The notes beneath the pieces were generated by a model, which saw only the letters and a list, made by a program, of their open reading frames with translations, did not search any database and was not told where the DNA came from. A stretch of DNA of 64,000 nt, from the NCBI GenBank assembly GCA_048526005.1, contig DBFVEH010000005.1, positions 2,727 through 66,726 of the forward strand. The letters run 5' to 3'. This document shows positions 1 to 64,000 of the stretch, piece by piece. This stretch comes from Eubacteriales bacterium (GTDB lineage Bacteria; Bacillota; Clostridia; Oscillospirales; CAG-272). Position numbers and translations under genes: made by a program. Each line of letters opens with the position of its first letter. Position 1 is the first letter of the stretch.

Positions 1-11
1 ATCAACTTAGG

Positions 12-227
12 ATGTTATGTGAAACTGAGATTACTTTCGAATGTTTTTATACATTAGGTGAAAAATTATACCTTGAAAATAAAATATCAGTAAGCAAGTT
101 TGAGAGTTTTATTAAGTTTTTTTATCATTCAAAATTTAAAGATCATTTAATAATTTTTCAAAAAAATTTTATAAAACAAGGTTTTAATGAAGAAAAAGAT
201 ATAGTTTTAGAAAGATATTTATCTTGA
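12..227 (+). CDS. Small ORF, candidate immunity protein of an upstream off-window toxin module (may extend 5' of the window)
   Basis: The frame is open to the window edge. Its stop TGA directly abuts the ATG of the next toxin cassette (tgaATG at 225-230). AT-rich, no recognisable motif. Confidence 0.3.
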   Translation: MLCETEITFECFYTLGEKLYLENKISVSKFESFIKFFYHSKFKDHLIIFQKNFIKQGFNEEKDIVLERYLS

Positions 228-752
228 ATGACTACTGGCGAGGAAATCATAACGACGCCGACACATCCGTTCTGGGTACCTGAAAAGGGATGGACAGATG
301 CGATACAACTGCGGGCAGGAGACAGGTTACAGCTACTGAACGGCGAGTATGTCATCATAGAGCAGGTACAGCATGAAATCCTTGAAGATCCAGTGACGGT
401 CTATAACTTCGAGGTTGAGGATTTTCATACATACTTTGTTGGTGAAACGAGTGTGTTGGTGCATAATAGGTGTGATTATCAATCACCTCAAGGTGGTGGG
501 GGAATTACTGATCAAGTTAAAATTGGAAATAAAAATATTACATTTGGACATGGTGGACGTCATTTAGCTGGCTCAGGATTATCTGTGCAACAAGTTAATA
601 ATGCGATTGCTAATGATGTAATATCACGGCCTGCTACAAACGGTATTGTTGGTCATGGAACTGTAACGATTGGGAGTGTAAATATTTATTATGATTATTT
701 TACTCGATCAGACAACTTAATACATATTGGTACATATTACATAAAACCTTAA
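228..752 (+). CDS. Orphan polymorphic-toxin C-terminal cassette: C-terminal half of a Hint (PT-HINT) domain plus an approx 90-aa variable toxin tip
   Basis: Hint-domain hallmarks: TTPTHPFWV...GWTDAIQLRAGDRL...VYNFEVEDFHTYFV...VLVHNRC, ending in the HN+Cys splice-like junction. An unrelated Gly/His-rich tail follows. Composition shifts from moderate GC to AT-rich at about nt 470. Confidence 0.7.
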   Translation: MTTGEEIITTPTHPFWVPEKGWTDAIQLRAGDRLQLLNGEYVIIEQVQHEILEDPVTVYNFEVEDFHTYFVGETSVLVHNRCDYQSPQGGGGITDQVKIGNKNITFGHGGRHLAGSGLSVQQVNNAIANDVISRPATNGIVGHGTVTIGSVNIYYDYFTRSDNLIHIGTYYIKP

Positions 753-932
753 TTACAGTCAAATTACTTTGCAAATCTAATTATTGATATTCTTATGTGT
801 TGTATACAGATAAATGGGCTTCAGAATAGATGTCAGTAATTCGATGAATACATGGGGCTCACCGGGGGAAAAAATATTTTTCCGGTTGTTTCTCTCGGTG
901 TGCCCCACTATATAATAATCAGGGAGGCAATT

Positions 933-1289
933 ATGATAAATAATAAAGCATTATCAGAAAATGAGATAAAAATGTTATCTTTCTTTACCGATAAAATTGA
1001 GTGGCAAAGAGATGATATTATTTATCAAATCAACCATGCTGAAATTAGAACGGAGTGTTCGCCTTACTTTTATATTATAAAATTTGTGTATGAAGAAAGC
1101 AGCAACCTGCTTTCTTTAAATTATAAATATGACTTAAGAATACAGATTATCCATGGCGATACAGCGCCAACCGTTATGATTTTGTTTATAAAAGAGGGGC
1201 GGGTGCAAGAATTTGAAGTGTATAATGCAGATTCCAGTAATATAGTTTTTGAAAGACTTTATGAAGGATATATCATAAAAGAATTTTAA
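933..1289 (+). CDS. Candidate cognate immunity protein (118 aa)
   Basis: ATG at 933 is preceded by AGGGAGG (921-927). It is a small cytoplasmic ORF immediately downstream of the toxin tip. The 852 start in the ORF track lacks an RBS. Confidence 0.45.
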   Translation: MINNKALSENEIKMLSFFTDKIEWQRDDIIYQINHAEIRTECSPYFYIIKFVYEESSNLLSLNYKYDLRIQIIHGDTAPTVMILFIKEGRVQEFEVYNADSSNIVFERLYEGYIIKEF

Positions 1290-1432
1290 AAAGAACAGCC
1301 ATAAATCGAACAATATGGAGTGTAAGATGTATTGAATAATACTTTATACTACAATCGCATTTTGGTGTGAAATGGGAAATATCCTAATCCATATTTATAA
1401 ATACCTTCTATCTCTAAATAAAGATAAAGGTA

Positions 1433-1461
1433 TTGACAAAATGTAAATGATTGTGTATAAT
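1433..1461 (+). promoter_or_regulatory. Consensus sigma-A type promoter (TTGACA-17 nt-TATAAT)
   Basis: TTGACA at 1433-1438, 17-nt spacer, TATAAT at 1456-1461. Confidence 0.55.
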
Positions 1462-1550
1462 GTAAAATAATAGAAGCGTGCAAATTTAATGATGATTTCA
1501 CTCCCTTAAATTTCTTGACAGTCAAAATATGAAAGCCTTACAACGGCGAT

Positions 1551-1676
1551 ATGGTGAATGAAATGAAGCAAAGAAAAGAAGCGGATCGTCTACGGAAAAT
1601 ATGGCGTATATGGATGAATAACGCCGGTTTTTTCTCCGCGCTTTTTTGGATATGCGAAGTATCACAAATTGAATAA
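1551..1676 (+). CDS. Possible 41-aa small protein (MVNEMKQRKEADRLRKIWRIWMNNAGFFSALFWICEVSQIE), or a non-coding transcript
   Basis: It is the only ORF between the 1433 promoter and the 1685 terminator, and its stop lies 8 nt before the terminator stem. The RBS is weak (GGTGA before the internal ATG at 1563). Confidence 0.25.
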   Translation: MVNEMKQRKEADRLRKIWRIWMNNAGFFSALFWICEVSQIE

Positions 1677-1684
1677 TAGAGCTT

Positions 1685-1733
1685 AAAGCTCCGGTAATTG
1701 CGTAATATGCAATATGCCGGAGCTTTGTTTATA
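1685..1733 (+). terminator. Rho-independent terminator
   Basis: Perfect 10-bp stem AAAGCTCCGG / CCGGAGCTTT (1685-1694 / 1717-1726) with an inner 5-bp stem in the loop, followed by GTTTATATAT. Confidence 0.6.
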
Positions 1734-1823
1734 TATATATTTCCCCGGCCAGAGCAAAGTTTTCCCAATGCAAACACATCCAGACATCAAAAAACAGGAG
1801 ACATGAAAGGAAAGGTAAGGACT

Positions 1824-2078
1824 ATGAAAAAGCTCAGAAAACTCAGCTTCAGGACACTGGCGGTGATCTTATCGGTACTGATGGTGGTATATCTGCTGCT
1901 GCTGTCGGTATTTGCGAACGAGGCGAATAAAAGCGGTGAAAACAGCGAGGAGAACAACATTTGCCAAGATGCAGAAGCAAAGGCGGCGAAAGCAATTCTT
2001 GCAAATCTTGATGATGAAAGCGATGCAGAGAATACGGATTCTGCTTTCTCCAAAGATGAAAGCGAGGATAAAAAGTGA
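1824..2078 (+). CDS. Small membrane-anchored or secreted acidic protein (84 aa)
   Basis: MKKLRKLSFRTLAVILSVLMVVYLLLLSVFA has an N-terminal hydrophobic segment followed by a D/E/S-rich tail. GGAAAGG lies 8 nt upstream of the ATG at 1824. Confidence 0.4.
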   Translation: MKKLRKLSFRTLAVILSVLMVVYLLLLSVFANEANKSGENSEENNICQDAEAKAAKAILANLDDESDAENTDSAFSKDESEDKK

Positions 2079-2230
2079 AAGGAACATGAGGAAGCGGAAG
2101 CTAAGAGAAAAATAGGCTGATTTTGCCAATAGTATATTTATAACGAAAATAATTATTATTAATTTTGACAAATTTCGCCTTGCGGTTTTGGTAATTTTTT
2201 ACAAAAAATAAAGTTAAATATTAAAATGTC

Positions 2231-2259
2231 TTGACATAGAATTCAATATAATATAAAAT
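2231..2259 (+). promoter_or_regulatory. Candidate promoter of the RiPP operon (TTGACA-17 nt-TAAAAT)
   Basis: TTGACA at 2231-2236 and TAAAAT at 2254-2259, in a very AT-rich intergenic region upstream of the 2333 gene. Confidence 0.4.
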
Positions 2260-2332
2260 AAAAATGTAAAATAAAAACATAAAAAGTATAAATTAGTATA
2301 TTTATAAAATATCAGATAAAAAGGTTAAAATA

Positions 2333-3313
2333 ATGATGAAAATTTTGCCGATAAATATTACTCCGCTTTTGAAAACTTATCAAAATACGGCGCTCCCTCT
2401 TGCAGCGGTGTCTTGTGGAACGCATGAAGAAGACATTGTTAAATATTGTATCAATCATTTTATACAACTCCGATATCATCGTAATCGCAAAATGTTAGAT
2501 TTTTGGCACTCAAGATACTCTGACTGGTACTGTATTGAAGTTCAAAATACATTAAGAAATGATTTTTTTAATATATGTAATCTTTCAATACTGGAAATAA
2601 TTAAAAATGCGATTGATCAAAATTTATATGTATATACGATTGTGAATGAATTTTATATACCGGAAAGAAACAGATATCAAAAAGAGTATTATCCCCACGA
2701 TATTTTGATATACGGCTATAACGAAGATGGAGTAATTGCGTTAGGCTATAATGACCGGTTGGTTTTGTCACCGGTTACAGTTCCTTATTCTATGTTTATA
2801 GAAGCTGTACAGTCTGTTCAGCATTTGTTTTTTATTGATTTTTTTACTTATGCGTCTTACAACGCGTATACGATTAATATGAAACAGATTGAGTGCTATT
2901 TAAAAGATTATATATACTCGGAGAATTCCGATTACAAATATAAGTTCATGAATACGGATAGTATTTGTTCATATGGAATAAATGCTATATTTGAAATGTT
3001 CCATCATGAGAAAACCGAGTTTGAAAGCAATGGAAATTTGGATTTCCGAAATTTTGATTGTTATTATGAACACAAGCGGATGATGCAGCTGCGTATTCAA
3101 AGTGTTGGACAAATTCTTGGTGATGATCAATATAATGTAGAGTATGCCAAAATAAAGAATGATGCATTTATTATTAGAAATCTTGCTTTAAAGGCAAAAA
3201 AGTTGAAGGAATTAAAAATAATAGAAGATATAGAAAACCGGATAAAAAACAATGTAGAGCAAGAAATAGTGTTGCTGTCAGAGCTTTTATTGAAAATATC
3301 ACAAAATATATAA
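2333..3313 (+). CDS. 326-aa hypothetical protein, first gene of the RiPP operon; possible papain-like (C39-like/BtrH_N-like) Cys-His enzyme
   Basis: Long AT-rich ORF with no signal peptide. It has SCGTHEEDIV (Cys28 at the start of a predicted helix) and YPHDILIYGYNEDGVIALGYND (His122 followed by a hydrophobic strand + GY[ND]). That is the pattern of papain-fold peptidases/acyltransferases. The functional call is tentative. Confidence 0.5.
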   Translation: MMKILPINITPLLKTYQNTALPLAAVSCGTHEEDIVKYCINHFIQLRYHRNRKMLDFWHSRYSDWYCIEVQNTLRNDFFNICNLSILEIIKNAIDQNLYVYTIVNEFYIPERNRYQKEYYPHDILIYGYNEDGVIALGYNDRLVLSPVTVPYSMFIEAVQSVQHLFFIDFFTYASYNAYTINMKQIECYLKDYIYSENSDYKYKFMNTDSICSYGINAIFEMFHHEKTEFESNGNLDFRNFDCYYEHKRMMQLRIQSVGQILGDDQYNVEYAKIKNDAFIIRNLALKAKKLKELKIIEDIENRIKNNVEQEIVLLSELLLKISQNI

Positions 3314-3328
3314 TCTAATTTTTTTGTT

Positions 3329-3523
3329 AATAACAATAGGAAGTCTTAAATCTTAAATAAAGAAAGGAGGTGAAATCATGAAACTTGTTAAAAATGTGAA
3401 GAAAATCCAGAAAGTTAAACTGTTTAGTTATCCGGAATTCGGTTGCAATGTTTGCTGCAACTAAATCTGTATAAACATATACATTATAATTTATAATTAA
3501 AAAATAGGCTTCCTATTGTTATT
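3329..3523. repeat. 15-bp perfect inverted repeat bracketing the precursor gene
   Basis: AATAACAATAGGAAG at 3329-3343 and its exact reverse complement CTTCCTATTGTTATT at 3509-3523. The downstream arm also takes part in a local 6-bp hairpin (AATAGG ctt CCTATT, 3503-3517). Confidence 0.85.
3378..3464 (+). CDS. RiPP precursor peptide, 28 aa: MKLVKNVKKIQKVKLFSYPEFGCNVCCN (absent from the ORF track)
   Basis: Translated by hand. Strong RBS AAAGGAGG lies 7-8 nt upstream of the ATG at 3378. The leader is Lys-rich and the C-terminus has three Cys (GCNVCCN). It sits immediately upstream of the ACP-like and radical-SAM/SPASM genes. Confidence 0.7.
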   Translation: MKLVKNVKKIQKVKLFSYPEFGCNVCCN

Positions 3524-3575
3524 TTATATTGAACTGAAAAGTAATATATAGTAAATGTGTTGATGGGGAATGTGT

Positions 3576-3830
3576 ATGGAAAATAAAAGAAGTGAAATCG
3601 AATTACAATTAAAACAGATAATGAATGAATCTGGAGTTGAAATGGATTTGAGCAATCCAAATGAAGATTTAAAATTGGATTCTTTACATTATATATCCAT
3701 TATCTGTGAAATTGAAACGGTGTTTGATATCGAAATTCCTGATGAGTTTTTGGGGGAGAATGCTTTATCCAGTTTTAATGATTTTGTGCAATTGATTTGC
3801 AGTGCAAAAGGAGAAAAATATGTCGTATAA
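3576..3830 (+). CDS. Acyl-carrier-protein-like protein (84 aa)
   Basis: LKLDSLHYISIICEIETVFDIEIPDEF contains the DSL phosphopantetheine-attachment-type motif and has the layout of helix II/III of ACPs. GGGGA lies upstream of the ATG at 3576. The 3' end overlaps the radical-SAM start by 11 nt. Confidence 0.7.
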   Translation: MENKRSEIELQLKQIMNESGVEMDLSNPNEDLKLDSLHYISIICEIETVFDIEIPDEFLGENALSSFNDFVQLICSAKGEKYVV

Positions 3831-5166
3831 GAAGTCTGCCTACATAGTAAAAGCATTTAATAAAGATGGGGAATTGATTATAAAAAATACGCTTACGCAA
3901 AAAATATTGAAAGCTCATCCTGAACATATTTCCGATGTAGAAAATGCGTTGAACCGAAGTTACGAAGGGGTTGAAATTTTAGAAGGTATACCAGAAAAAT
4001 TATATCAAAATGGATTTATTATTGAAGGGAATGTAGATGAAGATTTAATTGTAGACTATACATTTAATCAATATTCTTATGGAAGTAATATCTTAGAGTT
4101 GACTGTATTGCCAACGAATGCCTGTAATTTTGATTGTGTATATTGTTACCAAAAAGAACCTTATTTTTGTATGACGGATCATACTGTAGACAATCTTATT
4201 AAATTTATTGAAAAACATATAAATGAGTATTCTGGATTGTTGATTTCATGGTTCGGGGGCGAGCCGTTGCTTGCCAAAAAGATTATCATTCAAGTGATGG
4301 ACCGGGTTAGAGATATTTGCAGAAAAAATAAAAAACCGTTTTATTCAAGTATTACTACAAACGGTTATGAGTTGGATTTATCTACATTTGAAAGCTTAGT
4401 TGCCAATCATGTTAGATTTTTTCAAATAACAGTTGATGGCCCCAAAGATATACATAATCGTCAACGTCCTCATAAAACAAAACCGGATTCGTTTGAGACG
4501 ATTATGAGAAATTTGACTGATATCAAGCGGACAATGACAAAACATAGATTTATTATTGCTGTTCGCGTGAATGTTTCCTCGGCGCTTAGGTCTTATCTGA
4601 ACGAGTTTATAGAATTTTTATATACACAATTTGGGAATGACAAGCATTTTACAATTGTATGGGAGTTTATCAGGGATTGGGGAGGAGATAAAATAGAAAA
4701 TAATAAGGATCTTATGATGGATCATAAATTATCAAATCAATGGTTAGATACTTTATCTAATAAAGGTTTTGAAATCAATAAAGGTTTTGCTCGAAATAAT
4801 ATATCGGAATCGCTTTGCACCGCTTCTAAGAAAAATGGATTTGTTATTAATCATGACGGCGGAGTTTATAAGTGTGCAATGGTAGTTGAAAATGAAGAAA
4901 TGAAAGCGATTAATAGAATAGGGTATATTACTTCTGATGGAGATATGTCATTAGATCTATCTAAAATGGTAAAATGGTTAGGGCGAGATCCTGTAGATAA
5001 AGAGTGTGTGAAATGTCAGCATTATCCAGAGTGTATGGGGGTGAGTTGTCCGTTATCAACACGTATTTTAAAGAATCCGAAGCATTGCAGCGAAACATTT
5101 ATAGATGATTATGAAATGATATTAAGAAATGTTGACGCAATCAATAATATAGAGTACGTAGTGTAG
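3820..5166 (+). CDS. Radical SAM / SPASM-domain peptide-modifying enzyme
   Basis: CNFDCVYC (CxxxCxxC) after an approx 100-aa N-terminal extension that may be a peptide-binding/RRE-like region. GGEPLL motif present. The C-terminal Cys pattern C-x18-C ... CVKCQHYPECMGVSC ... C is typical of SPASM auxiliary clusters. AAAGGAG RBS before the ATG at 3820. Confidence 0.9.
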   Translation: MSYKKSAYIVKAFNKDGELIIKNTLTQKILKAHPEHISDVENALNRSYEGVEILEGIPEKLYQNGFIIEGNVDEDLIVDYTFNQYSYGSNILELTVLPTNACNFDCVYCYQKEPYFCMTDHTVDNLIKFIEKHINEYSGLLISWFGGEPLLAKKIIIQVMDRVRDICRKNKKPFYSSITTNGYELDLSTFESLVANHVRFFQITVDGPKDIHNRQRPHKTKPDSFETIMRNLTDIKRTMTKHRFIIAVRVNVSSALRSYLNEFIEFLYTQFGNDKHFTIVWEFIRDWGGDKIENNKDLMMDHKLSNQWLDTLSNKGFEINKGFARNNISESLCTASKKNGFVINHDGGVYKCAMVVENEEMKAINRIGYITSDGDMSLDLSKMVKWLGRDPVDKECVKCQHYPECMGVSCPLSTRILKNPKHCSETFIDDYEMILRNVDAINNIEYVV

Positions 5167-5183
5167 ACGGAGGTTACATTGTT

Positions 5184-7013
5184 TTGGAAAATCTTACAAT
5201 TGCTATTATTGACAGCGGAGTAGATAAAATGGACCATTACCGAGGAATATCTATATATTTAGATGATAATACTGGTTCGTATAAAATTTGCGACGATTTC
5301 AATGATCAAAATGGACATGGAACCATTGTTGCTAATATTATAGAATCTCATATTCAATGTGCAGATTTGTTTATTGTAAAGATATTTGGAGATGAAGAAG
5401 AAATAGAAACCGAAAAACTTATCTTTGCTTTGGATTATTTAGCATGTGAAATTCATCCCCAATTGATACATTTAAGTATGGGCGTTTCATTTTGTGATAG
5501 AATTGGGGATTTAAAAGTAATATGCGAAAATTTGGCGAGAGAGGGTACTATCATTATTTCTGCATACGATAATGATGGGTCGCTATCATATCCTGCTGCA
5601 TTTTCATCGGTCATAGGAGTTGAAAGTTCCTCCAAAATTAGAAAAACTACGGAATATTTCTTTTTGCAGGAATCACCAATTAATATTGCGGCAATCGGCG
5701 TAGCACAGAGATTGAAAGGCAAAGAGGATCGATACTTTGATGTTGTAGGTTCAAGCTTTGCTGCGCCATATATAACCGCTATTATCGCAAATATGCTTCA
5801 AAAAGAACAGACCATGCTGTCAATAAAAGAAGTCCTTTTGAAATTACAAGAAAATGCAAAGGAAGTATATACTTATTCGAGAAATTCTCCCATTGAGGGG
5901 TCATTTCCCATTAAATGTGCGATTGTTTTACCATATAATAAAGAAATCAATACTTTGGTTCGTTTTAAAGACGAATTGGATTTTGAATTATTTGGCGTTT
6001 ATGATTTAAAGTTTTTGAATAATATTGGTAAAGAAATTATATTAGAGCAGAAAAGTGTTAAAATTGAGCCGATTGATAAAATTCCGTGGACGGAAGCTTT
6101 TGATACGGTAGTATTGGGACATTTAGAAGAGTTGAACTCTATTTCACACCGAGATTATACAGAAAAAATTGTAAATTGCTGTATTAAATACCGTAAAAAT
6201 CTTTATTCTTTTGACCAATTAAATACGGAGCAGCAAATTCGATTTAAAAATGCTAATCTGAAATTTTTCACGCCAACGATAACAAAAAAGAATGTTCCAT
6301 ATAATCAAGAGGGAAAATTGCGTCAAATTGCGAAGCCCATTTTATGCGTAGCCGGAACATCATCAAAACAAGGAAAATTCAGCCTTCAAATGCGGTTAAA
6401 GAATTCAATGAAAAAGCAAGTTCGCGTTGGAATGCTATCAACAGAGCCTTCAGGATATTTACTTGGAGCAGATGTTGTTTTTCCTGTGGGATATAATTCT
6501 ACTGTTTCCCTTGAAAATGGAGATCAATATATCGCTTCCATTAACGCTGCCATGGGAATGATTGAGGATAAAAATGTTGATCTTATCATTACCGGGCTGC
6601 AATCTCAGACGATTCCAATGAAATTGTGTAATCTTCGAGATATGGTCCTTTGCAATCATTATTGTTTGCTTGGCATTAATCCAGATGTTGTGGTTTTGGT
6701 CGTTAATGTTTTTGACGATTTTGACTATATTAAGAGAACAATTCATTATTTGGAAAATATTATTGTGTGTGATGTCATCTCTATCGTTGTATTTCCAATA
6801 ATGCGAACATTCAAATGGAATACTTTGGGAGATTTATCTGTTCGTTATAACGAAGATGTTTTGCAGGACTTTAAAGAAAGATTGGGCAGTTTTTTAGACA
6901 AACCGATTTTTGTTCTGGACAATGACAAGGACATGGACGCATTGGTTTCTATATGTTTTGGCTATTTTTTGAAGGAAGAAAAAACAATAATGGAGAATTA
7001 TGATGAACAATAG
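5184..7013 (+). CDS. Fusion protein: N-terminal subtilisin-like (S8) serine peptidase + approx 370-aa C-terminal domain of unknown function
   Basis: Asp (IAIIDSGVD), His (NGHGTIVA) and Ser (GSSFAAPYITA) triad motifs are all within the first approx 200 aa. There is no signal peptide. The C-terminal part has a P-loop-like CVAGTSSKQGKFS motif. TTG start at 5184 with GGAGG upstream. Confidence 0.8.
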   Translation: MENLTIAIIDSGVDKMDHYRGISIYLDDNTGSYKICDDFNDQNGHGTIVANIIESHIQCADLFIVKIFGDEEEIETEKLIFALDYLACEIHPQLIHLSMGVSFCDRIGDLKVICENLAREGTIIISAYDNDGSLSYPAAFSSVIGVESSSKIRKTTEYFFLQESPINIAAIGVAQRLKGKEDRYFDVVGSSFAAPYITAIIANMLQKEQTMLSIKEVLLKLQENAKEVYTYSRNSPIEGSFPIKCAIVLPYNKEINTLVRFKDELDFELFGVYDLKFLNNIGKEIILEQKSVKIEPIDKIPWTEAFDTVVLGHLEELNSISHRDYTEKIVNCCIKYRKNLYSFDQLNTEQQIRFKNANLKFFTPTITKKNVPYNQEGKLRQIAKPILCVAGTSSKQGKFSLQMRLKNSMKKQVRVGMLSTEPSGYLLGADVVFPVGYNSTVSLENGDQYIASINAAMGMIEDKNVDLIITGLQSQTIPMKLCNLRDMVLCNHYCLLGINPDVVVLVVNVFDDFDYIKRTIHYLENIIVCDVISIVVFPIMRTFKWNTLGDLSVRYNEDVLQDFKERLGSFLDKPIFVLDNDKDMDALVSICFGYFLKEEKTIMENYDEQ

Positions 7014-8838
7014 AAAAAAGCAACAAAAAGCGTCACATTCTCTTGCGGACAACATTGGATATATATATAAATTACAATGGAAACATAGCCCTCTTTCCTT
7101 GGTATTTCTTGTCCTCACGATACCGGTTTCAATTGGAATTTCCTTTTTGGGAATATATTTGCCAAAGATAGTAGTATCACAGGTAATGAACTATGAGGAT
7201 CTTTACAGTGCACTTTGGCCGATTGTCGTTATTGGGCTTGCGATTTTGGTGTTAACGCTCTTTGAAAAATTAATATCTACAATGAGCTCCGCTTTTTTAT
7301 CAAAATTTAGAGATGCACTTGAAAATATGAAAAACAAAAAATGCCTTAACACAGATTATGAGAATCTTGAATCGCCAAAATTTAGAGTTTTAATGGGACG
7401 GGCAAATGAAGCATTATGGGGCTCCAATATGGGTTCCACGGTAGAACGGATGAGTTCTGGCAGCATTGCTATGATTACAAGCATATTAAATGGGGTTTTA
7501 TTTGGAGCCATATTGACATTTGCAAATCCAATTCTTATTGTGGTATTAATAGCAATTCCGGCTGTTCATTACTATTCACTGAAATGGGTTCAAAAATTTC
7601 AGTATCATTCAAAAGAATTTACTGCACCGCTTGATAAAAAGCTTTGGTATCTTGCGCGAAATGCAAGCCATTATGATGCTGCCAAAGATATTCGCATATA
7701 TAATATGAAAGATTGGCTCCTCAATATGTACCATATGCTGTCGAAAGAAAGACTTTCGTGGGATGTCAAAGTATTCAGAAGACAATTTTTTATCAGTCTT
7801 TTAGATGGTTTTCTTATTTTAATTCGAGATGGCATAGCATACTTTGTTTTAATTATGATGGTGATAAACAATGAAATTGCGATTGATGATTTTGTTTTGT
7901 ATTTTTCCTCTGTAGGGGCTTTTACAGGAACGCTTAGTTCTATTATCAATCAGTTTGCCTCTTTAAATGCAACCAGTCTTATTACTTGTGATTTAAGAGA
8001 TTTTCTGGATTACCCCGAAAAAGAAAATAGCTCAGAAACGGAAGAAAACTATGATTTAAACTCTGTTCATGAAATTAAAGTCAAAAATTTATTTTATTCC
8101 TATCCAGGCGCAGAAAAACCAACCTTATCCAATTTAAACTGTACGATTAAACCGGGAGAAAAAATTGCAATTGTCGGATTGAACGGCGCAGGCAAAACGA
8201 CATTTATAAAATTGCTGACAGGACTGTATACGCCAACATCCGGGAATATTTTGCTGGATGAAATTTCTATTAGCCATTATGAAAAACAGGATTATTATTC
8301 TATGTTTTCTGTGGTTTTTCAAGATCATAAGCTAATGCCGATTTCAATTGTTGAAACCGTTGCATGTACGGAGGCACATCTTGCCAATAGAAATCGAGTA
8401 ATTGAGTGTTTGCAAAAGGCTGAGTTATATGATAAAATTTTAAAATTACCAAATGGGATTGATACACTGATCAATCGCCAAATCAATGAAAATGGCATTG
8501 AACTTTCTGGAGGCGAATATCAAAAATTACTGTTAGCAAGAGCCCTTTATAAAAATTCGTCCATTTTGATTTTGGATGAACCTACAGCCGCAATAGATCC
8601 TATTTCGGAGAGTATTCTTTATAATAAATATAGCGATTTGTTTAAAAATAAAACAGCTATTTTTATTTCACATCGATTAGCTTCGACTCAATTCTGCGAT
8701 CGAATTTTCTATATGCAAAGCGGACAAATTTTAGAAGTAGGCACACATGACGAATTGCTCGCACTAAATGGTGAGTATAAAAGGCTTTATGATGTTCAGA
8801 GTCAATATTACCGTTCAGATGGGGGAGATGCCAAGTGA
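7000..8838 (+). CDS. ABC exporter, fused permease/ATPase subunit (no C39 peptidase domain)
   Basis: N-terminal six-TM-type region. Walker A GLNGAGKTT, signature LSGGEYQK, Walker B ILILDEP. Overlaps the upstream gene by 14 nt. Confidence 0.9.
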   Translation: MMNNRKKQQKASHSLADNIGYIYKLQWKHSPLSLVFLVLTIPVSIGISFLGIYLPKIVVSQVMNYEDLYSALWPIVVIGLAILVLTLFEKLISTMSSAFLSKFRDALENMKNKKCLNTDYENLESPKFRVLMGRANEALWGSNMGSTVERMSSGSIAMITSILNGVLFGAILTFANPILIVVLIAIPAVHYYSLKWVQKFQYHSKEFTAPLDKKLWYLARNASHYDAAKDIRIYNMKDWLLNMYHMLSKERLSWDVKVFRRQFFISLLDGFLILIRDGIAYFVLIMMVINNEIAIDDFVLYFSSVGAFTGTLSSIINQFASLNATSLITCDLRDFLDYPEKENSSETEENYDLNSVHEIKVKNLFYSYPGAEKPTLSNLNCTIKPGEKIAIVGLNGAGKTTFIKLLTGLYTPTSGNILLDEISISHYEKQDYYSMFSVVFQDHKLMPISIVETVACTEAHLANRNRVIECLQKAELYDKILKLPNGIDTLINRQINENGIELSGGEYQKLLLARALYKNSSILILDEPTAAIDPISESILYNKYSDLFKNKTAIFISHRLASTQFCDRIFYMQSGQILEVGTHDELLALNGEYKRLYDVQSQYYRSDGGDAK

Positions 8839-10643
8839 AAAAACTCATGCAGAATATAAAAGTTCTATTAAGGGGAATTTCATATCTTTTTCAAATTGAA
8901 AAACGGTATGCTATATTACATATCGTGTCTTCTTTGCTTTCTCCGATACAACCATATATCAACATATACATGGTTTCTATCATTTTGAATGAGTTGTCAG
9001 AGCGCCGGGATAAGACAGTGCTTTTAATTTATATAGGAATAACGATTGCTGCAAATTTTATATTTAAAATTGTAATTTCTGCACTAAATATGGCCACAAA
9101 TTATCGTTCTGGACAGTTTTACAAGAATGAAAAAATGTTTTTTGCTCAGAAAGCAATGACAATGGACTTTAAAGATGTAGAGTCTACTGAGATACATGCA
9201 TTGCTTGAAAGAATACAAAACGAAAGCCAAAATGGCTATAATATGTATTATCTTATCAAGTTTTCTGGACAACTTATCAGTAGTATTTCATCGGTGGTTA
9301 CATCTGTATCACTCAGCTTAAACTTAATTATTGATCATAGAATCAATTTGTATGCCAAAATGGGATTATTGTGTTGTGTTGTGCTTGTCATTGTTTTAAC
9401 CTATTATACCACAAAGAAAACGAACAAAAAAACATTAGATATGTATGAATCCTTGATCCCATGCAATGTAAAATACAATTTTTATAATGATTACAACGAG
9501 GATTATAACGTTGGAAAAGACATTAGAATATACAATTTACAGAATTATGTGTTAGGTATTCAAAAACAGCAAATAGATTTTTCTACGAATCTTTTAATAA
9601 AGACAAAAAAAGAAACGTTAAAGTATGTGTTTATCAGTACATTTGTGAATCATTTGCTTAAAATTGGTGTCTATGTTTTTGTATTTTTTGCTTGTATATC
9701 TGGAAGTGTAGGAGTTGGAGATATAACACGTTATGTGAGCTGCATTACCTTGTTGGTTATAACTGCAGGAGAACTGATTTCACAATTCCAGTCCTTGATA
9801 AATAACAACAAATATTTGGAACGCTATTTTCAATATTTTGATATTCCATCCTCGCAAGAACGCAAGGGGGGGATTCCGGTTACAGGAGGAAAACACGAAT
9901 TTGAATTTAAAAATGTGACTTTTCGATATCCTAATACGAAAGTTGATGCTTTGAAGAATATTTCATTTAAAATTCATTCTGGAGAGCGCATTTCAGTGGT
10001 TGGTATGAACGGCAGTGGAAAAACCACAATGATAAAACTTTTGTGCCGCTTATATGAACCGTGTGATGGTGAAATACTGTTAGACGGAATCAACATAAAA
10101 GAATATATCTATAACGATTACATGCGCCTTCTTGGTGTAATTTTTCAAGACTTTAAAATTTTTTCATTTTCGTTAGGCCAAAATATTGTGGTTAGTGATA
10201 ATATGGATCGTCAGTCGATAGAAATTGTATTGAAAAAGGCAGGTCTTGCAACTTTCTTGGAGAAATTGCCATTTGGAATTGAAACGCCCTTATATCGGGA
10301 TTTTGACGAAAGAGGCTTGGAGATTTCTGGGGGAGAGGCGCAAAAAATTGCGTTAGCAAGAGTTTTATATAAAGATGCAGCTATCATGATTTTGGATGAG
10401 CCAACTGCTGCTTTGGATCCCATTTCTGAAAACGATATATATCAACGCTTCAACTCAGTGGTTGAAGATAAGTCTGTTATCTATATTTCACATCGATTAG
10501 CATCTTGTACATTTTGTGATAGAATATTGGTTTTCAGTGAAGGGAATTTGGTTCAGAATGGCACCCATCATGAGTTGGTTAAAAATAAAGATGGAATATA
10601 TTTTAAATTATGGAATGCACAAGCACAGTATTATATAAAATAA
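8835..10643 (+). CDS. ABC exporter, fused permease/ATPase subunit (heterodimer partner)
   Basis: Walker A GMNGSGKTT, signature ISGGEAQK, Walker B IMILDEP. 4-nt GTGA start/stop overlap with the upstream subunit. Confidence 0.9.
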   Translation: MKKLMQNIKVLLRGISYLFQIEKRYAILHIVSSLLSPIQPYINIYMVSIILNELSERRDKTVLLIYIGITIAANFIFKIVISALNMATNYRSGQFYKNEKMFFAQKAMTMDFKDVESTEIHALLERIQNESQNGYNMYYLIKFSGQLISSISSVVTSVSLSLNLIIDHRINLYAKMGLLCCVVLVIVLTYYTTKKTNKKTLDMYESLIPCNVKYNFYNDYNEDYNVGKDIRIYNLQNYVLGIQKQQIDFSTNLLIKTKKETLKYVFISTFVNHLLKIGVYVFVFFACISGSVGVGDITRYVSCITLLVITAGELISQFQSLINNNKYLERYFQYFDIPSSQERKGGIPVTGGKHEFEFKNVTFRYPNTKVDALKNISFKIHSGERISVVGMNGSGKTTMIKLLCRLYEPCDGEILLDGINIKEYIYNDYMRLLGVIFQDFKIFSFSLGQNIVVSDNMDRQSIEIVLKKAGLATFLEKLPFGIETPLYRDFDERGLEISGGEAQKIALARVLYKDAAIMILDEPTAALDPISENDIYQRFNSVVEDKSVIYISHRLASCTFCDRILVFSEGNLVQNGTHHELVKNKDGIYFKLWNAQAQYYIK

Positions 10644-10791
10644 CGAGGGGGTTATTTTATTGCTAATTTTAAATTGTTCGAATCTTTTTTCTAAATTCGT
10701 TCTTGACACGATACTGATACATGCCTTCGCTACTGGATACTAACGCTGTTCAGCAGGAACAAGAGCATATCAGAACACAATGCGTTCGTTC

Positions 10792-10817
10792 AAAACCCTT
10801 GTAATATCAAGGGTTTT
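10792..10817 (+). terminator. Hairpin, possible terminator of the RiPP/ABC operon
   Basis: 10-bp stem AAAACCCTTG / CAAGGGTTTT with a 6-nt loop. The T-run is only the 4 T of the stem. Confidence 0.45.
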
Positions 10818-10854
10818 CGGCGTCGTGAAACTGTGCTTTGAGAATATTATATGT

Positions 10855-10903
10855 TTTGGCTCTAAGCGAAAGGCCGGCGGTTCGAATCCGCCCAGAGACG
10901 CCA
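10855..10903 (+). other. tRNA 3'-half remnant (anticodon-arm 3' side, T-arm, acceptor 3' strand, discriminator G, CCA) without a 5' half
   Basis: GGCGG-TTCGAAT-CCGCC T-arm (10876-10892), then CAGAGAC-G-CCA (10893-10903). The complementary GTCTCTG 5' acceptor strand and a D-arm are absent upstream, where the sequence turns AT-rich. Confidence 0.55.
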
Positions 10904-10907
10904 ATCA

Positions 10908-10951
10908 AATTCCCTGACTCGTAATTTACGGGTTGGGGAATTAATTTTTTT
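10908..10951 (+). terminator. Terminator following the tRNA remnant
   Basis: Stem AATTCCC / GGGAATT (10908-10914 / 10936-10942) followed by AATTTTTTTA. Confidence 0.5.
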
Positions 10952-11155
10952 ATATGTTTTTTGTTTATATTGGTCTGTGTTATTGATAAAACCTTGAAAT
11001 TAGAGAAATTTATATAGAAAAATAAGGAAAAAAGAATTGTTTTGTCGAACGATTTATTAAAAAATTTTGAATTTATGTTGACATTTATATGTTTTTGTTG
11101 TTTACTGTTAATAGTTGACGATTTGAAATTATTAAAGTGAGAAAGGAAGTGGGTT

Positions 11156-11872
11156 ATGAAAATCAAGTTAAAATTATGTGTTGTTTTGTTAATGGTTGCT
11201 TTACTGATTTCGAATTGCGTTATGGGGGTTTTTGCTCACGAAATGTTTGTGAATTCTTCGGGAGTTCCTATTGTCATGACTTTTCAAGATGTAAATACGA
11301 GCGGAGCACCTGCTTTAAGAGTATACTATGGTTATATGCATGATCATGGTCCTTCTATCTATTATAGCAATGCAATTAATGCGATGAATTCATGGAATGG
11401 TATCGGCACAAAGGGAGTGACGGTTTCCATTGAGTCACAAAATCAGATTTTTGGTGGAGGCGGACAAAACATTACGATTAAAACAGATGCGACAGTATGG
11501 GCAAACTATGGTTTAGGAACATCAACATTGGGCATGACTGAATTGATAGATACAAATAATTTAAAGGTAACAACGGTAAATTCTGCAATTAATTCCACAA
11601 GAATAATTAAAACCGCAAATATTTATTTAAATCCTTCTGCAGATGTTTTTAGTTTAGGGACTACCAATCAAACAGTAATTGATAATAGAATACAAAAAAC
11701 GATTGCACATGAAATCGGGCATGCGATGGGACTTGGCCATCCTGATACAACTTACGATATTATTTCAACGGCTACATATTCATTGATGCGGCAGGGCTTT
11801 CCGGATCAGGTGAGAAGCGGGATCGTTCCGCAGAATCACGAAAAATCCGATATATACAACAAATATAAATAA
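11156..11872 (+). CDS. Secreted zinc metalloprotease, metzincin/matrixin-like (M10-type)
   Basis: Signal peptide MKIKLKLCVVLLMVALLISNCVMGVFA. Extended zinc motif HEIGHAMGLGHPD (HExxHxxGxxH). Still AT-rich. Confidence 0.8.
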   Translation: MKIKLKLCVVLLMVALLISNCVMGVFAHEMFVNSSGVPIVMTFQDVNTSGAPALRVYYGYMHDHGPSIYYSNAINAMNSWNGIGTKGVTVSIESQNQIFGGGGQNITIKTDATVWANYGLGTSTLGMTELIDTNNLKVTTVNSAINSTRIIKTANIYLNPSADVFSLGTTNQTVIDNRIQKTIAHEIGHAMGLGHPDTTYDIISTATYSLMRQGFPDQVRSGIVPQNHEKSDIYNKYK

Positions 11873-11887
11873 AGGAGAACGTGCGAT

Positions 11888-12514
11888 ATGAAAAAAATAG
11901 CCATCCTTTTGGTCTGCGCAACGGTTCTTGCCCTTTTGCTCGGCTGCACGGGATGCGGGGAGCAAAAAGCGGCGGAGCGGCTGTCCGATTCCGGAATTGA
12001 CGCACTGCGCACGGAATATCTCCTGATTTCTGAAAGTCAGATGCAGCTGGATTATGCAATGTTTGATCTCGAAACGCGGCTTGAAATCATTCCGATTTTG
12101 GCGGAAATCGAGGTGCTTCAAGCGCTGCCGGATTATACCGTGACGGTGACGCACACGATAAGCGAAACCGAAACCTACACGGAGGAGCTTCTGTTTCATC
12201 AGTTCGAGGTAAAGCTTCATGACGTGTGGATTAACCGTACCGGTGCGGAGCTTCCGGAAACGCTCGTCATCTGCTTTGCGGATATCTTTGCTTCGTCTTA
12301 TCCGGAGCTGGACGTTCATGATCATGCGGTCGTATCCTTGAGCGAATCGCGCGGCTCGCATACCGGTAAATATCATTTTAGCGATGAAACTGCATATTAT
12401 ATGACAGACACCGGTTACCTGCTCTCGGTCTATGAGGAGCGCGGCACACGTCTTTCCGGTCTTTCCAAAAATGCGTTTGAAAGCAGGATTACAGGTCTTT
12501 TGTCCGTAAAATAA
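11888..12514 (+). CDS. Lipoprotein of unknown function
   Basis: MKKIAILLVCATVLALLLGCTGC has a lipobox. This is the first GC-rich gene after the AT-rich region. Confidence 0.7.
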   Translation: MKKIAILLVCATVLALLLGCTGCGEQKAAERLSDSGIDALRTEYLLISESQMQLDYAMFDLETRLEIIPILAEIEVLQALPDYTVTVTHTISETETYTEELLFHQFEVKLHDVWINRTGAELPETLVICFADIFASSYPELDVHDHAVVSLSESRGSHTGKYHFSDETAYYMTDTGYLLSVYEERGTRLSGLSKNAFESRITGLLSVK

Positions 12515-12554
12515 AAAAGAGCGCCCGGCGTTTTACGCCGGGCGCTCTCTTTTG
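12513..12554. terminator. Bidirectional rho-independent terminator
   Basis: 13-bp GC-rich stem AGAGCGCCCGGCG / CGCCGGGCGCTCT flanked by an A-run and a T-run, between convergent genes. Confidence 0.8.
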
Positions 12555-12571
12555 GAATGATAACGTAAATT

Positions 12572-13141
12572 TTACCGATCCCATTCCTCCGCGAGGATGG
12601 CATATTCGTGGATCGTGCAGTACCGGCCTTTGATGAGCATAGCGTCATAGTGCGTCGCTTCGTGCCGCATGCCGCATTTCTCCGCGACGCGCATGCTGCG
12701 GACGTTGCCGTCCATGATTCTGGCCGTCAGCCGATGCAGCATAAGCTCGGAAAATCCGAACCGCATAAGCCGGCGCAGCGCTTCCGCGGCAAATCCGTGT
12801 CCCCAAAAATCGGGACTTATGACATAGCCAACCTCCGCCGAATTGTTATCGAGATCAAATTTGGTAAAGCCGCAGGTGCCGATCATTTTGCCGGAATCCT
12901 TTTCCACAAGCGCAAAATCGTAAAAATTCTCTTCCCGATATTGCCCTTGGAGATAGCTCAGATATTTTTTTGTGAACTTGGGCGACTCGTGAGGCGACCA
13001 TAGAAGATATTTTGTTGTGATCGGACGCGAGGCATAATCGAACATATCCGAATAATCGGATATCAGCATTTTTCTCATAATCAGCCTGTCTGTGACAAGC
13101 GTCGGGATTTTTGTAAAGATCGAAAGCTGGGACTCGTTCAA
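12572..13141 (-). CDS. GNAT family N-acetyltransferase (RimJ/RimL-like)
   Basis: Typical GNAT core: IGTCGFTKFDLDNNSAEVGYVISPDFWGHGFAAEALRRLMRFGF...RLTARIMDGNVRSMRVAEKCGM. Confidence 0.85.
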   Translation of the reverse strand: MNESQLSIFTKIPTLVTDRLIMRKMLISDYSDMFDYASRPITTKYLLWSPHESPKFTKKYLSYLQGQYREENFYDFALVEKDSGKMIGTCGFTKFDLDNNSAEVGYVISPDFWGHGFAAEALRRLMRFGFSELMLHRLTARIMDGNVRSMRVAEKCGMRHEATHYDAMLIKGRYCTIHEYAILAEEWDR

Positions 13142-13387
13142 GCTTGTATCGCCTTTCTTCTAAAAAATATCGAAAATAAATGCGGGATTCTATGTTGGCG
13201 AGGTATACCGCTTTTAGTTTATGCAAAACATAAAAATGATTTGTCTCTATTTTAACGTATCTTATCGAGAAATTCAAGAAAAATGCGAAATATATTTACA
13301 ACCAGGTTAACTGAAATTCATGTTCGTGTAACAAATAGCGTTTAAAATAAGAGCGTAATCCGAAAATACGGTAAAGGAGAAGAACAT

Positions 13388-14842
13388 ATGGCAGATTACG
13401 AAAACAGAGGCGATAACATAAATAATGAGGAAAAGAACGCCCGCCTTGATGAAGAAAATAAACAGGATGAGATGACTCCGCCGGAAAATACGGGCGGCGC
13501 AGCCGAAGAGCACACACAGCAGACTGCATCCGGAAACGATAACCGCTCCGAAAACCGGTATGCCGAATTTAGGGAGATTAAAACGGAATATGAACCTCCA
13601 AAAAAGAAAAAGAAAAAATCCGAGGTGCATATGACCAAGGGCGCGGTCGCGATGCTGATTGTGCTGTGTCTTATGGTATCCGTGCTGGCAGGGGTCGGCA
13701 TGAATGCTCTGACGGGCGGCGGCCAGGATCCGTCCGCTGTTTCGACCACAGGCGGTACGGTACAAAGCGGTGGCGGCACGACGAACAGCGGTGTGATCCC
13801 CGGGCAAAATACGTCGAACGGCAATTCCGAGACTGCCCCAAGCATCGAAACTCAGCCGCGTGAGAATACCGAATATTCGGCGCTTGCCAAGGTGGCAAAC
13901 GAATGTATCAAATCCGTTGTTATTATCAATATCACGGAGACCTCTACCGCCTACGGACAGGAGTATACGACATCGGGCGCAGGCTCCGGCGTTATTTATA
14001 CCACGGACGGCTATATTATCACAAATTATCATGTCGTCGGAAAAGATACGAGCACGATTTCCGTTACGCTGTATAACGGGGAAGTTTATGAGGGCAAATA
14101 TATCTACGGCGACGAATATGCGGATATTTCCGTCATTAAAATCGAAAAAAACGACTGCACGCCGGCTAAAATCGGCGATTCCACCAAAATGATGCTCGGC
14201 GATACGGTGCTTGCGATCGGCAATCCGCTCGGCTACGGACTTTCCGTGACGGACGGGATCGTAAGCGCGCTGGCGCGTGATGTGACGGTGGAAAACACCA
14301 CGATGACGCTCATGCAGACGAGCGCCGCGATCAACAGCGGCAACTCCGGCGGCGGGCTTTTCAACACGGACGGAGAGCTGATCGGTATTGTCAATGCCAA
14401 GATCGGTGGTACTTCCGTCGAAGGAATGGGCTTTGCCATTCCGTCCTCTACCGTTGTCAAATGTATCAATGACCTGAAAAACTACGGATATATCACCGGC
14501 CAGGCGCGTCTTGGCGTAACGGTCCAGACCAAGCAGTACCAGACGTGGCCCTATATGCAGACGTATTCGTATATCCAGGTTACGGAGATCAATGCAAACG
14601 GCAGCGCCGCGAAATCCGGCCTCAAGGTCGGGGATATCCTCCAAAAGATCAACGGAACGGAGATTTCCTCTTTTGCTACGCTTTCGCAGATGCTGACAAA
14701 ATATGAGGTGGGAGACACGGTCACTCTGACGATTCAACGTCCTACGATTGAGCTTACAAGCAGCAATCTTTCGGAATATTTAAATACCTGCGAGGAAATC
14801 GATATTACGATCACCTTTGTGGAATTCAATCCAAACGCTTGA
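13388..14842 (+). CDS. htrA: HtrA/DegP-family serine protease with PDZ domain and a long disordered N-terminus + TM anchor
   Basis: TNYHVV (His), DISVIKI (Asp), GNSGGGLF (Ser) and a PDZ-like GLKVGDILQKINGTEI. The N-terminal region is acidic/basic low-complexity with KKKKKK, followed by a TM helix. Confidence 0.9.
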   Translation: MADYENRGDNINNEEKNARLDEENKQDEMTPPENTGGAAEEHTQQTASGNDNRSENRYAEFREIKTEYEPPKKKKKKSEVHMTKGAVAMLIVLCLMVSVLAGVGMNALTGGGQDPSAVSTTGGTVQSGGGTTNSGVIPGQNTSNGNSETAPSIETQPRENTEYSALAKVANECIKSVVIINITETSTAYGQEYTTSGAGSGVIYTTDGYIITNYHVVGKDTSTISVTLYNGEVYEGKYIYGDEYADISVIKIEKNDCTPAKIGDSTKMMLGDTVLAIGNPLGYGLSVTDGIVSALARDVTVENTTMTLMQTSAAINSGNSGGGLFNTDGELIGIVNAKIGGTSVEGMGFAIPSSTVVKCINDLKNYGYITGQARLGVTVQTKQYQTWPYMQTYSYIQVTEINANGSAAKSGLKVGDILQKINGTEISSFATLSQMLTKYEVGDTVTLTIQRPTIELTSSNLSEYLNTCEEIDITITFVEFNPNA

Positions 14843-14937
14843 TTTCTCCTTTTCATTTAAAAATGCCGGAGGTCTTTGCCCCTGACCGATGACAGAGGCA
14901 TCTGAACGCATATCGGAGCTGCAAAGGCGACTGCGGC

Positions 14938-14980
14938 AAAAAACCGAGAAAAGCCTATCAAAGGCTTTTCTCGGTTTTTC
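14938..14980. terminator. Bidirectional rho-independent terminator
   Basis: 13-bp stem CCGAGAAAAGCCT / AGGCTTTTCTCGG flanked by AAAAA and TTTTT. Confidence 0.8.
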
Positions 14981-15012
14981 CTTTGCGGTTCCATTATGGC
15001 GTCAGATGCCGG

Positions 15013-15915
15013 TCATTTGATTTGACCGCGCGTCAGCTTTTCCGCACATTCGACGAATCGCAGCACGTCCTTTGGCGCGTCGGCGCTGTAAAGCAGGCCG
15101 TACGGAATGCTGTAATCCCAATTTACGGGAATGGAGACGAGCCCCGGATGCACATCCTGCCAGCATTCTGTCATCAGCAACACCTTGTTGGTCTCAGCGC
15201 AGCGGTTGAATACGGACATATCGTAATGCAGCGGCGTATCCTCGATGGCGATCTGCGGATGATTTTTTTCGAGATCGTTGCGGATGTAGTCGTTTACGCC
15301 CGAATCTCCGCGCGGGATCATCATCAGCGTTTCGCCGTACAGCTCTTCTATATGGATATACTGCTTCGATGCCAGACGGTGCTCTCTCGAAACCGCGATC
15401 AGCTTCTTGTATCTGCCGAGCGGCAGAAAGCGGCAGCGGGAAAGCCATGCCTTGGAATCACAGACACCGATGAGAAAATCGAACTTTTCTCCCAGCTTTT
15501 CGATTTCCGACAGGATCCCCTCGTGATCGTCCTCAAACGGAACAAGATGCAGCTTGTAGTCCGGGAACTCCTTGTTGACGCGATACCAAATATCCATAAA
15601 TGGCTTTGCCGGATTGAGAAGCGACGTACCCACGCAGAAGGTGGTATCGTAGCGCCGTGTGGCGGCGTTGGCCGCATCGATGGATTTTTTGGAATAATCG
15701 ATCATGAACTTTGCATCCCGATAGATCACCTCTCCTGCGGGCGTCAAGCGGATCCCCGCGGAGGTGCGTTCGACAAGCTTCAATTCCAAATGCTGTTCCA
15801 AAGCATTTATCTGCTTCATCACCGCGGTGGAAGAGATATATAGACGCTCCGACGCTTTGGTGAAGCTGCCGCAGTCCGCAACGGCAAGAAAGGTCATCAG
15901 CAAAGGATTATACAT
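15013..15915 (-). CDS. LysR-family transcriptional regulator
   Basis: N-terminal wHTH FLAVADCGSFTKASERLYISSTAVMKQINALEQHLELKLVERT. 300 aa, divergent from the flavodoxin operon. Confidence 0.9.
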   Translation of the reverse strand: MYNPLLMTFLAVADCGSFTKASERLYISSTAVMKQINALEQHLELKLVERTSAGIRLTPAGEVIYRDAKFMIDYSKKSIDAANAATRRYDTTFCVGTSLLNPAKPFMDIWYRVNKEFPDYKLHLVPFEDDHEGILSEIEKLGEKFDFLIGVCDSKAWLSRCRFLPLGRYKKLIAVSREHRLASKQYIHIEELYGETLMMIPRGDSGVNDYIRNDLEKNHPQIAIEDTPLHYDMSVFNRCAETNKVLLMTECWQDVHPGLVSIPVNWDYSIPYGLLYSADAPKDVLRFVECAEKLTRGQIK

Positions 15916-15934
15916 ACAGAAGCTCCCATTTTAG

Positions 15935-15953
15935 TATAAACTTTAAGTTTATA
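15935..15953. promoter_or_regulatory. 19-bp perfect palindrome, candidate LysR-type (T-N11-A) operator overlapping a TATAAT
   Basis: TATAAACTT-T-AAGTTTATA at 15935-15953. TATAAT at 15952-15957. It lies in the divergent intergenic region. Confidence 0.5.
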
Positions 15954-16033
15954 TAATGATAACATATCGGAGATTCCCTGTCAAGACATATACTGCTATA
16001 ATATAGGCAAAAAGAAAACGGAGGTGCGGAAAA

Positions 16034-16543
16034 TTGTCCAATAAATTGGTGGCTTTTTATTCAAGAGCGGACGAAAATTATGTGAACGGTCAGTTAAAGA
16101 TGCTTGAGACCGGCAATACCGAGATTGCGGCGGGTATCATTGCAGGGTTGACAGGAGCGGACCGATTCAAGATCGAACAGGCGAAGCCCTATGCAAAAGG
16201 TTATAATGAATGTATTGCCGAAGCACAGGCGGATCAGCGGCGTGACGCTCGTCCGGAGCTCAAAACGTATCCGGAAACGCTGCATGGCTATGACGTGATC
16301 TATCTCGGGTATCCGAACTATTGGAGCACGATGCCGATGGCGGTGTTTACCTTTTTGGAGCGTTTCGATTTTACCGGAAAGACGATTTATCCGTTCTGCA
16401 CGCATGAGGGCAGCGGCATGGGCAGCAGCGAGCGGGATATCAAACGGCTTTGTCCCGGTGCAAGGCTTGAAAGAGGTCTTGCAATCCGTGGCGGGAGCGT
16501 TGACAAAGCCGAAAAAGAAATCAAAAAATGGATTGATGAATGA
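16034..16543 (+). CDS. Flavodoxin-like protein (paralog 1)
   Basis: YDVIYLGYPNYWSTMPMAVFTFLERFDFTGKTIYPFCTHEGSGMG is a typical short flavodoxin-fold (Flavodoxin_4-like) signature. Confidence 0.8.
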   Translation: MSNKLVAFYSRADENYVNGQLKMLETGNTEIAAGIIAGLTGADRFKIEQAKPYAKGYNECIAEAQADQRRDARPELKTYPETLHGYDVIYLGYPNYWSTMPMAVFTFLERFDFTGKTIYPFCTHEGSGMGSSERDIKRLCPGARLERGLAIRGGSVDKAEKEIKKWIDE

Positions 16544-16557
16544 AACGGAGGACGATT

Positions 16558-17208
16558 ATGAGAAAGTTGCTTGCACTTATGATGAGTATTTTGCTGGTGT
16601 TCAGTGTTGCCGCATGCGGCAATACCCCGGCGCAGGACGGCGATTCCTCCGATATCGGTGACGGCAGTGCGGCGCAGACCTCCTCCGATACGGCCGATAG
16701 ACCGGAAGCGCCGGAGGAAAGCGGCAATAAGGTTTTGGTAGTTTACTATTCCTCCACAGGGCACACGCAGACCGTTGCCCGGTACATCGCCGCGGCGACC
16801 GGCGCGGATTTATTTGAGCTTGTGCCGTCGGAGCCCTATACGGGGGCAGATCTAAACTACAACGACAATAACAGCCGCGTCGTCTATGAGCATGAGCACC
16901 TCGAAGCCAGAGCGGTAGAGCTGGTTTCCGTGACGCCGGAGGATTGGGATAGCTACGATACCGTGTTTATCGGCTATCCCATTTGGTGGCAGATCGCCGC
17001 GTGGCCGGTGGACGGTTTCGTGAAGGCCAACGATTTCACTGGCAAGACCGTGATTCCCTTTGCTACCTCGGCAAGCTCCGGCCTTGGAGAAAGCGGAGAG
17101 CTTCTTGCGGAGCTGGCGGGAACGGGAGACTGGCAGGAGGGACGCCGCTTTTCCTCCAACACCGGGGAAGCGGCGGTCACGGAGTGGCTGCGTTCTCTTG
17201 GATTTTGA
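16558..17208 (+). CDS. Flavodoxin-like lipoprotein (paralog 2, predicted extracytoplasmic)
   Basis: MRKLLALMMSILLVFSVAACGN has a lipobox, then a Ser/Asp/Pro-rich linker, then VLVVYYSSTGHTQ...IGYPIWWQIAAWPV...IPFATSASSG. GGAGG lies 7 nt before the ATG at 16558. Confidence 0.75.
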   Translation: MRKLLALMMSILLVFSVAACGNTPAQDGDSSDIGDGSAAQTSSDTADRPEAPEESGNKVLVVYYSSTGHTQTVARYIAAATGADLFELVPSEPYTGADLNYNDNNSRVVYEHEHLEARAVELVSVTPEDWDSYDTVFIGYPIWWQIAAWPVDGFVKANDFTGKTVIPFATSASSGLGESGELLAELAGTGDWQEGRRFSSNTGEAAVTEWLRSLGF

Positions 17209-17224
17209 AGCGGGAGGCATACAG

Positions 17225-17731
17225 ATGAAAAGGGCATTGATTGTTTATTATTCATGGTCGAACGGCAACACGGAACGAGTTGCAAAGCTGCTGCAAGCAG
17301 CCACAGGCGCAGATCTGCTGCGCATCGATACCGCCGTGCCGTATTCCGGAAGCTATGACGAGGTGGTAAAGCAGGGCCGCGAGGAGGTCAAACGGCTTTA
17401 TGAGCCGAAGCTTGCGCCGATTTCCGTAAACGTTGCGGATTATGATGTCGTCGCCGTCGGCACACCCACATGGTGGTATACGATGGCGCCCGCAGTCCTC
17501 ACCTTTCTGCATAGCCGGAGCTGGAGCGGCAAAACGGTGATTCCGTTTATGACAAACGGCGGCTGGCCGGGCCGTGTGATTAAAGATATGAAGGAGGCTT
17601 GTTCCGGCGCGAAGTTTGCCTGCGAGATGCAGGTCAGGTTTGATTCCGATGGCGGCGACCGACTGGAAACGCCGGAATCGGATATCACGCTTTGGACGCA
17701 GCGCGTCAAAGCTCTTTTGGAGGAAGGATAA
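17225..17731 (+). CDS. Flavodoxin-like protein (paralog 3)
   Basis: MKRALIVYYSWSNGNTERVA...VGTPTWWYTMAPAV...IPFMTNGGWPG. GGGAGG RBS before the ATG at 17225. The longer 17060 ORF overlaps the previous gene. Confidence 0.8.
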   Translation: MKRALIVYYSWSNGNTERVAKLLQAATGADLLRIDTAVPYSGSYDEVVKQGREEVKRLYEPKLAPISVNVADYDVVAVGTPTWWYTMAPAVLTFLHSRSWSGKTVIPFMTNGGWPGRVIKDMKEACSGAKFACEMQVRFDSDGGDRLETPESDITLWTQRVKALLEEG

Positions 17732-17734
17732 CAG

Positions 17735-18169
17735 ATGAAAATTTTGGATAGAACGCAATTTGAAAAAGCGAATGTTTTCGGCACAGGTGTGGAAAATACC
17801 GCCTACGCGCAGTATTTCAGCGGGGCGTCCTTTCTGAATCCGCTGACCGATCCGGCAAGGACCGTGTTTCTCGCCAATGTGACTTTTGAGCCGGGCTGCC
17901 GCAACAGCTGGCATATCCATCATGCGTCGTCGGGCGGCGGACAGCTGCTCGTCTGTACTGCCGGCGAGGGATGGTATCAGGAGGAGGGAAAGCCTGCCGT
18001 CGCGCTGACTTCCGGTACGGTCATCACCATTCCGGCGAATGTGAAGCACTGGCACGGGGCAAAAGCAGACAGCTGGTTTTCCCATATCGCCGTAGAGGTG
18101 CCGGGCACGGACTGCGGCACCGAATGGTGCGAGCCGGTTTCGGAAGAAGAATACAATAAATTGAAGTGA
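17735..18169 (+). CDS. Cupin-domain protein
   Basis: VTFEPGCRNSWHIHH...GQLLVCTAGEGWYQEEG...IPANVKHWHGA shows the two cupin His-containing motifs. Confidence 0.8.
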   Translation: MKILDRTQFEKANVFGTGVENTAYAQYFSGASFLNPLTDPARTVFLANVTFEPGCRNSWHIHHASSGGGQLLVCTAGEGWYQEEGKPAVALTSGTVITIPANVKHWHGAKADSWFSHIAVEVPGTDCGTEWCEPVSEEEYNKLK

Positions 18170-18178
18170 GGTAGAAGC

Positions 18179-18508
18179 ATGGCAAAAGTGACGGCAGGAA
18201 GAGACGAGCTCGGCGCGTTTGCACCGGAGTTTGCGGAGCTGAACGACGACGTGCTGTTCGGCGAGGTCTGGGCAAGGGAGGATAAGCTGTCCGCACGGGA
18301 CCGCAGCATCGTCACCGTGACGGCATTGATGGCAAGCGGGATATTGGACAGCTCCTTAAAATACCATTTGCAGAATGCAAAAAATCATGGCGTGACGAAA
18401 GAGGAGATCGCCGAAATCCTGACCCATGCCGCATTTTATGCGGGATGGCCTAAGGCGTGGGCGGCATTTCGGATGGCCAAGGAGATTTGGACGGAAAGCG
18501 AACAATAA
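18179..18508 (+). CDS. Carboxymuconolactone decarboxylase (CMD/AhpD-like) family protein
   Basis: LSARDRSIVTVTALMASG...HLQNAKNHGVTKEEIAEILTHAAFYAGWPKAW is typical of the CMD family. Confidence 0.8.
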   Translation: MAKVTAGRDELGAFAPEFAELNDDVLFGEVWAREDKLSARDRSIVTVTALMASGILDSSLKYHLQNAKNHGVTKEEIAEILTHAAFYAGWPKAWAAFRMAKEIWTESEQ

Positions 18509-18784
18509 AAAACGCTCGTGCCTATGGGTTGGAATCGCCGAACTGGCGTGGAAGCTGTCCGTTGTATGGGGTATGGCATGGAGGCCGTCGCGCGTGGTGG
18601 AGCATTGAAAAAATATCTCCGCAGTACGCTGCCGGAGTGTCCGGCGCGCAGATAAGACGGAGGATACGGCGCTGCCGACGGGCGGCAAGAGAATATGGAT
18701 TACATGCGGATTTTTGAGCGGCGCTGCGGCAAACGGCCGTTGCGGTTCACAAAAGCCGCAGCAAGAAAGAACGGAGGAAAGAAT

Positions 18785-19672
18785 ATGGAATATGTAACCT
18801 TATCAAACGGCGTAAAAATGCCGATACTCGGCTACGGCGTTTATCAGATCACGAAGGACGAATGTGAGCGCTGCGTCATGGACGCGCTGGAGGTCGGCTA
18901 TCGGCATATCGACACGGCGCAGGCCTATTTCAATGAAGAAGAAGTCGGTTCCGCAATTCGGAAGTCCGGGGTGCCTCGGGAGGAAGTTTTCTTAACCACC
19001 AAGGTTTGGCTGGAGCATTACGGCGAGGAGAACGCCTATGCTTCCGTGCTGGAATCCATGAGAAAGCTCCAAACGGATTACATCGATCTTGTCCTGCTGC
19101 ATCAGCCGTTCGGCGATGCCTATGGCGCATGGCGGGCGTTGGAAAAGCTCTATGAGGCGGGCAGAATACGCGCCGTCGGCATCTCCAATTTCTACGCCGA
19201 CCGCATGGTGGAATTTGCAAACTTCAACCGCATACGCCCGATGGTCAATCAAGTGGAAACGCATCCTTTCAATCAGCAGACGGAGGCGATGGAATGGATG
19301 AAAAAGTATGATATTCAGATCGAGGCGTGGGCGCCTTTCGGAGAGGGACGCGGCGGTCTGTTTGAAAATCCGGTGCTCACCGAGATTGGTGCGCGGTATG
19401 GAAAAACCGCGGCGCAGGTCATGCTGCGCTGGCATATCCAGCGGGGCGTCGTCGTCATTCCGAAATCCACGCATATCGAGCGTATGGAGGAAAATTTCAA
19501 TGTGTTCAATTTTGCTTTGTCGGCGGAGGATATGAACGCCATTTCCGCGCTGGACAAAAAGACCAGCTCGTTTTTCTCCCATACCGATCCCGCCATGGTG
19601 GAGTGGTTTGTACAGATGGTAGAAAATCGCAAGCACCATCACGACAGCAGTAAAGAAAAGAAAAACTGGTAA
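18785..19672 (+). CDS. Aldo/keto reductase
   Basis: MPILGYGVYQ...GYRHIDTAQAYFNEEEVG...FLTTKVW...DLVLLHQP are canonical AKR motifs. RBS ACGGAGGAAAG before the ATG at 18785. Confidence 0.9.
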   Translation: MEYVTLSNGVKMPILGYGVYQITKDECERCVMDALEVGYRHIDTAQAYFNEEEVGSAIRKSGVPREEVFLTTKVWLEHYGEENAYASVLESMRKLQTDYIDLVLLHQPFGDAYGAWRALEKLYEAGRIRAVGISNFYADRMVEFANFNRIRPMVNQVETHPFNQQTEAMEWMKKYDIQIEAWAPFGEGRGGLFENPVLTEIGARYGKTAAQVMLRWHIQRGVVVIPKSTHIERMEENFNVFNFALSAEDMNAISALDKKTSSFFSHTDPAMVEWFVQMVENRKHHHDSSKEKKNW

Positions 19673-19936
19673 CAATGCGGAAAAGCAGGTCGAAGCCTGA
19701 TGGCGCTTTGCTTTTGACCGCTGCTTGCCGGCGAAGCGCGAAATCCGTTTCGTATTAAACGGTTCAGATAATCTGACAGGGAAATAGATTTTTTTCCTAA
19801 AAGAGAAATACGGCGTGGTTCCTTTTTGGGGCTGCGTCGTATTCTTTCTAAAAATTCACGATCTGCCGCTTTCTCCTCTTGATAAAATCATAAAAAGCGT
19901 TATAATAAAGGAAAGATACGGAAAGGGGTTCCTGAT

Positions 19937-20980
19937 ATGATTTGGGCTTGGCTGCTCGGTATGCTTGCCGTGATTGCCATTTTGCTTACGGCAATCGCTT
20001 TTGTATGTCTCCGTATGGTGTTCGGCGCGAGATGCGACGCAGACCCGTCGCTCCGGTATTTTACGCATGAGGATTTCGACGGTATGCGGGCACAGCCCGT
20101 TTTCTTTCCCTCCGACAAAGGGCAGCTTCTGCGCGGCGCAGTCTATACCTGCGGGAGGAGCGAGGCGCCGGCGGGACTTGTTGTATTTGCGCACGGCATG
20201 GGCGGCGGGCATCTCAGCTATATGACGGAAATCCATACCTTCGCCGCCGCGGGCTTTGCGGTGCTCGCCTATGACAATACGGGCACGTGTGCATCAGACG
20301 GAAAGAAGCTGGTCAGTTTTTATCAAGCGGTGCGAGACTTACGCTGCGCGCTTGCGTTTGTCCGTGAGCGGGAAAATTTGTCGCGCTTGCCGGTCGTTTT
20401 GGCGGGACATTCGTGGGGAGGCTATGCCGTCTGCCAGTCTCTCGCGTATGCGGGCGGAACGATCTCGGGCGTCGTGTCCTTATCCGCGCCGGAGTCCGTT
20501 TCCCGCACGATATGCGACATGATGAGCGGCGCCCTCGGGATGAAAATGGGCTGGATGCGTCCGTTTTTCTCTGCGGCGCTCCTTTTGTCGGACGGCTTGG
20601 GCGCCGTGCGCCGTACCTCCTCCGTGCTGAAAAAAAGTACGGTCCCGGTGCTGCTTCTGCATGGCGACGCGGACAAAAGTGTACTCTATGCGAATTCACC
20701 GCTTGCGCGGCAAGCGGTGCGGGAAAAAGAAAATATCACCGGCGTCGTCTGCGAGGGACGCGGGCATAACGTATATCAGACGGCGGAATCGGAGCGGTAT
20801 TTGAATGAGCGGTTCGCGGAAATCTCCGCCGCAAAGAAAAAATATCGGGGCAAAATCCCTGAGCAGGAGAAAAAACGGCTTTACGACATCGATTATGCCT
20901 TGATTACGGAGGAGGACGCGGACATCATGAAAACGGTCGTCGATTTCATGAAAGCCTGTGTCGATTCTGCTCCGGTATGA
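19937..20980 (+). CDS. Membrane-anchored alpha/beta hydrolase
   Basis: N-terminal TM helix, nucleophile elbow GHSWGG, and a later LLLHGDADKSV and GRGHN region. Confidence 0.75.
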   Translation: MIWAWLLGMLAVIAILLTAIAFVCLRMVFGARCDADPSLRYFTHEDFDGMRAQPVFFPSDKGQLLRGAVYTCGRSEAPAGLVVFAHGMGGGHLSYMTEIHTFAAAGFAVLAYDNTGTCASDGKKLVSFYQAVRDLRCALAFVRERENLSRLPVVLAGHSWGGYAVCQSLAYAGGTISGVVSLSAPESVSRTICDMMSGALGMKMGWMRPFFSAALLLSDGLGAVRRTSSVLKKSTVPVLLLHGDADKSVLYANSPLARQAVREKENITGVVCEGRGHNVYQTAESERYLNERFAEISAAKKKYRGKIPEQEKKRLYDIDYALITEEDADIMKTVVDFMKACVDSAPV

Positions 20981-21048
20981 CCGAAAAACGAGTTGTTGAA
21001 TATAAAAAAGCGCATCTCATTTTGAGATGCGCTTTTTGCCGATGGGAT

Positions 21049-23544
21049 TTATCGTTCCGTGAGGTCTACCTCTGTGACCTCCTTGGTCGTCAGGTTGATA
21101 CGGACGGTTTTGATTTCATAGCCGGAAAGCTCAAATTCACGGCTGAATGCAATCGAGGGGAGCGCCAGCGTGGTCTTTCTGCTGTCCGCCGTCGGATTGA
21201 AGAGCCGGATGACGGAATCCTCTCCGATTTCCGCCTTCTTGAATACGGAAAGCGTGATCACATCGTCGGACAGTACGGCGAATGGTTGAATGGTGTTTTC
21301 CTTCTCGGGCGCGCAGCCGATCGGGAAGAAGGAGAGCGCCATGGGTTTTTCCGCGATGGCAGCGGCTTCTCTTTCGATGTGTGCGAGCCGCTCGGAGAGG
21401 GCGCCTGCCGTGAAATGAAACTCATAATCGTGTTCGCCCTGGTCGATGAACGGGGAGAAGCGGTCCTGTTCCATGATATACGGCTTGCGCACGGAGAAAT
21501 CGCTCTTTCCGGCGGCATAGCCGGGAGAACGCAGCATCGTGATGCGCAGCTCGCCGTCCTTGCAGTCGGAGCCGTAGGTTCCGTCGTTGACGACGGTGAG
21601 CGCGTTTTTGCCGTCGGAGATGAGATTCCACTTTTGGCTGACCATTTCGTCGCCGTTTGTGAGCAGCTTTTCGCTTCCGTAGGCGGTCTGGCCGATGAAA
21701 AGCTTGTCGAACGCAGTGGGAACGGAAAGCTTTAACATGGTCATTTTCTCATTCCAGTATACCTTGTCGCAGATTTTGAGGTCTGTTCCGGTTTTCGGCA
21801 GATAGTAGCGGCGGCAGAGGAAGGAATCGGCATAGGAGAATACCGCCTCCACAATGGTACGCACGGGACCGTCCTCGATGATGCGCACGGAAGGAAGCAC
21901 ATCGCCGCAGGTGACGCCGGAGAATTTGGTTCCCTCTTCGGGGCTCATCAGCGTGAACTCGCCCTTGATTTCACGGAAGGCCTTTTCCTTATGTGCCCAC
22001 GAGTTTTCGTCGTCGCACATGGCGAGCGGACGGAAAGCGTTTTCTCCCACCGCAGAAATGCCGTTTATAAGGCACCGGTCGACAAGCCCCGTGCTTCTGT
22101 TGATTCTGATTTCAAGGCTGTCCGTTTTGAAGTCGATATACGCACCGTCGGGCAAAGCATTCGGCTCAGGCGTCGGAATCAGCTCGATGCGCACGTCGAA
22201 GCGCTTCATCTGACCGGGCGCGAGCTTGGCCGTAAAGACAGAGCGCTTGCGCCAGTCCACATTAAAATTAGAAAACTCATGCTCGCACTGAGACGGAATG
22301 ATCTTGCCGTTTTCGTAGACGACAGGATTTGCGAACAGCGCCGGATTCTTGTTTTGATCGGGAAGCTGGTATTCCGCCTCGACGGTTTCCTCTATCTCAT
22401 AAGGGTGCGGATTGTAAACAAAGACAGGGATGGTCCCGTCCTCCGCCTTTCTTTTATCGGAGCACAGCGCGAGGAATGCGCGGATTTTGATGTTTTTCAG
22501 TTCTGTCAGTCCATGTCCCGCAAGCGCGATGGAATATTCCTCGACCGGCTGAATGGAGGAGCCGGGCAGAATGTCGTGGAATTCGAGCATCATAAGGTCC
22601 TTAGCTGCCGCCTTGATTTTGTCTGCGGGATAGTCCATGACGCCCGCCATCATGGCGTGCGCTGCCATTTTTTCCGTCATATAGAGCTCGTTCTCAAGCT
22701 GACGATGCAGCTTCTTGATGCGCATCTGGGTGGTATAGCAGCCGGTATAGCGCGGATTCATAAGGCCGTCGTAATCGGGCAGAGCTTCCGTTTTTTGCAG
22801 TTCCTCAAAATAGGCCTCGGGCGTGGAATGGATCAGCTTGAATTCCTTTTCCGCTTTGCCGAGCTCCTTGATTTTTTCATAGTCGATCCGGGACGGACCG
22901 CCGCCGTGATCGCCGATGCCCCAAAGCACGAGGCCGACGGATTTGCCGCGGTTTTTCTCCATCCAGCCTTTGATTTTTTCATCCGCCTCGCCCCTGTGGG
23001 ATTCATAGGAGTTGTAGGCTCTGTGGCAGGCGATTTTGCTTCCGTCAAACCCCACCCAGTTGAAGTCCTCGGCGGGGAGGTCCAGCATATCCGGCTCCGG
23101 ACGGCAGAAGATATAGGAATCGTATCCGGCGTGCTTCATGATGTCGACAAGGCCGCGCGTATGGCCGAATGAGTCGAAGTTGATGACGGTTTTCGGTTCG
23201 ACGCCGAATTTTTCGAGAAAATAATATTTGCCGGCAAGGATCTGGCGCACAAAGCTCTCGCCTGCGGGCAGATTGCAGTCCGGCTGGAGATACCAGCCGC
23301 CCATGATGTGCCACCGTCCCTTTTTGACGAGCTTTTGAATGCGCCCGAAAAGCGCGGGATCATTTTCCTCCACCCATTCGTAAAGCATCGCTTCGTTGTG
23401 GCAGAAAATGAAACCCTTGTAATCCTCGCAGAAATCCGCCGCGACGCGGAAAGTGGAAAGCGTCTCCGCCACACCCTCCTCGATCTCCCAAAGCCAGACG
23501 GGGTCGATATGTGCGTTGCAGATCAGATGAAGATTTTTTTTCAT
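21049..23544 (-). CDS. GH38 alpha-mannosidase
   Basis: MKKNLHLICNAHIDPVWLW, NFDSFGH, WGIGDHGGGP. Approx 830 aa. Start moved to the ATG at 23544, which has AAAGGA upstream. Confidence 0.9.
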   Translation of the reverse strand: MKKNLHLICNAHIDPVWLWEIEEGVAETLSTFRVAADFCEDYKGFIFCHNEAMLYEWVEENDPALFGRIQKLVKKGRWHIMGGWYLQPDCNLPAGESFVRQILAGKYYFLEKFGVEPKTVINFDSFGHTRGLVDIMKHAGYDSYIFCRPEPDMLDLPAEDFNWVGFDGSKIACHRAYNSYESHRGEADEKIKGWMEKNRGKSVGLVLWGIGDHGGGPSRIDYEKIKELGKAEKEFKLIHSTPEAYFEELQKTEALPDYDGLMNPRYTGCYTTQMRIKKLHRQLENELYMTEKMAAHAMMAGVMDYPADKIKAAAKDLMMLEFHDILPGSSIQPVEEYSIALAGHGLTELKNIKIRAFLALCSDKRKAEDGTIPVFVYNPHPYEIEETVEAEYQLPDQNKNPALFANPVVYENGKIIPSQCEHEFSNFNVDWRKRSVFTAKLAPGQMKRFDVRIELIPTPEPNALPDGAYIDFKTDSLEIRINRSTGLVDRCLINGISAVGENAFRPLAMCDDENSWAHKEKAFREIKGEFTLMSPEEGTKFSGVTCGDVLPSVRIIEDGPVRTIVEAVFSYADSFLCRRYYLPKTGTDLKICDKVYWNEKMTMLKLSVPTAFDKLFIGQTAYGSEKLLTNGDEMVSQKWNLISDGKNALTVVNDGTYGSDCKDGELRITMLRSPGYAAGKSDFSVRKPYIMEQDRFSPFIDQGEHDYEFHFTAGALSERLAHIEREAAAIAEKPMALSFFPIGCAPEKENTIQPFAVLSDDVITLSVFKKAEIGEDSVIRLFNPTADSRKTTLALPSIAFSREFELSGYEIKTVRINLTTKEVTEVDLTER

Positions 23545-23729
23545 ATCATGAAATCCTTTCTTTTGCAGTCGTTTACACGGAAATTCTATCATAAAAAACG
23601 GAGATGCACAAGATATTCATGAAAATTTTGTAACGATTTTCACAAATCTCTATACAGCCGCCGGATTTTGTGATAAACTATATAAAGTTGAATATCGCTT
23701 TTGACAGGAAGGGAAGGTTTTGGAGAGAG

Positions 23730-24299
23730 ATGCCTTTTATGCTCAGGGATAAAACGGATATCAAGATTTTTATCCTGTATCTTCTCATGCATATAGAACG
23801 TCCGGTGGATTTTGCAACCTTGCACGACATCGTGGTTCAGGACGATTTTGTCGGACAATTCGATTTCATGGACTGTTTTTATGAGCTTTGCGAGACCGAA
23901 GCGATCGCGAAATTTGAAAAGGACGGCAAGGAATTTTATACGATTACCGCGAAGGGCAGATCCGCGACGGAAACGCTGCAAAGCGACCTTCTGCGTCCGA
24001 TTCGCGAGCGGGCGCTGCGCTCCGCTCTGCGGCTTCTGTCTTTCCGCGATACCGGCGCCAAGCGGCATAGCGAGGTCGTTCCTTTGGAAAACGGCAAATT
24101 CCGGCTCGACTGCGAATGCAGCGACAGCGACGGCGTGTTCATGAAAACCTCCGTCGCGGTGGATACAAAACGCCAGGCAGAGCTTATGAAATACAATTTT
24201 GACGACAGAGCGGAGCTTGTCTACCGCGGGATTTTGAGCCTCCTTTCGGGGGATATGAATTACCTTGCGGATTCATGGGCATCCGATGGAGAAGAATGA
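23730..24299 (+). CDS. Hypothetical protein, DUF4364-like (small putative wHTH protein of Clostridia)
   Basis: DKTDIKIFILYLLMHIERPVDFATLHDIVV resembles the N-terminus of that family as I remember it. The family call is tentative. Confidence 0.45.
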   Translation: MPFMLRDKTDIKIFILYLLMHIERPVDFATLHDIVVQDDFVGQFDFMDCFYELCETEAIAKFEKDGKEFYTITAKGRSATETLQSDLLRPIRERALRSALRLLSFRDTGAKRHSEVVPLENGKFRLDCECSDSDGVFMKTSVAVDTKRQAELMKYNFDDRAELVYRGILSLLSGDMNYLADSWASDGEE

Positions 24300-24330
24300 T
24301 TTCAGGGAAAGAGAATGGGGAAAGTGAAAA

Positions 24331-25326
24331 TTGAGAGAATTTGACGAGCATGGCGAGCCGATAAAGCCGCCGAAAAAAAAGAAGTTCAACTTCTTTATGA
24401 ATTATGACAAGGACGGAAAGGGCGTCGAAAAGGAAGATATCATCACGGATTATAATTTCGTAAACTTTTTCAAGCTGTATTTCCGGAAATTCACAAGACT
24501 TGTTTGGGTAAACGCGCTTTATATTATTGGGAATTTTCCGGTCTTTTTTCTGCTTCTTGCGCTCAGCGGATATTTCAGCCTTGCGGGCACCTCGCCGGCA
24601 AGCGAAATGTTTCCGGTGGTCAACGGGATCCGTGTCGCCGCGGGCAGCTTTTCTCCGTCGGTGCCGGCGCTCTTCGGCATACACGGCGGAATGGCCACGG
24701 TCTATGCGCCGACGGCTGTGACCTATGTTCTTTATGGCCTTGCCGCGCTTTTTGCCGTGACTTTCGGACCGGTGAACGCCGCCTGCACCTATATCGTCAA
24801 GAACCTTGTCAAGGGGGAGCCGGTTTTTCTGTGGCAGGATTTCAAATCGACGATCAAAACGAGCTGGAAGCAGTCTCTGCCGCTGGGGATCCTCGATCTT
24901 CTGATGATCGGGATGAGCAGCTGGTCGCTTTATAACTATTATTTCAATTATTCGCGGTATTTTATCCTATTTTACTGTATGCTGCTTGTGATCATGCTGT
25001 ATTCGTTCATGCGCTTTTATATGTATACGATCATGGTGACGTTCGATCTCAGCCTGCCGAAAATCATCAAAAACGCGGCGATCTTCTCGCTTCTCGGCTT
25101 TGGACGGAATTTTGTCATGTTCCTTGGAATCGTCATGCTGGCGCTTGTGACGTTCAGCCTTGCTACGCTTTATTTCCCGCTCGGCGTGATCATCGTGTTC
25201 ATGATCCTGTTCTCGACCTGTGCGTATATGGGTATGTACGCAGCATATCCGAAAATCAAAAAGTTCATGATCGATCCGTATTATCCCGAAAACGGAAATG
25301 AGGAGCTCGAATCGGAATCCAACTGA
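24331..25326 (+). CDS. Multi-pass membrane protein (DUF624/YesL-like)
   Basis: At least six hydrophobic segments. The N-terminal FFKLYFRKFTRLVWVNALYIIGNFPVFFLLLAL pattern is present. TTG start. Confidence 0.5.
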   Translation: MREFDEHGEPIKPPKKKKFNFFMNYDKDGKGVEKEDIITDYNFVNFFKLYFRKFTRLVWVNALYIIGNFPVFFLLLALSGYFSLAGTSPASEMFPVVNGIRVAAGSFSPSVPALFGIHGGMATVYAPTAVTYVLYGLAALFAVTFGPVNAACTYIVKNLVKGEPVFLWQDFKSTIKTSWKQSLPLGILDLLMIGMSSWSLYNYYFNYSRYFILFYCMLLVIMLYSFMRFYMYTIMVTFDLSLPKIIKNAAIFSLLGFGRNFVMFLGIVMLALVTFSLATLYFPLGVIIVFMILFSTCAYMGMYAAYPKIKKFMIDPYYPENGNEELESESN

Positions 25327-25417
25327 ATAGAACGGCCGCCTTTCGTAAAAACTATATGTTCGAGAGGCGGCTTTGCTTTGGAACGGAAAAGGCCGCCGGA
25401 TGAAAGGTGGTTTTTCT

Positions 25418-26314
25418 ATGTTTGAGATCAGAACCGATCTTGCGGAGGAGCTTCGCAGTCATGCGATGGCGGCGGACGCAAAATCGTCTGCGGGGGAGAT
25501 CGACGGCGTGCTCTATCAGGAGACGGAAAAGGACGGCGTCAGGATCAGCACGATCGATATCATAAACGAGGACGGCGAAAAAAAGCTCGGGAAAAAACGG
25601 GGACGGTATATCACGATATCCTATCCCACCGCGTCAGGGCTCGGATATTCCGATTTCATCGGCCTTTGCGATATCCTCGCCGAGAAGCTGCGCGCGGTCT
25701 GCGGGGATGTCTCCCGTATCCTCGTGTGCGGTCTTGGAAACCGTGAGCTTGCCGCGGACGCCGTCGGCGTCATTGCGGTGGAAAATGTTCTTGTTACGCA
25801 CCATATCCGGGAAAGCGATGAGGAGCTGTTCGCTTCCAGCGGTTTTTTTGATATTTCCGCTATTTCTCCGGGCGTTATGGCGAAAACCGGGATGGAATCC
25901 GCCGACGTTGTAAAGGGCGTCGTGGAACGGCTCCGTCCGGACGTCGTGATCGCGGTTGATTCTCTCGCCGCGAGAGAGGCGGCAAGGCTGGCGCGGACGA
26001 TCCAGCTTTCGGATACGGGGATCTCTCCCGGCGCCGGCGTCGGCAACCGGCGCGCAGCCTTTGATAAGGATTATATCGGCGTTCCCGTGATCGCGGTCGG
26101 CGTGCCGACCGTGGTCGATACCGCGACGCTTGTGCATGACGCGCTCGCGGGACAGGAGCTCCGCGAGGAGACGCTCGCGAGCTTATCCGGACTGTTTGTT
26201 TCGCCGAAGGAAATCGATGTGATCGCCGAAAATGTGGGAAAGATCATCGGTTACGCGATCAACCGTGCGTTTCACGGAGATTTTTCCTATGAGGAAATGG
26301 CGATGATGGCATAA
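25418..26314 (+). CDS. gpr: Germination protease (spore endopeptidase GPR)
   Basis: FEIRTDLAEE, VCGLGNRELAADAVG, AVDSLAAR, LSDTGISPGAGVGNRR and IGVPVIAVGVPTVVD are hallmark GPR motifs. Confidence 0.9.
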   Translation: MFEIRTDLAEELRSHAMAADAKSSAGEIDGVLYQETEKDGVRISTIDIINEDGEKKLGKKRGRYITISYPTASGLGYSDFIGLCDILAEKLRAVCGDVSRILVCGLGNRELAADAVGVIAVENVLVTHHIRESDEELFASSGFFDISAISPGVMAKTGMESADVVKGVVERLRPDVVIAVDSLAAREAARLARTIQLSDTGISPGAGVGNRRAAFDKDYIGVPVIAVGVPTVVDTATLVHDALAGQELREETLASLSGLFVSPKEIDVIAENVGKIIGYAINRAFHGDFSYEEMAMMA

Positions 26315-26429
26315 AGCGCGGATTCGGCAAATATATATATAGCGGCGGACGATTCCGCCGCTTTGTTATTTTTTGCTGAAAGAATCAGGCGTGTCCCGAT
26401 TCGGGAAACGCGTCCTGCTGTCGGAGGTT

Positions 26430-27461
26430 ATGATGAATCGCAATTTACCAGTTCCGGTCGGGGAAACGATGTCCCCGTACATAAAAAGGAGAAAACGCAG
26501 GGAGATGCGTTCGCTTACCCGTTTTCTCGCTTTGCTTCTTGCAGTCGTGCTGCTTGCCGCACTTGTGTTTTGCTTAGGCAAGCTCGGCGTCTTTTCCTTC
26601 CTCGGCGCGTGGTTCGGCGCGCCCGCGGAAACGACGGGCGGCACAACGGAGGATACGACGCCCGGGGAGACGACAACCGGTCTCTATGATTTTGATTATG
26701 AGAAGCTTTCCGAGGGAGCGTTTGCCATCGTTCCATGCGACCTCAGCGCGAGGGCTGCCGGCGTGCTTTTTGACAACCGGACGGATTATGTGCCCGAAGC
26801 GATCGTTCCGCGCGCGCTTTCCACAGTAACGGGGGATAAGGTGACGGTGCTCGTAATCAACACCCATCCGTATGAAGCGTACTCCGAAGAGGCTTCCTAC
26901 GAGTATACGGACGGCTCATATGTCAATTCCGAGGACAGAGAAAAGACCGTTGCCGCCGTCGCGGACGCCTTTATCGCCTCGCTTGCCAAAAACGGCGTCC
27001 AAGCGGTCTATGTGGAGGTGCCCACGACGTCCGGGAGAAATTCCTATACGGCGGCTTATGAGGCGCTGACGAATGCGCTTGAAGAATATCCCGACGTCAT
27101 GTATATCGTGGACATTCACCGCGATATTCTGCTTGATGAAGAGGGAAATATGCTGAGACCCGTCACCTATGGAGTCGACGGCGCGATGGCGCAGATGCGT
27201 CTCGTTGTCGGAACGGACGCGGACGGCGCCGCCTATGAGGATTGGGAGAGCGGCGCTGCGGCGAGCCTTTTTCTTGCGGAGAGGATGACGGCGGCCTATC
27301 CGTCGCTTATGATGCCGACCGAGATTTCGACTTCAAGGCTCAATCAGCATCTGCCGGTTACCGTTTTTACAGCGGAAATCGGAGCTTGCGGAAACCGTTT
27401 GGACGAGGCGATAAGGACCGCGGAGGCTTTCGGCGCGGTGCTTGCGGCCGCGATAAAATGA
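26430..27461 (+). CDS. spoIIP: Stage II sporulation protein P
   Basis: N-terminal TM, VLVINTHPYEAY, VDIHRD. It is adjacent to gpr, a conserved pairing. GGAGG before the ATG at 26430. Confidence 0.85.
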   Translation: MMNRNLPVPVGETMSPYIKRRKRREMRSLTRFLALLLAVVLLAALVFCLGKLGVFSFLGAWFGAPAETTGGTTEDTTPGETTTGLYDFDYEKLSEGAFAIVPCDLSARAAGVLFDNRTDYVPEAIVPRALSTVTGDKVTVLVINTHPYEAYSEEASYEYTDGSYVNSEDREKTVAAVADAFIASLAKNGVQAVYVEVPTTSGRNSYTAAYEALTNALEEYPDVMYIVDIHRDILLDEEGNMLRPVTYGVDGAMAQMRLVVGTDADGAAYEDWESGAAASLFLAERMTAAYPSLMMPTEISTSRLNQHLPVTVFTAEIGACGNRLDEAIRTAEAFGAVLAAAIK

Positions 27462-27533
27462 TAAGACAGCCTTTCCGTTTCGGAGAGACGCTGCTTTGTG
27501 ACATATCCTTTCCAAATCTTGCAGACATAAAAG

Positions 27534-27561
27534 AAAAAAGCCGCCATATGGCGGCTTTTTT
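27534..27561. terminator. Bidirectional terminator
   Basis: AAAAAAGCCGCC-atat-GGCGGCTTTTTT between convergent genes. Confidence 0.8.
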
Positions 27562-27563
27562 CC

Positions 27564-28400
27564 TTATTTTTCGGAGCGTGTTTCTATCGACTCCATCCAG
27601 CGGATGGAATCGGACATCCATGAGGCGATACCCGGAAGCTCGCGTCCCACAAGCGCGCTGCCGAGGGAGGCGCCGTGGCCGCCTTCCGGATAGATGTGCA
27701 TTTCATAGGGGATTTTATGGTCGGAAAGCGCCTTGGCGAAGAGCAGGGAATTCTGTACGGGCACGGTGGTGTCGGGGCAGGTGGACCAAATAAAAGCGGG
27801 ACAGGTCTTTTCCGATACTCTGTATTCGAGGGACAGCGATTTTCTCGCCTGCTCATCCTCCTTCTTTTCTCCTAAAATGTTGTCGATAGAGCCGCGGTGC
27901 GCGTATTCAAGTCCGGACAGCACGGCGTATGCGAGGATCATGCCGGTCGGACGGTTGTATCCTTTCGGGAAGCCGAGCATGCTTTCGATCTCTTCGTTGT
28001 CCCACATGGTGCCGAGGGAGGCCGCGAGATGACCGCCGGCGGAAAAGCCGATGACAAAGACATAGTCCGGATCGATATGAAGCTCCTCCGCGTGGTCGCG
28101 GATATATTTCATCGCGGCGGAGGCGTCGATAAGGGGATTCGGCCATACGGGATTGCCCGTGCGGTATACGGAATATCGGAGAACGAACGCGTTGAAGCCC
28201 GCCGCGAGATAGGCGTGCGCGATGGGATCGGCTTCTCTGTCGGAGCAGAAGGCATACGCGCCGCCGGGAATAACGAGGATCGCCTTTCGTTTTTCGTTGA
28301 ACGGAAGCTCCGCGGACGTACCGGCGATATATGAAGTAAGCGTGACGTCGGGTTTGTTTTCAAACAGCTCTGTGACGGTGATTTTTGTCTGTGTAAGCAT
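27564..28400 (-). CDS. Alpha/beta hydrolase, acetyl-esterase/lipase-like
   Basis: ILVIPGGAY, GFSAGGHLA (GxSxG), and a C-terminal HIYPEGGHG His region. Confidence 0.8.
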   Translation of the reverse strand: MLTQTKITVTELFENKPDVTLTSYIAGTSAELPFNEKRKAILVIPGGAYAFCSDREADPIAHAYLAAGFNAFVLRYSVYRTGNPVWPNPLIDASAAMKYIRDHAEELHIDPDYVFVIGFSAGGHLAASLGTMWDNEEIESMLGFPKGYNRPTGMILAYAVLSGLEYAHRGSIDNILGEKKEDEQARKSLSLEYRVSEKTCPAFIWSTCPDTTVPVQNSLLFAKALSDHKIPYEMHIYPEGGHGASLGSALVGRELPGIASWMSDSIRWMESIETRSEK

Positions 28401-28784
28401 AAGTCATCTCCTAAATCGTTCATTTGATTTTCTACCGGTTATTCTATCACAAGAATTCGGTATTTTCAAGAACAAATGGGAAAAAAGGGGAAGTATCGGA
28501 GGCTTTTTCGGATCGCGCTTTTGAGTTTTGCCCGCGTTCTGCAAAAAATCTTATATATGACGATGAAAAACAGGCAGACCGCAGATCTGTCTATTTTTTT
28601 CCCGAACTTTCTTTTTTCATGGAGTCAAAAATCATGCGTTGACAAAAAAGATACCGGTATGATATATTATGTGAAACAAAGAACCTTTGCAGGCCGGCCT
28701 ATAGCGCAGCGGCTGCAATTGACGGGCGCCTGTCTGTGCGGAACGCTTCTGCGGAAAACGATAAAAGGGGGAAGTAAAATAAAT

Positions 28785-30110
28785 ATGGAAATCATAATCG
28801 AAATATTTCAGCTTCTTTTGCTTTGTTTTCTTCCTAATTCTTATTTGCTGATCGATCGGACAGGCGCCCTTTTTTTGATTCCGCTGTTCGTGGTTTCGTT
28901 TCTCGCGGCAAATGTGGTGACGCTCTTGCCCTGCCGCCGCTTTCCGTCGTCGCGCCTTCGCGTCTGCGACCACGGCGCCCGCTGCTTAAAGCTGTTTCTT
29001 GCTTCCGTCACGGTATCCGCACTGTATCATACCGTTTTGATTGCTTCGCCGATTCCGGTGGGATGGACGACCGTGCTGTGGAGCGCGCTCGTGTGCATTT
29101 TGACGGAGAGCGTTCTCTTTTGGAACGGAATGCTTTGTGTATATTTGGCATCGGTCCAGCTCGGCGTCCGGCACCGTGCGGTCGGGTTCCTTTGCGGCTG
29201 TGTTCCGATTCTGCATCTGTTTGTTTTGGTGAGGATCATCCGCACGGTATCGGAGGAGGTCGCTTTTGAAACGGCCTGCGCAAAGCGGGACGACGGACGG
29301 CGTGAGGATGAAATATGCCATACCCGTTATCCGATCCTGCTCGTACACGGCGTTTTCTTTCGGGACCGCCGGTTCCCGAATTATTGGGGAAGGATCCCCG
29401 CCTCTCTTATCAAAAACGGAGCGGCGCTTTATTACGGCAACCATCAATCGGCATCCTCGGTAAAGGACAGCGCGGAGGAGCTTGCCGTCCGTATTCGGGA
29501 GATTGCGGAGCAGACGGGATGTGAAAAGCTGAATGTGATTGCGCATTCCAAGGGCGGTTTGGACGTTCGGTATGCAATAGCCCGTTGCGGTGCGGCGCCT
29601 TATATCGCTTCTTTGACGACGATCAATACGCCGCACAGGGGCTGCGAGTTTGCCGATTATCTTTTGGAGAAAATTCCGAGGTCTGTGCAGGAAAAGGTTT
29701 CGACGGCCTATAACGGCACGATGAAGAAGCTTGGCGACGCCTCTCCCGACTTTATGGCAGCTGTGCGCGATTTGACGGCGCAGGCTTGCGCCGAGCGTGA
29801 CCGGGAGCTCTCGGCACCCGAGGGAATCCTTTGCCAAAGCGTCGGCTCCCGTCTGGATCATGCCGCGGGAGGGAAATTTCCGCTGAATTTTTCCTATTTG
29901 CTTGTCCGGCATTTTGACGGACCGAACGATGGGCTGGTGGCGGAAGCCTCGTTCCGGTGGGGAGAGGCATATACCTTTCTCACCGTGAAGGGGAAGCGCG
30001 GGATCTCTCATGGAGACATGATCGATCTGAACCGCGAAAACATTCCGGACTTCGACGTGCGGGAGTTTTATGTTCAGCTCGTCCGCGATTTGAAGGTGCG
30101 GGGCTTATAG
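28785..30110 (+). CDS. Membrane-anchored lipase/esterase-like alpha/beta hydrolase
   Basis: Five to six N-terminal TM segments, then ILLVHGVFF and IAHSKGGLD (GxSxG). ATG at 28785 with AAAGGGGGAAG RBS. The 28476 start is an unlikely extension through a promoter-like region. Confidence 0.7.
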   Translation: MEIIIEIFQLLLLCFLPNSYLLIDRTGALFLIPLFVVSFLAANVVTLLPCRRFPSSRLRVCDHGARCLKLFLASVTVSALYHTVLIASPIPVGWTTVLWSALVCILTESVLFWNGMLCVYLASVQLGVRHRAVGFLCGCVPILHLFVLVRIIRTVSEEVAFETACAKRDDGRREDEICHTRYPILLVHGVFFRDRRFPNYWGRIPASLIKNGAALYYGNHQSASSVKDSAEELAVRIREIAEQTGCEKLNVIAHSKGGLDVRYAIARCGAAPYIASLTTINTPHRGCEFADYLLEKIPRSVQEKVSTAYNGTMKKLGDASPDFMAAVRDLTAQACAERDRELSAPEGILCQSVGSRLDHAAGGKFPLNFSYLLVRHFDGPNDGLVAEASFRWGEAYTFLTVKGKRGISHGDMIDLNRENIPDFDVREFYVQLVRDLKVRGL

Positions 30111-30305
30111 CGGAAAGCTTTTTCATTCGAGGTACTATATCGGCGTGTGCGGTGGTTTGTGACAAATATGCCGATGATTGCCTGTATTTTCGATATTTTG
30201 CCGGAAGGATATCACATGCGTTTTCTTCTGTTTTTGTGGAAAAACAAAAATTTTGATAATTTTTAAATCATCTTTGACAATATTGTTAACTTCTTACGCT
30301 GTCGG

Positions 30306-30334
30306 TTGACAGATTCTTTTTGGTGTTATATAAT
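30306..30334 (+). promoter_or_regulatory. Consensus promoter (TTGACA-17 nt-TATAAT)
   Basis: TTGACA at 30306-30311 and TATAAT at 30329-30334, upstream of the LRR lipoprotein gene. Confidence 0.6.
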
Positions 30335-30397
30335 AACTAAAAATGACAAAAGATAAAGATGGATATAGTGATAAGCTTGTTTGGAGGAATGATTGAA

Positions 30398-32335
30398 ATG
30401 AAAAAAATCATTGCGCTGGGTCTTGCAGCCTGTCTTGCCGTCACATGCTTTGTATCCTGTGATGATACGCCGCCGGTCGAAACGACCGAGAGCTATGTGA
30501 AAAAGTACGATGTTGAAGACGGCGTTTTGAACTCTTGTATAGGGCAAGCGGATGAAAACGGCGTCTATACCGTGCCGGACACGATCACAATGATCGGAGA
30601 AAGCGCGTTTGCCGGCGATGAAACCTTGAAGGAAATCATAATCGGTCCGAATGTAAAAGCGATCGGGGCAGGTGCGTTTCAATACTGTACTTCCCTGAAA
30701 AAGGTCACGATCGCCGAGGGTGTCGAAAGCATCGGTTCATTCGCTTTCTATGCCTGCTCTTCTTTGGAGGAGATATCTCTTCCCTCTACGGTAGAACGTC
30801 TCGAGCCTTATACGTTTTACGGCTGCGAAGCGCTGGAAAGTCTTTCCTTGCAGCATATTCGGTATATCGATGATTACGCGATGTGGTACTGTGTGGCTTT
30901 GGAAGAGGTGACGTTGTCTGCGGAGCTCACCGGAATCGGCAGCTGGGCTTTCTCGCAGTGTCAGAAGCTGGAGACCATTGATATCGAAAACTGCGAAAAG
31001 CTCGAAGCCATCGGAGATTATGCGTTTTCCGGCTGTGTGATGCTCACCTCCTTTACCGTTCCGGAGGGGACGCGCGACATCGGGAAACTGGCCTTTTATG
31101 GGTGCTCCCGTCTCACGGACGTCACGATCCCCGGCACGGTCGAGATGGTGGATTTCGCCGCGTTCAATTATACGCCGTGGTATCAGGAATATTCCGAGGA
31201 TTATTTGATCGTAGGGGACGGCGTTCTGATCAAGTGTACCGTTCATCCGCTCTATCTCGATTTGTCGGGGAAGGGCATCAAGTATATCGGGTCCGCGTTT
31301 TGGAACGCAGAACTGAGCGGTTCCGCTTCCGAATACGGTTACAAGTATGCGTCGGAGCTGGAATCGGTTGAGATTCCGGAGGGGGTGACTGCCATTGGTG
31401 TTTCAGCCTTCGAGGGCTGCTATAAGCTTCAGACGGTAACTCTGCCGTCCACGCTCGAACGGATAGAGGAAAGCGCGTTTTATGTGTATACGGACGGCTA
31501 TTCTTCTCAGACGGCAGTATCTCTTGAGAATTGTACAAGGCTTGAATATGTCGGGAATTATGCCTTTTATGGCTGTCAGGGAATGGACGAAATATGGCTG
31601 CCTGACAGTGTCGATTATGTCGGCGCTTATGCGTTTGCAGTTACCGGTGCATATGACGGTTTCTTAGAATCCGTTAAGGATGCGGAAGACGCTCAGTTTT
31701 TCGTTGTCGGAGATGGTGTCCTGATAACGGCATATGTGCCAAACGGCGTGACCTCGGTCGAGATACCGGAGGGGATCAAAATCGTCGGTGGTGCGGCGCT
31801 TTGCGGCTGGGATACGGCATATATTCCGGCGGATGATGAGGAGCTCAGCATCTCCGGACGCTCCAAATATAACCTCAGCTATAAGGTTCAGCAGCTTTCT
31901 CTGCCGTCTACGGTAGAAACGATCTGCGACAGCGCCTTTTTCCGCATGACGAAAATTCAGGAGATCGTGCTTCCCGACAGTCTCAAATATATCGGTGCCA
32001 GCGCGTTTGCCTATTGTGAAAATCTTTCCGAGTTGACCGGAGGGATGAACGTCGAGCAGGTCGGCGACAATGCGTTCAGCTACTGCACTTCTATCGGAAG
32101 CTTTCATTTTTATCCCAATACCGTAAAAATCGGAAACGGTGTTTTTGCCGGATGTTCTGCGCTCGTAACGGTGGAATTCCCGGAGGAGCTCGCTTATCCG
32201 GGGGAGGATATGTTTACCGACGGCTGCACGGCTCTGCGTGAAATCTATCTTGCGCCGGAGGCGCGTCCGCGGATTTATACGATTGTGGGGAGCATTACGC
32301 AGGATGTGCGTGTGCGGTATTATATCGACGATTGA
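30398..32335 (+). CDS. BspA-type leucine-rich-repeat surface lipoprotein
   Basis: MKKIIALGLAACLAVTCFVSCDD has a lipobox. It carries many copies of the approx 23-aa unit IPxxVxxIGxxAFxxCxxLxxVxL. Confidence 0.85.
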   Translation: MKKIIALGLAACLAVTCFVSCDDTPPVETTESYVKKYDVEDGVLNSCIGQADENGVYTVPDTITMIGESAFAGDETLKEIIIGPNVKAIGAGAFQYCTSLKKVTIAEGVESIGSFAFYACSSLEEISLPSTVERLEPYTFYGCEALESLSLQHIRYIDDYAMWYCVALEEVTLSAELTGIGSWAFSQCQKLETIDIENCEKLEAIGDYAFSGCVMLTSFTVPEGTRDIGKLAFYGCSRLTDVTIPGTVEMVDFAAFNYTPWYQEYSEDYLIVGDGVLIKCTVHPLYLDLSGKGIKYIGSAFWNAELSGSASEYGYKYASELESVEIPEGVTAIGVSAFEGCYKLQTVTLPSTLERIEESAFYVYTDGYSSQTAVSLENCTRLEYVGNYAFYGCQGMDEIWLPDSVDYVGAYAFAVTGAYDGFLESVKDAEDAQFFVVGDGVLITAYVPNGVTSVEIPEGIKIVGGAALCGWDTAYIPADDEELSISGRSKYNLSYKVQQLSLPSTVETICDSAFFRMTKIQEIVLPDSLKYIGASAFAYCENLSELTGGMNVEQVGDNAFSYCTSIGSFHFYPNTVKIGNGVFAGCSALVTVEFPEELAYPGEDMFTDGCTALREIYLAPEARPRIYTIVGSITQDVRVRYYIDD

Positions 32336-32347
32336 ACGTCAAGTGGA

Positions 32348-32380
32348 GGAGGATCCTTTCGGGATTCTCCTTTTTCTTTT
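32348..32380 (+). terminator. Rho-independent terminator
   Basis: Stem GGAGGATCC / GGATTCTCC (one G-U pair) followed by TTTTTCTTTT. Confidence 0.6.
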
Positions 32381-32486
32381 CATTTGGAAAGAAAAAAATA
32401 TGTCGTGCATTGTTTTGAAGAATTCGGAATAAACTGTAAAAGATGGCGGATATCCGAGCGTGCAGAGAACAGAGGAGGGCATATTC

Positions 32487-33029
32487 ATGGCAAGTACGAA
32501 GCTTGAAATCCGAACGGAGGCAATAAACCGTGAAATCAAAGCGCATGGGGTCGCTGTGCTTCGGTATCGCATTGCGTTTCCGGTCCTTGCCGGCTGCGAC
32601 GCCGTAAATGGATTTTGCAGGCAGGTGGCGGAGCAGCTGCGGGATTATGCGGAAAAGACGGCGCAGATGCGCTCGGATAAGCTTGCCTCCTGCTCTCGGG
32701 CTGAACGGGTCGGCTTTCGGGAGATCCAAATAAAAGGCACGGCCGAGGTCGTGTGGTCGGACGAATCATATGTGAGCATTCTTTTTGATTTTCTGGCCGC
32801 CGATAAGGACAGCGTCCATCGGATGGTCAGGCTTGCCCGTACCTTTGAGCTTGCCTCCGGTCGGGTTTGTATGCCGTCGGAATTTATCGGAAAACGAAAA
32901 AAGGCGCCCTCGGAGGAATTTTATCTCACGGCAGACGGCGCCGTTTTTGTTAAAAATCTGTTCGGAAACGATATGCTGCCGGCGAAAGGCTTTCGCCCTC
33001 AGGATTACATTAAAGAAGTTATGGTATGA
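32487..33029 (+). CDS. Hypothetical protein (180 aa)
   Basis: GAGGAGGG RBS before the ATG at 32487. Core-like GC content. No motif recognised. Confidence 0.5.
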   Translation: MASTKLEIRTEAINREIKAHGVAVLRYRIAFPVLAGCDAVNGFCRQVAEQLRDYAEKTAQMRSDKLASCSRAERVGFREIQIKGTAEVVWSDESYVSILFDFLAADKDSVHRMVRLARTFELASGRVCMPSEFIGKRKKAPSEEFYLTADGAVFVKNLFGNDMLPAKGFRPQDYIKEVMV

Positions 33030-33139
33030 TCATATTTCATTTTACTGTTATATTGAATCGATTTGTTCAAAATATTAAATTAAAATGGTATATTATGTAC
33101 ATAATTCATAAAAAAGACACATTTGTTTTTGAAAAAACC

Positions 33140-33168
33140 TTGAAAATCAAGTGAATTTACGCTATAAT
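33140..33168 (+). promoter_or_regulatory. Promoter of the V-ATPase operon (TTGAAA-17 nt-TATAAT)
   Basis: TTGAAA at 33140-33145 and TATAAT at 33163-33168. Confidence 0.6.
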
Positions 33169-33178
33169 TAACAAAAAT

Positions 33179-33520
33179 ATGAACAAAAAGAAAGGCGGCG
33201 ATTGTTTCTTGGATGACCGCATAGAGAAGATATATGAGGCGGAAAAAGCCGCCGTCCAAAAACGAGACGAGCTTGCGCAACAACAGAAAGCGAAGCGCGA
33301 AGAAGTGAAAAAAGCGTACGCTGCGGAAAAGGAAACGGCGCTTTCCGAGGCGGAGGCGGAGGCTTCCCGTCGGCTTGCCGAAGCCAAAGAAGCTGCCGAA
33401 AAAGCCGTTGAGAAGGCAAAGACCGAGGCTTCCGAAAAGGCGGCGGCAGCGATGCGGGAGGCGGAACTCCGCTTGACTCTCGCATCGGATTTTATTGTTC
33501 GGGAGATATTTGAAGCATGA
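33179..33520 (+). CDS. Small coiled-coil protein, V-type ATPase peripheral-stalk (G/H-like) subunit
   Basis: Ala/Glu/Lys-rich helical sequence in first position of the ntp-type operon. 4-nt overlap with subunit I. Confidence 0.5.
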   Translation: MNKKKGGDCFLDDRIEKIYEAEKAAVQKRDELAQQQKAKREEVKKAYAAEKETALSEAEAEASRRLAEAKEAAEKAVEKAKTEASEKAAAAMREAELRLTLASDFIVREIFEA

Positions 33521-35478
33521 TTGGACAAATGAAAAAGCTTTCGCTGATCGTCGTTTCCTCGGAAGCGGAGCGCGTGATGAATCTGCTTGCATGGCTCTCC
33601 TGCGCGGAAATTGAGAAAACGGCGGCGGTCGGGGAGACGGAGCTTCTGCGCGTTACGGATTTTTCGAAGAAGCGCGCGCAGGTGCAGAAATCGCTTGCGT
33701 CGCTGCGGTTTGCCATTCCATATCTTTCCCCGTACCGGAAGGACAAGCAGGGGATGTTTTCCGTTTCAAGGCCCGTGATGCGAAGGGATGACCTCGAGAC
33801 GCTGCCGGAAGCTGCGGAAAAGGCTGTTGGGGCGGCTGTCCGGGCGGAACAGCTTGAAAATGAGCTGATAGGGCTGAAAGAGGAGGAAAACAAGCTCTCG
33901 GAGCTCTTGCGTTCCTATTCTCTGTGGCTGGGCTTGGATGTCCCCTTGGATTTTTCGGGAACGGACAGGACCCGTGCCGTTTTCGGGACGCTCCCGTCGG
34001 GAAAGGGCATAAAAGAGGCGCTTTCCGATTCCTTATCGGAGCTTTCGGACGGCGCATATTCGCTGGATATCATCGGGAGCGAGGCTTCCGTTTCGTATGT
34101 TTTTCTGGTATATATAAAGACGGCGGAAAAGAAAGTGAGCGCGGCGCTTTCCGCCGCCGGCTTTGTGAGGCTCCGATTCGATGCCGGGACCGGAACTGCC
34201 GTTTCGGCATCGGAAAAGGTGCAGCGGCAGCTTCTCGACCTGCGGGAGAAGCGGGAGGCTTTGACCGAAGAGAAACGGACGCTTGCCGCGCTTTGCGCCG
34301 ACATGGAGACGGCCTACGATATCCTTGACACAAGGCTCGGAATCTTGGAGCAGCGGGAAAAGACCGCGGCGACCGAGCATACGGTGCTGATAAGCGGCTG
34401 GCTTCCGGCAAAGCAGGAAAAACGTCTGCGGGAGGCGCTTGCGGGATATACGTGCTCTTTGGCTCTTTCCGAGCCGGAGGAGGGAGACGATGTTCCGGTG
34501 CAGCTTTGCAACAATGCGTTCGCAGACCCGTTTGAATCCCTCATCGGACTATATTCTTATCCCAAATACGGCAGCTTCGACCCGACCTTCATCATGGGCA
34601 TCTTTTTCTCGATCTTCTTCGGGCTCATGACGGCGGACGTCGGCTACGGCCTGCTCATCACGGTCGGCTGCCTGATCATGATAAAGCTCATGAAGCCGCG
34701 GCTCGGTATGCGCCGGTTCTTGAAGATGTTTGCGATCTGCGGCGTTTTCAGCATGGTGTCCGGCGTGCTGTTCAACGGCTGGTTCGGGGATCTGCCGACG
34801 CAGTTCGCGCAAAACATCCTCGGGATCACCGATTTCGGCGGAATGTGGTATCTGGTCGATCCGATCAACGAGCCCATCACGTTCTTTATCATTTCGCTGG
34901 CGGCAGGCGCCGTCCATTTGATCGCCGGCATGATCATCAAAATGGTCATGCTGATAAAAAGCGGCGATATTTTTTCGGCGGTCTTTGACGTCGGAAGCTG
35001 GTTTGTGATCTTTGCCGGCATCGCGCTGTATGTGCTGGTCGGCACTGCGGGCGGTATCGTCGCACTTGTCGGCGTTCTGATGGTGGTGTTCACGCACGGC
35101 AGACATCAGAAAAACATCATTATGAAATTTTTCTCCGGACTGCTCGGGCTTTACGACATCGTGAATTACATGTCGGACCTTCTGTCCTATTCGCGCGTGC
35201 TTGCGCTCGGACTTTCCTCGGCGGTCATCGCCAGCGTTTTCAACGTTTTGGCTACGCTCGGCGGCAGGTCGGCGGTTTCGTTTATCCTTTTCCCGCTTGT
35301 GTTCCTCATCGGACATGCGCTCAACATCGCGCTGAGCGTGCTCAGCTCGTTCATTCATTCCAGCCGGCTTCAATATGTGGAATTTTTCGGTAAATTTTAC
35401 GAGGACGGCGGCCGGCAGTTTGCGCCGATGGCGCCGCGGTTAAAATATACCGATGTTTCGCCGGAGGATTTTGAATAG
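33517..35478 (+). CDS. ntpI: V-type ATP synthase subunit I
   Basis: 653 aa. Soluble coiled N-terminal half and a multi-TM C-terminal half with the conserved LSYSRVLALGL Arg motif. Confidence 0.9.
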   Translation: MIGQMKKLSLIVVSSEAERVMNLLAWLSCAEIEKTAAVGETELLRVTDFSKKRAQVQKSLASLRFAIPYLSPYRKDKQGMFSVSRPVMRRDDLETLPEAAEKAVGAAVRAEQLENELIGLKEEENKLSELLRSYSLWLGLDVPLDFSGTDRTRAVFGTLPSGKGIKEALSDSLSELSDGAYSLDIIGSEASVSYVFLVYIKTAEKKVSAALSAAGFVRLRFDAGTGTAVSASEKVQRQLLDLREKREALTEEKRTLAALCADMETAYDILDTRLGILEQREKTAATEHTVLISGWLPAKQEKRLREALAGYTCSLALSEPEEGDDVPVQLCNNAFADPFESLIGLYSYPKYGSFDPTFIMGIFFSIFFGLMTADVGYGLLITVGCLIMIKLMKPRLGMRRFLKMFAICGVFSMVSGVLFNGWFGDLPTQFAQNILGITDFGGMWYLVDPINEPITFFIISLAAGAVHLIAGMIIKMVMLIKSGDIFSAVFDVGSWFVIFAGIALYVLVGTAGGIVALVGVLMVVFTHGRHQKNIIMKFFSGLLGLYDIVNYMSDLLSYSRVLALGLSSAVIASVFNVLATLGGRSAVSFILFPLVFLIGHALNIALSVLSSFIHSSRLQYVEFFGKFYEDGGRQFAPMAPRLKYTDVSPEDFE

Positions 35479-35648
35479 CAGTATTTGGTGAGCTGTTCCC
35501 GCCTCCCATGACGACGGGAAATCTTTTAGGTCGGGGGCATTTGTATTCCCGCCGATGACAGTGAGGTGCTTGCTGCGCCTTACTCTGCTCGGTGACGGGC
35601 AGCATCTTTTTGAAAAATTTGAGACCATATGGTCGGAAAGGCAATATT

Positions 35649-36146
35649 ATGACATTTTCTGATTTTTTGAGCACAATTTTCACCGGCACAAATCTTGCGC
35701 TTCTCGGCGCAGTGCTTGCCGTCGCGTTCTCGGGCTTCGGCTCCGCTAAGGGCGTCGGCATGGTGAGCGAGGCCTCCGCGGGGCTTCTCACGGAGGATCC
35801 CTCCAAGTTCGGTAAGGCGATGGTTTTGCAGGCGCTCCCCGCTACGCAGGGTATTTACGGATTTGTTATCGCGTTCCTCATCGCCGTGGTGAAGCTGGAT
35901 ATCATGTCCGGTACGCCTGTCGAGCTGACGATAGGACAGGGCATGTATCTGTTCTGTTCCGCGCTTCCCATCGCGCTCGGCGGCTGGGTATCCGCCCTCA
36001 AGCAGGCGAGAGTGGCGACGGCCGGCATTTCCGTGCTTGCCAAGCGTCCCGAGGCGGTCGGCAAGGCGATCATTTCCTCGGCGCTTGTCGAGATGTATGC
36101 GATTCTCGCGTTCCTGATCTCCATTCTGCTCGTGCTGTCGTTTTAA
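35649..36146 (+). CDS. ntpK: V-type ATP synthase subunit K (proteolipid)
   Basis: Four-helix duplicated c-subunit pattern: GSAKGVGMV ... ALVEMYAILAFLISILL. Confidence 0.85.
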   Translation: MTFSDFLSTIFTGTNLALLGAVLAVAFSGFGSAKGVGMVSEASAGLLTEDPSKFGKAMVLQALPATQGIYGFVIAFLIAVVKLDIMSGTPVELTIGQGMYLFCSALPIALGGWVSALKQARVATAGISVLAKRPEAVGKAIISSALVEMYAILAFLISILLVLSF

Positions 36147-36164
36147 GCTCGGAGAAACGCTCTT

Positions 36165-36764
36165 ATGAACGCAGAAACAGGAATCGAAACCATCATAAGC
36201 CGGATCGAAGCGGACGTCGAGGCGGAGCTTGCCGCCTCCCGTGAGGCGTTTGAAAAAGAGCTTGCGGCGCTTGCCGCCGAGCATTCGGCCTCTCTTCAGA
36301 ACATAAAAGACGACGCTCAGCGCCGTGCGGCGGAAGCCGTGGAAAAAGAGCTGCAAAGAGGGCGCTCCGCCGCCGTATCTGCCTCGCGCGGAATCCTTGC
36401 GCAGGAGAAAAGTGAGCTTGTGCGCCGCGCCTTTGAGCTGGCGGCAAAAAGCTTTGCTTCCATGGAAACGGAGCGGTATCTCGCTATCATGGCTCCGATG
36501 CTTACCTCCGGCGCGGCGGAATTTCCGGCCGGCGCCATGCTTACGCTCGTTGTTCCCGAGGGACATCCGGTTTCCGGCGAAACGCTCGCCGCGGCAGCGA
36601 AAGTACAGATTGACCGCATCGAGATAAGCGGTGAATTTGACGCCGGCTTTCTCCTCTTTTCGGAGGAGCTGGAGCTGAACTGCATTCCCTCGAAGCTTAT
36701 CGGCGACCGATATGAGGAGCTGTCCCCGCGCGTCGCCGCCATTCTCTTTGAGAGAGAAGCCTAA
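36165..36764 (+). CDS. ntpE: V-type ATP synthase subunit E
   Basis: Long N-terminal helix (IISRIEADVEAELAASREAFEKELAAL), a globular C-terminus, and operon position. Confidence 0.8.
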   Translation: MNAETGIETIISRIEADVEAELAASREAFEKELAALAAEHSASLQNIKDDAQRRAAEAVEKELQRGRSAAVSASRGILAQEKSELVRRAFELAAKSFASMETERYLAIMAPMLTSGAAEFPAGAMLTLVVPEGHPVSGETLAAAAKVQIDRIEISGEFDAGFLLFSEELELNCIPSKLIGDRYEELSPRVAAILFEREA

Positions 36765-36782
36765 CGAAAGGGGGATCTTGCC

Positions 36783-37757
36783 TTGTCAGCACCCCGGCAA
36801 AACGATTATATCTATGCGTCGGCGCGCATTGGCGTGCTGGAAAACGCAATTTTGACAAAAGAACAGTATGATAAGCTGATCTTCGCGCCTGCGGGCACGG
36901 AACGGCAGATGCTCATCTCCTTTGGATATCCGAAGTTAGAAAAGGCGCCGCTTTCCGAGCTGCTCGAAAAGCGTGTGGAGGAAGCGTTCGATACGGTATG
37001 CGAAACGGTGTCGGACGGCTCGGTTTTCGATGCGCTGCGATATCCGTATGACTGTATGAACTTAAAGGCCGTGATCAAATGCTCGCTGAGAGCCGGCTTC
37101 CGCGCCGAGGATTTCCTTTCGGATATCGGAACCGTGCCGCCGGAAAAGGCAGCGCAGGCGCTTCGTGAGGGCGATTTTTCGCCGTATCCCGCTCATATGG
37201 CTGGGGCTGCGGCGCAGGTGACGGAGGCTTATCCGAAAACGTCCGATCCGTCGATCATCGACGCGGCGCTCGACCGCGCGTGCTTTTTGGATATGAAAAC
37301 GGCGGCGCAGGCTTCGGGTATTCCGGAGCTTTCGGAATATGTGGCGCGGAAGATCGATGTTGTCAATACCGTGATGTGCGCACGGCTGATGAAAAATGCG
37401 GAAGGTCGCTTTGACGGCGGCTTCCTTGACGGCGGCTCAGTCTCTTATGAAAAGCTGTCGGCGTGCTTGGCGTCCGGCTCTTTTGCGAAAGAGGCTTTTC
37501 GCGGTACGCTTTTGGAGACGGTCACGGAGGAGATATTATCCGCCGAAGCGCCCGCCGCGCTTGAACGGGTGCTCGATTTGTTTGAGATGAAGCAGATCGT
37601 TCCGTATCAGAATGCGTATTTCGGCGCGGCGCGGCTTGTCGGATATCTCCTCGCCTATGAGGCGGAGGTGAAAAATCTGCGCATTATCCTTGCGGGAAGA
37701 ATCGCGGGAGACGCGGGAGAGAAAATAAAGGAAAGGCTGCGCGGAATTTATGTATAA
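36783..37757 (+). CDS. ntpC: V-type ATP synthase subunit C (d-type)
   Basis: YIYASARIGVLENAILTKEQYDKL N-terminus, 324 aa, and operon position. TTG start. Confidence 0.8.
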   Translation: MSAPRQNDYIYASARIGVLENAILTKEQYDKLIFAPAGTERQMLISFGYPKLEKAPLSELLEKRVEEAFDTVCETVSDGSVFDALRYPYDCMNLKAVIKCSLRAGFRAEDFLSDIGTVPPEKAAQALREGDFSPYPAHMAGAAAQVTEAYPKTSDPSIIDAALDRACFLDMKTAAQASGIPELSEYVARKIDVVNTVMCARLMKNAEGRFDGGFLDGGSVSYEKLSACLASGSFAKEAFRGTLLETVTEEILSAEAPAALERVLDLFEMKQIVPYQNAYFGAARLVGYLLAYEAEVKNLRIILAGRIAGDAGEKIKERLRGIYV

Positions 37758-38076
37758 AATAGGAATTATCGGCGAGGGCGACAGCGTTCTCGGCTTCCTC
37801 ACCGCCGGCTTTTCGGTGTTTCCGGTGGAATCGTCCGAGGAGGCGGCGAGCACGCTTCATTCGCTTGCAAAGGACGATTACGCGATTATTTTCATCACGG
37901 AGGATCTCGCGGACGGGATCGGAGAGGATCTTGCGAAATATCGGGAATGTGCCGTTCCTGCGGTCATTCTGATCCCGTCAAAGGACGGGACGGCGGGAGT
38001 CGGCATGTCGAATATTCGTGAGAGCGTCATTCGCGCGGTGGGCGCGGATATTTTGTTCGGCTCCGATGAGACATAA
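37750..38076 (+). CDS. V-type ATP synthase subunit F
   Basis: [21 protein letters not shown]...[11 protein letters not shown], 108 aa. Confidence 0.85.
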
Positions 38077-38129
38077 AATCATACAATGCGCGGACGCTTG
38101 TCCGCGCGGAAAGGGAAGTTGCTTATAAT

Positions 38130-39887
38130 ATGGCTGAGGGAAAAATCATCAAGGTTTCAGGCCCGCTTGTCATCGCGGGCGGCATGAGAGACGCCAATAT
38201 GTTCGACGTCGTGCGGATCGGCGCGGCGGGACTCATCGGCGAGATCATCGAAATGCACGGAGACCGGGCGTCGATCCAGGTTTATGAGGAAACGGCGGGA
38301 CTCGGCTGCGGCGACCGCGTTGTCTCGACCGGCGAGCCGCTTTCCGTCGAGCTGGGACCCGGGCTTATCACAAACATATACGACGGCATCCAGCGTCCGC
38401 TGGAAAGCATTTTTCATAAATACGGCACCAATATCACAAGAGGCATTTCCGAGCCGGCGCTCGACAGGAAGAAAAAATGGCATTTCACGCCGACCGTTTC
38501 GACCGGGGACTCCGTGACGGCGGGAGATGTGATCGGAACGGTTGCGGAAACCGAGCTTATGCTCCATAAAATCATGGTTCCCTACGGGATTTCCGGCGTT
38601 GTGAGCGAGATTGCGGAGGGGGATTATACCGTCACGGATACGGTCTGCAGGATTGCCGCGCAGAGCGGTACGGCGGCGCTTTCCCTCATGTGCAAGTGGC
38701 CTGTCCGCCGTGCGCGTGCGTATGCAAAAAAGCTCGCGCCGGATGAGCTGATGATCACGGGACAGCGCGTCATCGACGCGATGTTCCCGATCGCCAAGGG
38801 CGGAACGGCGTGTGTTCCGGGGCCGTTCGGCTCCGGCAAGACGGTCGTTCAGCATCAGCTTGCGAAATGGAGCAATGTGGATCTTGTGGTCTATATCGGC
38901 TGCGGCGAGCGCGGCAATGAGATGACCGACGTTCTACGTGAATTTCCGGAGCTGCGCGACCCGCGCACGGGACATTCGATCATGAAGCGCACGGTGCTGA
39001 TCGCGAATACCTCCGATATGCCGGTCGCGGCGCGCGAGGCTTCGATCTATACCGGCATCACGATCGCCGAGTATTTCCGCGATATGGGATATTCCGTCGC
39101 GGTCATCGCGGATTCCTCCTCGCGCTGGGCGGAGGCGCTGCGCGAGATGTCCGGACGGCTTGAGGAGATGCCCGGCGAGGAGGGCTATCCCGCGTATCTG
39201 ACCTCGCGGCTTGCACAGTTCTACGAACGCGCGGGGCGCGTGGTCTGTCTCGGTTCGGACGGCAGAGAGGGAACGCTTTCCGCCATCGGCGCGGTTTCGC
39301 CGCAGGGCGGCGACCTTTCGGAGCCGGTTACGCAGGCGACGCTGCGTATCGTCAAGGTATTTTGGGGACTCGAATCGAATCTCGCCTACCGCCGCCATTT
39401 TCCGGCGATCAACTGGCTGAATTCGTATTCCCTCTATAAAGACAGGCTGGAGCCGTGGTTCCGTGAGCATGTCGGCCGCGGATTTTCCGAGGCGACTGCG
39501 GAGGCGATGCGGCTTTTGCAGGCGGAAAGCGAGCTCGACGAGATCGTGAAGCTCGTCGGCGCGGACGCGCTTTCCCCGAAGGAACGGCTTACGCTGGAGG
39601 CGGCGCGTTCCGTGCGCGAGGATTTCTTACAGCAGAACGCCTTTGACGAATTCGATTCGTATACACCGCTGGATAAACAGTACCGCCTGCTGCTTCTGAT
39701 CCTTTCTTACTATAATAAATCACTTGCAGCGGTCGAAAAAGGCGCGGATGCGGAGGCGCTCGCGGATATGAATGTCAGAGAGAAAATCGGCCGCGCCAAG
39801 AGCGCGCCGGACAATACCTATGTTTCCGATTTTGAAGCCATCGATCATGAGATCGATGCGGAAATCGAAACCATTCTTTGCAGATAA
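38130..39887 (+). CDS. ntpA: V-type ATP synthase catalytic subunit A
   Basis: GPFGSGKTV Walker [20 protein letters not shown], 585 aa. Confidence 0.95.
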
Positions 39888-39899
39888 GGAGGTGCCGGA

Positions 39900-41279
39900 A
39901 TGATTAAGGAATACAGAACCATTGAAGAAGTCGCGGGACCTCTGATGCTGGTGCGCGGCACCACGGATGTCAAATATGACGAGCTTGGGGAGATCGAGCT
40001 TGCGGACGGGTCATTGCGCCGCTGCCGTGTGCTGGAGGTAAACGGGAGCGACGTGCTGGTACAGCTGTTTGAAAGCTCCGCCGGCATCAATCTTTCCACC
40101 GACAAGGTGCGTTTTCTTGGGCATGGGGCGACGCTCGGCGTGTCCGAAGATATGCTCGGCCGCGTTTTTTCCGGCATGGGCAAGCCGATCGACGGCGGTC
40201 CCGCGCTGATTCCGGAGAAGCTGCTCGATATCGGCGGTACGCCGATCAATCCTGCGGCGCGAAACTATCCGTCCGAGTTCATCCAGACCGGAATCTCCAC
40301 GATCGACGGACTTAACACGCTGGTTCGCGGACAGAAGCTGCCGATTTTCTCGGCGTCCGGACTTCCGCACGCGAAGCTTGCGGCACAGATCGCAAGACAG
40401 GCACGTGTCCGCGGCTCGGATGCGGGCTTTGCCGTGGTATTCGCGGCGGTCGGCATCACCTTTGAGGAAGCGGATTTCTTTATCGAGGATTTTGCGCGCA
40501 CCGGCGCGCTCGATCACACGGTGCTTTTCATCAACCTTGCCTCCGACGCCGCCATCGAGCGAATCTCGACGCCGCGTATGGCGCTGACGGCGGCGGAATA
40601 TCTTGCGTTTGATAAGAATATGCATGTGCTCGTCATCATTACCGATATCACGAATTACGCCGAAGCGCTGCGGGAGGTTTCCTCCGCGCGCAAGGAGGTG
40701 CCGGGACGGCGCGGCTATCCGGGTTATCTTTACACAGACCTTGCGACGATGTACGAGCGTGCGGGACGCAAGGAGGGCTCGGAGGGCTCGATCACGATGA
40801 TCCCGATTCTGACGATGCCCGAGGATGATAAAACGCATCCGATCCCCGACCTTACGGGATATATCACGGAGGGACAGATCATCCTCTCTCGTGATCTTTA
40901 TCGAAAAGGCGTGCTGCCTCCCGTGGATGTGCTTCCGTCGCTTTCCCGTCTGAAGGACAAGGGGATCGGCGCCGGAAAAACGCGCGAGGACCATGCCGGC
41001 ACGATGAATCAGCTTTTTTCTTGCTATGCGCGCGGCAAGGAAGCGAAAGAGCTCATGGTGGTGCTCGGGGAGGCGGCGCTGACGCCGACCGACCGGCTGT
41101 ATGCAAAATTTGCGGACGAATTCGAGCGTCGTTATGTGAATCAGGGGTTTGACGAAAACCGCACGATTGAGGAAACGCTGGATCTCGGCTGGGAGCTGCT
41201 CTCCATTTTCCCGCGCAGTGAGCTCAAGCGCATCAAGCCGGAGCTTATCGACCGGTATATGCCGGGATCCAAGGGATAA
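39900..41279 (+). CDS. ntpB: V-type ATP synthase subunit B
   Basis: [49 protein letters not shown]. Confidence 0.95.
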
Positions 41280-41304
41280 GTATTCTTGAAAAGGAGGCAT
41301 CGCT

Positions 41305-41961
41305 ATGGCAGAAATTCGGGTCAATCCGACGCGCATGGAGCAGAAAAAGCTGAAAGCAAGGCTTGCCGTCGCCCGCCGCGGGCACAAGCTGATGCGCGAC
41401 AAGAGAGATGAGCTGATGCGCCAGTTTCTCGATGTTGTAAAGGAAGCGGCGGAGCTTCGGCGCCGCGTCGAAGAGGCGCTTGTCAAATCCTATCGGAGCT
41501 TTTCCGCGGCCGCTGCGCTCACATCTCCGAAGCAGATGAGCGTTGCGTTGATGCTGGCGGGCGGAGAATCGGAGCTTGCGGTATCGACCAAAAACGTCAT
41601 GGGCGTGGATGTCCCTCGCTTTGAATATTCCGTGGGAACGGCGGAGCATGCAAGCTACGGTATGGCGTTTACCTCCGCTGAGCTTGACCTTGCCGTGACG
41701 GAGCTTTCCGGCGTTATTTATGATATGATACGGCTTGCGGAGCTTGAAAAGACCTCGCAGCTTTTGGCGGAGCAGATCGAAAAGGCGCGCCGCCGCGTCA
41801 ACGCGCTCGAGCATATCATGATCCCGCAGATCGAGAGGGCGATTTCCTCCATTTCTATGAAGCTGGATGAGAATGAGCGCGCCAATACGACGCGGCTTAT
41901 GAAGGTCAAGGATATGATGCTGGAAAAGAAAATCGAAGCCGATCGAAAAAACGAAACATAA
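41305..41961 (+). CDS. ntpD: V-type ATP synthase subunit D
   Basis: VNPTRMEQKKLKARLAVARRGHKLMRDKRDEL N-terminus and a coiled-coil C-terminus. Confidence 0.9.
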   Translation: MAEIRVNPTRMEQKKLKARLAVARRGHKLMRDKRDELMRQFLDVVKEAAELRRRVEEALVKSYRSFSAAAALTSPKQMSVALMLAGGESELAVSTKNVMGVDVPRFEYSVGTAEHASYGMAFTSAELDLAVTELSGVIYDMIRLAELEKTSQLLAEQIEKARRRVNALEHIMIPQIERAISSISMKLDENERANTTRLMKVKDMMLEKKIEADRKNET

Positions 41962-41993
41962 AAATCCGCCGCAGTCTGCGGCGGATTTTCTTT
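41961..41993 (+). terminator. Rho-independent terminator of the ntp operon
   Basis: AAAATCCGCCGCAG-tc-TGCGGCGGATTTTCTTT. Confidence 0.8.
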
Positions 41994-42012
41994 GGAATGA
42001 AGTAACCTTTAG

Positions 42013-42201
42013 GGAGGGGCGTACAAAAAATTACGCCATACGACGGCGAGCGTCTTACTTGACAGCGGATGGAGTTTGGAAGATGTGAAAAACTGGCTCG
42101 GCCATGCGGATATAGAGACGACAAGCAATATATATCTGCACTATGGTAGAGACCGAAAAATTTTGCTTGCGGAGGAGCTTGTCGGGATGTTTCATATATG
42201 A
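42013..42201 (+). pseudogene. Tyrosine recombinase, C-terminal approx 60 aa only
   Basis: LRHTTASVLLDSGWSLEDVKNWLGHADIETTSNIYLHYGRDRK carries box II with the catalytic His/Tyr region. The frame opens right after a TAG and lacks the first approx 300 codons. Confidence 0.7.
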
Positions 42202-42451
42202 AAAAAGCCTTGCAAAAACAAGGCTTCGATAAGGATGGTTGAAGAAATCAAGTAAAATCAAGGCTTTGTGGACAGTGACAGACAATGCAATCATCCAAAA
42301 CTGAATAAGTTTACAGAGCAGGGATACCGTTTTCCATGATGGTATCCCTTTTCTGTTGTTTCTGTCCTCATAAACAGGATCATCACGCACGCCGTAGGTA
42401 CAAAAACCTATGGCGTTTTTTTACGCCCATTTTCGGAAAGGAGCGGGATCA

Positions 42452-42637
42452 ATGAAGCTGAATGAAGCGGAAATGAGGATGGCGTATCAGATTGAGGCTA
42501 CCAGCCAGAGCGCCGCCCTGAATGAGATTTACATGACCTGGCGCTATACGCAAGGCCGGGAGACAATGCACACGGAACGTATGCAGGTATTGAAGAATAT
42601 CTTAAAGAATATGCTGCCAAAAAGCAATCATAAATAA
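42452..42637 (+). CDS. Small protein (61 aa), resembles transposon-transfer-assisting family proteins
   Basis: MKLNEAEMRMAYQIEATSQSAALNEIYM... with AAAGGAG RBS. The family resemblance is recalled from memory only. Confidence 0.35.
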   Translation: MKLNEAEMRMAYQIEATSQSAALNEIYMTWRYTQGRETMHTERMQVLKNILKNMLPKSNHK

Positions 42638-42685
42638 ACGCACCGCCGAGAGTAATCGTTTGGTTTATCTCGGCGGTGATTAGCT

Positions 42686-42968
42686 TTAGTGATAAATTAT
42701 CTCGTTCAGTACGATTTTCTCTGCTTCGTGTTTCGCGTTATTCATTTCCTGCGCCCAGCGGAGCGGACCAGTAGTTTTGAGTTCTTCGGTGATGCCGCGC
42801 TCTTTTACCAGCCGGGAGAGGGTGAGGTCAATCTGTCGCTTTGCCTTTTGGTCAGTATTGTAGAAATGCCGATTAAGAGTACCTAACGTAAGAAGCGTAG
42901 TGTAGATTCCTCGATGATGCTACTTGAGGTAATCCAAGCACATCTTTATCATACATCGATAGTGCCAT
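42686..42968 (-). pseudogene. TnpV-like gene, frameshifted/internally deleted
   Basis: C-terminal frame without a start: HRGIYTTLLLTLGTLNRHFYNTDQKAKRQIDLTLSRLVKERGITEELKTTGPLRWAQEMNNAKHEAEKIVLNEIIYH. A separate short N-terminal frame MALSMYDKDVLGLPQ has a GGAAGGAG RBS. Confidence 0.45.
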
Positions 42969-43661
42969 TTTCTCCTTCCACATTCAAGCAAATATTCCTC
43001 GGTACGGTCAATTTCCATTTGCTGTTCAGATCAAAAAGTATCTTAGGAAAGCCTTTGAACCGGGCAATTTATGATGAGGATTCCAGTGAAATGATTGAAA
43101 TCATGGCAGGTGATTTCCTGATTGTTTATGTTCCGTCAACAAGCGAAAATTATGAAAGTTTGCACCTGAACTCAGCCGAAAATATGAGATGAATTTCTAT
43201 TATCCGCAGAATTTTTTCAAGATAAATGGTGAGATTAAGGCTATTCCGTACCGTCCAAAAAAGGATGATCCGGAAAGATAATGAAAGTCGTGGATACGAC
43301 TTGTCTATTAGTCTTAGCAAGCACTGAATTTGGTATACCAAATTTGCTTTTTAGAGGGCTTTGCGCCCCTAAAACCCCGCCTGTTTTCATGAGGAAGTGA
43401 AGAGAGGATATTGTTCATTTGAATGAGGATAAATTGTGAAATGTGAATGACAAATTCGCTTGCAAGGATGAATACCGAAAGGAATTTATCGGCAATATAA
43501 TTTGCGATATGCAGCTACGGAAAAATCCGCCAATTCTTTGAATTTATCAGAATGATTTTTTAAGAACTGCGCAATTCAATTGTGCGGTCATATTTTATAT
43601 AGTGGAGCATATACGCAATATGGCTGTAAACAAATTCAAAATTACAAAATATGAATTTCTA

Positions 43662-43690
43662 TTGACAATATTTTATAAAAATGTTAAAAT
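43662..43690 (+). promoter_or_regulatory. Promoter (TTGACA-17 nt-TAAAAT)
   Basis: TTGACA at 43662-43667 and TAAAAT at 43685-43690. This places the ORF-track ATG at 43681 upstream of the likely transcription start. Confidence 0.5.
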
Positions 43691-43737
43691 TGATATGTAA
43701 AAATATTGCATTATACAATAAATGGCAAGGTGTTTTT

Positions 43738-45735
43738 GTGAAAAAGTTTATGTCAATAGCGATTGTTACTACTTTAATTTTACATTGTATGATCAGTCCT
43801 CTTTCAGCCCATATCTCCACTGCATTTTTTAATATTTATCTCAACGGCAAACAAGACATAGATTTATCAGGAGTTAAGGCAGACATTTACTATCAAGTAG
43901 ATGTTGTTCAGTATACAGAACAGCTAACAATTTTTGACAAGAAATATATATGTTCAGTGACTTCAAACAGAGATGGGATGCTTTCATTTCCCAAACCTGG
44001 TGCGTCGTTTATTGTTGAATTCGATTTATCAACGCTTCCAGCGGGAACGGGTGTGAAAAAGCAAACGTTAATTTATGATGTTGATTCGAACTCCGATGCG
44101 GTGACAGTGTATCCGGTTGCATCGGTTCAGCCCTCATTATCATCTGATGAATTGAATTTTGTTTTTAAAGGTGAAAATGATGACAATATTCTTGTAAATT
44201 ATGAACTTGTATCTCATAAGGTAGAAGAACTTGCTCAAAAGGCAACATTAGATTCATCGGCAATTTCATGCACGCTTAAACATTACGGAGATGTTGATGT
44301 CAACGGAGCTGTTTATTCATATCATGTCAATAAGAATTACTCCGATTTGAACGAATTGGAATATGCCAACCTTCTTTTCAATGAAGGTGCGATCACATAT
44401 GATAAGCGAATTGATATGATATGTGATGCTTTGCAGAATAATGGCGGGAACAAATATTTGTCTTGCGAAACGATGTATATGTTGGAGGGAGTGCAGCGTG
44501 AGACAAATAATTTGGAATTAAAGCAAAAAATAAGTAATACACTTGCAACAACATCATCTGGATATATCGATGATCCAGCAACATTCAAATATATTGCTCG
44601 TACTTTTTACTGTCACAATGAGATGAATTGTTGTGAGGGAGGTATTCATGAAATCAGAGTATATTATAGCAATTCAATTTGTTCTACCGCTAAAGCGAGT
44701 GCATTGGCGGATGAACTAATAAATGTTTTTGAGTTTTATTGTACAGAATTACATTTCAGATGTCCCAAGTCAATTACGCATACAAATTCAATACCTGACA
44801 CAGGAAGAAGTTTTTGTGTAATTTTATCCATTGATGCAGGATTAGGAAAAGCCCCTTGGGAGGGAGAAGCTAGACATATTGTTGCTAATCCCAATGCTTA
44901 CGAAATATCTGATGGCCATTTTACTACTTTTTCACATGAGTTTATGCACTGTATTCAACGAGAATATAATTTGACTGGATTTAGTAAAGACACATGGATT
45001 AATGAAGCTTGTGCCAATTTAGGTACTATGATGTATTGTGAGTATAACGGTGTATTATCTGCTAAAATTAAAGAGGTCAAGGCTGGAATTAAGGAGTATT
45101 TACAAAGTACTAAAACCAGTATAATAACGGGAAGTGGATATAGACATTACTCAATACTACTTCCTCTTTTTCTATATCAAGCTTTTGATGGATCGGAAAC
45201 GATACGACAGATGTATGAGCAAATTTATTATCAGAGACCAAGAACTGATGAAAATTTCATTAATCATACCCAGATTTTTGCTGCAATCAGCAATGTCGTG
45301 TCGGCGAAAGGAGATTCATTACGTGCTGTTTTAGAGGATTTTGGACGTAAAAATTATAATTATGCGGATTTTTATAATTGGCTCAGAGGAACAAATTGGA
45401 CGGAGGTGCAACTTAATAAAGATTACCTAATCCATAGCTCGGCAAATAAATCTACGATAGAAAATATTGGCTACGGATATTATGAGCTTACATCTTCTCC
45501 ACGTACTGTTACAATAACAATCAATGCCCAATGTTCAGATCCTACAGAGATTACTTGTTGGGTTATTGAAGGTTTTGGTGATACCAAGGTTGCCAAAGAG
45601 ACAAAAATTAGGTTAACCGGTTCGACATTGAATATGAATTATACGTTTGTTTCTTCTCTTGGTAATAATTTGTGTTTGATTGTTGAAAACACCTCTATAA
45701 CGAATAGTTCTGATATTACAATTACAGTAAACTAA
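43738..45735 (+). CDS. Secreted protein with an HExxH zinc-metallopeptidase motif (approx 665 aa)
   Basis: Signal peptide VKKFMSIAIVTTLILHCMISPLSA. FSHEFMHCIQ motif. AT-rich. GTG start at 43738 (alternative ATG at 43750). Confidence 0.65.
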   Translation: MKKFMSIAIVTTLILHCMISPLSAHISTAFFNIYLNGKQDIDLSGVKADIYYQVDVVQYTEQLTIFDKKYICSVTSNRDGMLSFPKPGASFIVEFDLSTLPAGTGVKKQTLIYDVDSNSDAVTVYPVASVQPSLSSDELNFVFKGENDDNILVNYELVSHKVEELAQKATLDSSAISCTLKHYGDVDVNGAVYSYHVNKNYSDLNELEYANLLFNEGAITYDKRIDMICDALQNNGGNKYLSCETMYMLEGVQRETNNLELKQKISNTLATTSSGYIDDPATFKYIARTFYCHNEMNCCEGGIHEIRVYYSNSICSTAKASALADELINVFEFYCTELHFRCPKSITHTNSIPDTGRSFCVILSIDAGLGKAPWEGEARHIVANPNAYEISDGHFTTFSHEFMHCIQREYNLTGFSKDTWINEACANLGTMMYCEYNGVLSAKIKEVKAGIKEYLQSTKTSIITGSGYRHYSILLPLFLYQAFDGSETIRQMYEQIYYQRPRTDENFINHTQIFAAISNVVSAKGDSLRAVLEDFGRKNYNYADFYNWLRGTNWTEVQLNKDYLIHSSANKSTIENIGYGYYELTSSPRTVTITINAQCSDPTEITCWVIEGFGDTKVAKETKIRLTGSTLNMNYTFVSSLGNNLCLIVENTSITNSSDITITVN

Positions 45736-45755
45736 TGATAGAAAGGAGCATTTTT

Positions 45756-46439
45756 ATGAGGAAATATATACGTTTGTTTTTGGTAATTATATGCTGTGCT
45801 GTGATTTTGGCATCGTGCGCCGACAAGATGCCGATAGAAACAACCGCATCTGAGGTGACAGATTCTTCCGAAACAACAAAATGGATAGACACAGAGATGA
45901 CACGACCACCCTTGTATACACAAATAAGGGATACAGAACCGCTCAAACCGGAACTGCCGGAATTGCAGGAAAAAATCGATCGCAATCAACAATACAGCAG
46001 TGGGGTTCCTTCCAAAGTGATTATTGAATGCGGAGAGCAGCGTGATGTGCCGTTTCTGTTACTTATGTGCGGGCGTTTAGCTAACGTTTTAGTAGACGGA
46101 TACGCCATTTCTATATATAGACCGGAACAGATTTTAAGGGATTCGGTGTATTATCCCACTTACACCATCACGGGAGATGAGGATTTCATGGTATATTCCA
46201 ATGATGCTGTGCAGGATGATTGGCGGAATTCCGGAATTACCGTTGTTGACCTTTCTGAGCCAGAAAAAACATCGGGAAGTTATAGCTCCGTATCCGAACT
46301 CCATGAGAAATTTGCAAAAGGTGTTTATTATGCATATGTGGATGTTCGATGTGATGGAGATGATATTATGCTGGATGGAAGAAAGATTGACCAGGAATAT
46401 ATGTCTTATCGTGCCTATTTCATTCTGGAATTGGTTTAG
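45756..46439 (+). CDS. Lipoprotein of unknown function
   Basis: MRKYIRLFLVIICCAVILASCADK has a lipobox. AAAGGAG RBS. It lies 20 nt downstream of the HExxH gene. Confidence 0.7.
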   Translation: MRKYIRLFLVIICCAVILASCADKMPIETTASEVTDSSETTKWIDTEMTRPPLYTQIRDTEPLKPELPELQEKIDRNQQYSSGVPSKVIIECGEQRDVPFLLLMCGRLANVLVDGYAISIYRPEQILRDSVYYPTYTITGDEDFMVYSNDAVQDDWRNSGITVVDLSEPEKTSGSYSSVSELHEKFAKGVYYAYVDVRCDGDDIMLDGRKIDQEYMSYRAYFILELV

Positions 46440-46889
46440 CTTTTATTTGTATATTTCGGAGTAAACATTTTAAGATGTTTTGAAAAAATTCCGATTTCAG
46501 CAAAGCCTTGTTGAAATTACATATTTATAATGCCGTGTGTAGAAAGTATTGATGGACATTTGTCTGATTGGTTCCTTTACACGCGGTGTTTTATTATCCT
46601 TGAATTGCATTCATGTTTTGACAGAGTGAATTTGTAAAATGCCGGGGATCAGTAAGATGGCAGTGAGCAGAAAAATAGCAAAATTCAGAAAATGAAAAAT
46701 AATTTTTCAAAATGGTTTACAGAATGCCTGTTTTTTGGGCTATGTAATTGAAAGCATGATTTTTGCACTTTGAAATTTCTTTTAGAATTTCGGAAATGGG
46801 GGTTCAAAACACCGGAAAAAGAGTGATTGGTGAGGAACATATGATTCTCAAAAATTGAATAGACACTCCATAAAAAATAAAAAGCATGA

Positions 46890-47201
46890 ATGGAAACAAT
46901 GAACGGTTACCTCTTCATAGCTGATAACCACATCTTCAATTACGGATTAAAATCCAGAGATATTGCGGTTTACTGTACATTATGCCGTCATCGAAACAAG
47001 GAAGCTGGTGCAGCCTTTCCATCACAAAAAACGATTGCAAAAGAATGTGGAATTGGCAAGGTGGACACTGTGGACAAAGCATTGAGAAAGCTCTGCAAGA
47101 TGGGACTGATCAGCGGGCGACAGCGGAGTTATACGGACGAGCAGTTGGATGAGTTGCTTTCCCGTCAGGCAGGAGCAGCAAAGGTGAAGCGGATCGGATA
47201 A
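46890..47201 (+). CDS. Helix-turn-helix protein, replication-initiator/DnaD-like N-terminal wHTH type (possibly truncated)
   Basis: LKSRDIAVYCTLCRHRNKEAGAAFPSQKTIAKECGIGKVDTVDKALRKLCKMGLI. Followed by a hairpin + T-run at about 47202-47235. Confidence 0.5.
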   Translation: METMNGYLFIADNHIFNYGLKSRDIAVYCTLCRHRNKEAGAAFPSQKTIAKECGIGKVDTVDKALRKLCKMGLISGRQRSYTDEQLDELLSRQAGAAKVKRIG

Positions 47202-47267
47202 AATCAAGGAACCGCTGAGATCCCTTGATTTTTCGGGGGAGATGAGCGTAGGTAAATATAGGATGAA

Positions 47268-47298
47268 ATGGTAAGGGACCACAGCGGTCCCATACCAT
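47268..47298. terminator. Bidirectional hairpin between convergent genes
   Basis: GGTAAGGGACC-acagc-GGTCCCATACC, an 11-bp stem with one mismatch, with T-rich flanks on both strands. Confidence 0.5.
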
Positions 47299-47325
47299 TT
47301 ATTGCACGTTTTTAGAAATTTTGCT

Positions 47326-47508
47326 TTATTTCTTGCTATCATTGTTGCGACTATTCCAATACTTATCATTGTTCGGATTGCACTGGTTTGCATGATTGTC
47401 ATAATTATCTTTGTAGGCACTATTATTGGGATTATGCTGATTTGCATAAGCATCAAGTTCTGTCCTTGTGTGGGTATGTCCGGATACTCCGTGTCCGCCT
47501 TTGCTCAT
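47326..47508 (-). CDS. 60-aa Asn/His-rich protein with tandem ANQxNPNNxxY motif
   Basis: MSKGGHGVSGHTHTRTELDAYANQHNPNNSAYKDNYDNHANQCNPNNDKYWNSRNNDSKK. No hydrophobic segment. Its ATG overlaps the TGA of the upstream nucleotidyltransferase (ATGA). Confidence 0.6.
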   Translation of the reverse strand: MSKGGHGVSGHTHTRTELDAYANQHNPNNSAYKDNYDNHANQCNPNNDKYWNSRNNDSKK

Positions 47509-48173
47509 TTTTGTCTACCTCCATTTCCGTATATTTCATTATAGACTTGATTGACGGCTTCCACATAAACAATAAATGAGGGATGCTCGCAGTCATTTTT
47601 CCTCAAATATAAATTTTTGAGTTTTACGTATCTGTCGCGGACTTCGAGCCACCCGTTTTTATTTTTGATTTTCTTGGACTTTTCCAACACATCATGTGAA
47701 TTGGGGACTTCACACCATGTGTATTGCCCCTGCTTACCGAAAGAATGTTGATTTTTATTATGAATCAGTCGGCAAAGCGTGCCATTGTTGTTTTTTTTTA
47801 CTATGGCAATATCAAAACTAAAATGTTTATTAGGTTCACCCCTGAAACAAAGATTGGATGTTAATACGGAAGTCGAATCTTGTCCATCAGTGAAGAAAGT
47901 ACCGCCGACTACTTGGTTGAGAACCTTCCGGATAGTTTCTTTCAATCTATGCAAATCCATATTCTCAGACAATTTAAGAATTTCAAGATTGTAATCAAGG
48001 TCATACTGACCATTACCGTTTACTGTCACCAGATTTCTTGCACCACTACCTACTAAGGTAAATTGGGTAACAATACCATGTTGCTCTTTCAATATATCGC
48101 TTATCTCAGTAAGAATTGAAGAACAGCAGGAGCGGTATACTTTCACTTCGGATTTATCAACTAATTTGTACAT
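47505..48173 (-). CDS. Minimal Pol-beta-superfamily nucleotidyltransferase (222 aa)
   Basis: LVGSGARN (G42-S43), YDLDYN (D58, D60) and FSFDIAIV (D121) give the hG[GS]-x(9-14)-DxD ... D pattern. GAAGGAGG RBS. Confidence 0.75.
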   Translation of the reverse strand: MYKLVDKSEVKVYRSCCSSILTEISDILKEQHGIVTQFTLVGSGARNLVTVNGNGQYDLDYNLEILKLSENMDLHRLKETIRKVLNQVVGGTFFTDGQDSTSVLTSNLCFRGEPNKHFSFDIAIVKKNNNGTLCRLIHNKNQHSFGKQGQYTWCEVPNSHDVLEKSKKIKNKNGWLEVRDRYVKLKNLYLRKNDCEHPSFIVYVEAVNQVYNEIYGNGGRQK

Positions 48174-48231
48174 AAGTACCTCCTTCTTTTTCCCATGCCT
48201 CCCATTTAGCTGTGCATCGCCAAATCATTAA

Positions 48232-48259
48232 ACTATATCACTTTTTTTGATTTTGTCAA
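48232..48259 (-). promoter_or_regulatory. Promoter of the nucleotidyltransferase module (TTGACA-16 nt-TATAGT)
   Basis: Reverse complement of 48254-48259 is TTGACA, and of 48232-48237 is TATAGT. Confidence 0.55.
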
Positions 48260-48867
48260 GTGCTTTTGAAAAAATATTTTGATAAAATCATTGGGAACAC
48301 CAGCCGACGGGAGGCACTGATGTCAATGTCGATGTATTCCATTTTGTAGGCGAGGGATAGAATGGAACGGAAAACCGTAGCATACCGGCTTGACCGTGCC
48401 GGCTGCCATCTGATCTCCCGGTTTGGCGCGAATATTCTGTCTGCCCTTGGAGATAACAAAGATGATATAGTCCTGCACATGGCGAACACAGAATTCGTCA
48501 AGGTGCATTTTCCCGTAGATCGGGATCAGATGAATCCAAATTATTTTTTGATAAAAGGCGAGGGTGCTCGGCGCAAGATCGTTCTTTTTGATCTCCATAT
48601 ATTTTTCGCAGAAATCCGGAAAAAGCATTTTTCCGGGGGAAGTTGGTACAGAATTCTTGTCGGCGGTACCTGTAAATTCACCGTTTAAGATTTGCACCTC
48701 GGTGGTTTCGATGAAAAAATTGAGTTCTTTTTGCAGTGCCGCATAACTAAGTTCGGTTTGGACGGCTTGAAAATTTTCGATACCGTTTTGTGGTTGCCGA
48801 GATCGTCCCGACCGACAGAAAACCTTACCAGATAAGCGCCGTTCGGCTTTTTTGTGATGCTTGCCAT
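48256..48867 (-). pseudogene. Tyrosine integrase, N-terminal approx 200 codons with at least 2 frameshifts and no catalytic domain
   Basis: Three consecutive frames: MASITKKPNGAYLVRFSVGRDDLGNHKTVSKIF (Arm-type N-terminus); MLFPDFCEKYMEIKKNDLAPSTLAFYQKIIWIHLIPIYGKMHLDEF (SAM-like core-binding); ...YATVFRSILSLAYKMEYID. Adjacent to the tRNA-Pro 3' end. Confidence 0.75.
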
Positions 48868-48980
48868 TTGTTTTTTCTCCCTATCGTTTTTGACCTCTTT
48901 TTCGGGGTGAAAAAGCGAAAGATCCGTGCCCGAAAGTCCGAGGCACGGATCTCAAAAAAGAGAGGAAACAAGAGAAAAAC

Positions 48981-49015
48981 AAAGAAAAAACGGAGAACCG
49001 TTTGATTCTCCGTTT
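48981..49015 (-). terminator. Terminator downstream of tRNA-Pro (bidirectional hairpin)
   Basis: ACGGAGAA / TTCTCCGT 8-bp stem (48990-48997 / 49006-49013) with T-runs on both strands. Confidence 0.6.
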
Positions 49016-49091
49016 TGGTCTGAGTGACTGGACTTGAACCAGCGGCCTCTACCACCCCAAGGTAGCGCGCTACCAACTGCGCCACACCCAG
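49016..49091 (-). tRNA. tRNA-Pro (anticodon GGG)
   Basis: Hand-folded 76-nt cloverleaf: CTGGGTG-TG-GCGC-AGTTGGTA-GCGC-G-CTACC-TTGGGGT-GGTAG-AGGCC-GCTGG-TTCAAGT-CCAGT-CACTCAG-A-CCA. The C1:G72 pair is typical of bacterial tRNA-Pro. Confidence 0.9.
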
Positions 49092-49207
49092 ATTTTCAGC
49101 GTGTCTATCATTATAGTCTTTTTCTTTTGTAATGTCAAGAGTTTTATCAAAGAAAGAGGGCATTCCGCGCCCGCAAAGGAGCGCGGAATGCTTTGATTTT
49201 TGGCTCC

Positions 49208-49582
49208 TTATTTGATTTCGACGGTCGCGCCGGCAGCCGTAAGGTCGGCTTTGATCTTTTCGGCGTCTTCCTTGGAAACGCCTTCTTTGAGCGTCTTCGG
49301 AACAGCCTCAACGAGCTCTTTGGCTTCTTTGAGTCCGAGACCGGTGACCTCACGAACCGCTTTGATAACGCCGAGCTTGCTGTCGCCGAAGGATGTAAGG
49401 ACGACGTCAAATTCGGTTTTCTCTTCTGCTGCGGGAGCAGCTGCACCGCCGACTGCGGCTACGGCGACAGGAGCTGCGGAAACGCCGAACTCCTCTTCGA
49501 GAGCCTTTACAAGGTCAGCAACCTCAAGAATGGTAAGCGCTTTGATTTCATCAAGAATAGCAGTAATTTTTTCAGATGCCAT
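49208..49582 (-). CDS. rplL: 50S ribosomal protein L7/L12
   Basis: [29 protein letters not shown] ... [22 protein letters not shown] ... ATVEIK. Confidence 0.95.
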
Positions 49583-49637
49583 GATAATTTTACCTCCTCT
49601 GAATATGAATTAGATTTTTGAGAAATGATTTTCGTGA

Positions 49638-50144
49638 TCAAGCGGATGCTTCGCCCGACTTGTCGATATACGCCTGAAGGACATAAGCCAGACCGTAAAG
49701 GGAAGACTGAAGACTTCCGAGGACCTTGCCGATGAGCACTTCCTTGGACGGAAGATCGGCAAGCTCATTCACTCCTGCGGCATCGAGGATTTTTCCATCG
49801 ACAAAACCGGCCTTGATTTCAAAAGATTCCACCTTGTCGGCGTATTTTTTGAGAATTTTGGCGGCAGCGACCGGATCCTCGGCGCTTGTAGCAACGGCTG
49901 TCATTCCTTCGAGAACGTTTGAAAGCTCGCTGTAGCCGGCATTTTCACATGCTCTTTTGGTCAAAGTGTTTTTGATGACGCCGTATTCGACGCCCGCTTT
50001 GCGGAGCTCGCTTCTGAGCGCTGTGTCATCCTCGACGGTAATACCCTCGTATTTGACGATGACGCCTGCAACAGCGTTTTTCATTTTCTCGGTCAGATCG
50101 GCGACGATCTGTTTTTTGGATTCGAGAACCTGTGCACTTGGCAT
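49638..50144 (-). CDS. rplJ: 50S ribosomal protein L10
   Basis: MPSAQVLESKKQIVADLTEKMKNAVAGVIVKYEGITVEDDTALRSELRKAGVEYGVIKNTL. GGTGGTGA RBS before the ATG at 50144. The upstream part of the ORF-track call is leader sequence. Confidence 0.9.
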   Translation of the reverse strand: MPSAQVLESKKQIVADLTEKMKNAVAGVIVKYEGITVEDDTALRSELRKAGVEYGVIKNTLTKRACENAGYSELSNVLEGMTAVATSAEDPVAAAKILKKYADKVESFEIKAGFVDGKILDAAGVNELADLPSKEVLIGKVLGSLQSSLYGLAYVLQAYIDKSGEASA

Positions 50145-50340
50145 AATTTCACCACCCTTCGATTCATGAAAGCTAAGCTTTGACATGTGTCCGTTTTTTG
50201 GGATCTCCCGAAACAAACACAAAATAAAAAGCCTTTTCTGCAAATCCATAGAAATACAGAAAAGACCTAAAATCGGCATTTTATCATCTTTCCTCGGCAG
50301 GGAAGCTCAGCTTTTAAGGAAACCTGCTGTCTTAGGATTG
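50145..50340 (-). ncRNA. Probable ribosomal-protein L10 leader with an internal attenuator hairpin
   Basis: Approx 200-nt untranslated leader between the promoter and rplJ. It contains a GTCTTTTCTG / CAGAAAAGGC stem (plus-strand 50231-50268) followed by TTTTTATTTT on the coding strand. The leader class is assigned by position only. Confidence 0.45.
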
Positions 50341-50347
50341 CCAAAAC

Positions 50348-50376
50348 AGGATAGCATAAAATATTGGGTTTGTCAA
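50348..50376 (-). promoter_or_regulatory. rplJL promoter (TTGACA-17 nt-TATCCT)
   Basis: Reverse complement of 50371-50376 is TTGACA, and of 50348-50353 is TATCCT. Confidence 0.5.
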
Positions 50377-50474
50377 GAGTTTTTTAAAAAATAGTTATCA
50401 TCGTATGGATATAGAAAGGGAGAAAGTAATGTTACGTTATCCCTTTAAACGGAAAGGCCGCGCGTTTTTGCGTT

Positions 50475-51482
50475 TTATCGCATTCGTTTAAAACCGTCTG
50501 TCCGGTGATCTTTGATCGGAATCAGCAGGTCAAGCTGCATGAGCTTATCCATTTCGTCGGGGGAGATGTCCAATGACCAGAGATTTTTAAAGTTCAAATG
50601 TTCCTCCAAAAGTCCGGACATACAAGCGGCATTGCCGAGCTCCATCTCTATTTGCTCGTGATTTTCCACCCAGCTCCAAAGCCAGTGCCATTCTTCAAAT
50701 GCGCCCATGGGGATCGTATGCGCGGCATATAATCCGCCGGGGAACTGTTTTTTGACAAACGGCGCTTCGACCTCCCAGTCGTCGGGGATGGTCAGCCATC
50801 TTTCATATCCGTGGTCGCTTCCGTCCGCTTTCGTTCCATCAGGATGATTGAAGCCGTAGTATTTGAAATCCGGCTTGTGCAGATCTAAGCGTGTTTTTTT
50901 GATAAACTGTCTGGCCATGGCATCGGTGTCGAGCTCAGGGGTTCCGCCGATGGCGTGAATGCTCGCGACTGCCGCCGGCGGCAGATACACGATGCGTACA
51001 TCCTTGTCGGAAAGCTTGCTCAGTGTTTCGCTGGCCTGACTCAGCTCCTCCATGGTTTTCTTTTCCTTGAAATTCATTTTGGAGACCGTAAGCGAGTCGA
51101 TGATGTCGAGCAGTTCGTCGTCCGGCAGCGCGAATTTCGCGGTGTTCAGATTCAGCTTTTGGATGAAAATTTCGATGATGCTGCGGATGGTCGATAACGA
51201 GGTGATTTCCTCGTCGATCTCGGATAGACTATGCTCCAATACCTCGATGGCCACTTTCGCGCTGTCGCTTTTCAGGATTTCCGCGATTTGTCTGAGCGGG
51301 ATTCTGAGCTTGCGCAGAATCATGATCTGTCCCAGTCTCGTGACGGTGTCTACGTCATAAGTCCGATAAGCGAAATCCTCTTTCTTGACGGGGGAAATAA
51401 GTCCGATCTGCTCGTAATAGCGCAGCGTTCGCGTCGAGATGCCGAAGCGTTTGGATACTTCACTGATCGTTTGCAGTTCCAT
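50475..51482 (-). CDS. MerR-family transcriptional regulator with a C-terminal effector-binding (GyrI-like) domain
   Basis: ISEVSKRFGISTRTLRYYEQIGLISPVKKEDFAYRTYD is a MerR HTH. The C-terminal domain is approx 200 aa. Confidence 0.85.
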   Translation of the reverse strand: MELQTISEVSKRFGISTRTLRYYEQIGLISPVKKEDFAYRTYDVDTVTRLGQIMILRKLRIPLRQIAEILKSDSAKVAIEVLEHSLSEIDEEITSLSTIRSIIEIFIQKLNLNTAKFALPDDELLDIIDSLTVSKMNFKEKKTMEELSQASETLSKLSDKDVRIVYLPPAAVASIHAIGGTPELDTDAMARQFIKKTRLDLHKPDFKYYGFNHPDGTKADGSDHGYERWLTIPDDWEVEAPFVKKQFPGGLYAAHTIPMGAFEEWHWLWSWVENHEQIEMELGNAACMSGLLEEHLNFKNLWSLDISPDEMDKLMQLDLLIPIKDHRTDGFKRMR

Positions 51483-51593
51483 AGGTTGTTCTCCTTTTGT
51501 TTTATATGTATATAGGACAGGATCAGTATACAGGTTGACGCGACGTCAAAGTCAAGATATATTTTAATATTTTATCGGACTTAGGGCGAACGG

Positions 51594-52358
51594 CTATTCC
51601 ATGCGCACCGAAATTTCTCCGCCGGTGAGAATGATCCTTCCGCCGCCGTCTCCATCGACGATCAGACCGCCGTTTTCCGCGAGTCCCGCGGCGGTGCCGG
51701 ATCCGTTTGCTGCGCCGAAGTAGCGGATTTTTCTGCCGATGACGCAGCTTTTTTCCGTACAGTAGGAGATCAGTTTTTGCGGAGATTCGCCTAAAGCGGC
51801 ATAAAAATTCTGCCGGATTTTCTCAAAAAGCTTGAATTTCAGCTGCGTATCGCCGGACAAGGCGCCCGCGATATCGGCGATTTCCTCCGGAAAATCCGGC
51901 TTGCCGATGTTGACGCCGATGCCGACGACATATCCGAGAACCGTATCGCCCTCGGAAAGCGCCTCGGCAAGAATGCCGCAGACCTTTTTCCCGTCCAGCA
52001 GGATGTCGTTGACCCACTTGATTTTGGCGTCAAAGCCCTCTCTTTCGGCGGCGCGGCATACGGCCGCCGCCGCCGCGGTCGTGAGAAGCTCCGCGGGCAG
52101 GGAAAAGCTCCCCGCCGGGACGGCGATGCTGAAATACAGCCCTCCCTCGGAGAAAAAGCTGCGTCCGAGACGGCCTCGGCCGGCGGTCTGTCGGTCGGCG
52201 AGCACGATGAATCGGCGGTTTTGTTCGGATTCCGCGAAAAATATCTCTTTTGCCGTCAGATTGGTGGAGCACAGCTCTTCATAATAGTATAACGGTATTG
52301 CCTTGGATTTTCCGTCCTCATAAACGGCGGAGGGAATCGGATAGGTCGAATGAATCAT
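51594..52358 (-). CDS. birA: Biotin--[acetyl-CoA-carboxylase] ligase (no N-terminal HTH)
   Basis: QTAGRGRLGRSFFS, KWVNDILLDGKKVCGILAE, 254 aa. Confidence 0.85.
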   Translation of the reverse strand: MIHSTYPIPSAVYEDGKSKAIPLYYYEELCSTNLTAKEIFFAESEQNRRFIVLADRQTAGRGRLGRSFFSEGGLYFSIAVPAGSFSLPAELLTTAAAAAVCRAAEREGFDAKIKWVNDILLDGKKVCGILAEALSEGDTVLGYVVGIGVNIGKPDFPEEIADIAGALSGDTQLKFKLFEKIRQNFYAALGESPQKLISYCTEKSCVIGRKIRYFGAANGSGTAAGLAENGGLIVDGDGGGRIILTGGEISVRME

Positions 52359-52370
52359 AATGCTCCTTTC

Positions 52371-53768
52371 TCACTTCCCGACACAGAAGCGGTGGAAGAT
52401 GCTGTCCACAACGTCCGCCGTGACCTGTCTGCCGTCGAGTTCGCCGAGCCTTGCCATAGCGGCCTCCAGCTCCGTGCAGGCGATATCCGCGCCGAAGCTG
52501 TCAAGCGCTGTCGCGGCGTCGCCGACGTGAGCGAGCGCCTCCGATGCGGCCGCGAATTGTCTTGCATTTGTGATGACGGTATGATCCTCGGCGCCGAGGT
52601 CTCCGTTCACAAACATATTTTCGATGATTTTGACAAGCGCGCCGCGGCTTTGCTTCTCCTTGGCGCAGAGCCGGACAGGCGCCGTGCCGAGCTCCTTTTC
52701 AAGCCGCGCCGCGTCGGCTTTTTCGGGAAGATCGTTTTTGTTGAGAATGGCGATAACAGCGGCGCCCTCCGCCGCTCTTTCCCGTATAAGGGCGAGCACC
52801 TCTGCGTCCTCTTCGTCGAACGGGGCTGCGGCGTCGAATACGGCGAGAATGAGCTCCGCCTCGGAGAGAGCTTCCTTGCTTTTGGCGACGCCGATGCTTT
52901 CCACGGCGTCCGATGTGGAGCGGATCCCGGCGGTGTCCGAGAGACGCAGCGTGACAGCCCCTGCCGTCACGACCTCGGAAACCACGTCCCGCGTAGTCCC
53001 CGCGATATCGGTCACAATGGCGCGCTCTTTTTCGGCGAAAAGATTCAAAATCGTCGATTTCCCGGTGTTCGGCTTCCCGATGAGAACGGTGCGGATTCCT
53101 TCGCAGACGGCATGTCCGGTTTTGTAGGAATCGCAGAGCCTTTCAAGCTGCGAGCCGATCAGGGCTAATTCGGAGCGGATTTCCTCCGTGCTCATCTGCG
53201 AAAGCTCCTCATCGGGGAAATCGATCGCGGCGTATACGCCGGAGACGACGGCTTTTAGGCGGTCATAAAGCTCGTCGGTTTTGCGTCGGATCCCGCCGTC
53301 CAAATTCTTTCTTGAAAGCAGGAGGGAGGCGCGCGTTTCCGCTTCGATCACGCCGATGACGGCCTCCGCCTCGGAGAGGGAAAGCTTGCCGGCGGAGAAC
53401 GCGCGGCGGGTAAATTCCCCGGGACCTGCCGGCGCGGCGCCGCATTCCAAGGCGCGCGAAAGGATGGCTTCCGTCAGCAGGATGCCGCCGTGGCAGCTGA
53501 TCTCGACCGTGTCCTCTCCCGTATAGGATCTCGGCGCGCGGTATACGGTTATGACCGCTTCGTCGAGAATGCTTCCGTCCGAAGCCGAAACGGCGGCGAG
53601 GCACGCCGTATTGGCTTTGATGTCGGAGAGGGGAGCGCCGGATTTCGGGTGTATAAATTTTTCACAAATAGGGAGCGCGCCGCCGCCGGAAATCCGGATG
53701 ACGGCGATCCCTCCTTTCCCGCGCGGTGTAGAAACCGCGGCGATGGTCGAATCGAACAGGGAATACAT
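52371..53768 (-). CDS. mnmE: tRNA modification GTPase MnmE
   Basis: TIAAVSTPRGKGGIAVIRISG, GKPNTGKSTILN, DTAGIR, C-terminal FCVGK. Confidence 0.9.
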   Translation of the reverse strand: MYSLFDSTIAAVSTPRGKGGIAVIRISGGGALPICEKFIHPKSGAPLSDIKANTACLAAVSASDGSILDEAVITVYRAPRSYTGEDTVEISCHGGILLTEAILSRALECGAAPAGPGEFTRRAFSAGKLSLSEAEAVIGVIEAETRASLLLSRKNLDGGIRRKTDELYDRLKAVVSGVYAAIDFPDEELSQMSTEEIRSELALIGSQLERLCDSYKTGHAVCEGIRTVLIGKPNTGKSTILNLFAEKERAIVTDIAGTTRDVVSEVVTAGAVTLRLSDTAGIRSTSDAVESIGVAKSKEALSEAELILAVFDAAAPFDEEDAEVLALIRERAAEGAAVIAILNKNDLPEKADAARLEKELGTAPVRLCAKEKQSRGALVKIIENMFVNGDLGAEDHTVITNARQFAAASEALAHVGDAATALDSFGADIACTELEAAMARLGELDGRQVTADVVDSIFHRFCVGK

Positions 53769-53864
53769 CAAAATCGTCCTTTCATTGGGCTTGCGCGTTA
53801 TTTTCAACGAGAAACGGGACTCTGCGCATTTCCGATTCCGGAAAATGCGGGAGTCCCGTCGGTT

Positions 53865-54746
53865 TTACTGCTGATTGTTGCTCGAAAATTCCTTGAGCTT
53901 GGCGAAATAGCTGTCGAGATCCTTCGCCTTTTCAATTTTGCGGGGCGCGGGACGCGGCGCATCCGAGCGTCTGCGCGGCGTATACGTGCTTTCGCTCTTT
54001 TCCGTTTTGCGCTCCGTCCGGCTTCGGTCGGGACGCTCCGATTTGTTTTCGCGGCGCTCGCCGGAACGCGGTCTGCTCTTTCTTTCGGGCTTTGCAAGCT
54101 CCGTCGGCTTTGCGGCGCCCTCCGGGAAGATGATGACGCGGCGATTTCCCTCCGCGCCGACGGAATTGGTCGATACGCCTTCGATTTTTTGAATCTCCGC
54201 GTGGATGATCCGGCGTTCGTAGGCGTTCATTGGCTCAAGCGCGATGTTCTTTCCGCTTTTCTTTACCTTGGCCGCCATTTTTGCAGCAAGCTTGCGGAGC
54301 GTTTCCTCTCTCTTTTCGCGGTAATTTTCGATATCGATGCTGATTCTCGTGTATTGGCGGTCCTCGTCGTCCTTCTTGTTTGCGGCGAGATTGACAAGAT
54401 ACTGGAACGCTTCCAGCGTGTCTCCGTGATGTCCGATCAGTGCCGAAGCGCCGTCGCCGGTGATCGTGATCAGAGCTTCTCCGTCGCCGTCGTCGTGAAT
54501 GATGACCTCGCCGGTGATGCCGAGGTCGGTCATCAGCGTTTCGATGAAGCTGCGCGCGGCCTCGAGCGGCTTTAAGATATAGGTGACTTTCACCTTGGCA
54601 GGGGAGCCGCCCATGCCGAGAAAGCCTTTTTTCGGCTCTTCCAAAACGTCGGTTGTAATACTTTCGCGGGAAACGCCGAGCTCCAGCGCGCCCTTTTCGG
54701 CGGCTTCCTCGACGGTTTTCGCGGTGATGATGATTTCTTTTTTCAT
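53865..54746 (-). CDS. khpB: RNA-binding protein KhpB/Jag (Jag_N-KH-R3H) with a basic C-terminal tail
   Basis: MKKEIIITAKTVEEAAEKGALELGV, the R3H region LEPMNAYERRIIHAEIQ, then approx 85 aa of R/K/S/E-rich low complexity. Confidence 0.85.
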   Translation of the reverse strand: MKKEIIITAKTVEEAAEKGALELGVSRESITTDVLEEPKKGFLGMGGSPAKVKVTYILKPLEAARSFIETLMTDLGITGEVIIHDDGDGEALITITGDGASALIGHHGDTLEAFQYLVNLAANKKDDEDRQYTRISIDIENYREKREETLRKLAAKMAAKVKKSGKNIALEPMNAYERRIIHAEIQKIEGVSTNSVGAEGNRRVIIFPEGAAKPTELAKPERKSRPRSGERRENKSERPDRSRTERKTEKSESTYTPRRRSDAPRPAPRKIEKAKDLDSYFAKLKEFSSNNQQ

Positions 54747-54778
54747 GAGAGCAATTCGTCTTTCTTCATAATTGTTGA

Positions 54779-55915
54779 TTATTTTTTCGATTTTTTGTTT
54801 TTCTTGAGCGGGGCCTTTTTGATGACGGAGGAGCTTTCTTCTCCGTCTTTGCTTTGCGTGCCCGTGGAATTGATCAGCTCGGCACGCTCGTCATAGATCG
54901 AGGAATATGTGCCGAGGTCCGCATATTCGTCGTCGTCCATCGGACGGGCAAGCGCCGCCTTGGTTTTTTCAAGATTTTCTTTTTTTGCGGCCTTACCGAA
55001 ATATTCGCGCTCCGCCGCCTTATAATCCTCTTCGGTGAATTTGGGAAGCGGGATCGCTTTATAGAGGATGAACTGCTGGAGCATTCCGAGAAGCGTGTTG
55101 AAAATCCAGTAGATACCGAGTGCCGCCGGGAAAGAAAACGCGAGCCATGCGGTGATGGCGGACATGATGACCGTCATGATCATCGTCTGTTTTCCGTTTC
55201 CTGCGTTGTCCTGCATGGGCTGGAACGTCAGCTTTCTCGAAATAAACGACGAAAGGACGGTAAATACAAAGTTGAGCAGCGGGATGAGGACGAGCCACGT
55301 CGTCCACGACGGCGTTTTGGCAAGCGCCGTCGGGTCTCCGAAGAGACTGAAATTCGGCAGATCGGAAAGAACGACCTGTCCCACTTCTCCAAGAGAAGCA
55401 TTGAGCGCCTCGAGATTATCCTGCGTGAGATATTGAACAAGGTCGATATCCCGTCCGGAAAAGACGCCGTCCTTAAAGCTTTTCAGCGCAATGCCGAGAT
55501 CGTTGTTGATAAAACTCGCGATGCCGTTGAGCATATCCGTCGAATATTTGCAGATATATTTGAGCGGATTGTAAACGATTCCGTAAAGAATCATGATGAT
55601 CGGGAGCTGAATGAGCATCGGCAGGCATCCGCCCATCGGATTGTAGCCTTCCTTTTGGTAGAGGTCCATGATCTCATTCTGCATCTTCTGCATGGTGGGC
55701 TGGTCGGTCCTGCCCTTGTATTTGCTGCGGATCGCCATTTCCTTTGGCTTAAGTCTTGCCTGCTTGACGGAATTTTTCTGCTGCTTGATTCCGAAAGGAC
55801 AGAGGATGATTTTGATCATCAGCGCGAATAAGAACAGCGCCAGCAGATAATGTCCCGTAAACGAATCGAAAGCGGCAAGGATGCTTCCGAAAAACCGATT
55901 GATTGCATCTATCAT
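54779..55915 (-). CDS. yidC: Membrane protein insertase YidC/SpoIIIJ family
   Basis: [15 protein letters not shown] motif, five TM segments, and a Lys-rich C-terminal tail. Confidence 0.9.
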
Positions 55916-56187
55916 TTTTGAGAATTGTCTCCTTTTTCTTTTGTGGAGATTAAGACGTCTTTTTTCCGTCTTTTCCGCTTCGGAACCGGATCATAGCCTC
56001 CCTTGGAGAAGGGATTGCAGCGCAGGATGCGCCACACCGTAAGTCCGAGTCCTATAATAAATCCCCATTCACGGAACGCCTCGATCGCGTAATTCGAGCA
56101 GGTCGGCTGAAACCTGCAGCAGGGCGGCTTCAACGGAGAGATGAACTTTTGATAAAGCTTTACGAAAAAAATCCCGATTTGTTTCAT
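55912..56187 (-). CDS. yidD: Membrane protein insertion efficiency factor YidD
   Basis: [27 protein letters not shown]...[17 protein letters not shown]. Confidence 0.85.
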
Positions 56188-56630
56188 TTTTCCGATGTCT
56201 CCGCTTGGCTGCCGGAGGCGCATTCCGGTCTTTGTCCGTTCTTATGGGAATCGCTGCCGGCGTATAGCGACAGCTTTTTGGCGGCGTAGAGCAGATCCTT
56301 GTAGATATCGGTGCTTTTCGCGCTGCACGCCGCCTCTTTGGCGGCGATCACGATCAGCTTGCCTTTTTTGATATTCTGTTCTGCTTCCAGCTGCCTGTAA
56401 GCGGCGCGCAGGATTCTTCTCACGCGCGACCGCACCACCGCTCCTCCGAGTCTTTTGGAAACCGTAAGTCCGACGCGGTTCACTCTCTTCCCGAGCGGGT
56501 TCTCGCGCGCAAGGCGCGATGCGTGGTAATCGGTCAATACATATACCACGATATGTCTGCAAACGGCGCGTTCGCCCTTTGCGTATACCTTTTTATAAAG
56601 GTGGTTTTCGGAAATCGCTATGTTTTTCAC
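56184..56630 (-). CDS. rnpA: Ribonuclease P protein component
   Basis: FKKVY-type start ([11 protein letters not shown]), [28 protein letters not shown] start at 56630 with a GGGGGA RBS. Confidence 0.8.
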
Positions 56631-56733
56631 ACAGATTCCCCCGTCTTTTTCGTCCTTTCGGGCGCCGAAAAATTGCCCGGATAAAAAAGGAAAGCCCATG
56701 AGTACGCCACAGGCTTTGTTGATCCGATGATTC

Positions 56734-56868
56734 TCAATAGGAAAGTCTCGCTCTGCATTTTGCGCGTCTTCTTTTCAGAACCTTGCGTCCGTTTGCAGTG
56801 CTCATTCTCTTTCTGAAACCATGCTCTTTTTGTCTCTGACGCTTTTTCGGCTGATACGTTCTAAGCAT
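56734..56868 (-). CDS. rpmH: 50S ribosomal protein L34
   Basis: [44 protein letters not shown] (44 aa). Confidence 0.95.
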
Positions 56869-56934
56869 CTCTCTTACACCTCCCTCTGCGCCCGCGGACG
56901 GATATCCGCACAGATTGCTACAATTACAAACTAC

Positions 56935-56964
56935 ATTATACACATAAAAGGCTTCCGTTGTCAA
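56935..56964 (-). promoter_or_regulatory. rpmH promoter (TTGACA-18 nt-TATAAT)
   Basis: Reverse complement of 56959-56964 is TTGACA, and of 56935-56940 is TATAAT. Confidence 0.6.
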
Positions 56965-57133
56965 GTAGAATTTGCTTTTTCCCGCAATTATTTTATAAAA
57001 AAGGAAAAGTATGGCGACGGCGGACGTCTCCGCCGGGAAATTTAACCTGAAATATTGACTTTTTATGAAAATTATATTACATTAAATAACGGAGAAGAAT
57101 AAGATTCAGAAATCAAATTAAGGAGGACATCGG

Positions 57134-57844
57134 ATGTCATTTGTTTTGGAAACAAGGTCGCTTGTCAAGGACTACGGCGGCAAGATCGCGCTTTCCGGGA
57201 TTGATCTCGCGCTTCCTGCGGGGAAGATCATCGGGCTTCTCGGCTCCAACGGGAGCGGAAAGACGACGCTTTTGAAATTGGCGGCGGGACTTTTGCAGCC
57301 GACGAGCGGGGAAATCAGGGTCTGCGAGAGAGAAGTCGGCGTGGAAACCAAAAGTCTCGTTTCCTTTTTGCCGGAGCGCACGTATCTGAACGATTGGATG
57401 CGCGTCATGGATATTATTGAATATTTTGACGATTTTTATGAGGATTTCGACCGCAGTGCGGCGCTTCATATGCTTGAAAATCTCGGTGTGAAGGAAACTG
57501 CGAGGCTCAAAACGCTCTCCAAGGGAACCAAGGAAAAGGTGCAGCTGGTGCTGGTCATGTCGAGGCGCGCGAAGCTCTATCTGCTCGACGAGCCGATCGC
57601 CGGCGTGGATCCGGTCGCCCGCGAATATATTTTGAATACGATCGTTTCCAATTACAATCCCGAGGCCTCCGTCATCATATCGACCCATCTGATCGCGGAC
57701 GTCGAAAAGGTGCTTGACAGCTTTGTCTTTATCCGGGACGGCAGAATCATCATGGAGCGCGACGTCGCCTCCGCGAAGGAGGAATACGGCAAGTCCGTCG
57801 ACGAGATTTTCAGGGAGGTGTACAAATGTTCGGAAAGAGCTTGA
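57134..57844 (+). CDS. ABC transporter ATP-binding protein (ABC-2 type)
   Basis: GSNGSGKTT, LSKGTKEKV, LYLLDEP. Confidence 0.9.
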   Translation: MSFVLETRSLVKDYGGKIALSGIDLALPAGKIIGLLGSNGSGKTTLLKLAAGLLQPTSGEIRVCEREVGVETKSLVSFLPERTYLNDWMRVMDIIEYFDDFYEDFDRSAALHMLENLGVKETARLKTLSKGTKEKVQLVLVMSRRAKLYLLDEPIAGVDPVAREYILNTIVSNYNPEASVIISTHLIADVEKVLDSFVFIRDGRIIMERDVASAKEEYGKSVDEIFREVYKCSERA

Positions 57845-58674
57845 AATATGAATTCAAAGCGATCGCGAGAAGGGTCGTGCCGCTGTTTATCACGGTTCTT
57901 GCGCTCAGCGTCATCCTTGGCATCGGATTTATCATAGACGGCCGGCTTCTGCCGGATGCGACGGCCGACGGCGAGGCCTCTGTTGGGGAAGCGATCATGA
58001 ATTTGGCGCAGGGTATTTTCATGACCGGACTTTTTATCATGATCTTCGTCGCGGGCATCACTGTTTTTGTCATGACGATCCAGCGGTTTTACCAATCCTT
58101 TTTCACCGACGAAGGGTATCTTACGTTTACCCTGCCGGTTACGGTGAACTGCCATATCATGACAAAAATTGTGTCTATGATTCTGTGGAATCTGATGGGG
58201 ACGGTCGTGACGCTCGTTGCATATCTGATTATGCTGGGCGGGACCGAAATCGGTTACGGTACGGTTTCCAGCTCTTATGCCGAGCTTGCGGATGAGCTCT
58301 CCTATCTTATGACGTCGCTGTCGGGGATCTCCGGGGAATATACGGGCTCTATCGTGCTGTTCGTGATCTATGCCATCCTTTCGTATATTTTTGAGATTCT
58401 GCTGATTTACTTCGGCATCTCGCTCGGCTGCATGTGGAGCAAGAAGCATCGCGTCATCATGTCGATTGTCTGCATCATCGGTGTAAATATCGTTTTTTCC
58501 ATTGTGGAAACGATCATTGAGACGATTGTCATGGTATCCTCTGTGTTTACGGAAAATCTCGCTGCAGCGGCGGCGGTTACGCTGGCCTCGCTGACGGTGC
58601 TCGGGGTCGTCAAGGTGATGCTGTCGTATATCGGAATCAAGGCGATCCTTACGAAAAAGCTCAATTTGGATTGA
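57826..58674 (+). CDS. ABC-2-type permease / multi-pass membrane protein
   Basis: Six hydrophobic segments. Overlaps the ATPase gene by 19 nt. Confidence 0.7.
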   Translation: MFGKSLKYEFKAIARRVVPLFITVLALSVILGIGFIIDGRLLPDATADGEASVGEAIMNLAQGIFMTGLFIMIFVAGITVFVMTIQRFYQSFFTDEGYLTFTLPVTVNCHIMTKIVSMILWNLMGTVVTLVAYLIMLGGTEIGYGTVSSSYAELADELSYLMTSLSGISGEYTGSIVLFVIYAILSYIFEILLIYFGISLGCMWSKKHRVIMSIVCIIGVNIVFSIVETIIETIVMVSSVFTENLAAAAAVTLASLTVLGVVKVMLSYIGIKAILTKKLNLD

Positions 58675-58689
58675 AGAAAAGGTTTATAG

Positions 58690-58727
58690 AAAAACGGAAA
58701 GCGTCATGCTTTCCGTTTTTTGTTTTT
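58690..58727 (+). terminator. Rho-independent terminator
   Basis: ACGGAAAGC-gtcat-GCTTTCCGT followed by TTTTTTGTTTTT. Confidence 0.8.
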
Positions 58728-58823
58728 AGCTGCCGGCGCGCGGATTGTCTGCACGAGATCGGCCGTTTTTGCGTAAAATAAAGCAGAATCTATGCGTTTG
58801 AAAAGACGAAAGGGGAAAGAGAT

Positions 58824-59390
58824 ATGGCAATCAAAATCTTTATCGATCAGGGGCACAATCCGGAAAATCCGAACGCGGGGGCGGAGGGCAACGGGTACCG
58901 TGAGCAGGACCTCGTATATTATATCGGAAAAGAGCTGGAGACGCTGCTGAATGCCAATCCGAATTTCGAGGCGAGAACGTCGCGCAATTCTCCGGACGAA
59001 ATCCTCGGAACGAGCATCGCGTCGAGCCTTGCCGCCAGAGCGAACGCCGCGAATTCATGGCCGGCGGATTACTTTATCAGCATTCATGCGAATGCGTCCG
59101 AGATCGCAAGCGCGTCAGGCAGCGAAGCGTTTGTATACAGCCTGTCCTCGCCCGCCTTTGGACTTGCGGAGAATATCCTCATCGGGCTTTCGGAGGCGAC
59201 GGGACTTGCCGACCGCGGCGTGACCGAGAGGCCGACGCTTTATGTCCTGCGGAAAACGACGATGCCGGCGCTGCTGCTGGAGGTGGGCTTTATCACGAAC
59301 GCCAGCGACGCGGCGCTGATGGCGAACAATCCTGGGCTGATTGCAAGAGGCATTTACAACGGGATTTTACGGTATTTCGGCTTGAATTGA
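58824..59390 (+). CDS. N-acetylmuramoyl-L-alanine amidase (Amidase_3, CwlD-like, no signal peptide)
   Basis: IFIDQGHNPENPNAGA, ISIHANAS, PALLLEVGFITNASD. Confidence 0.85.
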   Translation: MAIKIFIDQGHNPENPNAGAEGNGYREQDLVYYIGKELETLLNANPNFEARTSRNSPDEILGTSIASSLAARANAANSWPADYFISIHANASEIASASGSEAFVYSLSSPAFGLAENILIGLSEATGLADRGVTERPTLYVLRKTTMPALLLEVGFITNASDAALMANNPGLIARGIYNGILRYFGLN

Positions 59391-60251
59391 GGAGTGGTTT
59401 TTGTCATACCGGTATTTCATGAGCTCCGTAATGACGAACGCGATGAGGAAGCCGAACAGAATATCGGAAAGATAATGCGCGCCGGCGGCGAGCCTGCTTA
59501 TCGCCATCAAAAGGATAAAAGCGGAACAGGCGATATATAGAGCGGTGTTATATTTCGTGCCTTTTCCGTGTAGCCACATGGGCAGCATGAGCGTCAGCGT
59601 GTTGTGCGCCGTGTGTCCGGACGGAAACGAATGGGAGCCGGAGAAAAAATTGGGACGGTACCACGGGGCAAAGCCGTCCAAGGAGCCTGCGGCGACGAGC
59701 TCTCTCAGACGGATTCTGCCCCAAACCACCTTGAGCGCCGATACGGTGACGAGAATGAGTATCGCCGCCGCGAGTGTGTATGCCGCCGGATAAAACAGCT
59801 TTTTGCGCGCGGTTTCCGGTATCAAACTGACGCAAAGCAGAGCGGCGAGCGCGAGGGCGGCGGATAACAGTGCGACTGCCAGATACATCCTTGCCGTGAG
59901 GCTGCCGTACAGGTATTCCGCGGTTTTGCCGCAGCCGTATGCCATAAGGCAGGTCACGGGGAGTACGGAAAAAATCCGGATCCAAACGGCGGCTTTTTTG
60001 TGCTTTTCAGCGAGAACGGATGTCACGAGATAAAACGCCGCGGCGGAAATGATAACGGCAGGCCATTCTCCGAGGATTTCGAGCACGGAAGCGAAAACGG
60101 GCACGGAGAGGGAAAGCGCTCCGCCCGCATCGGAAAGTCCGGAAAGCGCCGACGAGATCTCGAGATCAAAAAAAGACGCGACAAGAAGTCCGGCGATAAA
60201 CAAAACGCCGATAATGCCGTATATTGTTTTTTTGTGCTGGGACAGTTTCAT
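59367..60251 (-). CDS. PAP2-family membrane phosphatase
   Basis: SFPSGHTAH and SRLAAGAHYLSDILFG motifs. Multi-TM. Start moved to MKLSQHKK (60251). Convergent 24-nt overlap with the amidase 3' end. Confidence 0.8.
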   Translation of the reverse strand: MKLSQHKKTIYGIIGVLFIAGLLVASFFDLEISSALSGLSDAGGALSLSVPVFASVLEILGEWPAVIISAAAFYLVTSVLAEKHKKAAVWIRIFSVLPVTCLMAYGCGKTAEYLYGSLTARMYLAVALLSAALALAALLCVSLIPETARKKLFYPAAYTLAAAILILVTVSALKVVWGRIRLRELVAAGSLDGFAPWYRPNFFSGSHSFPSGHTAHNTLTLMLPMWLHGKGTKYNTALYIACSAFILLMAISRLAAGAHYLSDILFGFLIAFVITELMKYRYDKNHSSIQAEIP

Positions 60252-60346
60252 TTCCGTCTCCGTTTCCCGGCATGCTTGCCGTATGGATGCTGTGGGCGGG
60301 AAAACGTGTTTTTGCGTTTTCCCGCCCATGCTGTCGTTTTTGGATG

Positions 60347-61312
60347 TCAATTTGTCCTCGCGAGCGCGGCGGCGCCGATGATGCCGGCGTCGTTGCCGAG
60401 CGCGGCCGTGCGGATTTCGGTTTTCAGCACGCCGTCCTTGGAATAGATTTCATGAGAAAGCTTTTCTTTCAGCGGCAGGATCAAGTGATCGCCTTCCCCG
60501 CAGATGCCGCCGCCGATGGTGAGCACCTCCGGCTGGAAGATGTTGATAAGGTTCGCGATCCCGCATGCGAGATAGCTTATGTAGGCATCGACGACCGCGG
60601 CCGCGGTCTTATCTCCCTTTTTCATCGCGGCGAATGCGGTCTTTCCGCCGACGCGGCTGATGTCGCCGCCGCACATCTCGCGCATCAGCGTGTCGGATCC
60701 CGTTTCAAACGCTTCCTTGGTCATTTTGATGAGCGCGGTCGCGGAGCCGTATGCCTCAAAGCAGCCGCGTCTGCCGCAGGAGCAGGGACGTCCGCCGTAT
60801 TCGATCACCATGTGGCCGAGCTCCGCACCGCCGTAGGCGCATCCGGTGAGCACCTTTCCGTCTAAAATCACGCCGCCGCCGACGCCGGTGCCGAGCGTGA
60901 TCATGACGGAGGACGACGTTCCCCGCGCGGCTCCTGCCACCGCCTCGCCGAGCGCCGCGAGATTGGCGTCGTTGCCGAGCGCGACCTTGTCCTTCGGGAT
61001 ATCCATATATTCGGAAAACAGCTTTTGAAGCGGAAAGTCCAAAAACTTGATGTTATTGGCATACTCGACGATACCGGTTTTCGGATTGACGGTGCCCGGG
61101 CAGGCGATGCCGTCTCCCGCCGTCTCCTGCGGGGTGGCGCCGCATTCCGCAAGAAGCCTTTTGCAAAGCTCCGCCATATCGCGGACGATAGGCTCCGGTC
61201 CTCTTTGCGCAAGCGTGGGCACCGAGCTTTTTTTTATGATGGAATAATGTTCGTCGACGATCCCGACGGCGATATTGGTCCCGCCGAGGTCGACGCCTAT
61301 GCTGTATTTCAT
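60347..61312 (-). CDS. glcK: ROK-family glucokinase
   Basis: IGVDLGGTNIAVGIV, GHMVIEYGGRPCSCGRRGCFEAY zinc motif. Confidence 0.9.
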   Translation of the reverse strand: MKYSIGVDLGGTNIAVGIVDEHYSIIKKSSVPTLAQRGPEPIVRDMAELCKRLLAECGATPQETAGDGIACPGTVNPKTGIVEYANNIKFLDFPLQKLFSEYMDIPKDKVALGNDANLAALGEAVAGAARGTSSSVMITLGTGVGGGVILDGKVLTGCAYGGAELGHMVIEYGGRPCSCGRRGCFEAYGSATALIKMTKEAFETGSDTLMREMCGGDISRVGGKTAFAAMKKGDKTAAAVVDAYISYLACGIANLINIFQPEVLTIGGGICGEGDHLILPLKEKLSHEIYSKDGVLKTEIRTAALGNDAGIIGAAALARTN

Positions 61313-61607
61313 GCTGTAACTCCGTTCTGCCGTTTCCGGCTGAAATGCGACGACGGGCTTTCTCTGTCGTATGACAGCCGCCTCTGCCGCGTAACATCTC
61401 TATTATAATATAATGGGCAAATCTTGTCAATATTTGATGAAATGAAAGATTTCCCGTTTTTTCTTTTCCATCGAAAATTTGTTTTTTTATATTTACAAAT
61501 CGAAGGGGATATGATATGATGATAGGCGTATGACAGCCGGAAATGCCGGCTTGGCTCTTAGGATGTCCCGCAAATTAGGCTGCGCGACTGCGTGTACGAC
61601 GAAAGGA

Positions 61608-62351
61608 ATGATTTTTTTGTTAGAGTTCCGCGATTTTTCAAAAACCTACAAGGGCGGCAAACGCGCTGTGGATGATCTGTGCCTGACCATCGAGGCGGGC
61701 GATATCTATGGTTTCATCGGCCATAACGGCGCCGGCAAGACGACCTCGCTCAAAGCGGCGTGCGGCATCCTCGACTTCACAGAGGGCGATATCCTCATTG
61801 ACGGCATCTCCGTGCGGGAGGACCCCGTGAAGACAAAGCAGATCACCGCATATATTCCCGACAATCCCGATCTGTACGAATTTATGACCGGCATCAAGTA
61901 TCTGAATTTCATCGGAGACGTATTCGGCGTTCCCGCGGACGCGCGCAACGCGAGGATCGAAAAGTACGCGGCGATGTTCGAGCTTTCCGGCGATCTCGGC
62001 TCGCCGATCGCCTCCTATTCTCATGGTATGAAGCAAAAGCTCGCCATTATTTCCGCGCTGATTCATGAGCCGCGCCTGCTTGTGCTCGACGAGCCGTTCG
62101 TCGGACTCGATCCGAAAGCGTCCCATTTGTTGAAGCAGGTTTTTGCCGAGATGTGCGCGTCCGGTGCGGCGATCTTTTTCTCCACGCATGTATTGGAGGT
62201 AGCGCAGAAGCTTTGCAATAAAATCGCGATCATCAAAAACGGCAGGCTTGTCGTTTCCGGAAAAACCGATGAAATCGTCGGGGACGGGAGTTTGGAGGAT
62301 GTGTTCCTCGAGCTTGCCGACGCGAAGGGCGGGGAAGCTGGCGATGAATAA
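61608..62351 (+). CDS. ABC transporter ATP-binding protein (ABC-2 type)
   Basis: GHNGAGKTT, YSHGMKQKL, LLVLDEP. The start could instead be the in-frame TTG at 61617, which has better RBS spacing. Confidence 0.9.
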   Translation: MIFLLEFRDFSKTYKGGKRAVDDLCLTIEAGDIYGFIGHNGAGKTTSLKAACGILDFTEGDILIDGISVREDPVKTKQITAYIPDNPDLYEFMTGIKYLNFIGDVFGVPADARNARIEKYAAMFELSGDLGSPIASYSHGMKQKLAIISALIHEPRLLVLDEPFVGLDPKASHLLKQVFAEMCASGAAIFFSTHVLEVAQKLCNKIAIIKNGRLVVSGKTDEIVGDGSLEDVFLELADAKGGEAGDE

Positions 62352-63939
62352 ATTCTCACTTGTCTTTAAGACGCAACTTCTTTCGGCTTTGTGCAGCGGG
62401 AAAAATGCGGCGCGAAGAGGCAAAGCGGCGAAAGCCGCTTCGCTGACAGGTTATATCTTTTTGTGGATTTTGATAGCGGCGCTTGCCGCCGTTTATGAAT
62501 TTATATACGCCGCCGCTTTTGCCGAAAGCGGCATGATCGAGGCGTTCCCGCTTCTCATTGTGCTGGCGGCTTCTCTTTTGACGCTGGTTTCCTCCGTTTC
62601 CTATACGAGATCCTTGATTTTCTGCTCCAAGGATCACGACATGCTCTTTGCGCTTCCGATCAAGGGAAGCGTCATCGTCGCGGCGAAGATCGCTACGCTG
62701 TATGTGCTGGATCTTGCGATTACGCTCGCGCTCCTTCTGCCGTGCGGCGTGATATACGGGCTTTTCGCATCTCCGTCCGCGGTGTTTTACGTTTTATATT
62801 TTTCTCTTGTTTTGTTCGTTCCGATGATCCCGATCCTCATTGCCGCGCTGATCTCGGCGCTGGTAAGCCTCATTGCGTCGCGCTTCAAGCGTGCGAAGAT
62901 CATCGGCACCGTCATCTATGTGGCGATTTTCCTCGCTTTTATGTTCGGCGTCATGAGACTGAGCATGGGAAATGCCGCCGACGAGGAAATTTCCGGCGCA
63001 GTCGGCGGTATGATGGAGAGCATGAAAACATTCTATCCGCCGCTCGATTGGTTCGGGAGGGGGATATCCGGCGATATTCTCATGTATTTGCTGTTTATCG
63101 GCGTATCCGTCGTTGTATTTGCGGCCATTGCGGCCGTTTTCGGGAAATTTTACGGAAAAATCCACGGGCTTTTCAGCGCGCGCTCCTTCCGGTCGAAATA
63201 TAAGGTGAGCGCGGCCGCTTCCAGCGCCGCCGGCGCGCTTGTCAAGAAGGATATCACGCGGCTCTTTTCCTCGCCCGGGCTTATGCTCAACCAAATCTCG
63301 GGACTTATCATGCTGGTGATCTTCACGGTCATCTTTTCGATGAACGGGAATCCTGTCCCAGTCGAGGGCGAGGAGGCGATCCCGAATTTCTTGGCCGCCA
63401 TGTATCCGTATCTGCTCGCTTTGTGCGCTTCCATGTCGTCGCTTACCAGCGCATCGATTTCATTGGAGGGTAAAACCATCGGACTTCTCAAAAGTCTGCC
63501 GGTTTCCGCGCGCACGCTCTTTTCCTGCAAGCTCCGCGTCCATGAGATTGTCTGCTTCCCCGTCATCGTCATCTGCGGCATCGTCTTGGCTTTGCTGTCT
63601 AAGCTAACGGTTGTCGATGCCGTCATTCTTGCGGCGATCCCTCTCCTTTATTCCTATAATGCAGGCGTGATGGGACTTCTCCTGAATCTGAAAAAATACA
63701 ATTTCGACTGGACGAACGAGGTGATGGTCGCCAAAAACAGCATGCCGGTGGCTGTGACGACCTTTGTCGGCGTATTCTCATCGTTGGTTCCGGGAATTGT
63801 CGCCGTGGTCTTGGCGGCTCTCGGGCTTGATACCGTAATTTTCGGCGGCGTCATGATTGCGCTGTCGCTGGCCGCAGCCGTCGGACTGACGATTCTTCTC
63901 CGAAAAAAGGGAGAAAAGCTGTTCCGCGAGATTGGATAA
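62344..63939 (+). CDS. Large multi-pass membrane protein, putative permease partner
   Basis: At least 10 hydrophobic segments. ATG at 62344 overlaps the ATPase stop (ATGAATAA). Confidence 0.7.
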   Translation: MNKFSLVFKTQLLSALCSGKNAARRGKAAKAASLTGYIFLWILIAALAAVYEFIYAAAFAESGMIEAFPLLIVLAASLLTLVSSVSYTRSLIFCSKDHDMLFALPIKGSVIVAAKIATLYVLDLAITLALLLPCGVIYGLFASPSAVFYVLYFSLVLFVPMIPILIAALISALVSLIASRFKRAKIIGTVIYVAIFLAFMFGVMRLSMGNAADEEISGAVGGMMESMKTFYPPLDWFGRGISGDILMYLLFIGVSVVVFAAIAAVFGKFYGKIHGLFSARSFRSKYKVSAAASSAAGALVKKDITRLFSSPGLMLNQISGLIMLVIFTVIFSMNGNPVPVEGEEAIPNFLAAMYPYLLALCASMSSLTSASISLEGKTIGLLKSLPVSARTLFSCKLRVHEIVCFPVIVICGIVLALLSKLTVVDAVILAAIPLLYSYNAGVMGLLLNLKKYNFDWTNEVMVAKNSMPVAVTTFVGVFSSLVPGIVAVVLAALGLDTVIFGGVMIALSLAAAVGLTILLRKKGEKLFREIG

Positions 63940-63948
63940 GGGAACGGG

Positions 63949-63978
63949 ATACCGGCGCGTTCTGCGCCGGTATTTTTC
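63949..63978 (+). terminator. Rho-independent terminator
   Basis: ATACCGGCGC-gttct-GCGCCGGTAT followed by TTTTT. Confidence 0.8.
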
Positions 63979-64000
63979 ATAGAAAACATATTTATCTTGG

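Follow-up and report, generated by a model that had tools for sequence, protein, structure and literature searches.

The window (the whole stretch of DNA analysed, 64,000 nucleotides) contains seven genes on the + strand between a promoter-like site at 2231 and a terminator-like site at 10908. The genes and features of this region are as follows.

2231..2259, + strand: best sigma-70-like promoter match, TTGACA-17-TAAAAT (11/12), upstream of ORF1; consensus match only
2333..3313, + strand: ORF1, 326 aa, putative distant relative of papain-like carrier-protein-dependent amide ligases (BtrH_N / DUF6005=AsbE / CtaG)
3378..3464, + strand: precursor peptide, 28 aa, MKLVKNVKKIQKVKLFSYPEFGCNVCCN, with a Lys-rich leader carrying a (V/I)xL(Y/F)...E motif and a short Cys-rich core
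3576..3830, + strand: ACP-like carrier protein, 84 aa, putative phosphopantetheine site Ser36 in LDSLHY
3820..5166, + strand: radical SAM/SPASM peptide maturase, 448 aa (Pfam Radical_SAM, Fer4_12; CxxxCxxC at about residues 98-105)
5184..5900, + strand: S8 subtilisin-like protease domain of a fusion protein (Pfam Peptidase_S8; NCBIfam QhpE, 106 bits)
5901..7013, + strand: DUF1611/DgcN-like two-domain module (Rossmann-like + P-loop), TIGR04066-like, fused to the S8 domain
7000..8838, + strand: ABC exporter subunit 1 (permease/ATPase), 14-nt overlap with the preceding gene
8835..10643, + strand: ABC exporter subunit 2 (permease/ATPase), 4-nt overlap with the preceding gene
10908..10952, + strand: terminator-like hairpin, 16-bp stem followed by a T-run

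The site at 2231..2259 is the probable operon promoter, in a region where sigma-70-like sites are not more numerous than in shuffled sequences, and the hairpin at 10908..10952 probably marks the operon end. Pfam and NCBIfam scans of the seven genes gave no phosphopantetheinyl transferase (PPTase), adenylating enzyme, acyltransferase loader or ketosynthase, and an earlier note on this DNA had likewise described the operon as free of visible genes for a PPTase, an adenylating enzyme or a ketosynthase. A strong Shine-Dalgarno sequence, AAGGAGGTG, lies ahead of the precursor gene. In 72 loci there is a homologous precursor; the C-terminal residues of the cores are not conserved, and NCBIfam models searched against ten of the precursor peptides gave no match. 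An attenuator hairpin after the precursor gene was rejected, its fold being no better than that of shuffled sequence (z = -0.69).

The ACP-like ORF runs from the ATG at 3576 (alternative ATG at 3570) to the TAA at 3828-3830, and the start of the 84-aa product is backed by the orthologue P0002 in locus L005, whose N-terminus is MENRR. The gene is under purifying selection, since dN/dS against the L005 orthologue is ~0.10. Pfam PP-binding (PF00550) matches residues 13-73 with 22.6 bits, above its gathering score of 20.8, and 12 NCBIfam ACP models match with E values of 1e-7 to 2e-4. Sequence searches of the PDB returned 101 chains at E<=1, namely ACPs and related carriers (D-alanyl carrier protein, AcpM). 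Ser36, within residues 32-58 (LKLDSLHYISIICEIETVFDIEIPDEF), is aligned with the phosphopantetheine Ser of the DSL motif in solved ACPs, and the co-linear alignment to these structures is what suggests a four-helix-bundle fold for the window protein. On these sequence matches we assign the gene to the ACP superfamily as a real acyl-carrier-type protein, so that both the ACP-like nature of the product and the Ser in the DSL position, as described in the earlier note, are borne out.

The protein was placed more narrowly by the following comparisons. An identity as the housekeeping AcpP of fatty acid synthesis was rejected because the scores are far under the equivalog cut-offs (TIGR00517, 30.6 vs. 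70.45 bits; PRK00982 models, 31.8 vs. 71) and because the gene lies in a RiPP operon, its neighbors being RiPP genes and not fab genes. Membership in TIGR04069, the "acyl carrier-related protein" family of the Ccp system, was rejected as well (23.9 bits vs. a cut-off of 70), and this family is kept as part of a sister system only; the orthologue in locus L001 scored 29.3 bits against the same cut-off, and 16 of 66 relatives matched the model, with a best E value of 3e-7. Similarity of the ACP-like protein to PqqD or an RRE was not found in a Pfam scan at E<=10, which listed only PP-binding and PP-binding_2.

The motif L-x-L-D-S-L-H-Y-I-S-I-I-C-E-I-E is invariant among nine ACP orthologues (Ser in 9/9). 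The conservation extends to distant relatives: among 71 distinct ACPs from the gene cassettes described below, which apart from the closest orthologues are 14-42% identical to the window protein, the Ser and a Glu 11 residues past it are present in every one (71/71 each), the Gly in 70 and an Asp before the Ser in 65. We describe the Ser/Gly/Glu signature of the cassette ACPs as invariant. Pfam PP-binding was matched at E<=1e-3 by 40 of 66 cassette relatives, and the attachment Ser was kept in 157 of 159 domains drawn from a library of 1.84 billion proteins. Neither outcome that the earlier note had named as refuting its proposal, a lack of ACP kinship in profile searches or a Ser that differs among orthologues, was seen.

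The radical SAM gene overlaps the ACP gene by 11 nt (3820-3830), because its in-frame ATG at 3820 is preceded by GGAG at 3810-3813; the ACP stop thus lies 11 nt inside the radical SAM ORF, as had been pointed out before. Independent gene calls on four metagenome contigs with the same locus gave genes of 84/86 aa and 448 aa that again overlap by 11 nt. The best NCBIfam matches of the enzyme are TIGR04463, Clo7bot, CefB and PapB-type maturases, all under their cut-offs. In the PDB it matched anSME (from residue 94 onward) and CteB (residues 38-241). The enzyme has a 93-residue N-terminal extension, of which residues 38-93 align with the N-terminal region of CteB that we take to be its RRE. Pfam gave no RRE or PqqD match in the N-terminal 95 residues, and the alignment to CteB is the one indication of an RRE in this enzyme.

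Downstream, the catalytic triad of the S8 domain (Asp10/His45/Ser191) is invariant in 30 homologues, and the domain is probably a QhpE-like leader peptidase. The module fused to it matched TIGR04066 with an E value of 1e-11. PF07755 is precomputed on most of its homologues, and the window protein itself scored 16.6 bits vs. a cut-off of 25. The AF2 model of the module has a pLDDT of 92.2, and the top Foldseek matches were 2G0T and 2OBN (DUF1611) and 7XRJ ("N-acetyltransferase DgcN"), with a probability of 1.0, E values of 1e-9 to 1e-12 and TM scores up to 0.69. The C-terminal half of the S8 protein is accordingly modeled with the DgcN N-acetyltransferase fold; acyltransferase activity is at most predicted from it. 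DgcN uses acetyl-CoA. The P-loop-like GT....GK motif (G391-T392...G397-K398 of the fusion protein) is invariant, and the P-loop fold of the DUF1611 C-domain is of the SIMIBI type and is related to that of ATP-dependent enzymes that activate carboxylates, dethiobiotin synthetase among them.

The first gene of the operon is harder to place. Pfam DUF6005 scored 23.3 bits on the window ORF1 (cut-off 25) and 30.2 bits on the 87%-identical orthologue P0010; BtrH_N matches, below threshold, were found in 10 of 45 ORF1 family members, and no other Pfam family matched. The BtrH_N and DUF6005/AsbE families are carrier-protein-dependent papain-like ligases (PMC11317620; PMC12865890), of which CtaG, AsbE and BtrH have a nucleophilic Cys and those of the CtaG class join carrier-bound peptide units (PMC12865890). 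Among 45 members of the ORF1 family, His122 (41/45), Gly128 (45/45) and Asp/Asn130 (43/45) are conserved. No Cys is: one stands at the expected N-terminal position in 10 of 45, so a Cys-His-Asp triad was not found as a family trait. Cys28 of the window ORF1 lies in a two-residue insertion present only in the window and in L005, and no correlation was apparent between loss of the Cys and presence of the ACP.

The AF2 model of ORF1, made from an 8-sequence alignment, is poor (pLDDT 58.7), and in it only the helical C-terminal part is confident. Its top seven Foldseek matches were all CcbD, including CcbD bound to a PCP, at an E value of ~5e-3 and a TM score of ~0.3, and because model confidence is low we take these weak matches as a hint. 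Neither the ORF1 sequence nor the family profile had a meaningful match in the PDB, and CcbD was undetected by sequence. By iterated HMM search the family is present in 64 of 92 loci and is a recurrent component of the cassette. The idea that ORF1 is unrelated to the L001-type loci was rejected: pairwise BLASTP was blank, and the iterated HMM joined the 363-aa protein of L001 and at least 60 others to the family. The DUF1611/DgcN-like domain of the S8 protein and the BtrH/AsbE-like ORF1 are likely partners of the carrier that the earlier note had missed.

We examined the spread of the gene set with the fused S8-protease/DUF1611 gene as marker. At least 261 fusion loci were found in GTDB species-representative genomes, mostly in Bacillota, and the hosts include many gut Clostridia, Lachnospiraceae and Paenibacillus. 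Eighty-five non-redundant S8-DUF1611 loci were compared in detail. A radical SAM gene is present in 66 of the 85 and the ACP gene adjoins it in 66 of 66, figures that are conditional on the sampling of loci via S8-DUF1611 or close ACP relatives. The spacing of the two genes is usually between -32 and +60 nt. The overlapping arrangement of the window is one of several gene orders: rSAM>ACP>S8-DUF1611 is seen in 51 of the 85 loci, and in L001 a 1-nt gap, not an overlap, separates the ACP and radical SAM genes. We concluded that the conserved trait is the adjacency of the two genes, and not a fixed 1:1 translational coupling in the window orientation; the coupled synthesis proposed in the earlier note does not hold as a general feature.

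Six loci pair the ACP with S8-DUF1611 and have no radical SAM gene, four of them being complete Paenibacillus loci; serving the radical SAM enzyme is therefore not the sole role of the ACP. About ten S8-DUF1611 loci have neither radical SAM nor ACP, and some of these still have ORF1, so that the DUF1611 and ORF1 proteins are not strictly ACP-dependent. Metagenome sampling centered on the ACP, with a narrow alignment, gave six loci: two long ones carry the radical SAM gene, S8-DUF1611, an ORF1-like gene and the ABC pair, the sequence of a third (L097) stops just past the radical SAM gene start, and the remaining three hold unrelated ACPs. Two superclusters, L009 (Bacillus cereus) and L013 (Paenibacillus polysaccharolyticus), combine the cassette with a type II FAS/PKS set whose chain-building genes include KS, KR and DH, an Sfp-type PPTase and an AMP-binding-PCP protein; acyl-chain biosynthesis genes occur in only these 2 of ~85 loci. 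Agr-type genes flank 10-13 cassette loci. The ACP is thus a fixed part of a widespread peptide-maturation gene cassette. Searches of the literature on DUF1611 with radical SAM, BtrH with RiPP and ACP with ranthipeptide did not find a published description of it.

Because the attachment Ser never varies and the ACP is fixed in the cassette, the data suggest that the ribosomal peptides of the cassette are tailored by carrier-protein (thioester) chemistry. We consider it likely that the ACP works as a phosphopantetheinylated carrier. A housekeeping or distant PPTase would probably modify Ser36 to give the holo form, and the ACP would serve as the thiotemplate of a tailoring module within a conserved RiPP cassette made up of the precursor with Lys-rich leader and Cys core, the radical SAM/SPASM enzyme, the ACP, S8-DUF1611, the BtrH/AsbE/CtaG-like protein and two ABC exporters. 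In the order of steps that we infer, with the cargo and the acceptor likewise inferred, the radical SAM enzyme, via its own N-terminal leader-binding domain, would first form thioether-type cross-links in the Cys-rich core. The S8 domain would then cut off the leader and leave a free N-terminal amine. An acyl or aminoacyl group, bound as a thioester to the pantetheine of the ACP, would next be transferred to the peptide, most simply to the new amine, with the DgcN-like domain and/or the papain-like ORF1 as catalyst (one of these two might load the ACP instead, with acyl-CoA as a possible source), and the product would be exported by the ABC pair.

This full acyl-donor mechanism, in which the holo-carrier gives an acyl-type group to a leader-cleaved, thioether-bridged peptide, is put forward tentatively, its chances being in our judgment slightly below even. 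The L009 and L013 superclusters with FAS/PKS genes and a PPTase are what would be expected if an acyl chain were attached to the peptide. Against the mechanism stand the lack of a loader or PPTase in the window operon and the confinement of acyl-chain genes to those two loci. The ORF1 family also has no conserved nucleophilic Cys, and its assignment draws on mostly subthreshold Pfam matches and a poor model. The roughly ten S8-DUF1611 loci that have neither the ACP nor the radical SAM gene, some of them with ORF1, count against it too. Finally, the perfect co-occurrence and adjacency of ACP and radical SAM gene fit a partnership between these two proteins equally well.

Such a partnership is an unlikely reading overall, and the best of the alternatives. 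The holo- or acyl-ACP would present a second substrate to the radical SAM/SPASM enzyme, for example an acyl chain or the pantetheine thiol for joining to the peptide, or it would be a structural or allosteric subunit, much as acyl-ACP stabilizes LYR-protein complexes. It accounts for the finding that the two genes are immediate neighbors in 66 of 66 loci with a radical SAM gene, mostly overlapping or within <=60 nt, for the 11-nt overlap in the window and for the similar pairing in the sister Ccp system, where the radical SAM enzyme is accompanied by an ACP-related protein. A pantetheine-dependent role of this kind would agree with the invariant Ser, and in L079 a fusion of ORF1 to the radical SAM enzyme ties a thioester-type protein physically to the maturase. 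The six loci that keep the ACP and have no radical SAM gene argue against it. No SPASM peptide maturase known to require a carrier protein turned up in the literature searched, and in the papers retrieved PapB, the closest characterized enzyme, was assayed in vitro with peptide alone.

Somewhat less probable is that the ACP is a non-catalytic adaptor (leader-peptide chaperone, RRE surrogate or docking subunit) with no need of a pantetheine cargo. The operon without PPTase or loading enzyme, the radical SAM N-terminal 95 residues without a Pfam RRE/PqqD match and the divergence of the family (only 40 of 66 members with PP-binding at E<=1e-3) would all agree with an adaptor. An unused attachment site should be lost neutrally, but the Ser is strictly invariant in (D/E)S(L/I), and the ACP-typical Gly and Glu are kept among sequences that mostly share 20-35% identity with the window protein. 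The neighbors also come from thioester-using enzyme families, and an Sfp-type PPTase is encoded within the L009 and L013 superclusters. The earlier note had left the choice between a true carrier and an RRE surrogate open: the carrier is favored, and a surrogate appears unneeded in view of the 93-residue extension of the radical SAM enzyme itself, which is co-linear with the presumed RRE of CteB.

We give still less credence to a RiPP/thiotemplate hybrid, in which the core peptide, or a unit that the radical SAM enzyme joins to it, would be tethered as an ACP thioester and cross-linked, cleaved and ligated or cyclized while tethered. The poorest candidate, and a very improbable one, is a peptidyl or aminoacyl carrier on which the DUF1611 P-loop domain activates the C-terminal carboxylate of the peptide or that of a free amino acid for thioester formation and the papain-like protein then macrocyclizes, ligates or extends it: the SIMIBI-type fold akin to carboxylate-activating enzymes with its invariant GT....GK, the joining of carrier-bound peptide units by CtaG-class ligases (PMC12865890) and the very short, autoinducer-like cores with Agr-type genes beside 10-13 loci speak for it, but the C-terminal core residues are not conserved and among DUF1611 proteins in the PDB the only one characterized bears the annotation of acetyltransferase and not of ligase.

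To return to the preferred reading of the ACP as a loaded carrier, the protein sits together with two proteins whose only known relatives form amide bonds from thioester donors. RiPP maturation is usually portrayed as the work of leader-guided enzymes on a free peptide, and carrier thioesters are a hallmark of non-ribosomal and polyketide pathways. If the ACP is loaded, the mini-peptides made by these clusters would be thioether-bridged and acylated, or tailored on a thiotemplate in some other way, by an undescribed route, and the purpose of the long-catalogued "acyl carrier-related" proteins of Ccp clusters would be explained too. Were the core itself, or a unit joined to it, tethered, the carrier logic of NRPS would operate in ribosomal peptide maturation in several hundred Bacillota species. 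Given their shortness, their likeness to autoinducers and the frequent presence of Agr-type sensing genes next to the cassette, the products may be signals or bacteriocins of gut bacteria.

Several known systems share parts of this arrangement. QhpC/QhpD/QhpE and the ranthipeptide and sactipeptide maturases (PapB, CteB, SCIFF maturase) resemble the window cassette in the action of a radical SAM/SPASM enzyme on a Cys-containing peptide, and in a QhpE-like subtilisin for leader removal. We know of no carrier protein, DUF1611 domain or BtrH-like protein in the Qhp, PapB, CteB and SCIFF systems, and a literature search did not find such a combination with these maturases. In the PKS/FAS-RiPP hybrid lipopeptides (goadvionins, lipolanthines), an ACP-borne acyl group is joined to the N-terminus of a ribosomal peptide, and, as far as is known, a GNAT-type transferase is used and chain-building enzymes are always present. 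The L009 and L013 superclusters (KS, KR, DH, PPTase) resemble this logic, whereas most cassette loci, including the window, have no chain-building genes and their candidate transferases are of other folds. The DgcN/DUF1611 structures (7XRJ, 2OBN, 2G0T) have the same two-domain fold, with the P-loop-like GT....GK kept, at an identity of 11-16%; DgcN is a stand-alone enzyme of D-glutamate catabolism, whereas the window module forms one protein with an S8 protease and is encoded in a RiPP cassette alongside an ACP.

The papain-like ligase systems pair CtaG with CtaH/CtaE (closthioamide), AsbE with AsbD (petrobactin), BtrH with BtrI (butirosin) and CcbD with CcbZ-PCP (celesticetin). The window likewise encodes a small stand-alone carrier beside a protein of ~330 aa, for which the poor model suggests an alpha/beta part at the N-terminus and a helical part at the C-terminus. 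These systems are non-ribosomal and have dedicated loading enzymes, whereas the acceptor in the window would be a ribosomal peptide, there is no loader, and the ORF1 family lacks the catalytic Cys.

The closest likeness in parts is to the sister Ccp/CLI_3235 system (precursor TIGR04065, TIGR04066, CcpM radical SAM enzyme TIGR04068, "acyl carrier-related protein" TIGR04069), an example being the SacP23 cluster of Paenibacillus polymyxa (PMC10731318). Both have a Cys-rich precursor, a radical SAM/SPASM enzyme, an ACP-related protein, a DUF1611-like protein, a subtilisin-like protease and an ABC exporter. The association of an ACP with a RiPP operon thus has a precedent already catalogued as NCBIfam TIGR04069, from which the window cassette differs by profile comparison. 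None of the window proteins is a member of the Ccp families: scores are 23.9 vs. 70 bits for the ACP, 44 vs. 200 for the DUF1611 domain and 79 vs. 500 for the radical SAM enzyme, and the precursor has no match. In the window cassette the protease and DUF1611 parts are fused, the precursor belongs to another family, and the BtrH/AsbE-like protein is an extra core component.

The ACP open reading frame (window 3576-3830, plus strand) encodes an 84-aa acyl-carrier-type protein containing LKLDSLHYISIICEIETVFDIEIPDEF; read from a second possible ATG at 3570, it would have 86 aa. By sequence comparison it is a real gene, since it has homologues (n = 8, 50-98% identity) and shows a low dN/dS of ∼0.10 against the orthologue at the related locus L005 (Nei-Gojobori). 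The radical SAM/SPASM maturase (rSAM) has an in-frame ATG at 3820, with GGAG at 3810-3813, and the ACP stop codon TAA occupies 3828-3830. The ACP stop thus lies 11 nt inside the rSAM ORF, as the earlier note had described. Independent gene calls for the identical locus on four metagenome contigs gave 84/86-aa and 448-aa genes with the same overlap.

The earlier note had described an ACP-like protein with a Ser in the DSL position and had asked for a profile check, and this check did find an ACP relationship. The protein scored 22.6 bits against Pfam PP-binding (gathering score 20.8) and matched twelve NCBIfam ACP models at E values of 1e-7 to 2e-4, each under its equivalog cut-off. A phmmer search against the PDB returned 101 chains at E ≤ 1, which were ACPs and related carrier proteins, and D35-S36-L37 aligned on their DSL motif. 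No family other than the PP-binding ones was matched in the Pfam scan at E ≤ 10. We concluded from these profiles that the window protein is an ACP at the superfamily level. The operon around it is laid out as follows.

Features of the operon in the window
2231-2259, promoter-like site, probable upstream operon bound
2333-3313, plus strand, ORF1, 326 aa
3378-3464, plus strand, precursor, 28 aa, MKLVKNVKKIQKVKLFSYPEFGCNVCCN
3576-3830, plus strand, ACP
3820-5166, plus strand, radical SAM/SPASM maturase
5184-7013, plus strand, S8 protease, 609 aa, with a long C-terminal extension
7000-8838 and 8835-10643, plus strand, two ABC exporter subunits
10908-10942, terminator-like hairpin, probable downstream operon bound

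Profile scans with NCBIfam and Pfam matched none of the seven operon proteins to a phosphopantetheinyl transferase (PPTase), adenylating enzyme or ketosynthase, in agreement with the earlier reading of the operon. A short hairpin 3' of the precursor gene (3504-3530; AUAGG-CUU-CCUAU, then a U-rich stretch) was considered as a leaky attenuator setting the precursor:enzyme ratio and rejected, its fold being no better than shuffled (z = -0.69). Within 1-12000, the entire operon block sits in a 29-36% GC island, against 50-58% GC in the surrounding DNA. A second low-GC block (36-39%, 42000-48000) lies beside tRNA-Pro (49016-49091, minus strand), the sole tRNA of the window. Both blocks look like horizontally acquired segments.

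Immediately upstream of the operon are a PT-HINT (pretoxin-HINT) polymorphic-toxin C-terminal cassette (228-752) and small unannotated ORFs (also 12-227 and 852-1289). Toxin-type genes occur at related loci (L001, 1-5327; L092, 3511-5569), with an RHS/YD-repeat toxin in the equivalent position at L001-type loci, so that the RiPP cassette adjoins polymorphic toxins at the window-type locus as well as at the L001-type one. Gene calls on the metagenome copies place an 84-aa gene (1824-2078) between the toxin cassette and ORF1; it encodes a small product with a hydrophobic N-terminal segment and an acidic tail, possibly an operon member such as an immunity protein. Just past the terminator, the 238-aa product of 11156-11872 starts with a signal-peptide-like segment and has an HEIGHAMGLGH zincin motif and weak Reprolysin/M10/M66 matches; its position is kept in all locus copies (L092-L095).

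To survey the cassette, one genome per GTDB species was scanned with the alignment of the fused S8 protease/DUF1611 protein (S8-DUF1611), which gave 261 confirmed loci, of which 80 were fetched. The non-redundant set, including metagenome loci, comprised 85, all sampled on condition of S8-DUF1611 or close ACP relatives. Searched with an ACP-family HMM, 68 of the 85 loci showed an ACP-like same-strand ORF; a more sensitive pass added three ACPs that the first had overlooked because of acidic tails or long ORF extensions. All 66 rSAM-containing loci among the 85 have an adjacent ACP gene, mostly with gaps of -32 to +60 nt; 51 loci have the gene order rSAM, ACP, S8-DUF1611, and five have the window-type order ACP, rSAM, S8-DUF1611. 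Six loci have an ACP without an rSAM gene, four of them complete Paenibacillus loci, and ∼10 have neither, with ORF1 retained in some.

The 71 distinct cassette ACPs are only 14-42% identical to the window ACP, the closest orthologues excepted. All of them keep Ser36, preceded by Asp (65), Glu (4) or Asn (2); Gly20 is present in 70/71 and a Glu 11 residues past the Ser in 71/71. When 1.84 billion representative proteins were searched exhaustively with HMMER and a narrow ACP alignment, 1218 matched at E ≤ 1e-3, and the Ser was kept in 157 of the 159 best domains. The DSL Ser singled out by the earlier note is thus conserved among relatives. An NCBIfam ACP model was matched by 48 of 66 cassette ACPs scanned.

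Precursor homologues occur in 72 loci and have a Cys-containing core after a common leader (M-K-K-x-L-x-K-P-x-K-K...V-x-L-Y-x-x-E); ten precursors scanned matched no NCBIfam family. Agr-type quorum-sensing genes (AgrB, LytTR response regulator, GHKL histidine kinase) adjoin the cassette at L028 (5127-7886) and ∼10-13 other loci, which, with cores only 5-10 residues long, is a hint of signalling roles for some products. Among the closest relatives of the window ACP are proteins of 265-272 aa (L096, 4676-5494; L098, 6415-7233; P0138, P0140, P0141), in which a ∼190-aa helical-repeat domain of no assigned family precedes an ACP domain that keeps LDSLHYISIICEIE; their loci have a second rSAM gene upstream. 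The ACP-like proteins at L067 (9371-9799) and L079 (3936-4454) were missed by the first, size-limited search because of long poly-Glu/Asp C-terminal tails (EEYEEEYEE...DEEEDEE). At L007 (9850-10638), a Paenibacillus locus with an ACP and no rSAM gene, a member of a ∼270-aa family without Pfam match lies 3' of S8-DUF1611; the family has a total of seven loci and could be the enzyme replacing the maturase at L007.

The extension of the S8 protein (370 C-terminal residues) gave weak matches to Pfam DUF1611_C and to NCBIfam TIGR04066 (E 1e-11), and the majority of 144 homologous clusters carry PF07755. An AlphaFold2 model of this module (65 sequences, pLDDT 92.2) had as best PDB matches the DUF1611 structures 2G0T and 2OBN and 7XRJ, titled 'N-acetyltransferase DgcN' (E 1e-9 to 1e-12, TM ≤ 0.69), followed by SIMIBI P-loop NTPases. 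No variation was seen among 30 fusion proteins in the S8 triad (Asp10, His45, Ser191) or in a GT....GK loop (G391-K398). That the DgcN-like module and the leader protease form one protein suggests a coupling of leader removal with modification of the newly freed N-terminus.

ORF1 scored 23.3 bits against Pfam DUF6005 (cut-off 25) and an 87%-identical orthologue 30.2 bits; DUF6005 is the AsbE family (PMC11317620). Other relatives match BtrH_N, and the UniRef name of one distant homologue is 'Butirosin biosynthesis protein H'; among 45 members the only Pfam families matched were BtrH_N (10) and DUF6005 (2). An iterated HMM placed the family in 64/92 loci, including the 363-aa protein of L001-type loci that pairwise BLAST missed. 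His122, Gly128 and Asp/Asn130 are conserved, and no conserved Cys was found across the family alignment. Sequence-level searches of ORF1 against solved structures gave no link; the top seven Foldseek matches of a poor AlphaFold2 model (pLDDT 58.7) were all CcbD, a PCP-dependent amide synthase, and all weak. At L079 (1393-3933), an ORF1-like (BtrH/AsbE-like) domain and an rSAM maturase share a single 846-aa ORF, at residues 20-363 and 453-813 respectively, which makes a Rosetta-stone link connecting these proteins.

Strict conservation of the attachment Ser and ACP signature in very divergent sequences makes it probable that the ACP is phosphopantetheinylated. The lack of an operon PPTase is uninformative, because a housekeeping AcpS could serve. 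Both conserved neighbours suggest that amides are formed from thioester donors: DgcN is an N-acetyltransferase by its PDB title, and AsbE, BtrH, CtaG and CcbD move carrier-bound acyl groups onto amines (PMC12865890). Superclusters conserved across two genera, L009 (2088-16127; Bacillus cereus GCA_025515965.1) and L013 (Paenibacillus polysaccharolyticus BL9), support an acyl cargo. They join a cassette part (precursor MSLMKKLKKPVKANKNVVLYGEGNYKCQ, ACP, S8-DUF1611, radical SAM, two BtrH_N-like proteins, a transglutaminase-like protein) to a type II FAS/PKS set (second ACP, two ketosynthases, ApeI-like dehydratase, two SDR reductases), an Sfp-type PPTase and an AMP-binding-PCP protein.

From the conserved Ser, the putatively amide-forming neighbours, the fusion and the superclusters we favour the ACP as an acyl donor. 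The rSAM enzyme would cross-link the core via its own N-terminal domain, where residues 38-93 align to positions 46-101 of CteB, presumably part of the CteB RRE. The S8 domain would then cut the leader, and holo-ACP would pass an acyl-type group to the peptide via the DgcN-like domain and/or ORF1, one of which may instead load the ACP; the ABC pair would export the product. Against this model stand the operon without a loading enzyme, the missing conserved Cys in ORF1, some loci with DUF1611 and ORF1 but no ACP, and the conditional sampling. The perfect, tight ACP-rSAM linkage would fit equally well if the ACP were a direct rSAM partner, presenting substrate or acting as a structural subunit, and the L079 fusion is compatible with this; we consider it unlikely. 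A cargo-free adaptor or RRE surrogate is less likely still, as it is at odds with the invariant Ser. A peptidyl or aminoacyl carrier, loaded in an ATP-dependent manner by the P-loop domain, seems improbable. The earlier observation holds, and its interpretation holds in part: the 'true carrier' alternative is favoured by the invariant Ser and ACP signature, whereas the likely partner enzymes (DgcN-like module and ORF1) and a catalogued sister family had been missed.

That sister family is TIGR04069, the ACP-related proteins of the Ccp/CLI_3235 system, found together with TIGR04066, CcpM (a radical SAM enzyme, TIGR04068) and CLI_3235 precursors. A literature search found no paper assigning a function to the ACP-related protein of either system; the cassette family is a large, uncharacterised RiPP family whose ACP type was catalogued before but is functionally unexplained. 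Membership of the ACP in TIGR04069 was rejected, as only 16/66 cassette ACPs match the model, never close to its cut-off. In the SacP23 cluster of Paenibacillus polymyxa (PMC10731318) the Ccp set is accompanied by a subtilisin and an ABC transporter, and the window operon has the identical part list. However, its proteins all score far under the curated Ccp cut-offs, its protease and DUF1611-like protein are fused, unlike in Ccp, its precursor family differs, and a BtrH/AsbE-like protein is an additional core member. On these sequence grounds, the window operon is a sister variant of the Ccp system rather than a member.

Follow-up and report, generated by a model that had tools for sequence, protein, structure and literature searches.

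The window, a 64,000-nucleotide stretch of DNA, carries on its minus strand a module of two genes, for which the coordinates given in an earlier note all proved correct. The first gene (47505..48173) is an open reading frame for a protein of 222 aa that, judged by its family, invariant residues and predicted fold, is a minimal CD-NTase-like nucleotidyltransferase (NTase); the second (47326..47508) encodes a hydrophilic protein of 60 aa. The module is preceded by a sigma-70-type promoter on the same strand (48232..48259), in which the -35 element TTGACA (48259-48254) is followed by a 16-nt spacer containing TG and the -10 element TATAGT (48237-48232). With 11 of 12 matches and a TG extension, this promoter ranks above every other site that a promoter scan picks out in the region. 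A GGAGG ribosome-binding site read from the sequence (48179..48183, minus strand) lies 5 nt 5' of the NTase ATG, and a second GGAGG (47518..47522, minus strand) is contained in Gly-Gly codons at the 3' end of the NTase gene, 9 nt before the ATG of the small ORF. The two genes are joined by an ATGA stop/start overlap at 47505-47508, and the combination of a ribosome-binding site within the NTase gene and an ATGA overlap recurs in loci L001-L008, L093/94, L126, and L133. The promoter of its own, the strong ribosome-binding site and the translational coupling attributed to the module earlier are thus borne out. The terminator attributed to it stands in part: a 14-bp hairpin (47266..47300, minus strand; approximately -21 to -22 kcal/mol, z = -3.2) is present 25 nt past the stop codon of the small ORF, but it lacks a U-tract, and a rule-based terminator scan of the region calls none. 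The hairpin is possibly a terminator shared with the convergent HTH_36 gene. An Rfam scan of the module returned zero RNA elements.

The module is flanked on its promoter side by the remnant of a tyrosine integrase (48323..48867, minus strand), of which the N-terminal SAM-like domain alone is left, in frameshifted form (Phage_int_SAM_3, E 2e-9). Adjoining this remnant is a tRNA-Pro(GGG) gene (49016..49091, minus strand), the probable integration site of the element. On the other side lies the replication-initiator-like HTH_36 gene of the element (46890..47201, plus strand). A 405-aa integrase and TnpV are both present in L001, an intact element. In relatives with a 91% identical NTase the gene order is int405-tnpV-NTase-small-xis-int418-HTH_36, the xis-like gene and the gene for a 418-aa integrase lying between the small ORF and HTH_36. 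The window is without two segments of L001: positions 6860-7896 (∼1.04 kb), which hold the 3', catalytic half of the integrase gene and the adjacent tnpV, and positions 9067-10862 (∼1.8 kb), which hold xis and int418. Two deletions from an intact element therefore produced the present arrangement. Because the relatives carry the intact order and the window merely lost these segments, the earlier proposal that the module inserted into or replaced the catalytic half of the integrase is dropped; the promoter is native to the module, as it is conserved with L001 from position 7897 onward. Comparison with the intact relatives confirms that the surrounding mobile DNA is decayed, and the region is best explained as the cargo of an integrative element that entered at tRNA-Pro and has since decayed.

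The catalytic signature of the NTase is complete (G42-S43, D58xD60, and D121), as noted earlier, and is conserved in an alignment of 35 homologues, in which G42, S43, D60, and D121 never vary and D58 reaches at least 90% conservation. The features that define Pol-beta enzymes are all found: an hG[GS] motif, a [DE]x[DE] pair in the strand that follows, and a third carboxylate in an adjacent one. An AF2 model (pLDDT 82.6, pTM 0.80) has the alpha-beta-alpha-beta-alpha-beta minimal NTase fold, and every significant Foldseek match to it in the PDB is a Pol-beta-fold enzyme. The best matches are CdnB, CdnG, CdnE, CdnC, and cGAS at E ∼1e-6, led by entries 7ljo, 8ysc, 8hsb, and 6p80 (E 1e-6 to 1e-4; TM-score 0.46–0.56 on the query); the top 24 are CD-NTases or cGAS (E 1e-6 to 6e-4), and the top 50 are made up of CD-NTases, cGAS, and Pol beta. 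TM-scores against CD-NTases and cGAS are 0.42–0.56 on the query and 0.29–0.41 on the target, the NTase being 70–150 aa shorter. PADLOC Cyclase HMMs match the window NTase at E = 4e-4 and 14 of 35 family members, with a best E of 3.4e-7. Sequence-family searches and a further fold search give little: at E ≤ 1 Pfam yields nothing except a chance match to DUF5101 and NCBIfam, which includes the ANT and Lnu families, nothing relevant; a PDB sequence search with the single sequence and both profiles yields zero matches at E ≤ 10; and a BFVD fold search yields one uninformative match. No family in Pfam, NCBIfam, or PHROGs covers either the NTase or the small protein, in agreement with the earlier placement of the latter outside any named family. 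A genome scan for NTase relatives with the single sequence gave nothing, whereas an alignment-based scan succeeded; the family extends to at least 600 proteins and 246 species-level genomes. A search of 72,556 plasmids gave no match to either protein, and a cultured-phage collection gave only one or two weak matches. The fold and the weak HMM matches place this large, unnamed family beside the CBASS CD-NTases and cGAS, and the window NTase is read as a catalytically intact, minimal relative of these enzymes.

CD-NTases and cGAS are central to a way of immune signalling that has been conserved, and the known bacterial CD-NTases work with an effector. The neighbors of the module in the window, the integrase remnant and HTH_36, include no nucleotide-activated effector, and no recurrent effector is found 3' of the NTase across 80 loci, where downstream genes vary (recombinases, methylases, and others). 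There is no HEPN gene or domain (Rx4-6H) in the window or its relatives, no conserved gene 5' of the NTase in the relatives that would correspond to an AbiEi/MenA-type antitoxin, and no DUF1814/AbiEii match for the NTase in Pfam, NCBIfam, PADLOC, or the Foldseek top 50. The lack of a HEPN, AbiEi, or membrane partner remarked upon earlier is thus borne out. NTases that occur alone mostly end right after the last helix, 12 residues past an EAVN motif. A vestigial 'VSG-Y' tail on these solitary proteins was considered and rejected, as most of them stop at that point.

The small protein has a GRAVY of -1.9 and consists of a GHGVSGxTHT segment, which reads GHGVSGHTHT in the window copy, and two ANQxNPNN-xx-Y motifs, exactly as first described. 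Its family is separate from that of the NTase and comprises 838 representatives and 63 viral contigs, with an invariant GVSG-x-TH and two NQxNPNN motifs as hallmarks; both genes of the module are not only intact, as had been claimed, but conserved. Among 67 unique homologues, residues S9, H13, Y21, Q24, N26, N38, Q42, N44, and N47 are invariant. The small ORF is under clear coding selection: diversity in the sense frame is 0.52 at the third codon position vs 0.23 and 0.155 at positions 1 and 2, and 80% of single-nucleotide codon changes are synonymous in this frame vs 17% for the antisense ORF. The hydrophobic antisense ORF, considered as a gene for a type I toxin-like peptide, is rejected by the same codon-position test and represents a compositional mirror of the sense frame. 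A domain search on the small protein found no DNA-binding domain (RHH, HTH, or AbrB) and no other domain, and a literature search on the NPNN motif returned nothing relevant. The protein is probably disordered, since the homologous small domain in an AF2 model of a fusion has pLDDT values of 33–54; the tail is not confidently docked in this model. Prophages often carry the small gene with no enzyme partner beside it.

The small gene follows the NTase gene in 11 of 80 species-level NTase loci and is absent within 6 kb from the other 69, so that 86% of the NTases are solitary; conversely, an NTase gene lies upstream in ∼11 of 88 small-gene loci, leaving ∼87% of the small genes without one. The question posed earlier, whether the small ORF always follows the NTase, thus receives a mixed answer, since the pairing recurs in at least six separate NTase clades, including divergent NTases at E ∼1e-17, and the two proteins are also fused. 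Fusion as a single ORF is found in at least 27 clusters that cover it at 100%, and one fusion, P0292, has been confirmed at the DNA level. The small module is joined to the C-terminus of the NTase by a flexible Lys-rich linker, and residues homologous to the catalytic signature are invariant in all fusions. In the NTase tree the fusions occupy deep branches as well as a separate inner clade, with L112 as a possible further case, which makes at least two fusion events. Two flavors can be distinguished. Fusions of flavor (i) retain the internal Met-Ser/Ala-Lys start of the small protein, whereas those of flavor (ii) have dropped the first half of the small domain and lie in stable chromosomal synteny. 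As flavor (ii) has lost half the domain yet keeps the last ANQxNPN core invariant, the last motif is selected within the NTase polypeptide. The residue three positions after the last NPN[NH] is Tyr or Ser in all 24 fusions examined, the only site at which a hydroxyl residue is always found; in most of them His stands in place of Tyr21 and Tyr32, and Ser9 is missing in two; a Pfam search with these 24 sequences gave no match. Fusion clusters persist at ∼40% identity with the motif residues invariant, and the fused NTases are located among sugar-metabolism genes without MGE or defense context. Because the pairing recurs across clades and as fusions yet is found in a minority of loci, the functional link between NTase and small protein is probably real but facultative; the enzyme itself does not need the tail, as 69 of the 80 NTase loci lack the small gene and most solitary NTases are tailless.

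The small gene has other upstream partners and also forms the last gene in operons of unrelated nucleic-acid enzymes. In 17 loci the gene ahead of it encodes an HNH protein of 104–118 aa, at a distance of 11–16 nt; elsewhere it is a Thg1-like gene (PF04446, E 2e-15; spacing -3/+3), a NYN gene (E 6e-9; 27 nt), a gene for a protein of 370–581 aa (-3/-7), or a gene for a protein of 325 aa (29 nt). Upstream partners also include PemK, in addition to NYN and HNH, and HipA-like and OLD-like genes are found among defense-island neighbors. Many copies are isolated, more than 200 nt from any neighbor, and a scan of viral contigs for an HNH partner followed by the small gene gave one weak locus. A homology breakpoint 12 nt before the small-gene ATG marks a cassette-swapping hotspot, at which the exchanged upstream cassettes are [OLD-like + HNH], [RNase III-like + Thg1-like], and [HTH + 325 aa]. 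Small proteins from loci with different partners share 85–90% identity, and the small-protein tree does not separate the partner types, so there is no sign of partner-specific co-evolution.

Given that other lineages have the same module fused to the C-terminus of the NTase, we tentatively favor a reading in which the small protein is a C-terminal tail of the NTase supplied in trans, serving as a nucleotidylylation acceptor or a regulatory tether. The two proteins would then interact, the tail would be a substrate or a regulator, and the pair may play a role in MGE fitness, defense, or counter-defense. The NTase would use NTPs to nucleotidylylate a conserved hydroxyl of the tail, or would prime a short chain on it; candidate acceptors are Ser9 in GVSG and the Tyr or Ser located three positions past the final NPN[NH], and modification would serve as a switch for the activity or partner-binding of either the tail or the enzyme. 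With the flexibility predicted for it, the tail would be able to reach an active site. Of the three roles proposed in the earlier note, nucleotidylylation of the small protein is the most attractive candidate; nucleotidylylation or priming is the likeliest mechanism considered, though less probable than not. MntA polyadenylylates a Tyr of HepT in both two-gene and fused forms (PMC7641770, PMC13000451), and this type VII toxin-antitoxin (TA) system, MNT-HEPN, resembles the proposed one in that a small Pol-beta NTase is adjacent or fused to a partner that it (oligo)adenylylates on Tyr; the present system differs in that the partner is an optional, 60-aa disordered protein rather than a HEPN RNase, and in that the NTase is CD-NTase-like rather than MNT. 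HalB of the Hailong system uses a Tyr of its own as the primer for poly-dA, as related in a review (PMC13434031, which cites Tan et al., 2025), and such template-independent synthesis on a hydroxyl of the enzyme's own chain would be a precedent for a C-terminal tail acting as primer. Unlike Hailong, the module has no gene for a HalA-type membrane channel (the hydrophobic antisense ORF is not under selection), its tail is a separate conserved motif protein, entries described as HalB or Hailong are absent from the Foldseek top 50 of the NTase, and the PDB, which presumably includes HalB chains, gave no profile match at E ≤ 10.

Alternatively, the small protein may be a generic partner of many MGE-borne nucleic-acid enzymes, the NTase being one client, with NQxNPNN binding a common hub of the host or the element, or generically damping metal-dependent nucleic-acid enzymes, so that the protein is an adaptor or regulator and not a substrate. 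Tight spacing after HNH, Thg1-like, NYN, 370–581-aa, and 325-aa genes, the swapping of cassettes at the hotspot, the near-identity of the small proteins across partners, and the conjunction of disorder with conserved short motifs are all in keeping with this possibility. It is nevertheless somewhat unlikely: recognition of many unrelated folds by a single 60-aa protein is implausible, many copies stand alone, and among the top 150 profile matches to the small domain, clear fusions to an enzyme domain involve only this NTase family. The Panacea (PanA) antitoxin domain, reportedly described by Kurata and colleagues in 2022 as hyper-promiscuous, is said to neighbor a wide range of unrelated toxin-like enzymes, with fusions in some cases. 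The small module is similar in these respects, but it is disordered, ∼60 aa long and without partner-specific divergence, and most of its enzyme partners also occur alone. A further alternative is that the genes are functionally independent neighbors. The small gene, an MGE gene that is highly conserved and often lacks a promoter, would then border a cargo hotspot; the NTase would be one of many cargo genes to have landed ahead of it, and the fusions a by-product of tight spacing. Pairing as a minority state from both sides, the position of the breakpoint, the frequency of the small gene in prophages without an enzyme partner, and the retained internal start of flavor (i), as expected after simple loss of a stop codon, would all fit, yet this reading is unlikely in view of the conserved ATGA coupling, the persistence of divergent fusions with invariant motif residues, and the selective loss of half the domain in flavor (ii) amid stable synteny.

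The remaining alternatives, a classical TA system, antibiotic resistance, and CBASS signalling, are poorly supported. A TA pair in which the NTase would act as a toxin of the MenT/AbiEii kind and the small protein as its labile antitoxin, with fused forms autoinhibited in cis, agrees with the MGE location, the disordered partner, the toxin-like genes found upstream of the small gene, and the HipA-like and OLD-like neighbors, and fused NTase-partner TA systems are known (PMC13000451). The role in TA or abortive infection proposed earlier is nonetheless weakened to the point of being improbable, because solitary NTases are the norm and fused forms occur among housekeeping genes; the solitary enzymes keep their catalytic residues intact and have no conserved alternative small ORF, signals for DUF1814/AbiEii, MNT, and HEPN are lacking, and the small protein has neither a DNA-binding domain nor partner-specific co-variation. 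An antibiotic nucleotidyltransferase acting on a small molecule, with the small ORF incidental, might be suspected since the NTase is the single cargo gene of very small integrase or serine-recombinase elements and directly follows tnpV, the same position that catP occupies in Tn4451-type elements. However, neither NCBIfam nor Pfam gives a match, ANT and Lnu enzymes are missing from the Foldseek top 50, none of the plasmids searched carries a homologue, and fusion to the small domain would be left unexplained, making this very improbable. Least probable of all is a miniature CBASS-like pathway in which the small protein would serve as receptor or effector for a cyclic or linear oligonucleotide produced by the NTase. 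The CD-NTase-like fold and weak Cyclase HMM matches point in this direction, and CBASS CD-NTases and cGAS share with the NTase a Pol-beta core GS...DxD...D and, as the fold matches with their modest TM-scores suggest, a helical C-terminal lobe after it. They are, however, 290–450 aa long vs ∼220 aa here, which bears out the earlier remark that the NTase is far below the typical cGAS/DncV-like size; the window NTase has no Pfam or PDB sequence match; and the family has no Cap2, Cap3, or HORMA genes and usually no effector gene, is mostly solitary on small integrative elements or prophages, and has a C-terminal module that is disordered and optional. Of the 80 loci, 69 are free of any Cap-type effector within 6 kb. 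The earlier suggestion of a signalling NTase with a novel small effector is unlikely for a partner that is disordered, promiscuous, and often missing; this partner is also hydrophilic, lacks any nucleotide-binding or killing domain, and is shared with nucleases.

In a more far-reaching reading, the GVSG/NQxNPNN protein would be a portable disordered acceptor or primer onto which MGE-borne enzymes, minimal CD-NTase-like and perhaps Thg1-like ones, load nucleotides or short nucleic-acid chains, and whose product is processed by HNH and NYN partners. Conflict or signalling systems built on protein-nucleic-acid conjugates would then form a class of their own in gut Firmicutes and their phages; this generalization is speculative and on balance unlikely. 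The findings describe a large family of NTases that are ∼30% smaller than known CD-NTases, mostly solitary, and MGE-borne; the one partner that recurs with them is a disordered motif protein, which is also found in fused form. The small protein for its part belongs to an MGE gene family that is abundant yet unannotated. An acceptor or primer role of the tail would extend protein-directed nucleotidylylation of the kind seen in MntA/HepT and HalB to the CD-NTase branch; if the tail is instead a recruitment or regulatory motif, it would constitute a common handle for several unrelated nucleic-acid enzymes of gut phages and integrative elements.

The NTase ORF (222 aa, 47505..48173, minus strand) and the small ORF encoding the 60-aa Asn/His-rich protein (47326..47508, minus strand) are arranged such that the stop codon of the former and the start codon of the latter share the sequence ATGA. 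Each has a GGAGG ribosome-binding site, that of the small ORF falling within Gly-Gly codons at the 3' end of the NTase gene, and 5' of the NTase lies the region's best-matching sigma-70-like site, TTGACA-16 nt-TG-TATAGT (11/12 matches). The promoter, strong ribosome-binding site, and ATGA coupling proposed in the earlier note are borne out, whereas the terminator is borne out in part: a 14-bp hairpin of about -21 to -22 kcal/mol (z = -3.2) is located 25 nt 3' of the small ORF, but it lacks a U-tract and goes unreported by the terminator scan. Rfam detects no element inside the module.

An open, very hydrophobic ORF of 80 aa resembling a membrane peptide runs antisense to the small gene (47302..47544, plus strand) in shared codon register, and comparable antisense ORFs (80-94 aa overall) occur at the homologous loci L097 (1811..2068, minus strand) and L109 (3229..3513, minus strand). 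The coding strand was assigned using 67 unique small-gene homologues. Nucleotide diversity in the sense frame is 0.23, 0.155, and 0.52 at the first, second, and third codon position, and the synonymous share of single-nucleotide codon differences is 80% in that frame versus 17% in the antisense frame. Only 37/67 homologues keep the antisense frame open. The hydrophobic ORF is thus not under selection and is ruled out as a real gene; the Asn/His-rich reading is the gene, and the antisense ORF is a mirror of its Asn/Gln/His/Asp codons.

The NTase has no significant match in Pfam, NCBIfam, PHROGs, or PDB sequences. At least 600 unnamed homologues, nearly all of 215-232 aa, were retrieved. A scan of species-representative genomes gave 246 matches, chiefly in Clostridia of the gut and rumen but also in some Treponema, Bacilli/Mollicutes, and Bacteroidales. 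The catalytic signature is complete, as first read from the sequence, with G42, S43, D60, and D121 invariant and D58 at least 90% conserved. The best structural matches of the AF2 model (pLDDT 82.6, pTM 0.80) are CdnB (7ljo/8ysc), CdnG, CdnE, and CdnC, followed by cGAS, with E values of 1e-6 to 1e-4 and a modest TM-score of about 0.5 on the query, and 14/35 family members match PADLOC CBASS 'Cyclase' models (best E 3.4e-7). No ANT/Lnu resistance enzyme is among the matches, nor is any MenT/AbiEii, MNT, or RelA-like enzyme, which speaks against an aminoglycoside NTase, the case considered damaging in the earlier note. Judging from predicted fold and sequence, we call the protein a minimal CD-NTase-like enzyme; it is not called a CBASS member, because the effector partnership that defines CBASS was tested for and not found.

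Pairing with the small gene is facultative. The small ORF lies directly behind the NTase in 11 of 80 NTase-seeded species-level loci, the other 69 having no small-ORF homologue within 6 kb, and an NTase lies directly ahead of the small ORF in about 11/88 small-ORF-seeded loci, three of them with divergent NTases. The small ORF therefore does not always follow the NTase, the check that the earlier note had proposed, but the association recurs, with paired NTases in at least six separate clades of a rough neighbour-joining tree and with repeated fusion. The single-ORF fusions are the decisive result on whether the pair is a unit. Four emerged from the small-domain profile search (P0292, P0324, P0346, and P0352); P0292 was verified on its own contig, and a search with it yields at least 27 clusters of fusions, 258-307 aa long, whose alignments span all of P0292. 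Two flavours, separate in the tree, can be told apart: flavour (i) retains the whole small domain along with the Met-Ser/Ala-Lys start in front of it, and flavour (ii) has a Lys/Pro/Ala-rich linker followed only by '...AAEKAARDNRANQLNPNNKAYIGKKKK'. A third fusion, locus L112, is found on a single contig within a paired clade. The catalytic residues and the final A..NQ.NPN core do not vary among the 24 aligned fusions, all of which have Tyr or Ser as the third residue after NPN[NH]; the tail is basic in 23/24 (pI of about 10 or more). Flavour (ii) (L254-L259; P0402, P0414) is found in a gene order conserved on the chromosome (PRK - mannose-6-phosphate isomerase - ROK kinase - fusion), with no mobile-element or defence genes around L254-L259, and looks like a domesticated, stably inherited copy. 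Among the top 150 small-domain matches, clear fusions to a recognisable enzyme domain occur only with this NTase family. Taken together, the pairing, its recurrence across clades, the fusions, and the invariant motif make a functional link between the two proteins probable, albeit an optional one.

The majority of solitary NTases stop right after the last helix. Five NTases of 303-311 aa (P0006, P0008, P0026, P0039, and P0059) instead carry a Pro/Lys/Ala-rich linker and a different conserved C-terminal domain of ~65 aa (FNC..Q..SK..YD..IS.VA.LACENYSGKK...GN.IY.RI..LLK) without a Pfam match, an alternative add-on suggesting that accessory modules can generally attach at the NTase C-terminus. 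At L021 (about 6645..6840) and L041 (about 6660..6840) another small, acidic ORF (MGKxFxDFEDxDF...DSDGDLMxRMGDNMAMDMDTGD) takes the place of the Asn/His-rich gene right behind the NTase, in L021 with the same -3 overlap.

As the earlier note had found, the small protein can be assigned to no named family in Pfam, NCBIfam, PHROGs, or a PDB profile search. An exhaustive profile search (E <= 1e-3) gives 838 representatives; separate scans place the gene at more than 527 metagenomic loci and on 63 viral contigs. The protein is very hydrophilic (GRAVY -1.9); S9, H13, Y21, Q24, N26, N38, Q42, N44, and N47 are invariant across 67 unique sequences, 66 of which also have Y50. It is probably disordered, because the homologous domain is modelled at pLDDT 33-54 inside a fusion protein. 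Expanded relatives (P0291, P0299, P0348, and P0379) carry three to four copies of DNH[AS][ND]Q[LMC]NPNN..Y, by which the NQxNPNN unit shows itself, in sequence terms, as an independent repeat module. A single-repeat variant with an altered C-terminus (MAKRKGVSGKTHTKQQLNDYANQNNPNNKAY...) is encoded between the tail genes and the tape-measure gene of Dorea phage NatCom_31361, a phage of a cultured host (L189 2986..3186; PV036443.1 37771..37971). Locus L090 has 57-aa ORFs in tandem (357..530 and 673..846), of which the HMM search reports only the first as a homologue.

In other operons the small gene comes last, behind unrelated nucleic-acid enzymes: an HNH endonuclease of 104-118 aa (17 loci, gap of 11-16 nt), a Thg1-like protein (PF04446, E 2e-15; -3/+3), an NYN-domain protein (27 nt), a 370-581-aa protein (-3/-7), a 325-aa protein (29 nt), and a PemK-like protein (68 nt). 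Five loci (L097, L108, L109, L110, and L111; e.g., L110 2045..3989) share both flanks and form a cassette-swapping hotspot, in which 1.7-2.9 kb upstream is exchanged among [HTH + 325 aa], [OLD-like ATPase + HNH], and [RNase III-like + Thg1-like] cassettes, homology restarts 12 nt ahead of the small-gene ATG, and the constant flank contains HipA/HipB-like and S8-peptidase-like genes. Many copies stand alone, for example behind a phage terminase gene, behind an Rpn-like transposase gene, or within the Dorea phage tail module. Inspection of the 60 nt 5' of five stand-alone genes (L117, L103, L128, L160, and L167) found in several a terminator-like hairpin and U-run within about 25 nt of the ribosome-binding site, with no obvious promoter between; from sequence, such genes may be expressed by read-through or leader-type control.

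These unrelated partners, cassette swaps, and solo copies, together with 85-90% identity of the small proteins whichever the partner and the mixing of partner types in their tree, argue against a classical partner-specific antitoxin. The same near-identity behind many unrelated enzymes fits a generic adaptor or regulator, and the swapping of cassettes just upstream, with many copies alone, fits an independent gene at the edge of hotspots, both of which are live rival readings. For the NTase pair, the small protein might act as the C-terminal tail of the enzyme in trans, most likely as a protein that accepts or primes nucleotidyl transfer, with a role as regulatory tether the second choice. Repeated fusion to the NTase C-terminus through flexible linkers and selective retention, within the NTase polypeptide, of a short motif next to a hydroxyl residue point this way, as does analogy with Pol-beta-fold NTases that modify Tyr of adjacent or fused partners: MntA modifies Tyr of HepT (PMC7641770), including in fused forms (PMC13000451), and HalB uses a Tyr of its own chain as primer (review PMC13434031). 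Several points count against such a tail: most NTases are solitary, nucleases too are paired with the small protein, the fusions do not conserve Tyr21 and Tyr32, and the AF2 model shows no confident docking. We hold the tail proposal as a whole only tentatively, and the acceptor or primer chemistry within it slightly more tentatively still.

The genes next to the NTase vary and include recombinases of both the serine and the tyrosine type, ParB-like methylases, and Ku. The NTase looks like the sole cargo of one mini-element, which spans about 4.5 kb and encodes a TnpX-like serine recombinase, and it is present on 12 IMG/VR viral contigs and on no plasmid in the plasmid collection. P0001, an NTase 91% identical to that of the window, is found at the same site on the chromosome (rplJ/rplL, MerR, biotin ligase) in the order integrase (405 aa) - TnpV - NTase - small ORF - xis-like - integrase (418 aa) - HTH_36. 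Alignment of the window with this locus reveals loss of ~1.04 kb (the integrase 3' half and tnpV) and of ~1.8 kb (the xis-like gene and second integrase). The integrase N-terminal remnant (48323..48867, minus strand) is in two frames owing to a one-base indel relative to L001, a relative's locus with the intact element, and adjoins a tRNA-Pro(GGG) (49016..49091, minus strand) that is probably where the element integrated and lies just downstream of rplJ/rplL. The surrounding mobile DNA is thus decayed, as claimed earlier, but the module did not insert into the integrase: the intact locus already contains it, and the promoter belongs to the conserved module.

The enzyme is a minimal variant within the known CD-NTase/Pol-beta NTase group, and it is the minimal form that is new. 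Neither family is described in the family libraries and literature searched, and a partnership of NTase and disordered NQxNPNN protein that is facultative and sometimes fused appears to be new. While its function is inferred, the finding is solid, large in scale, and touches an active field.
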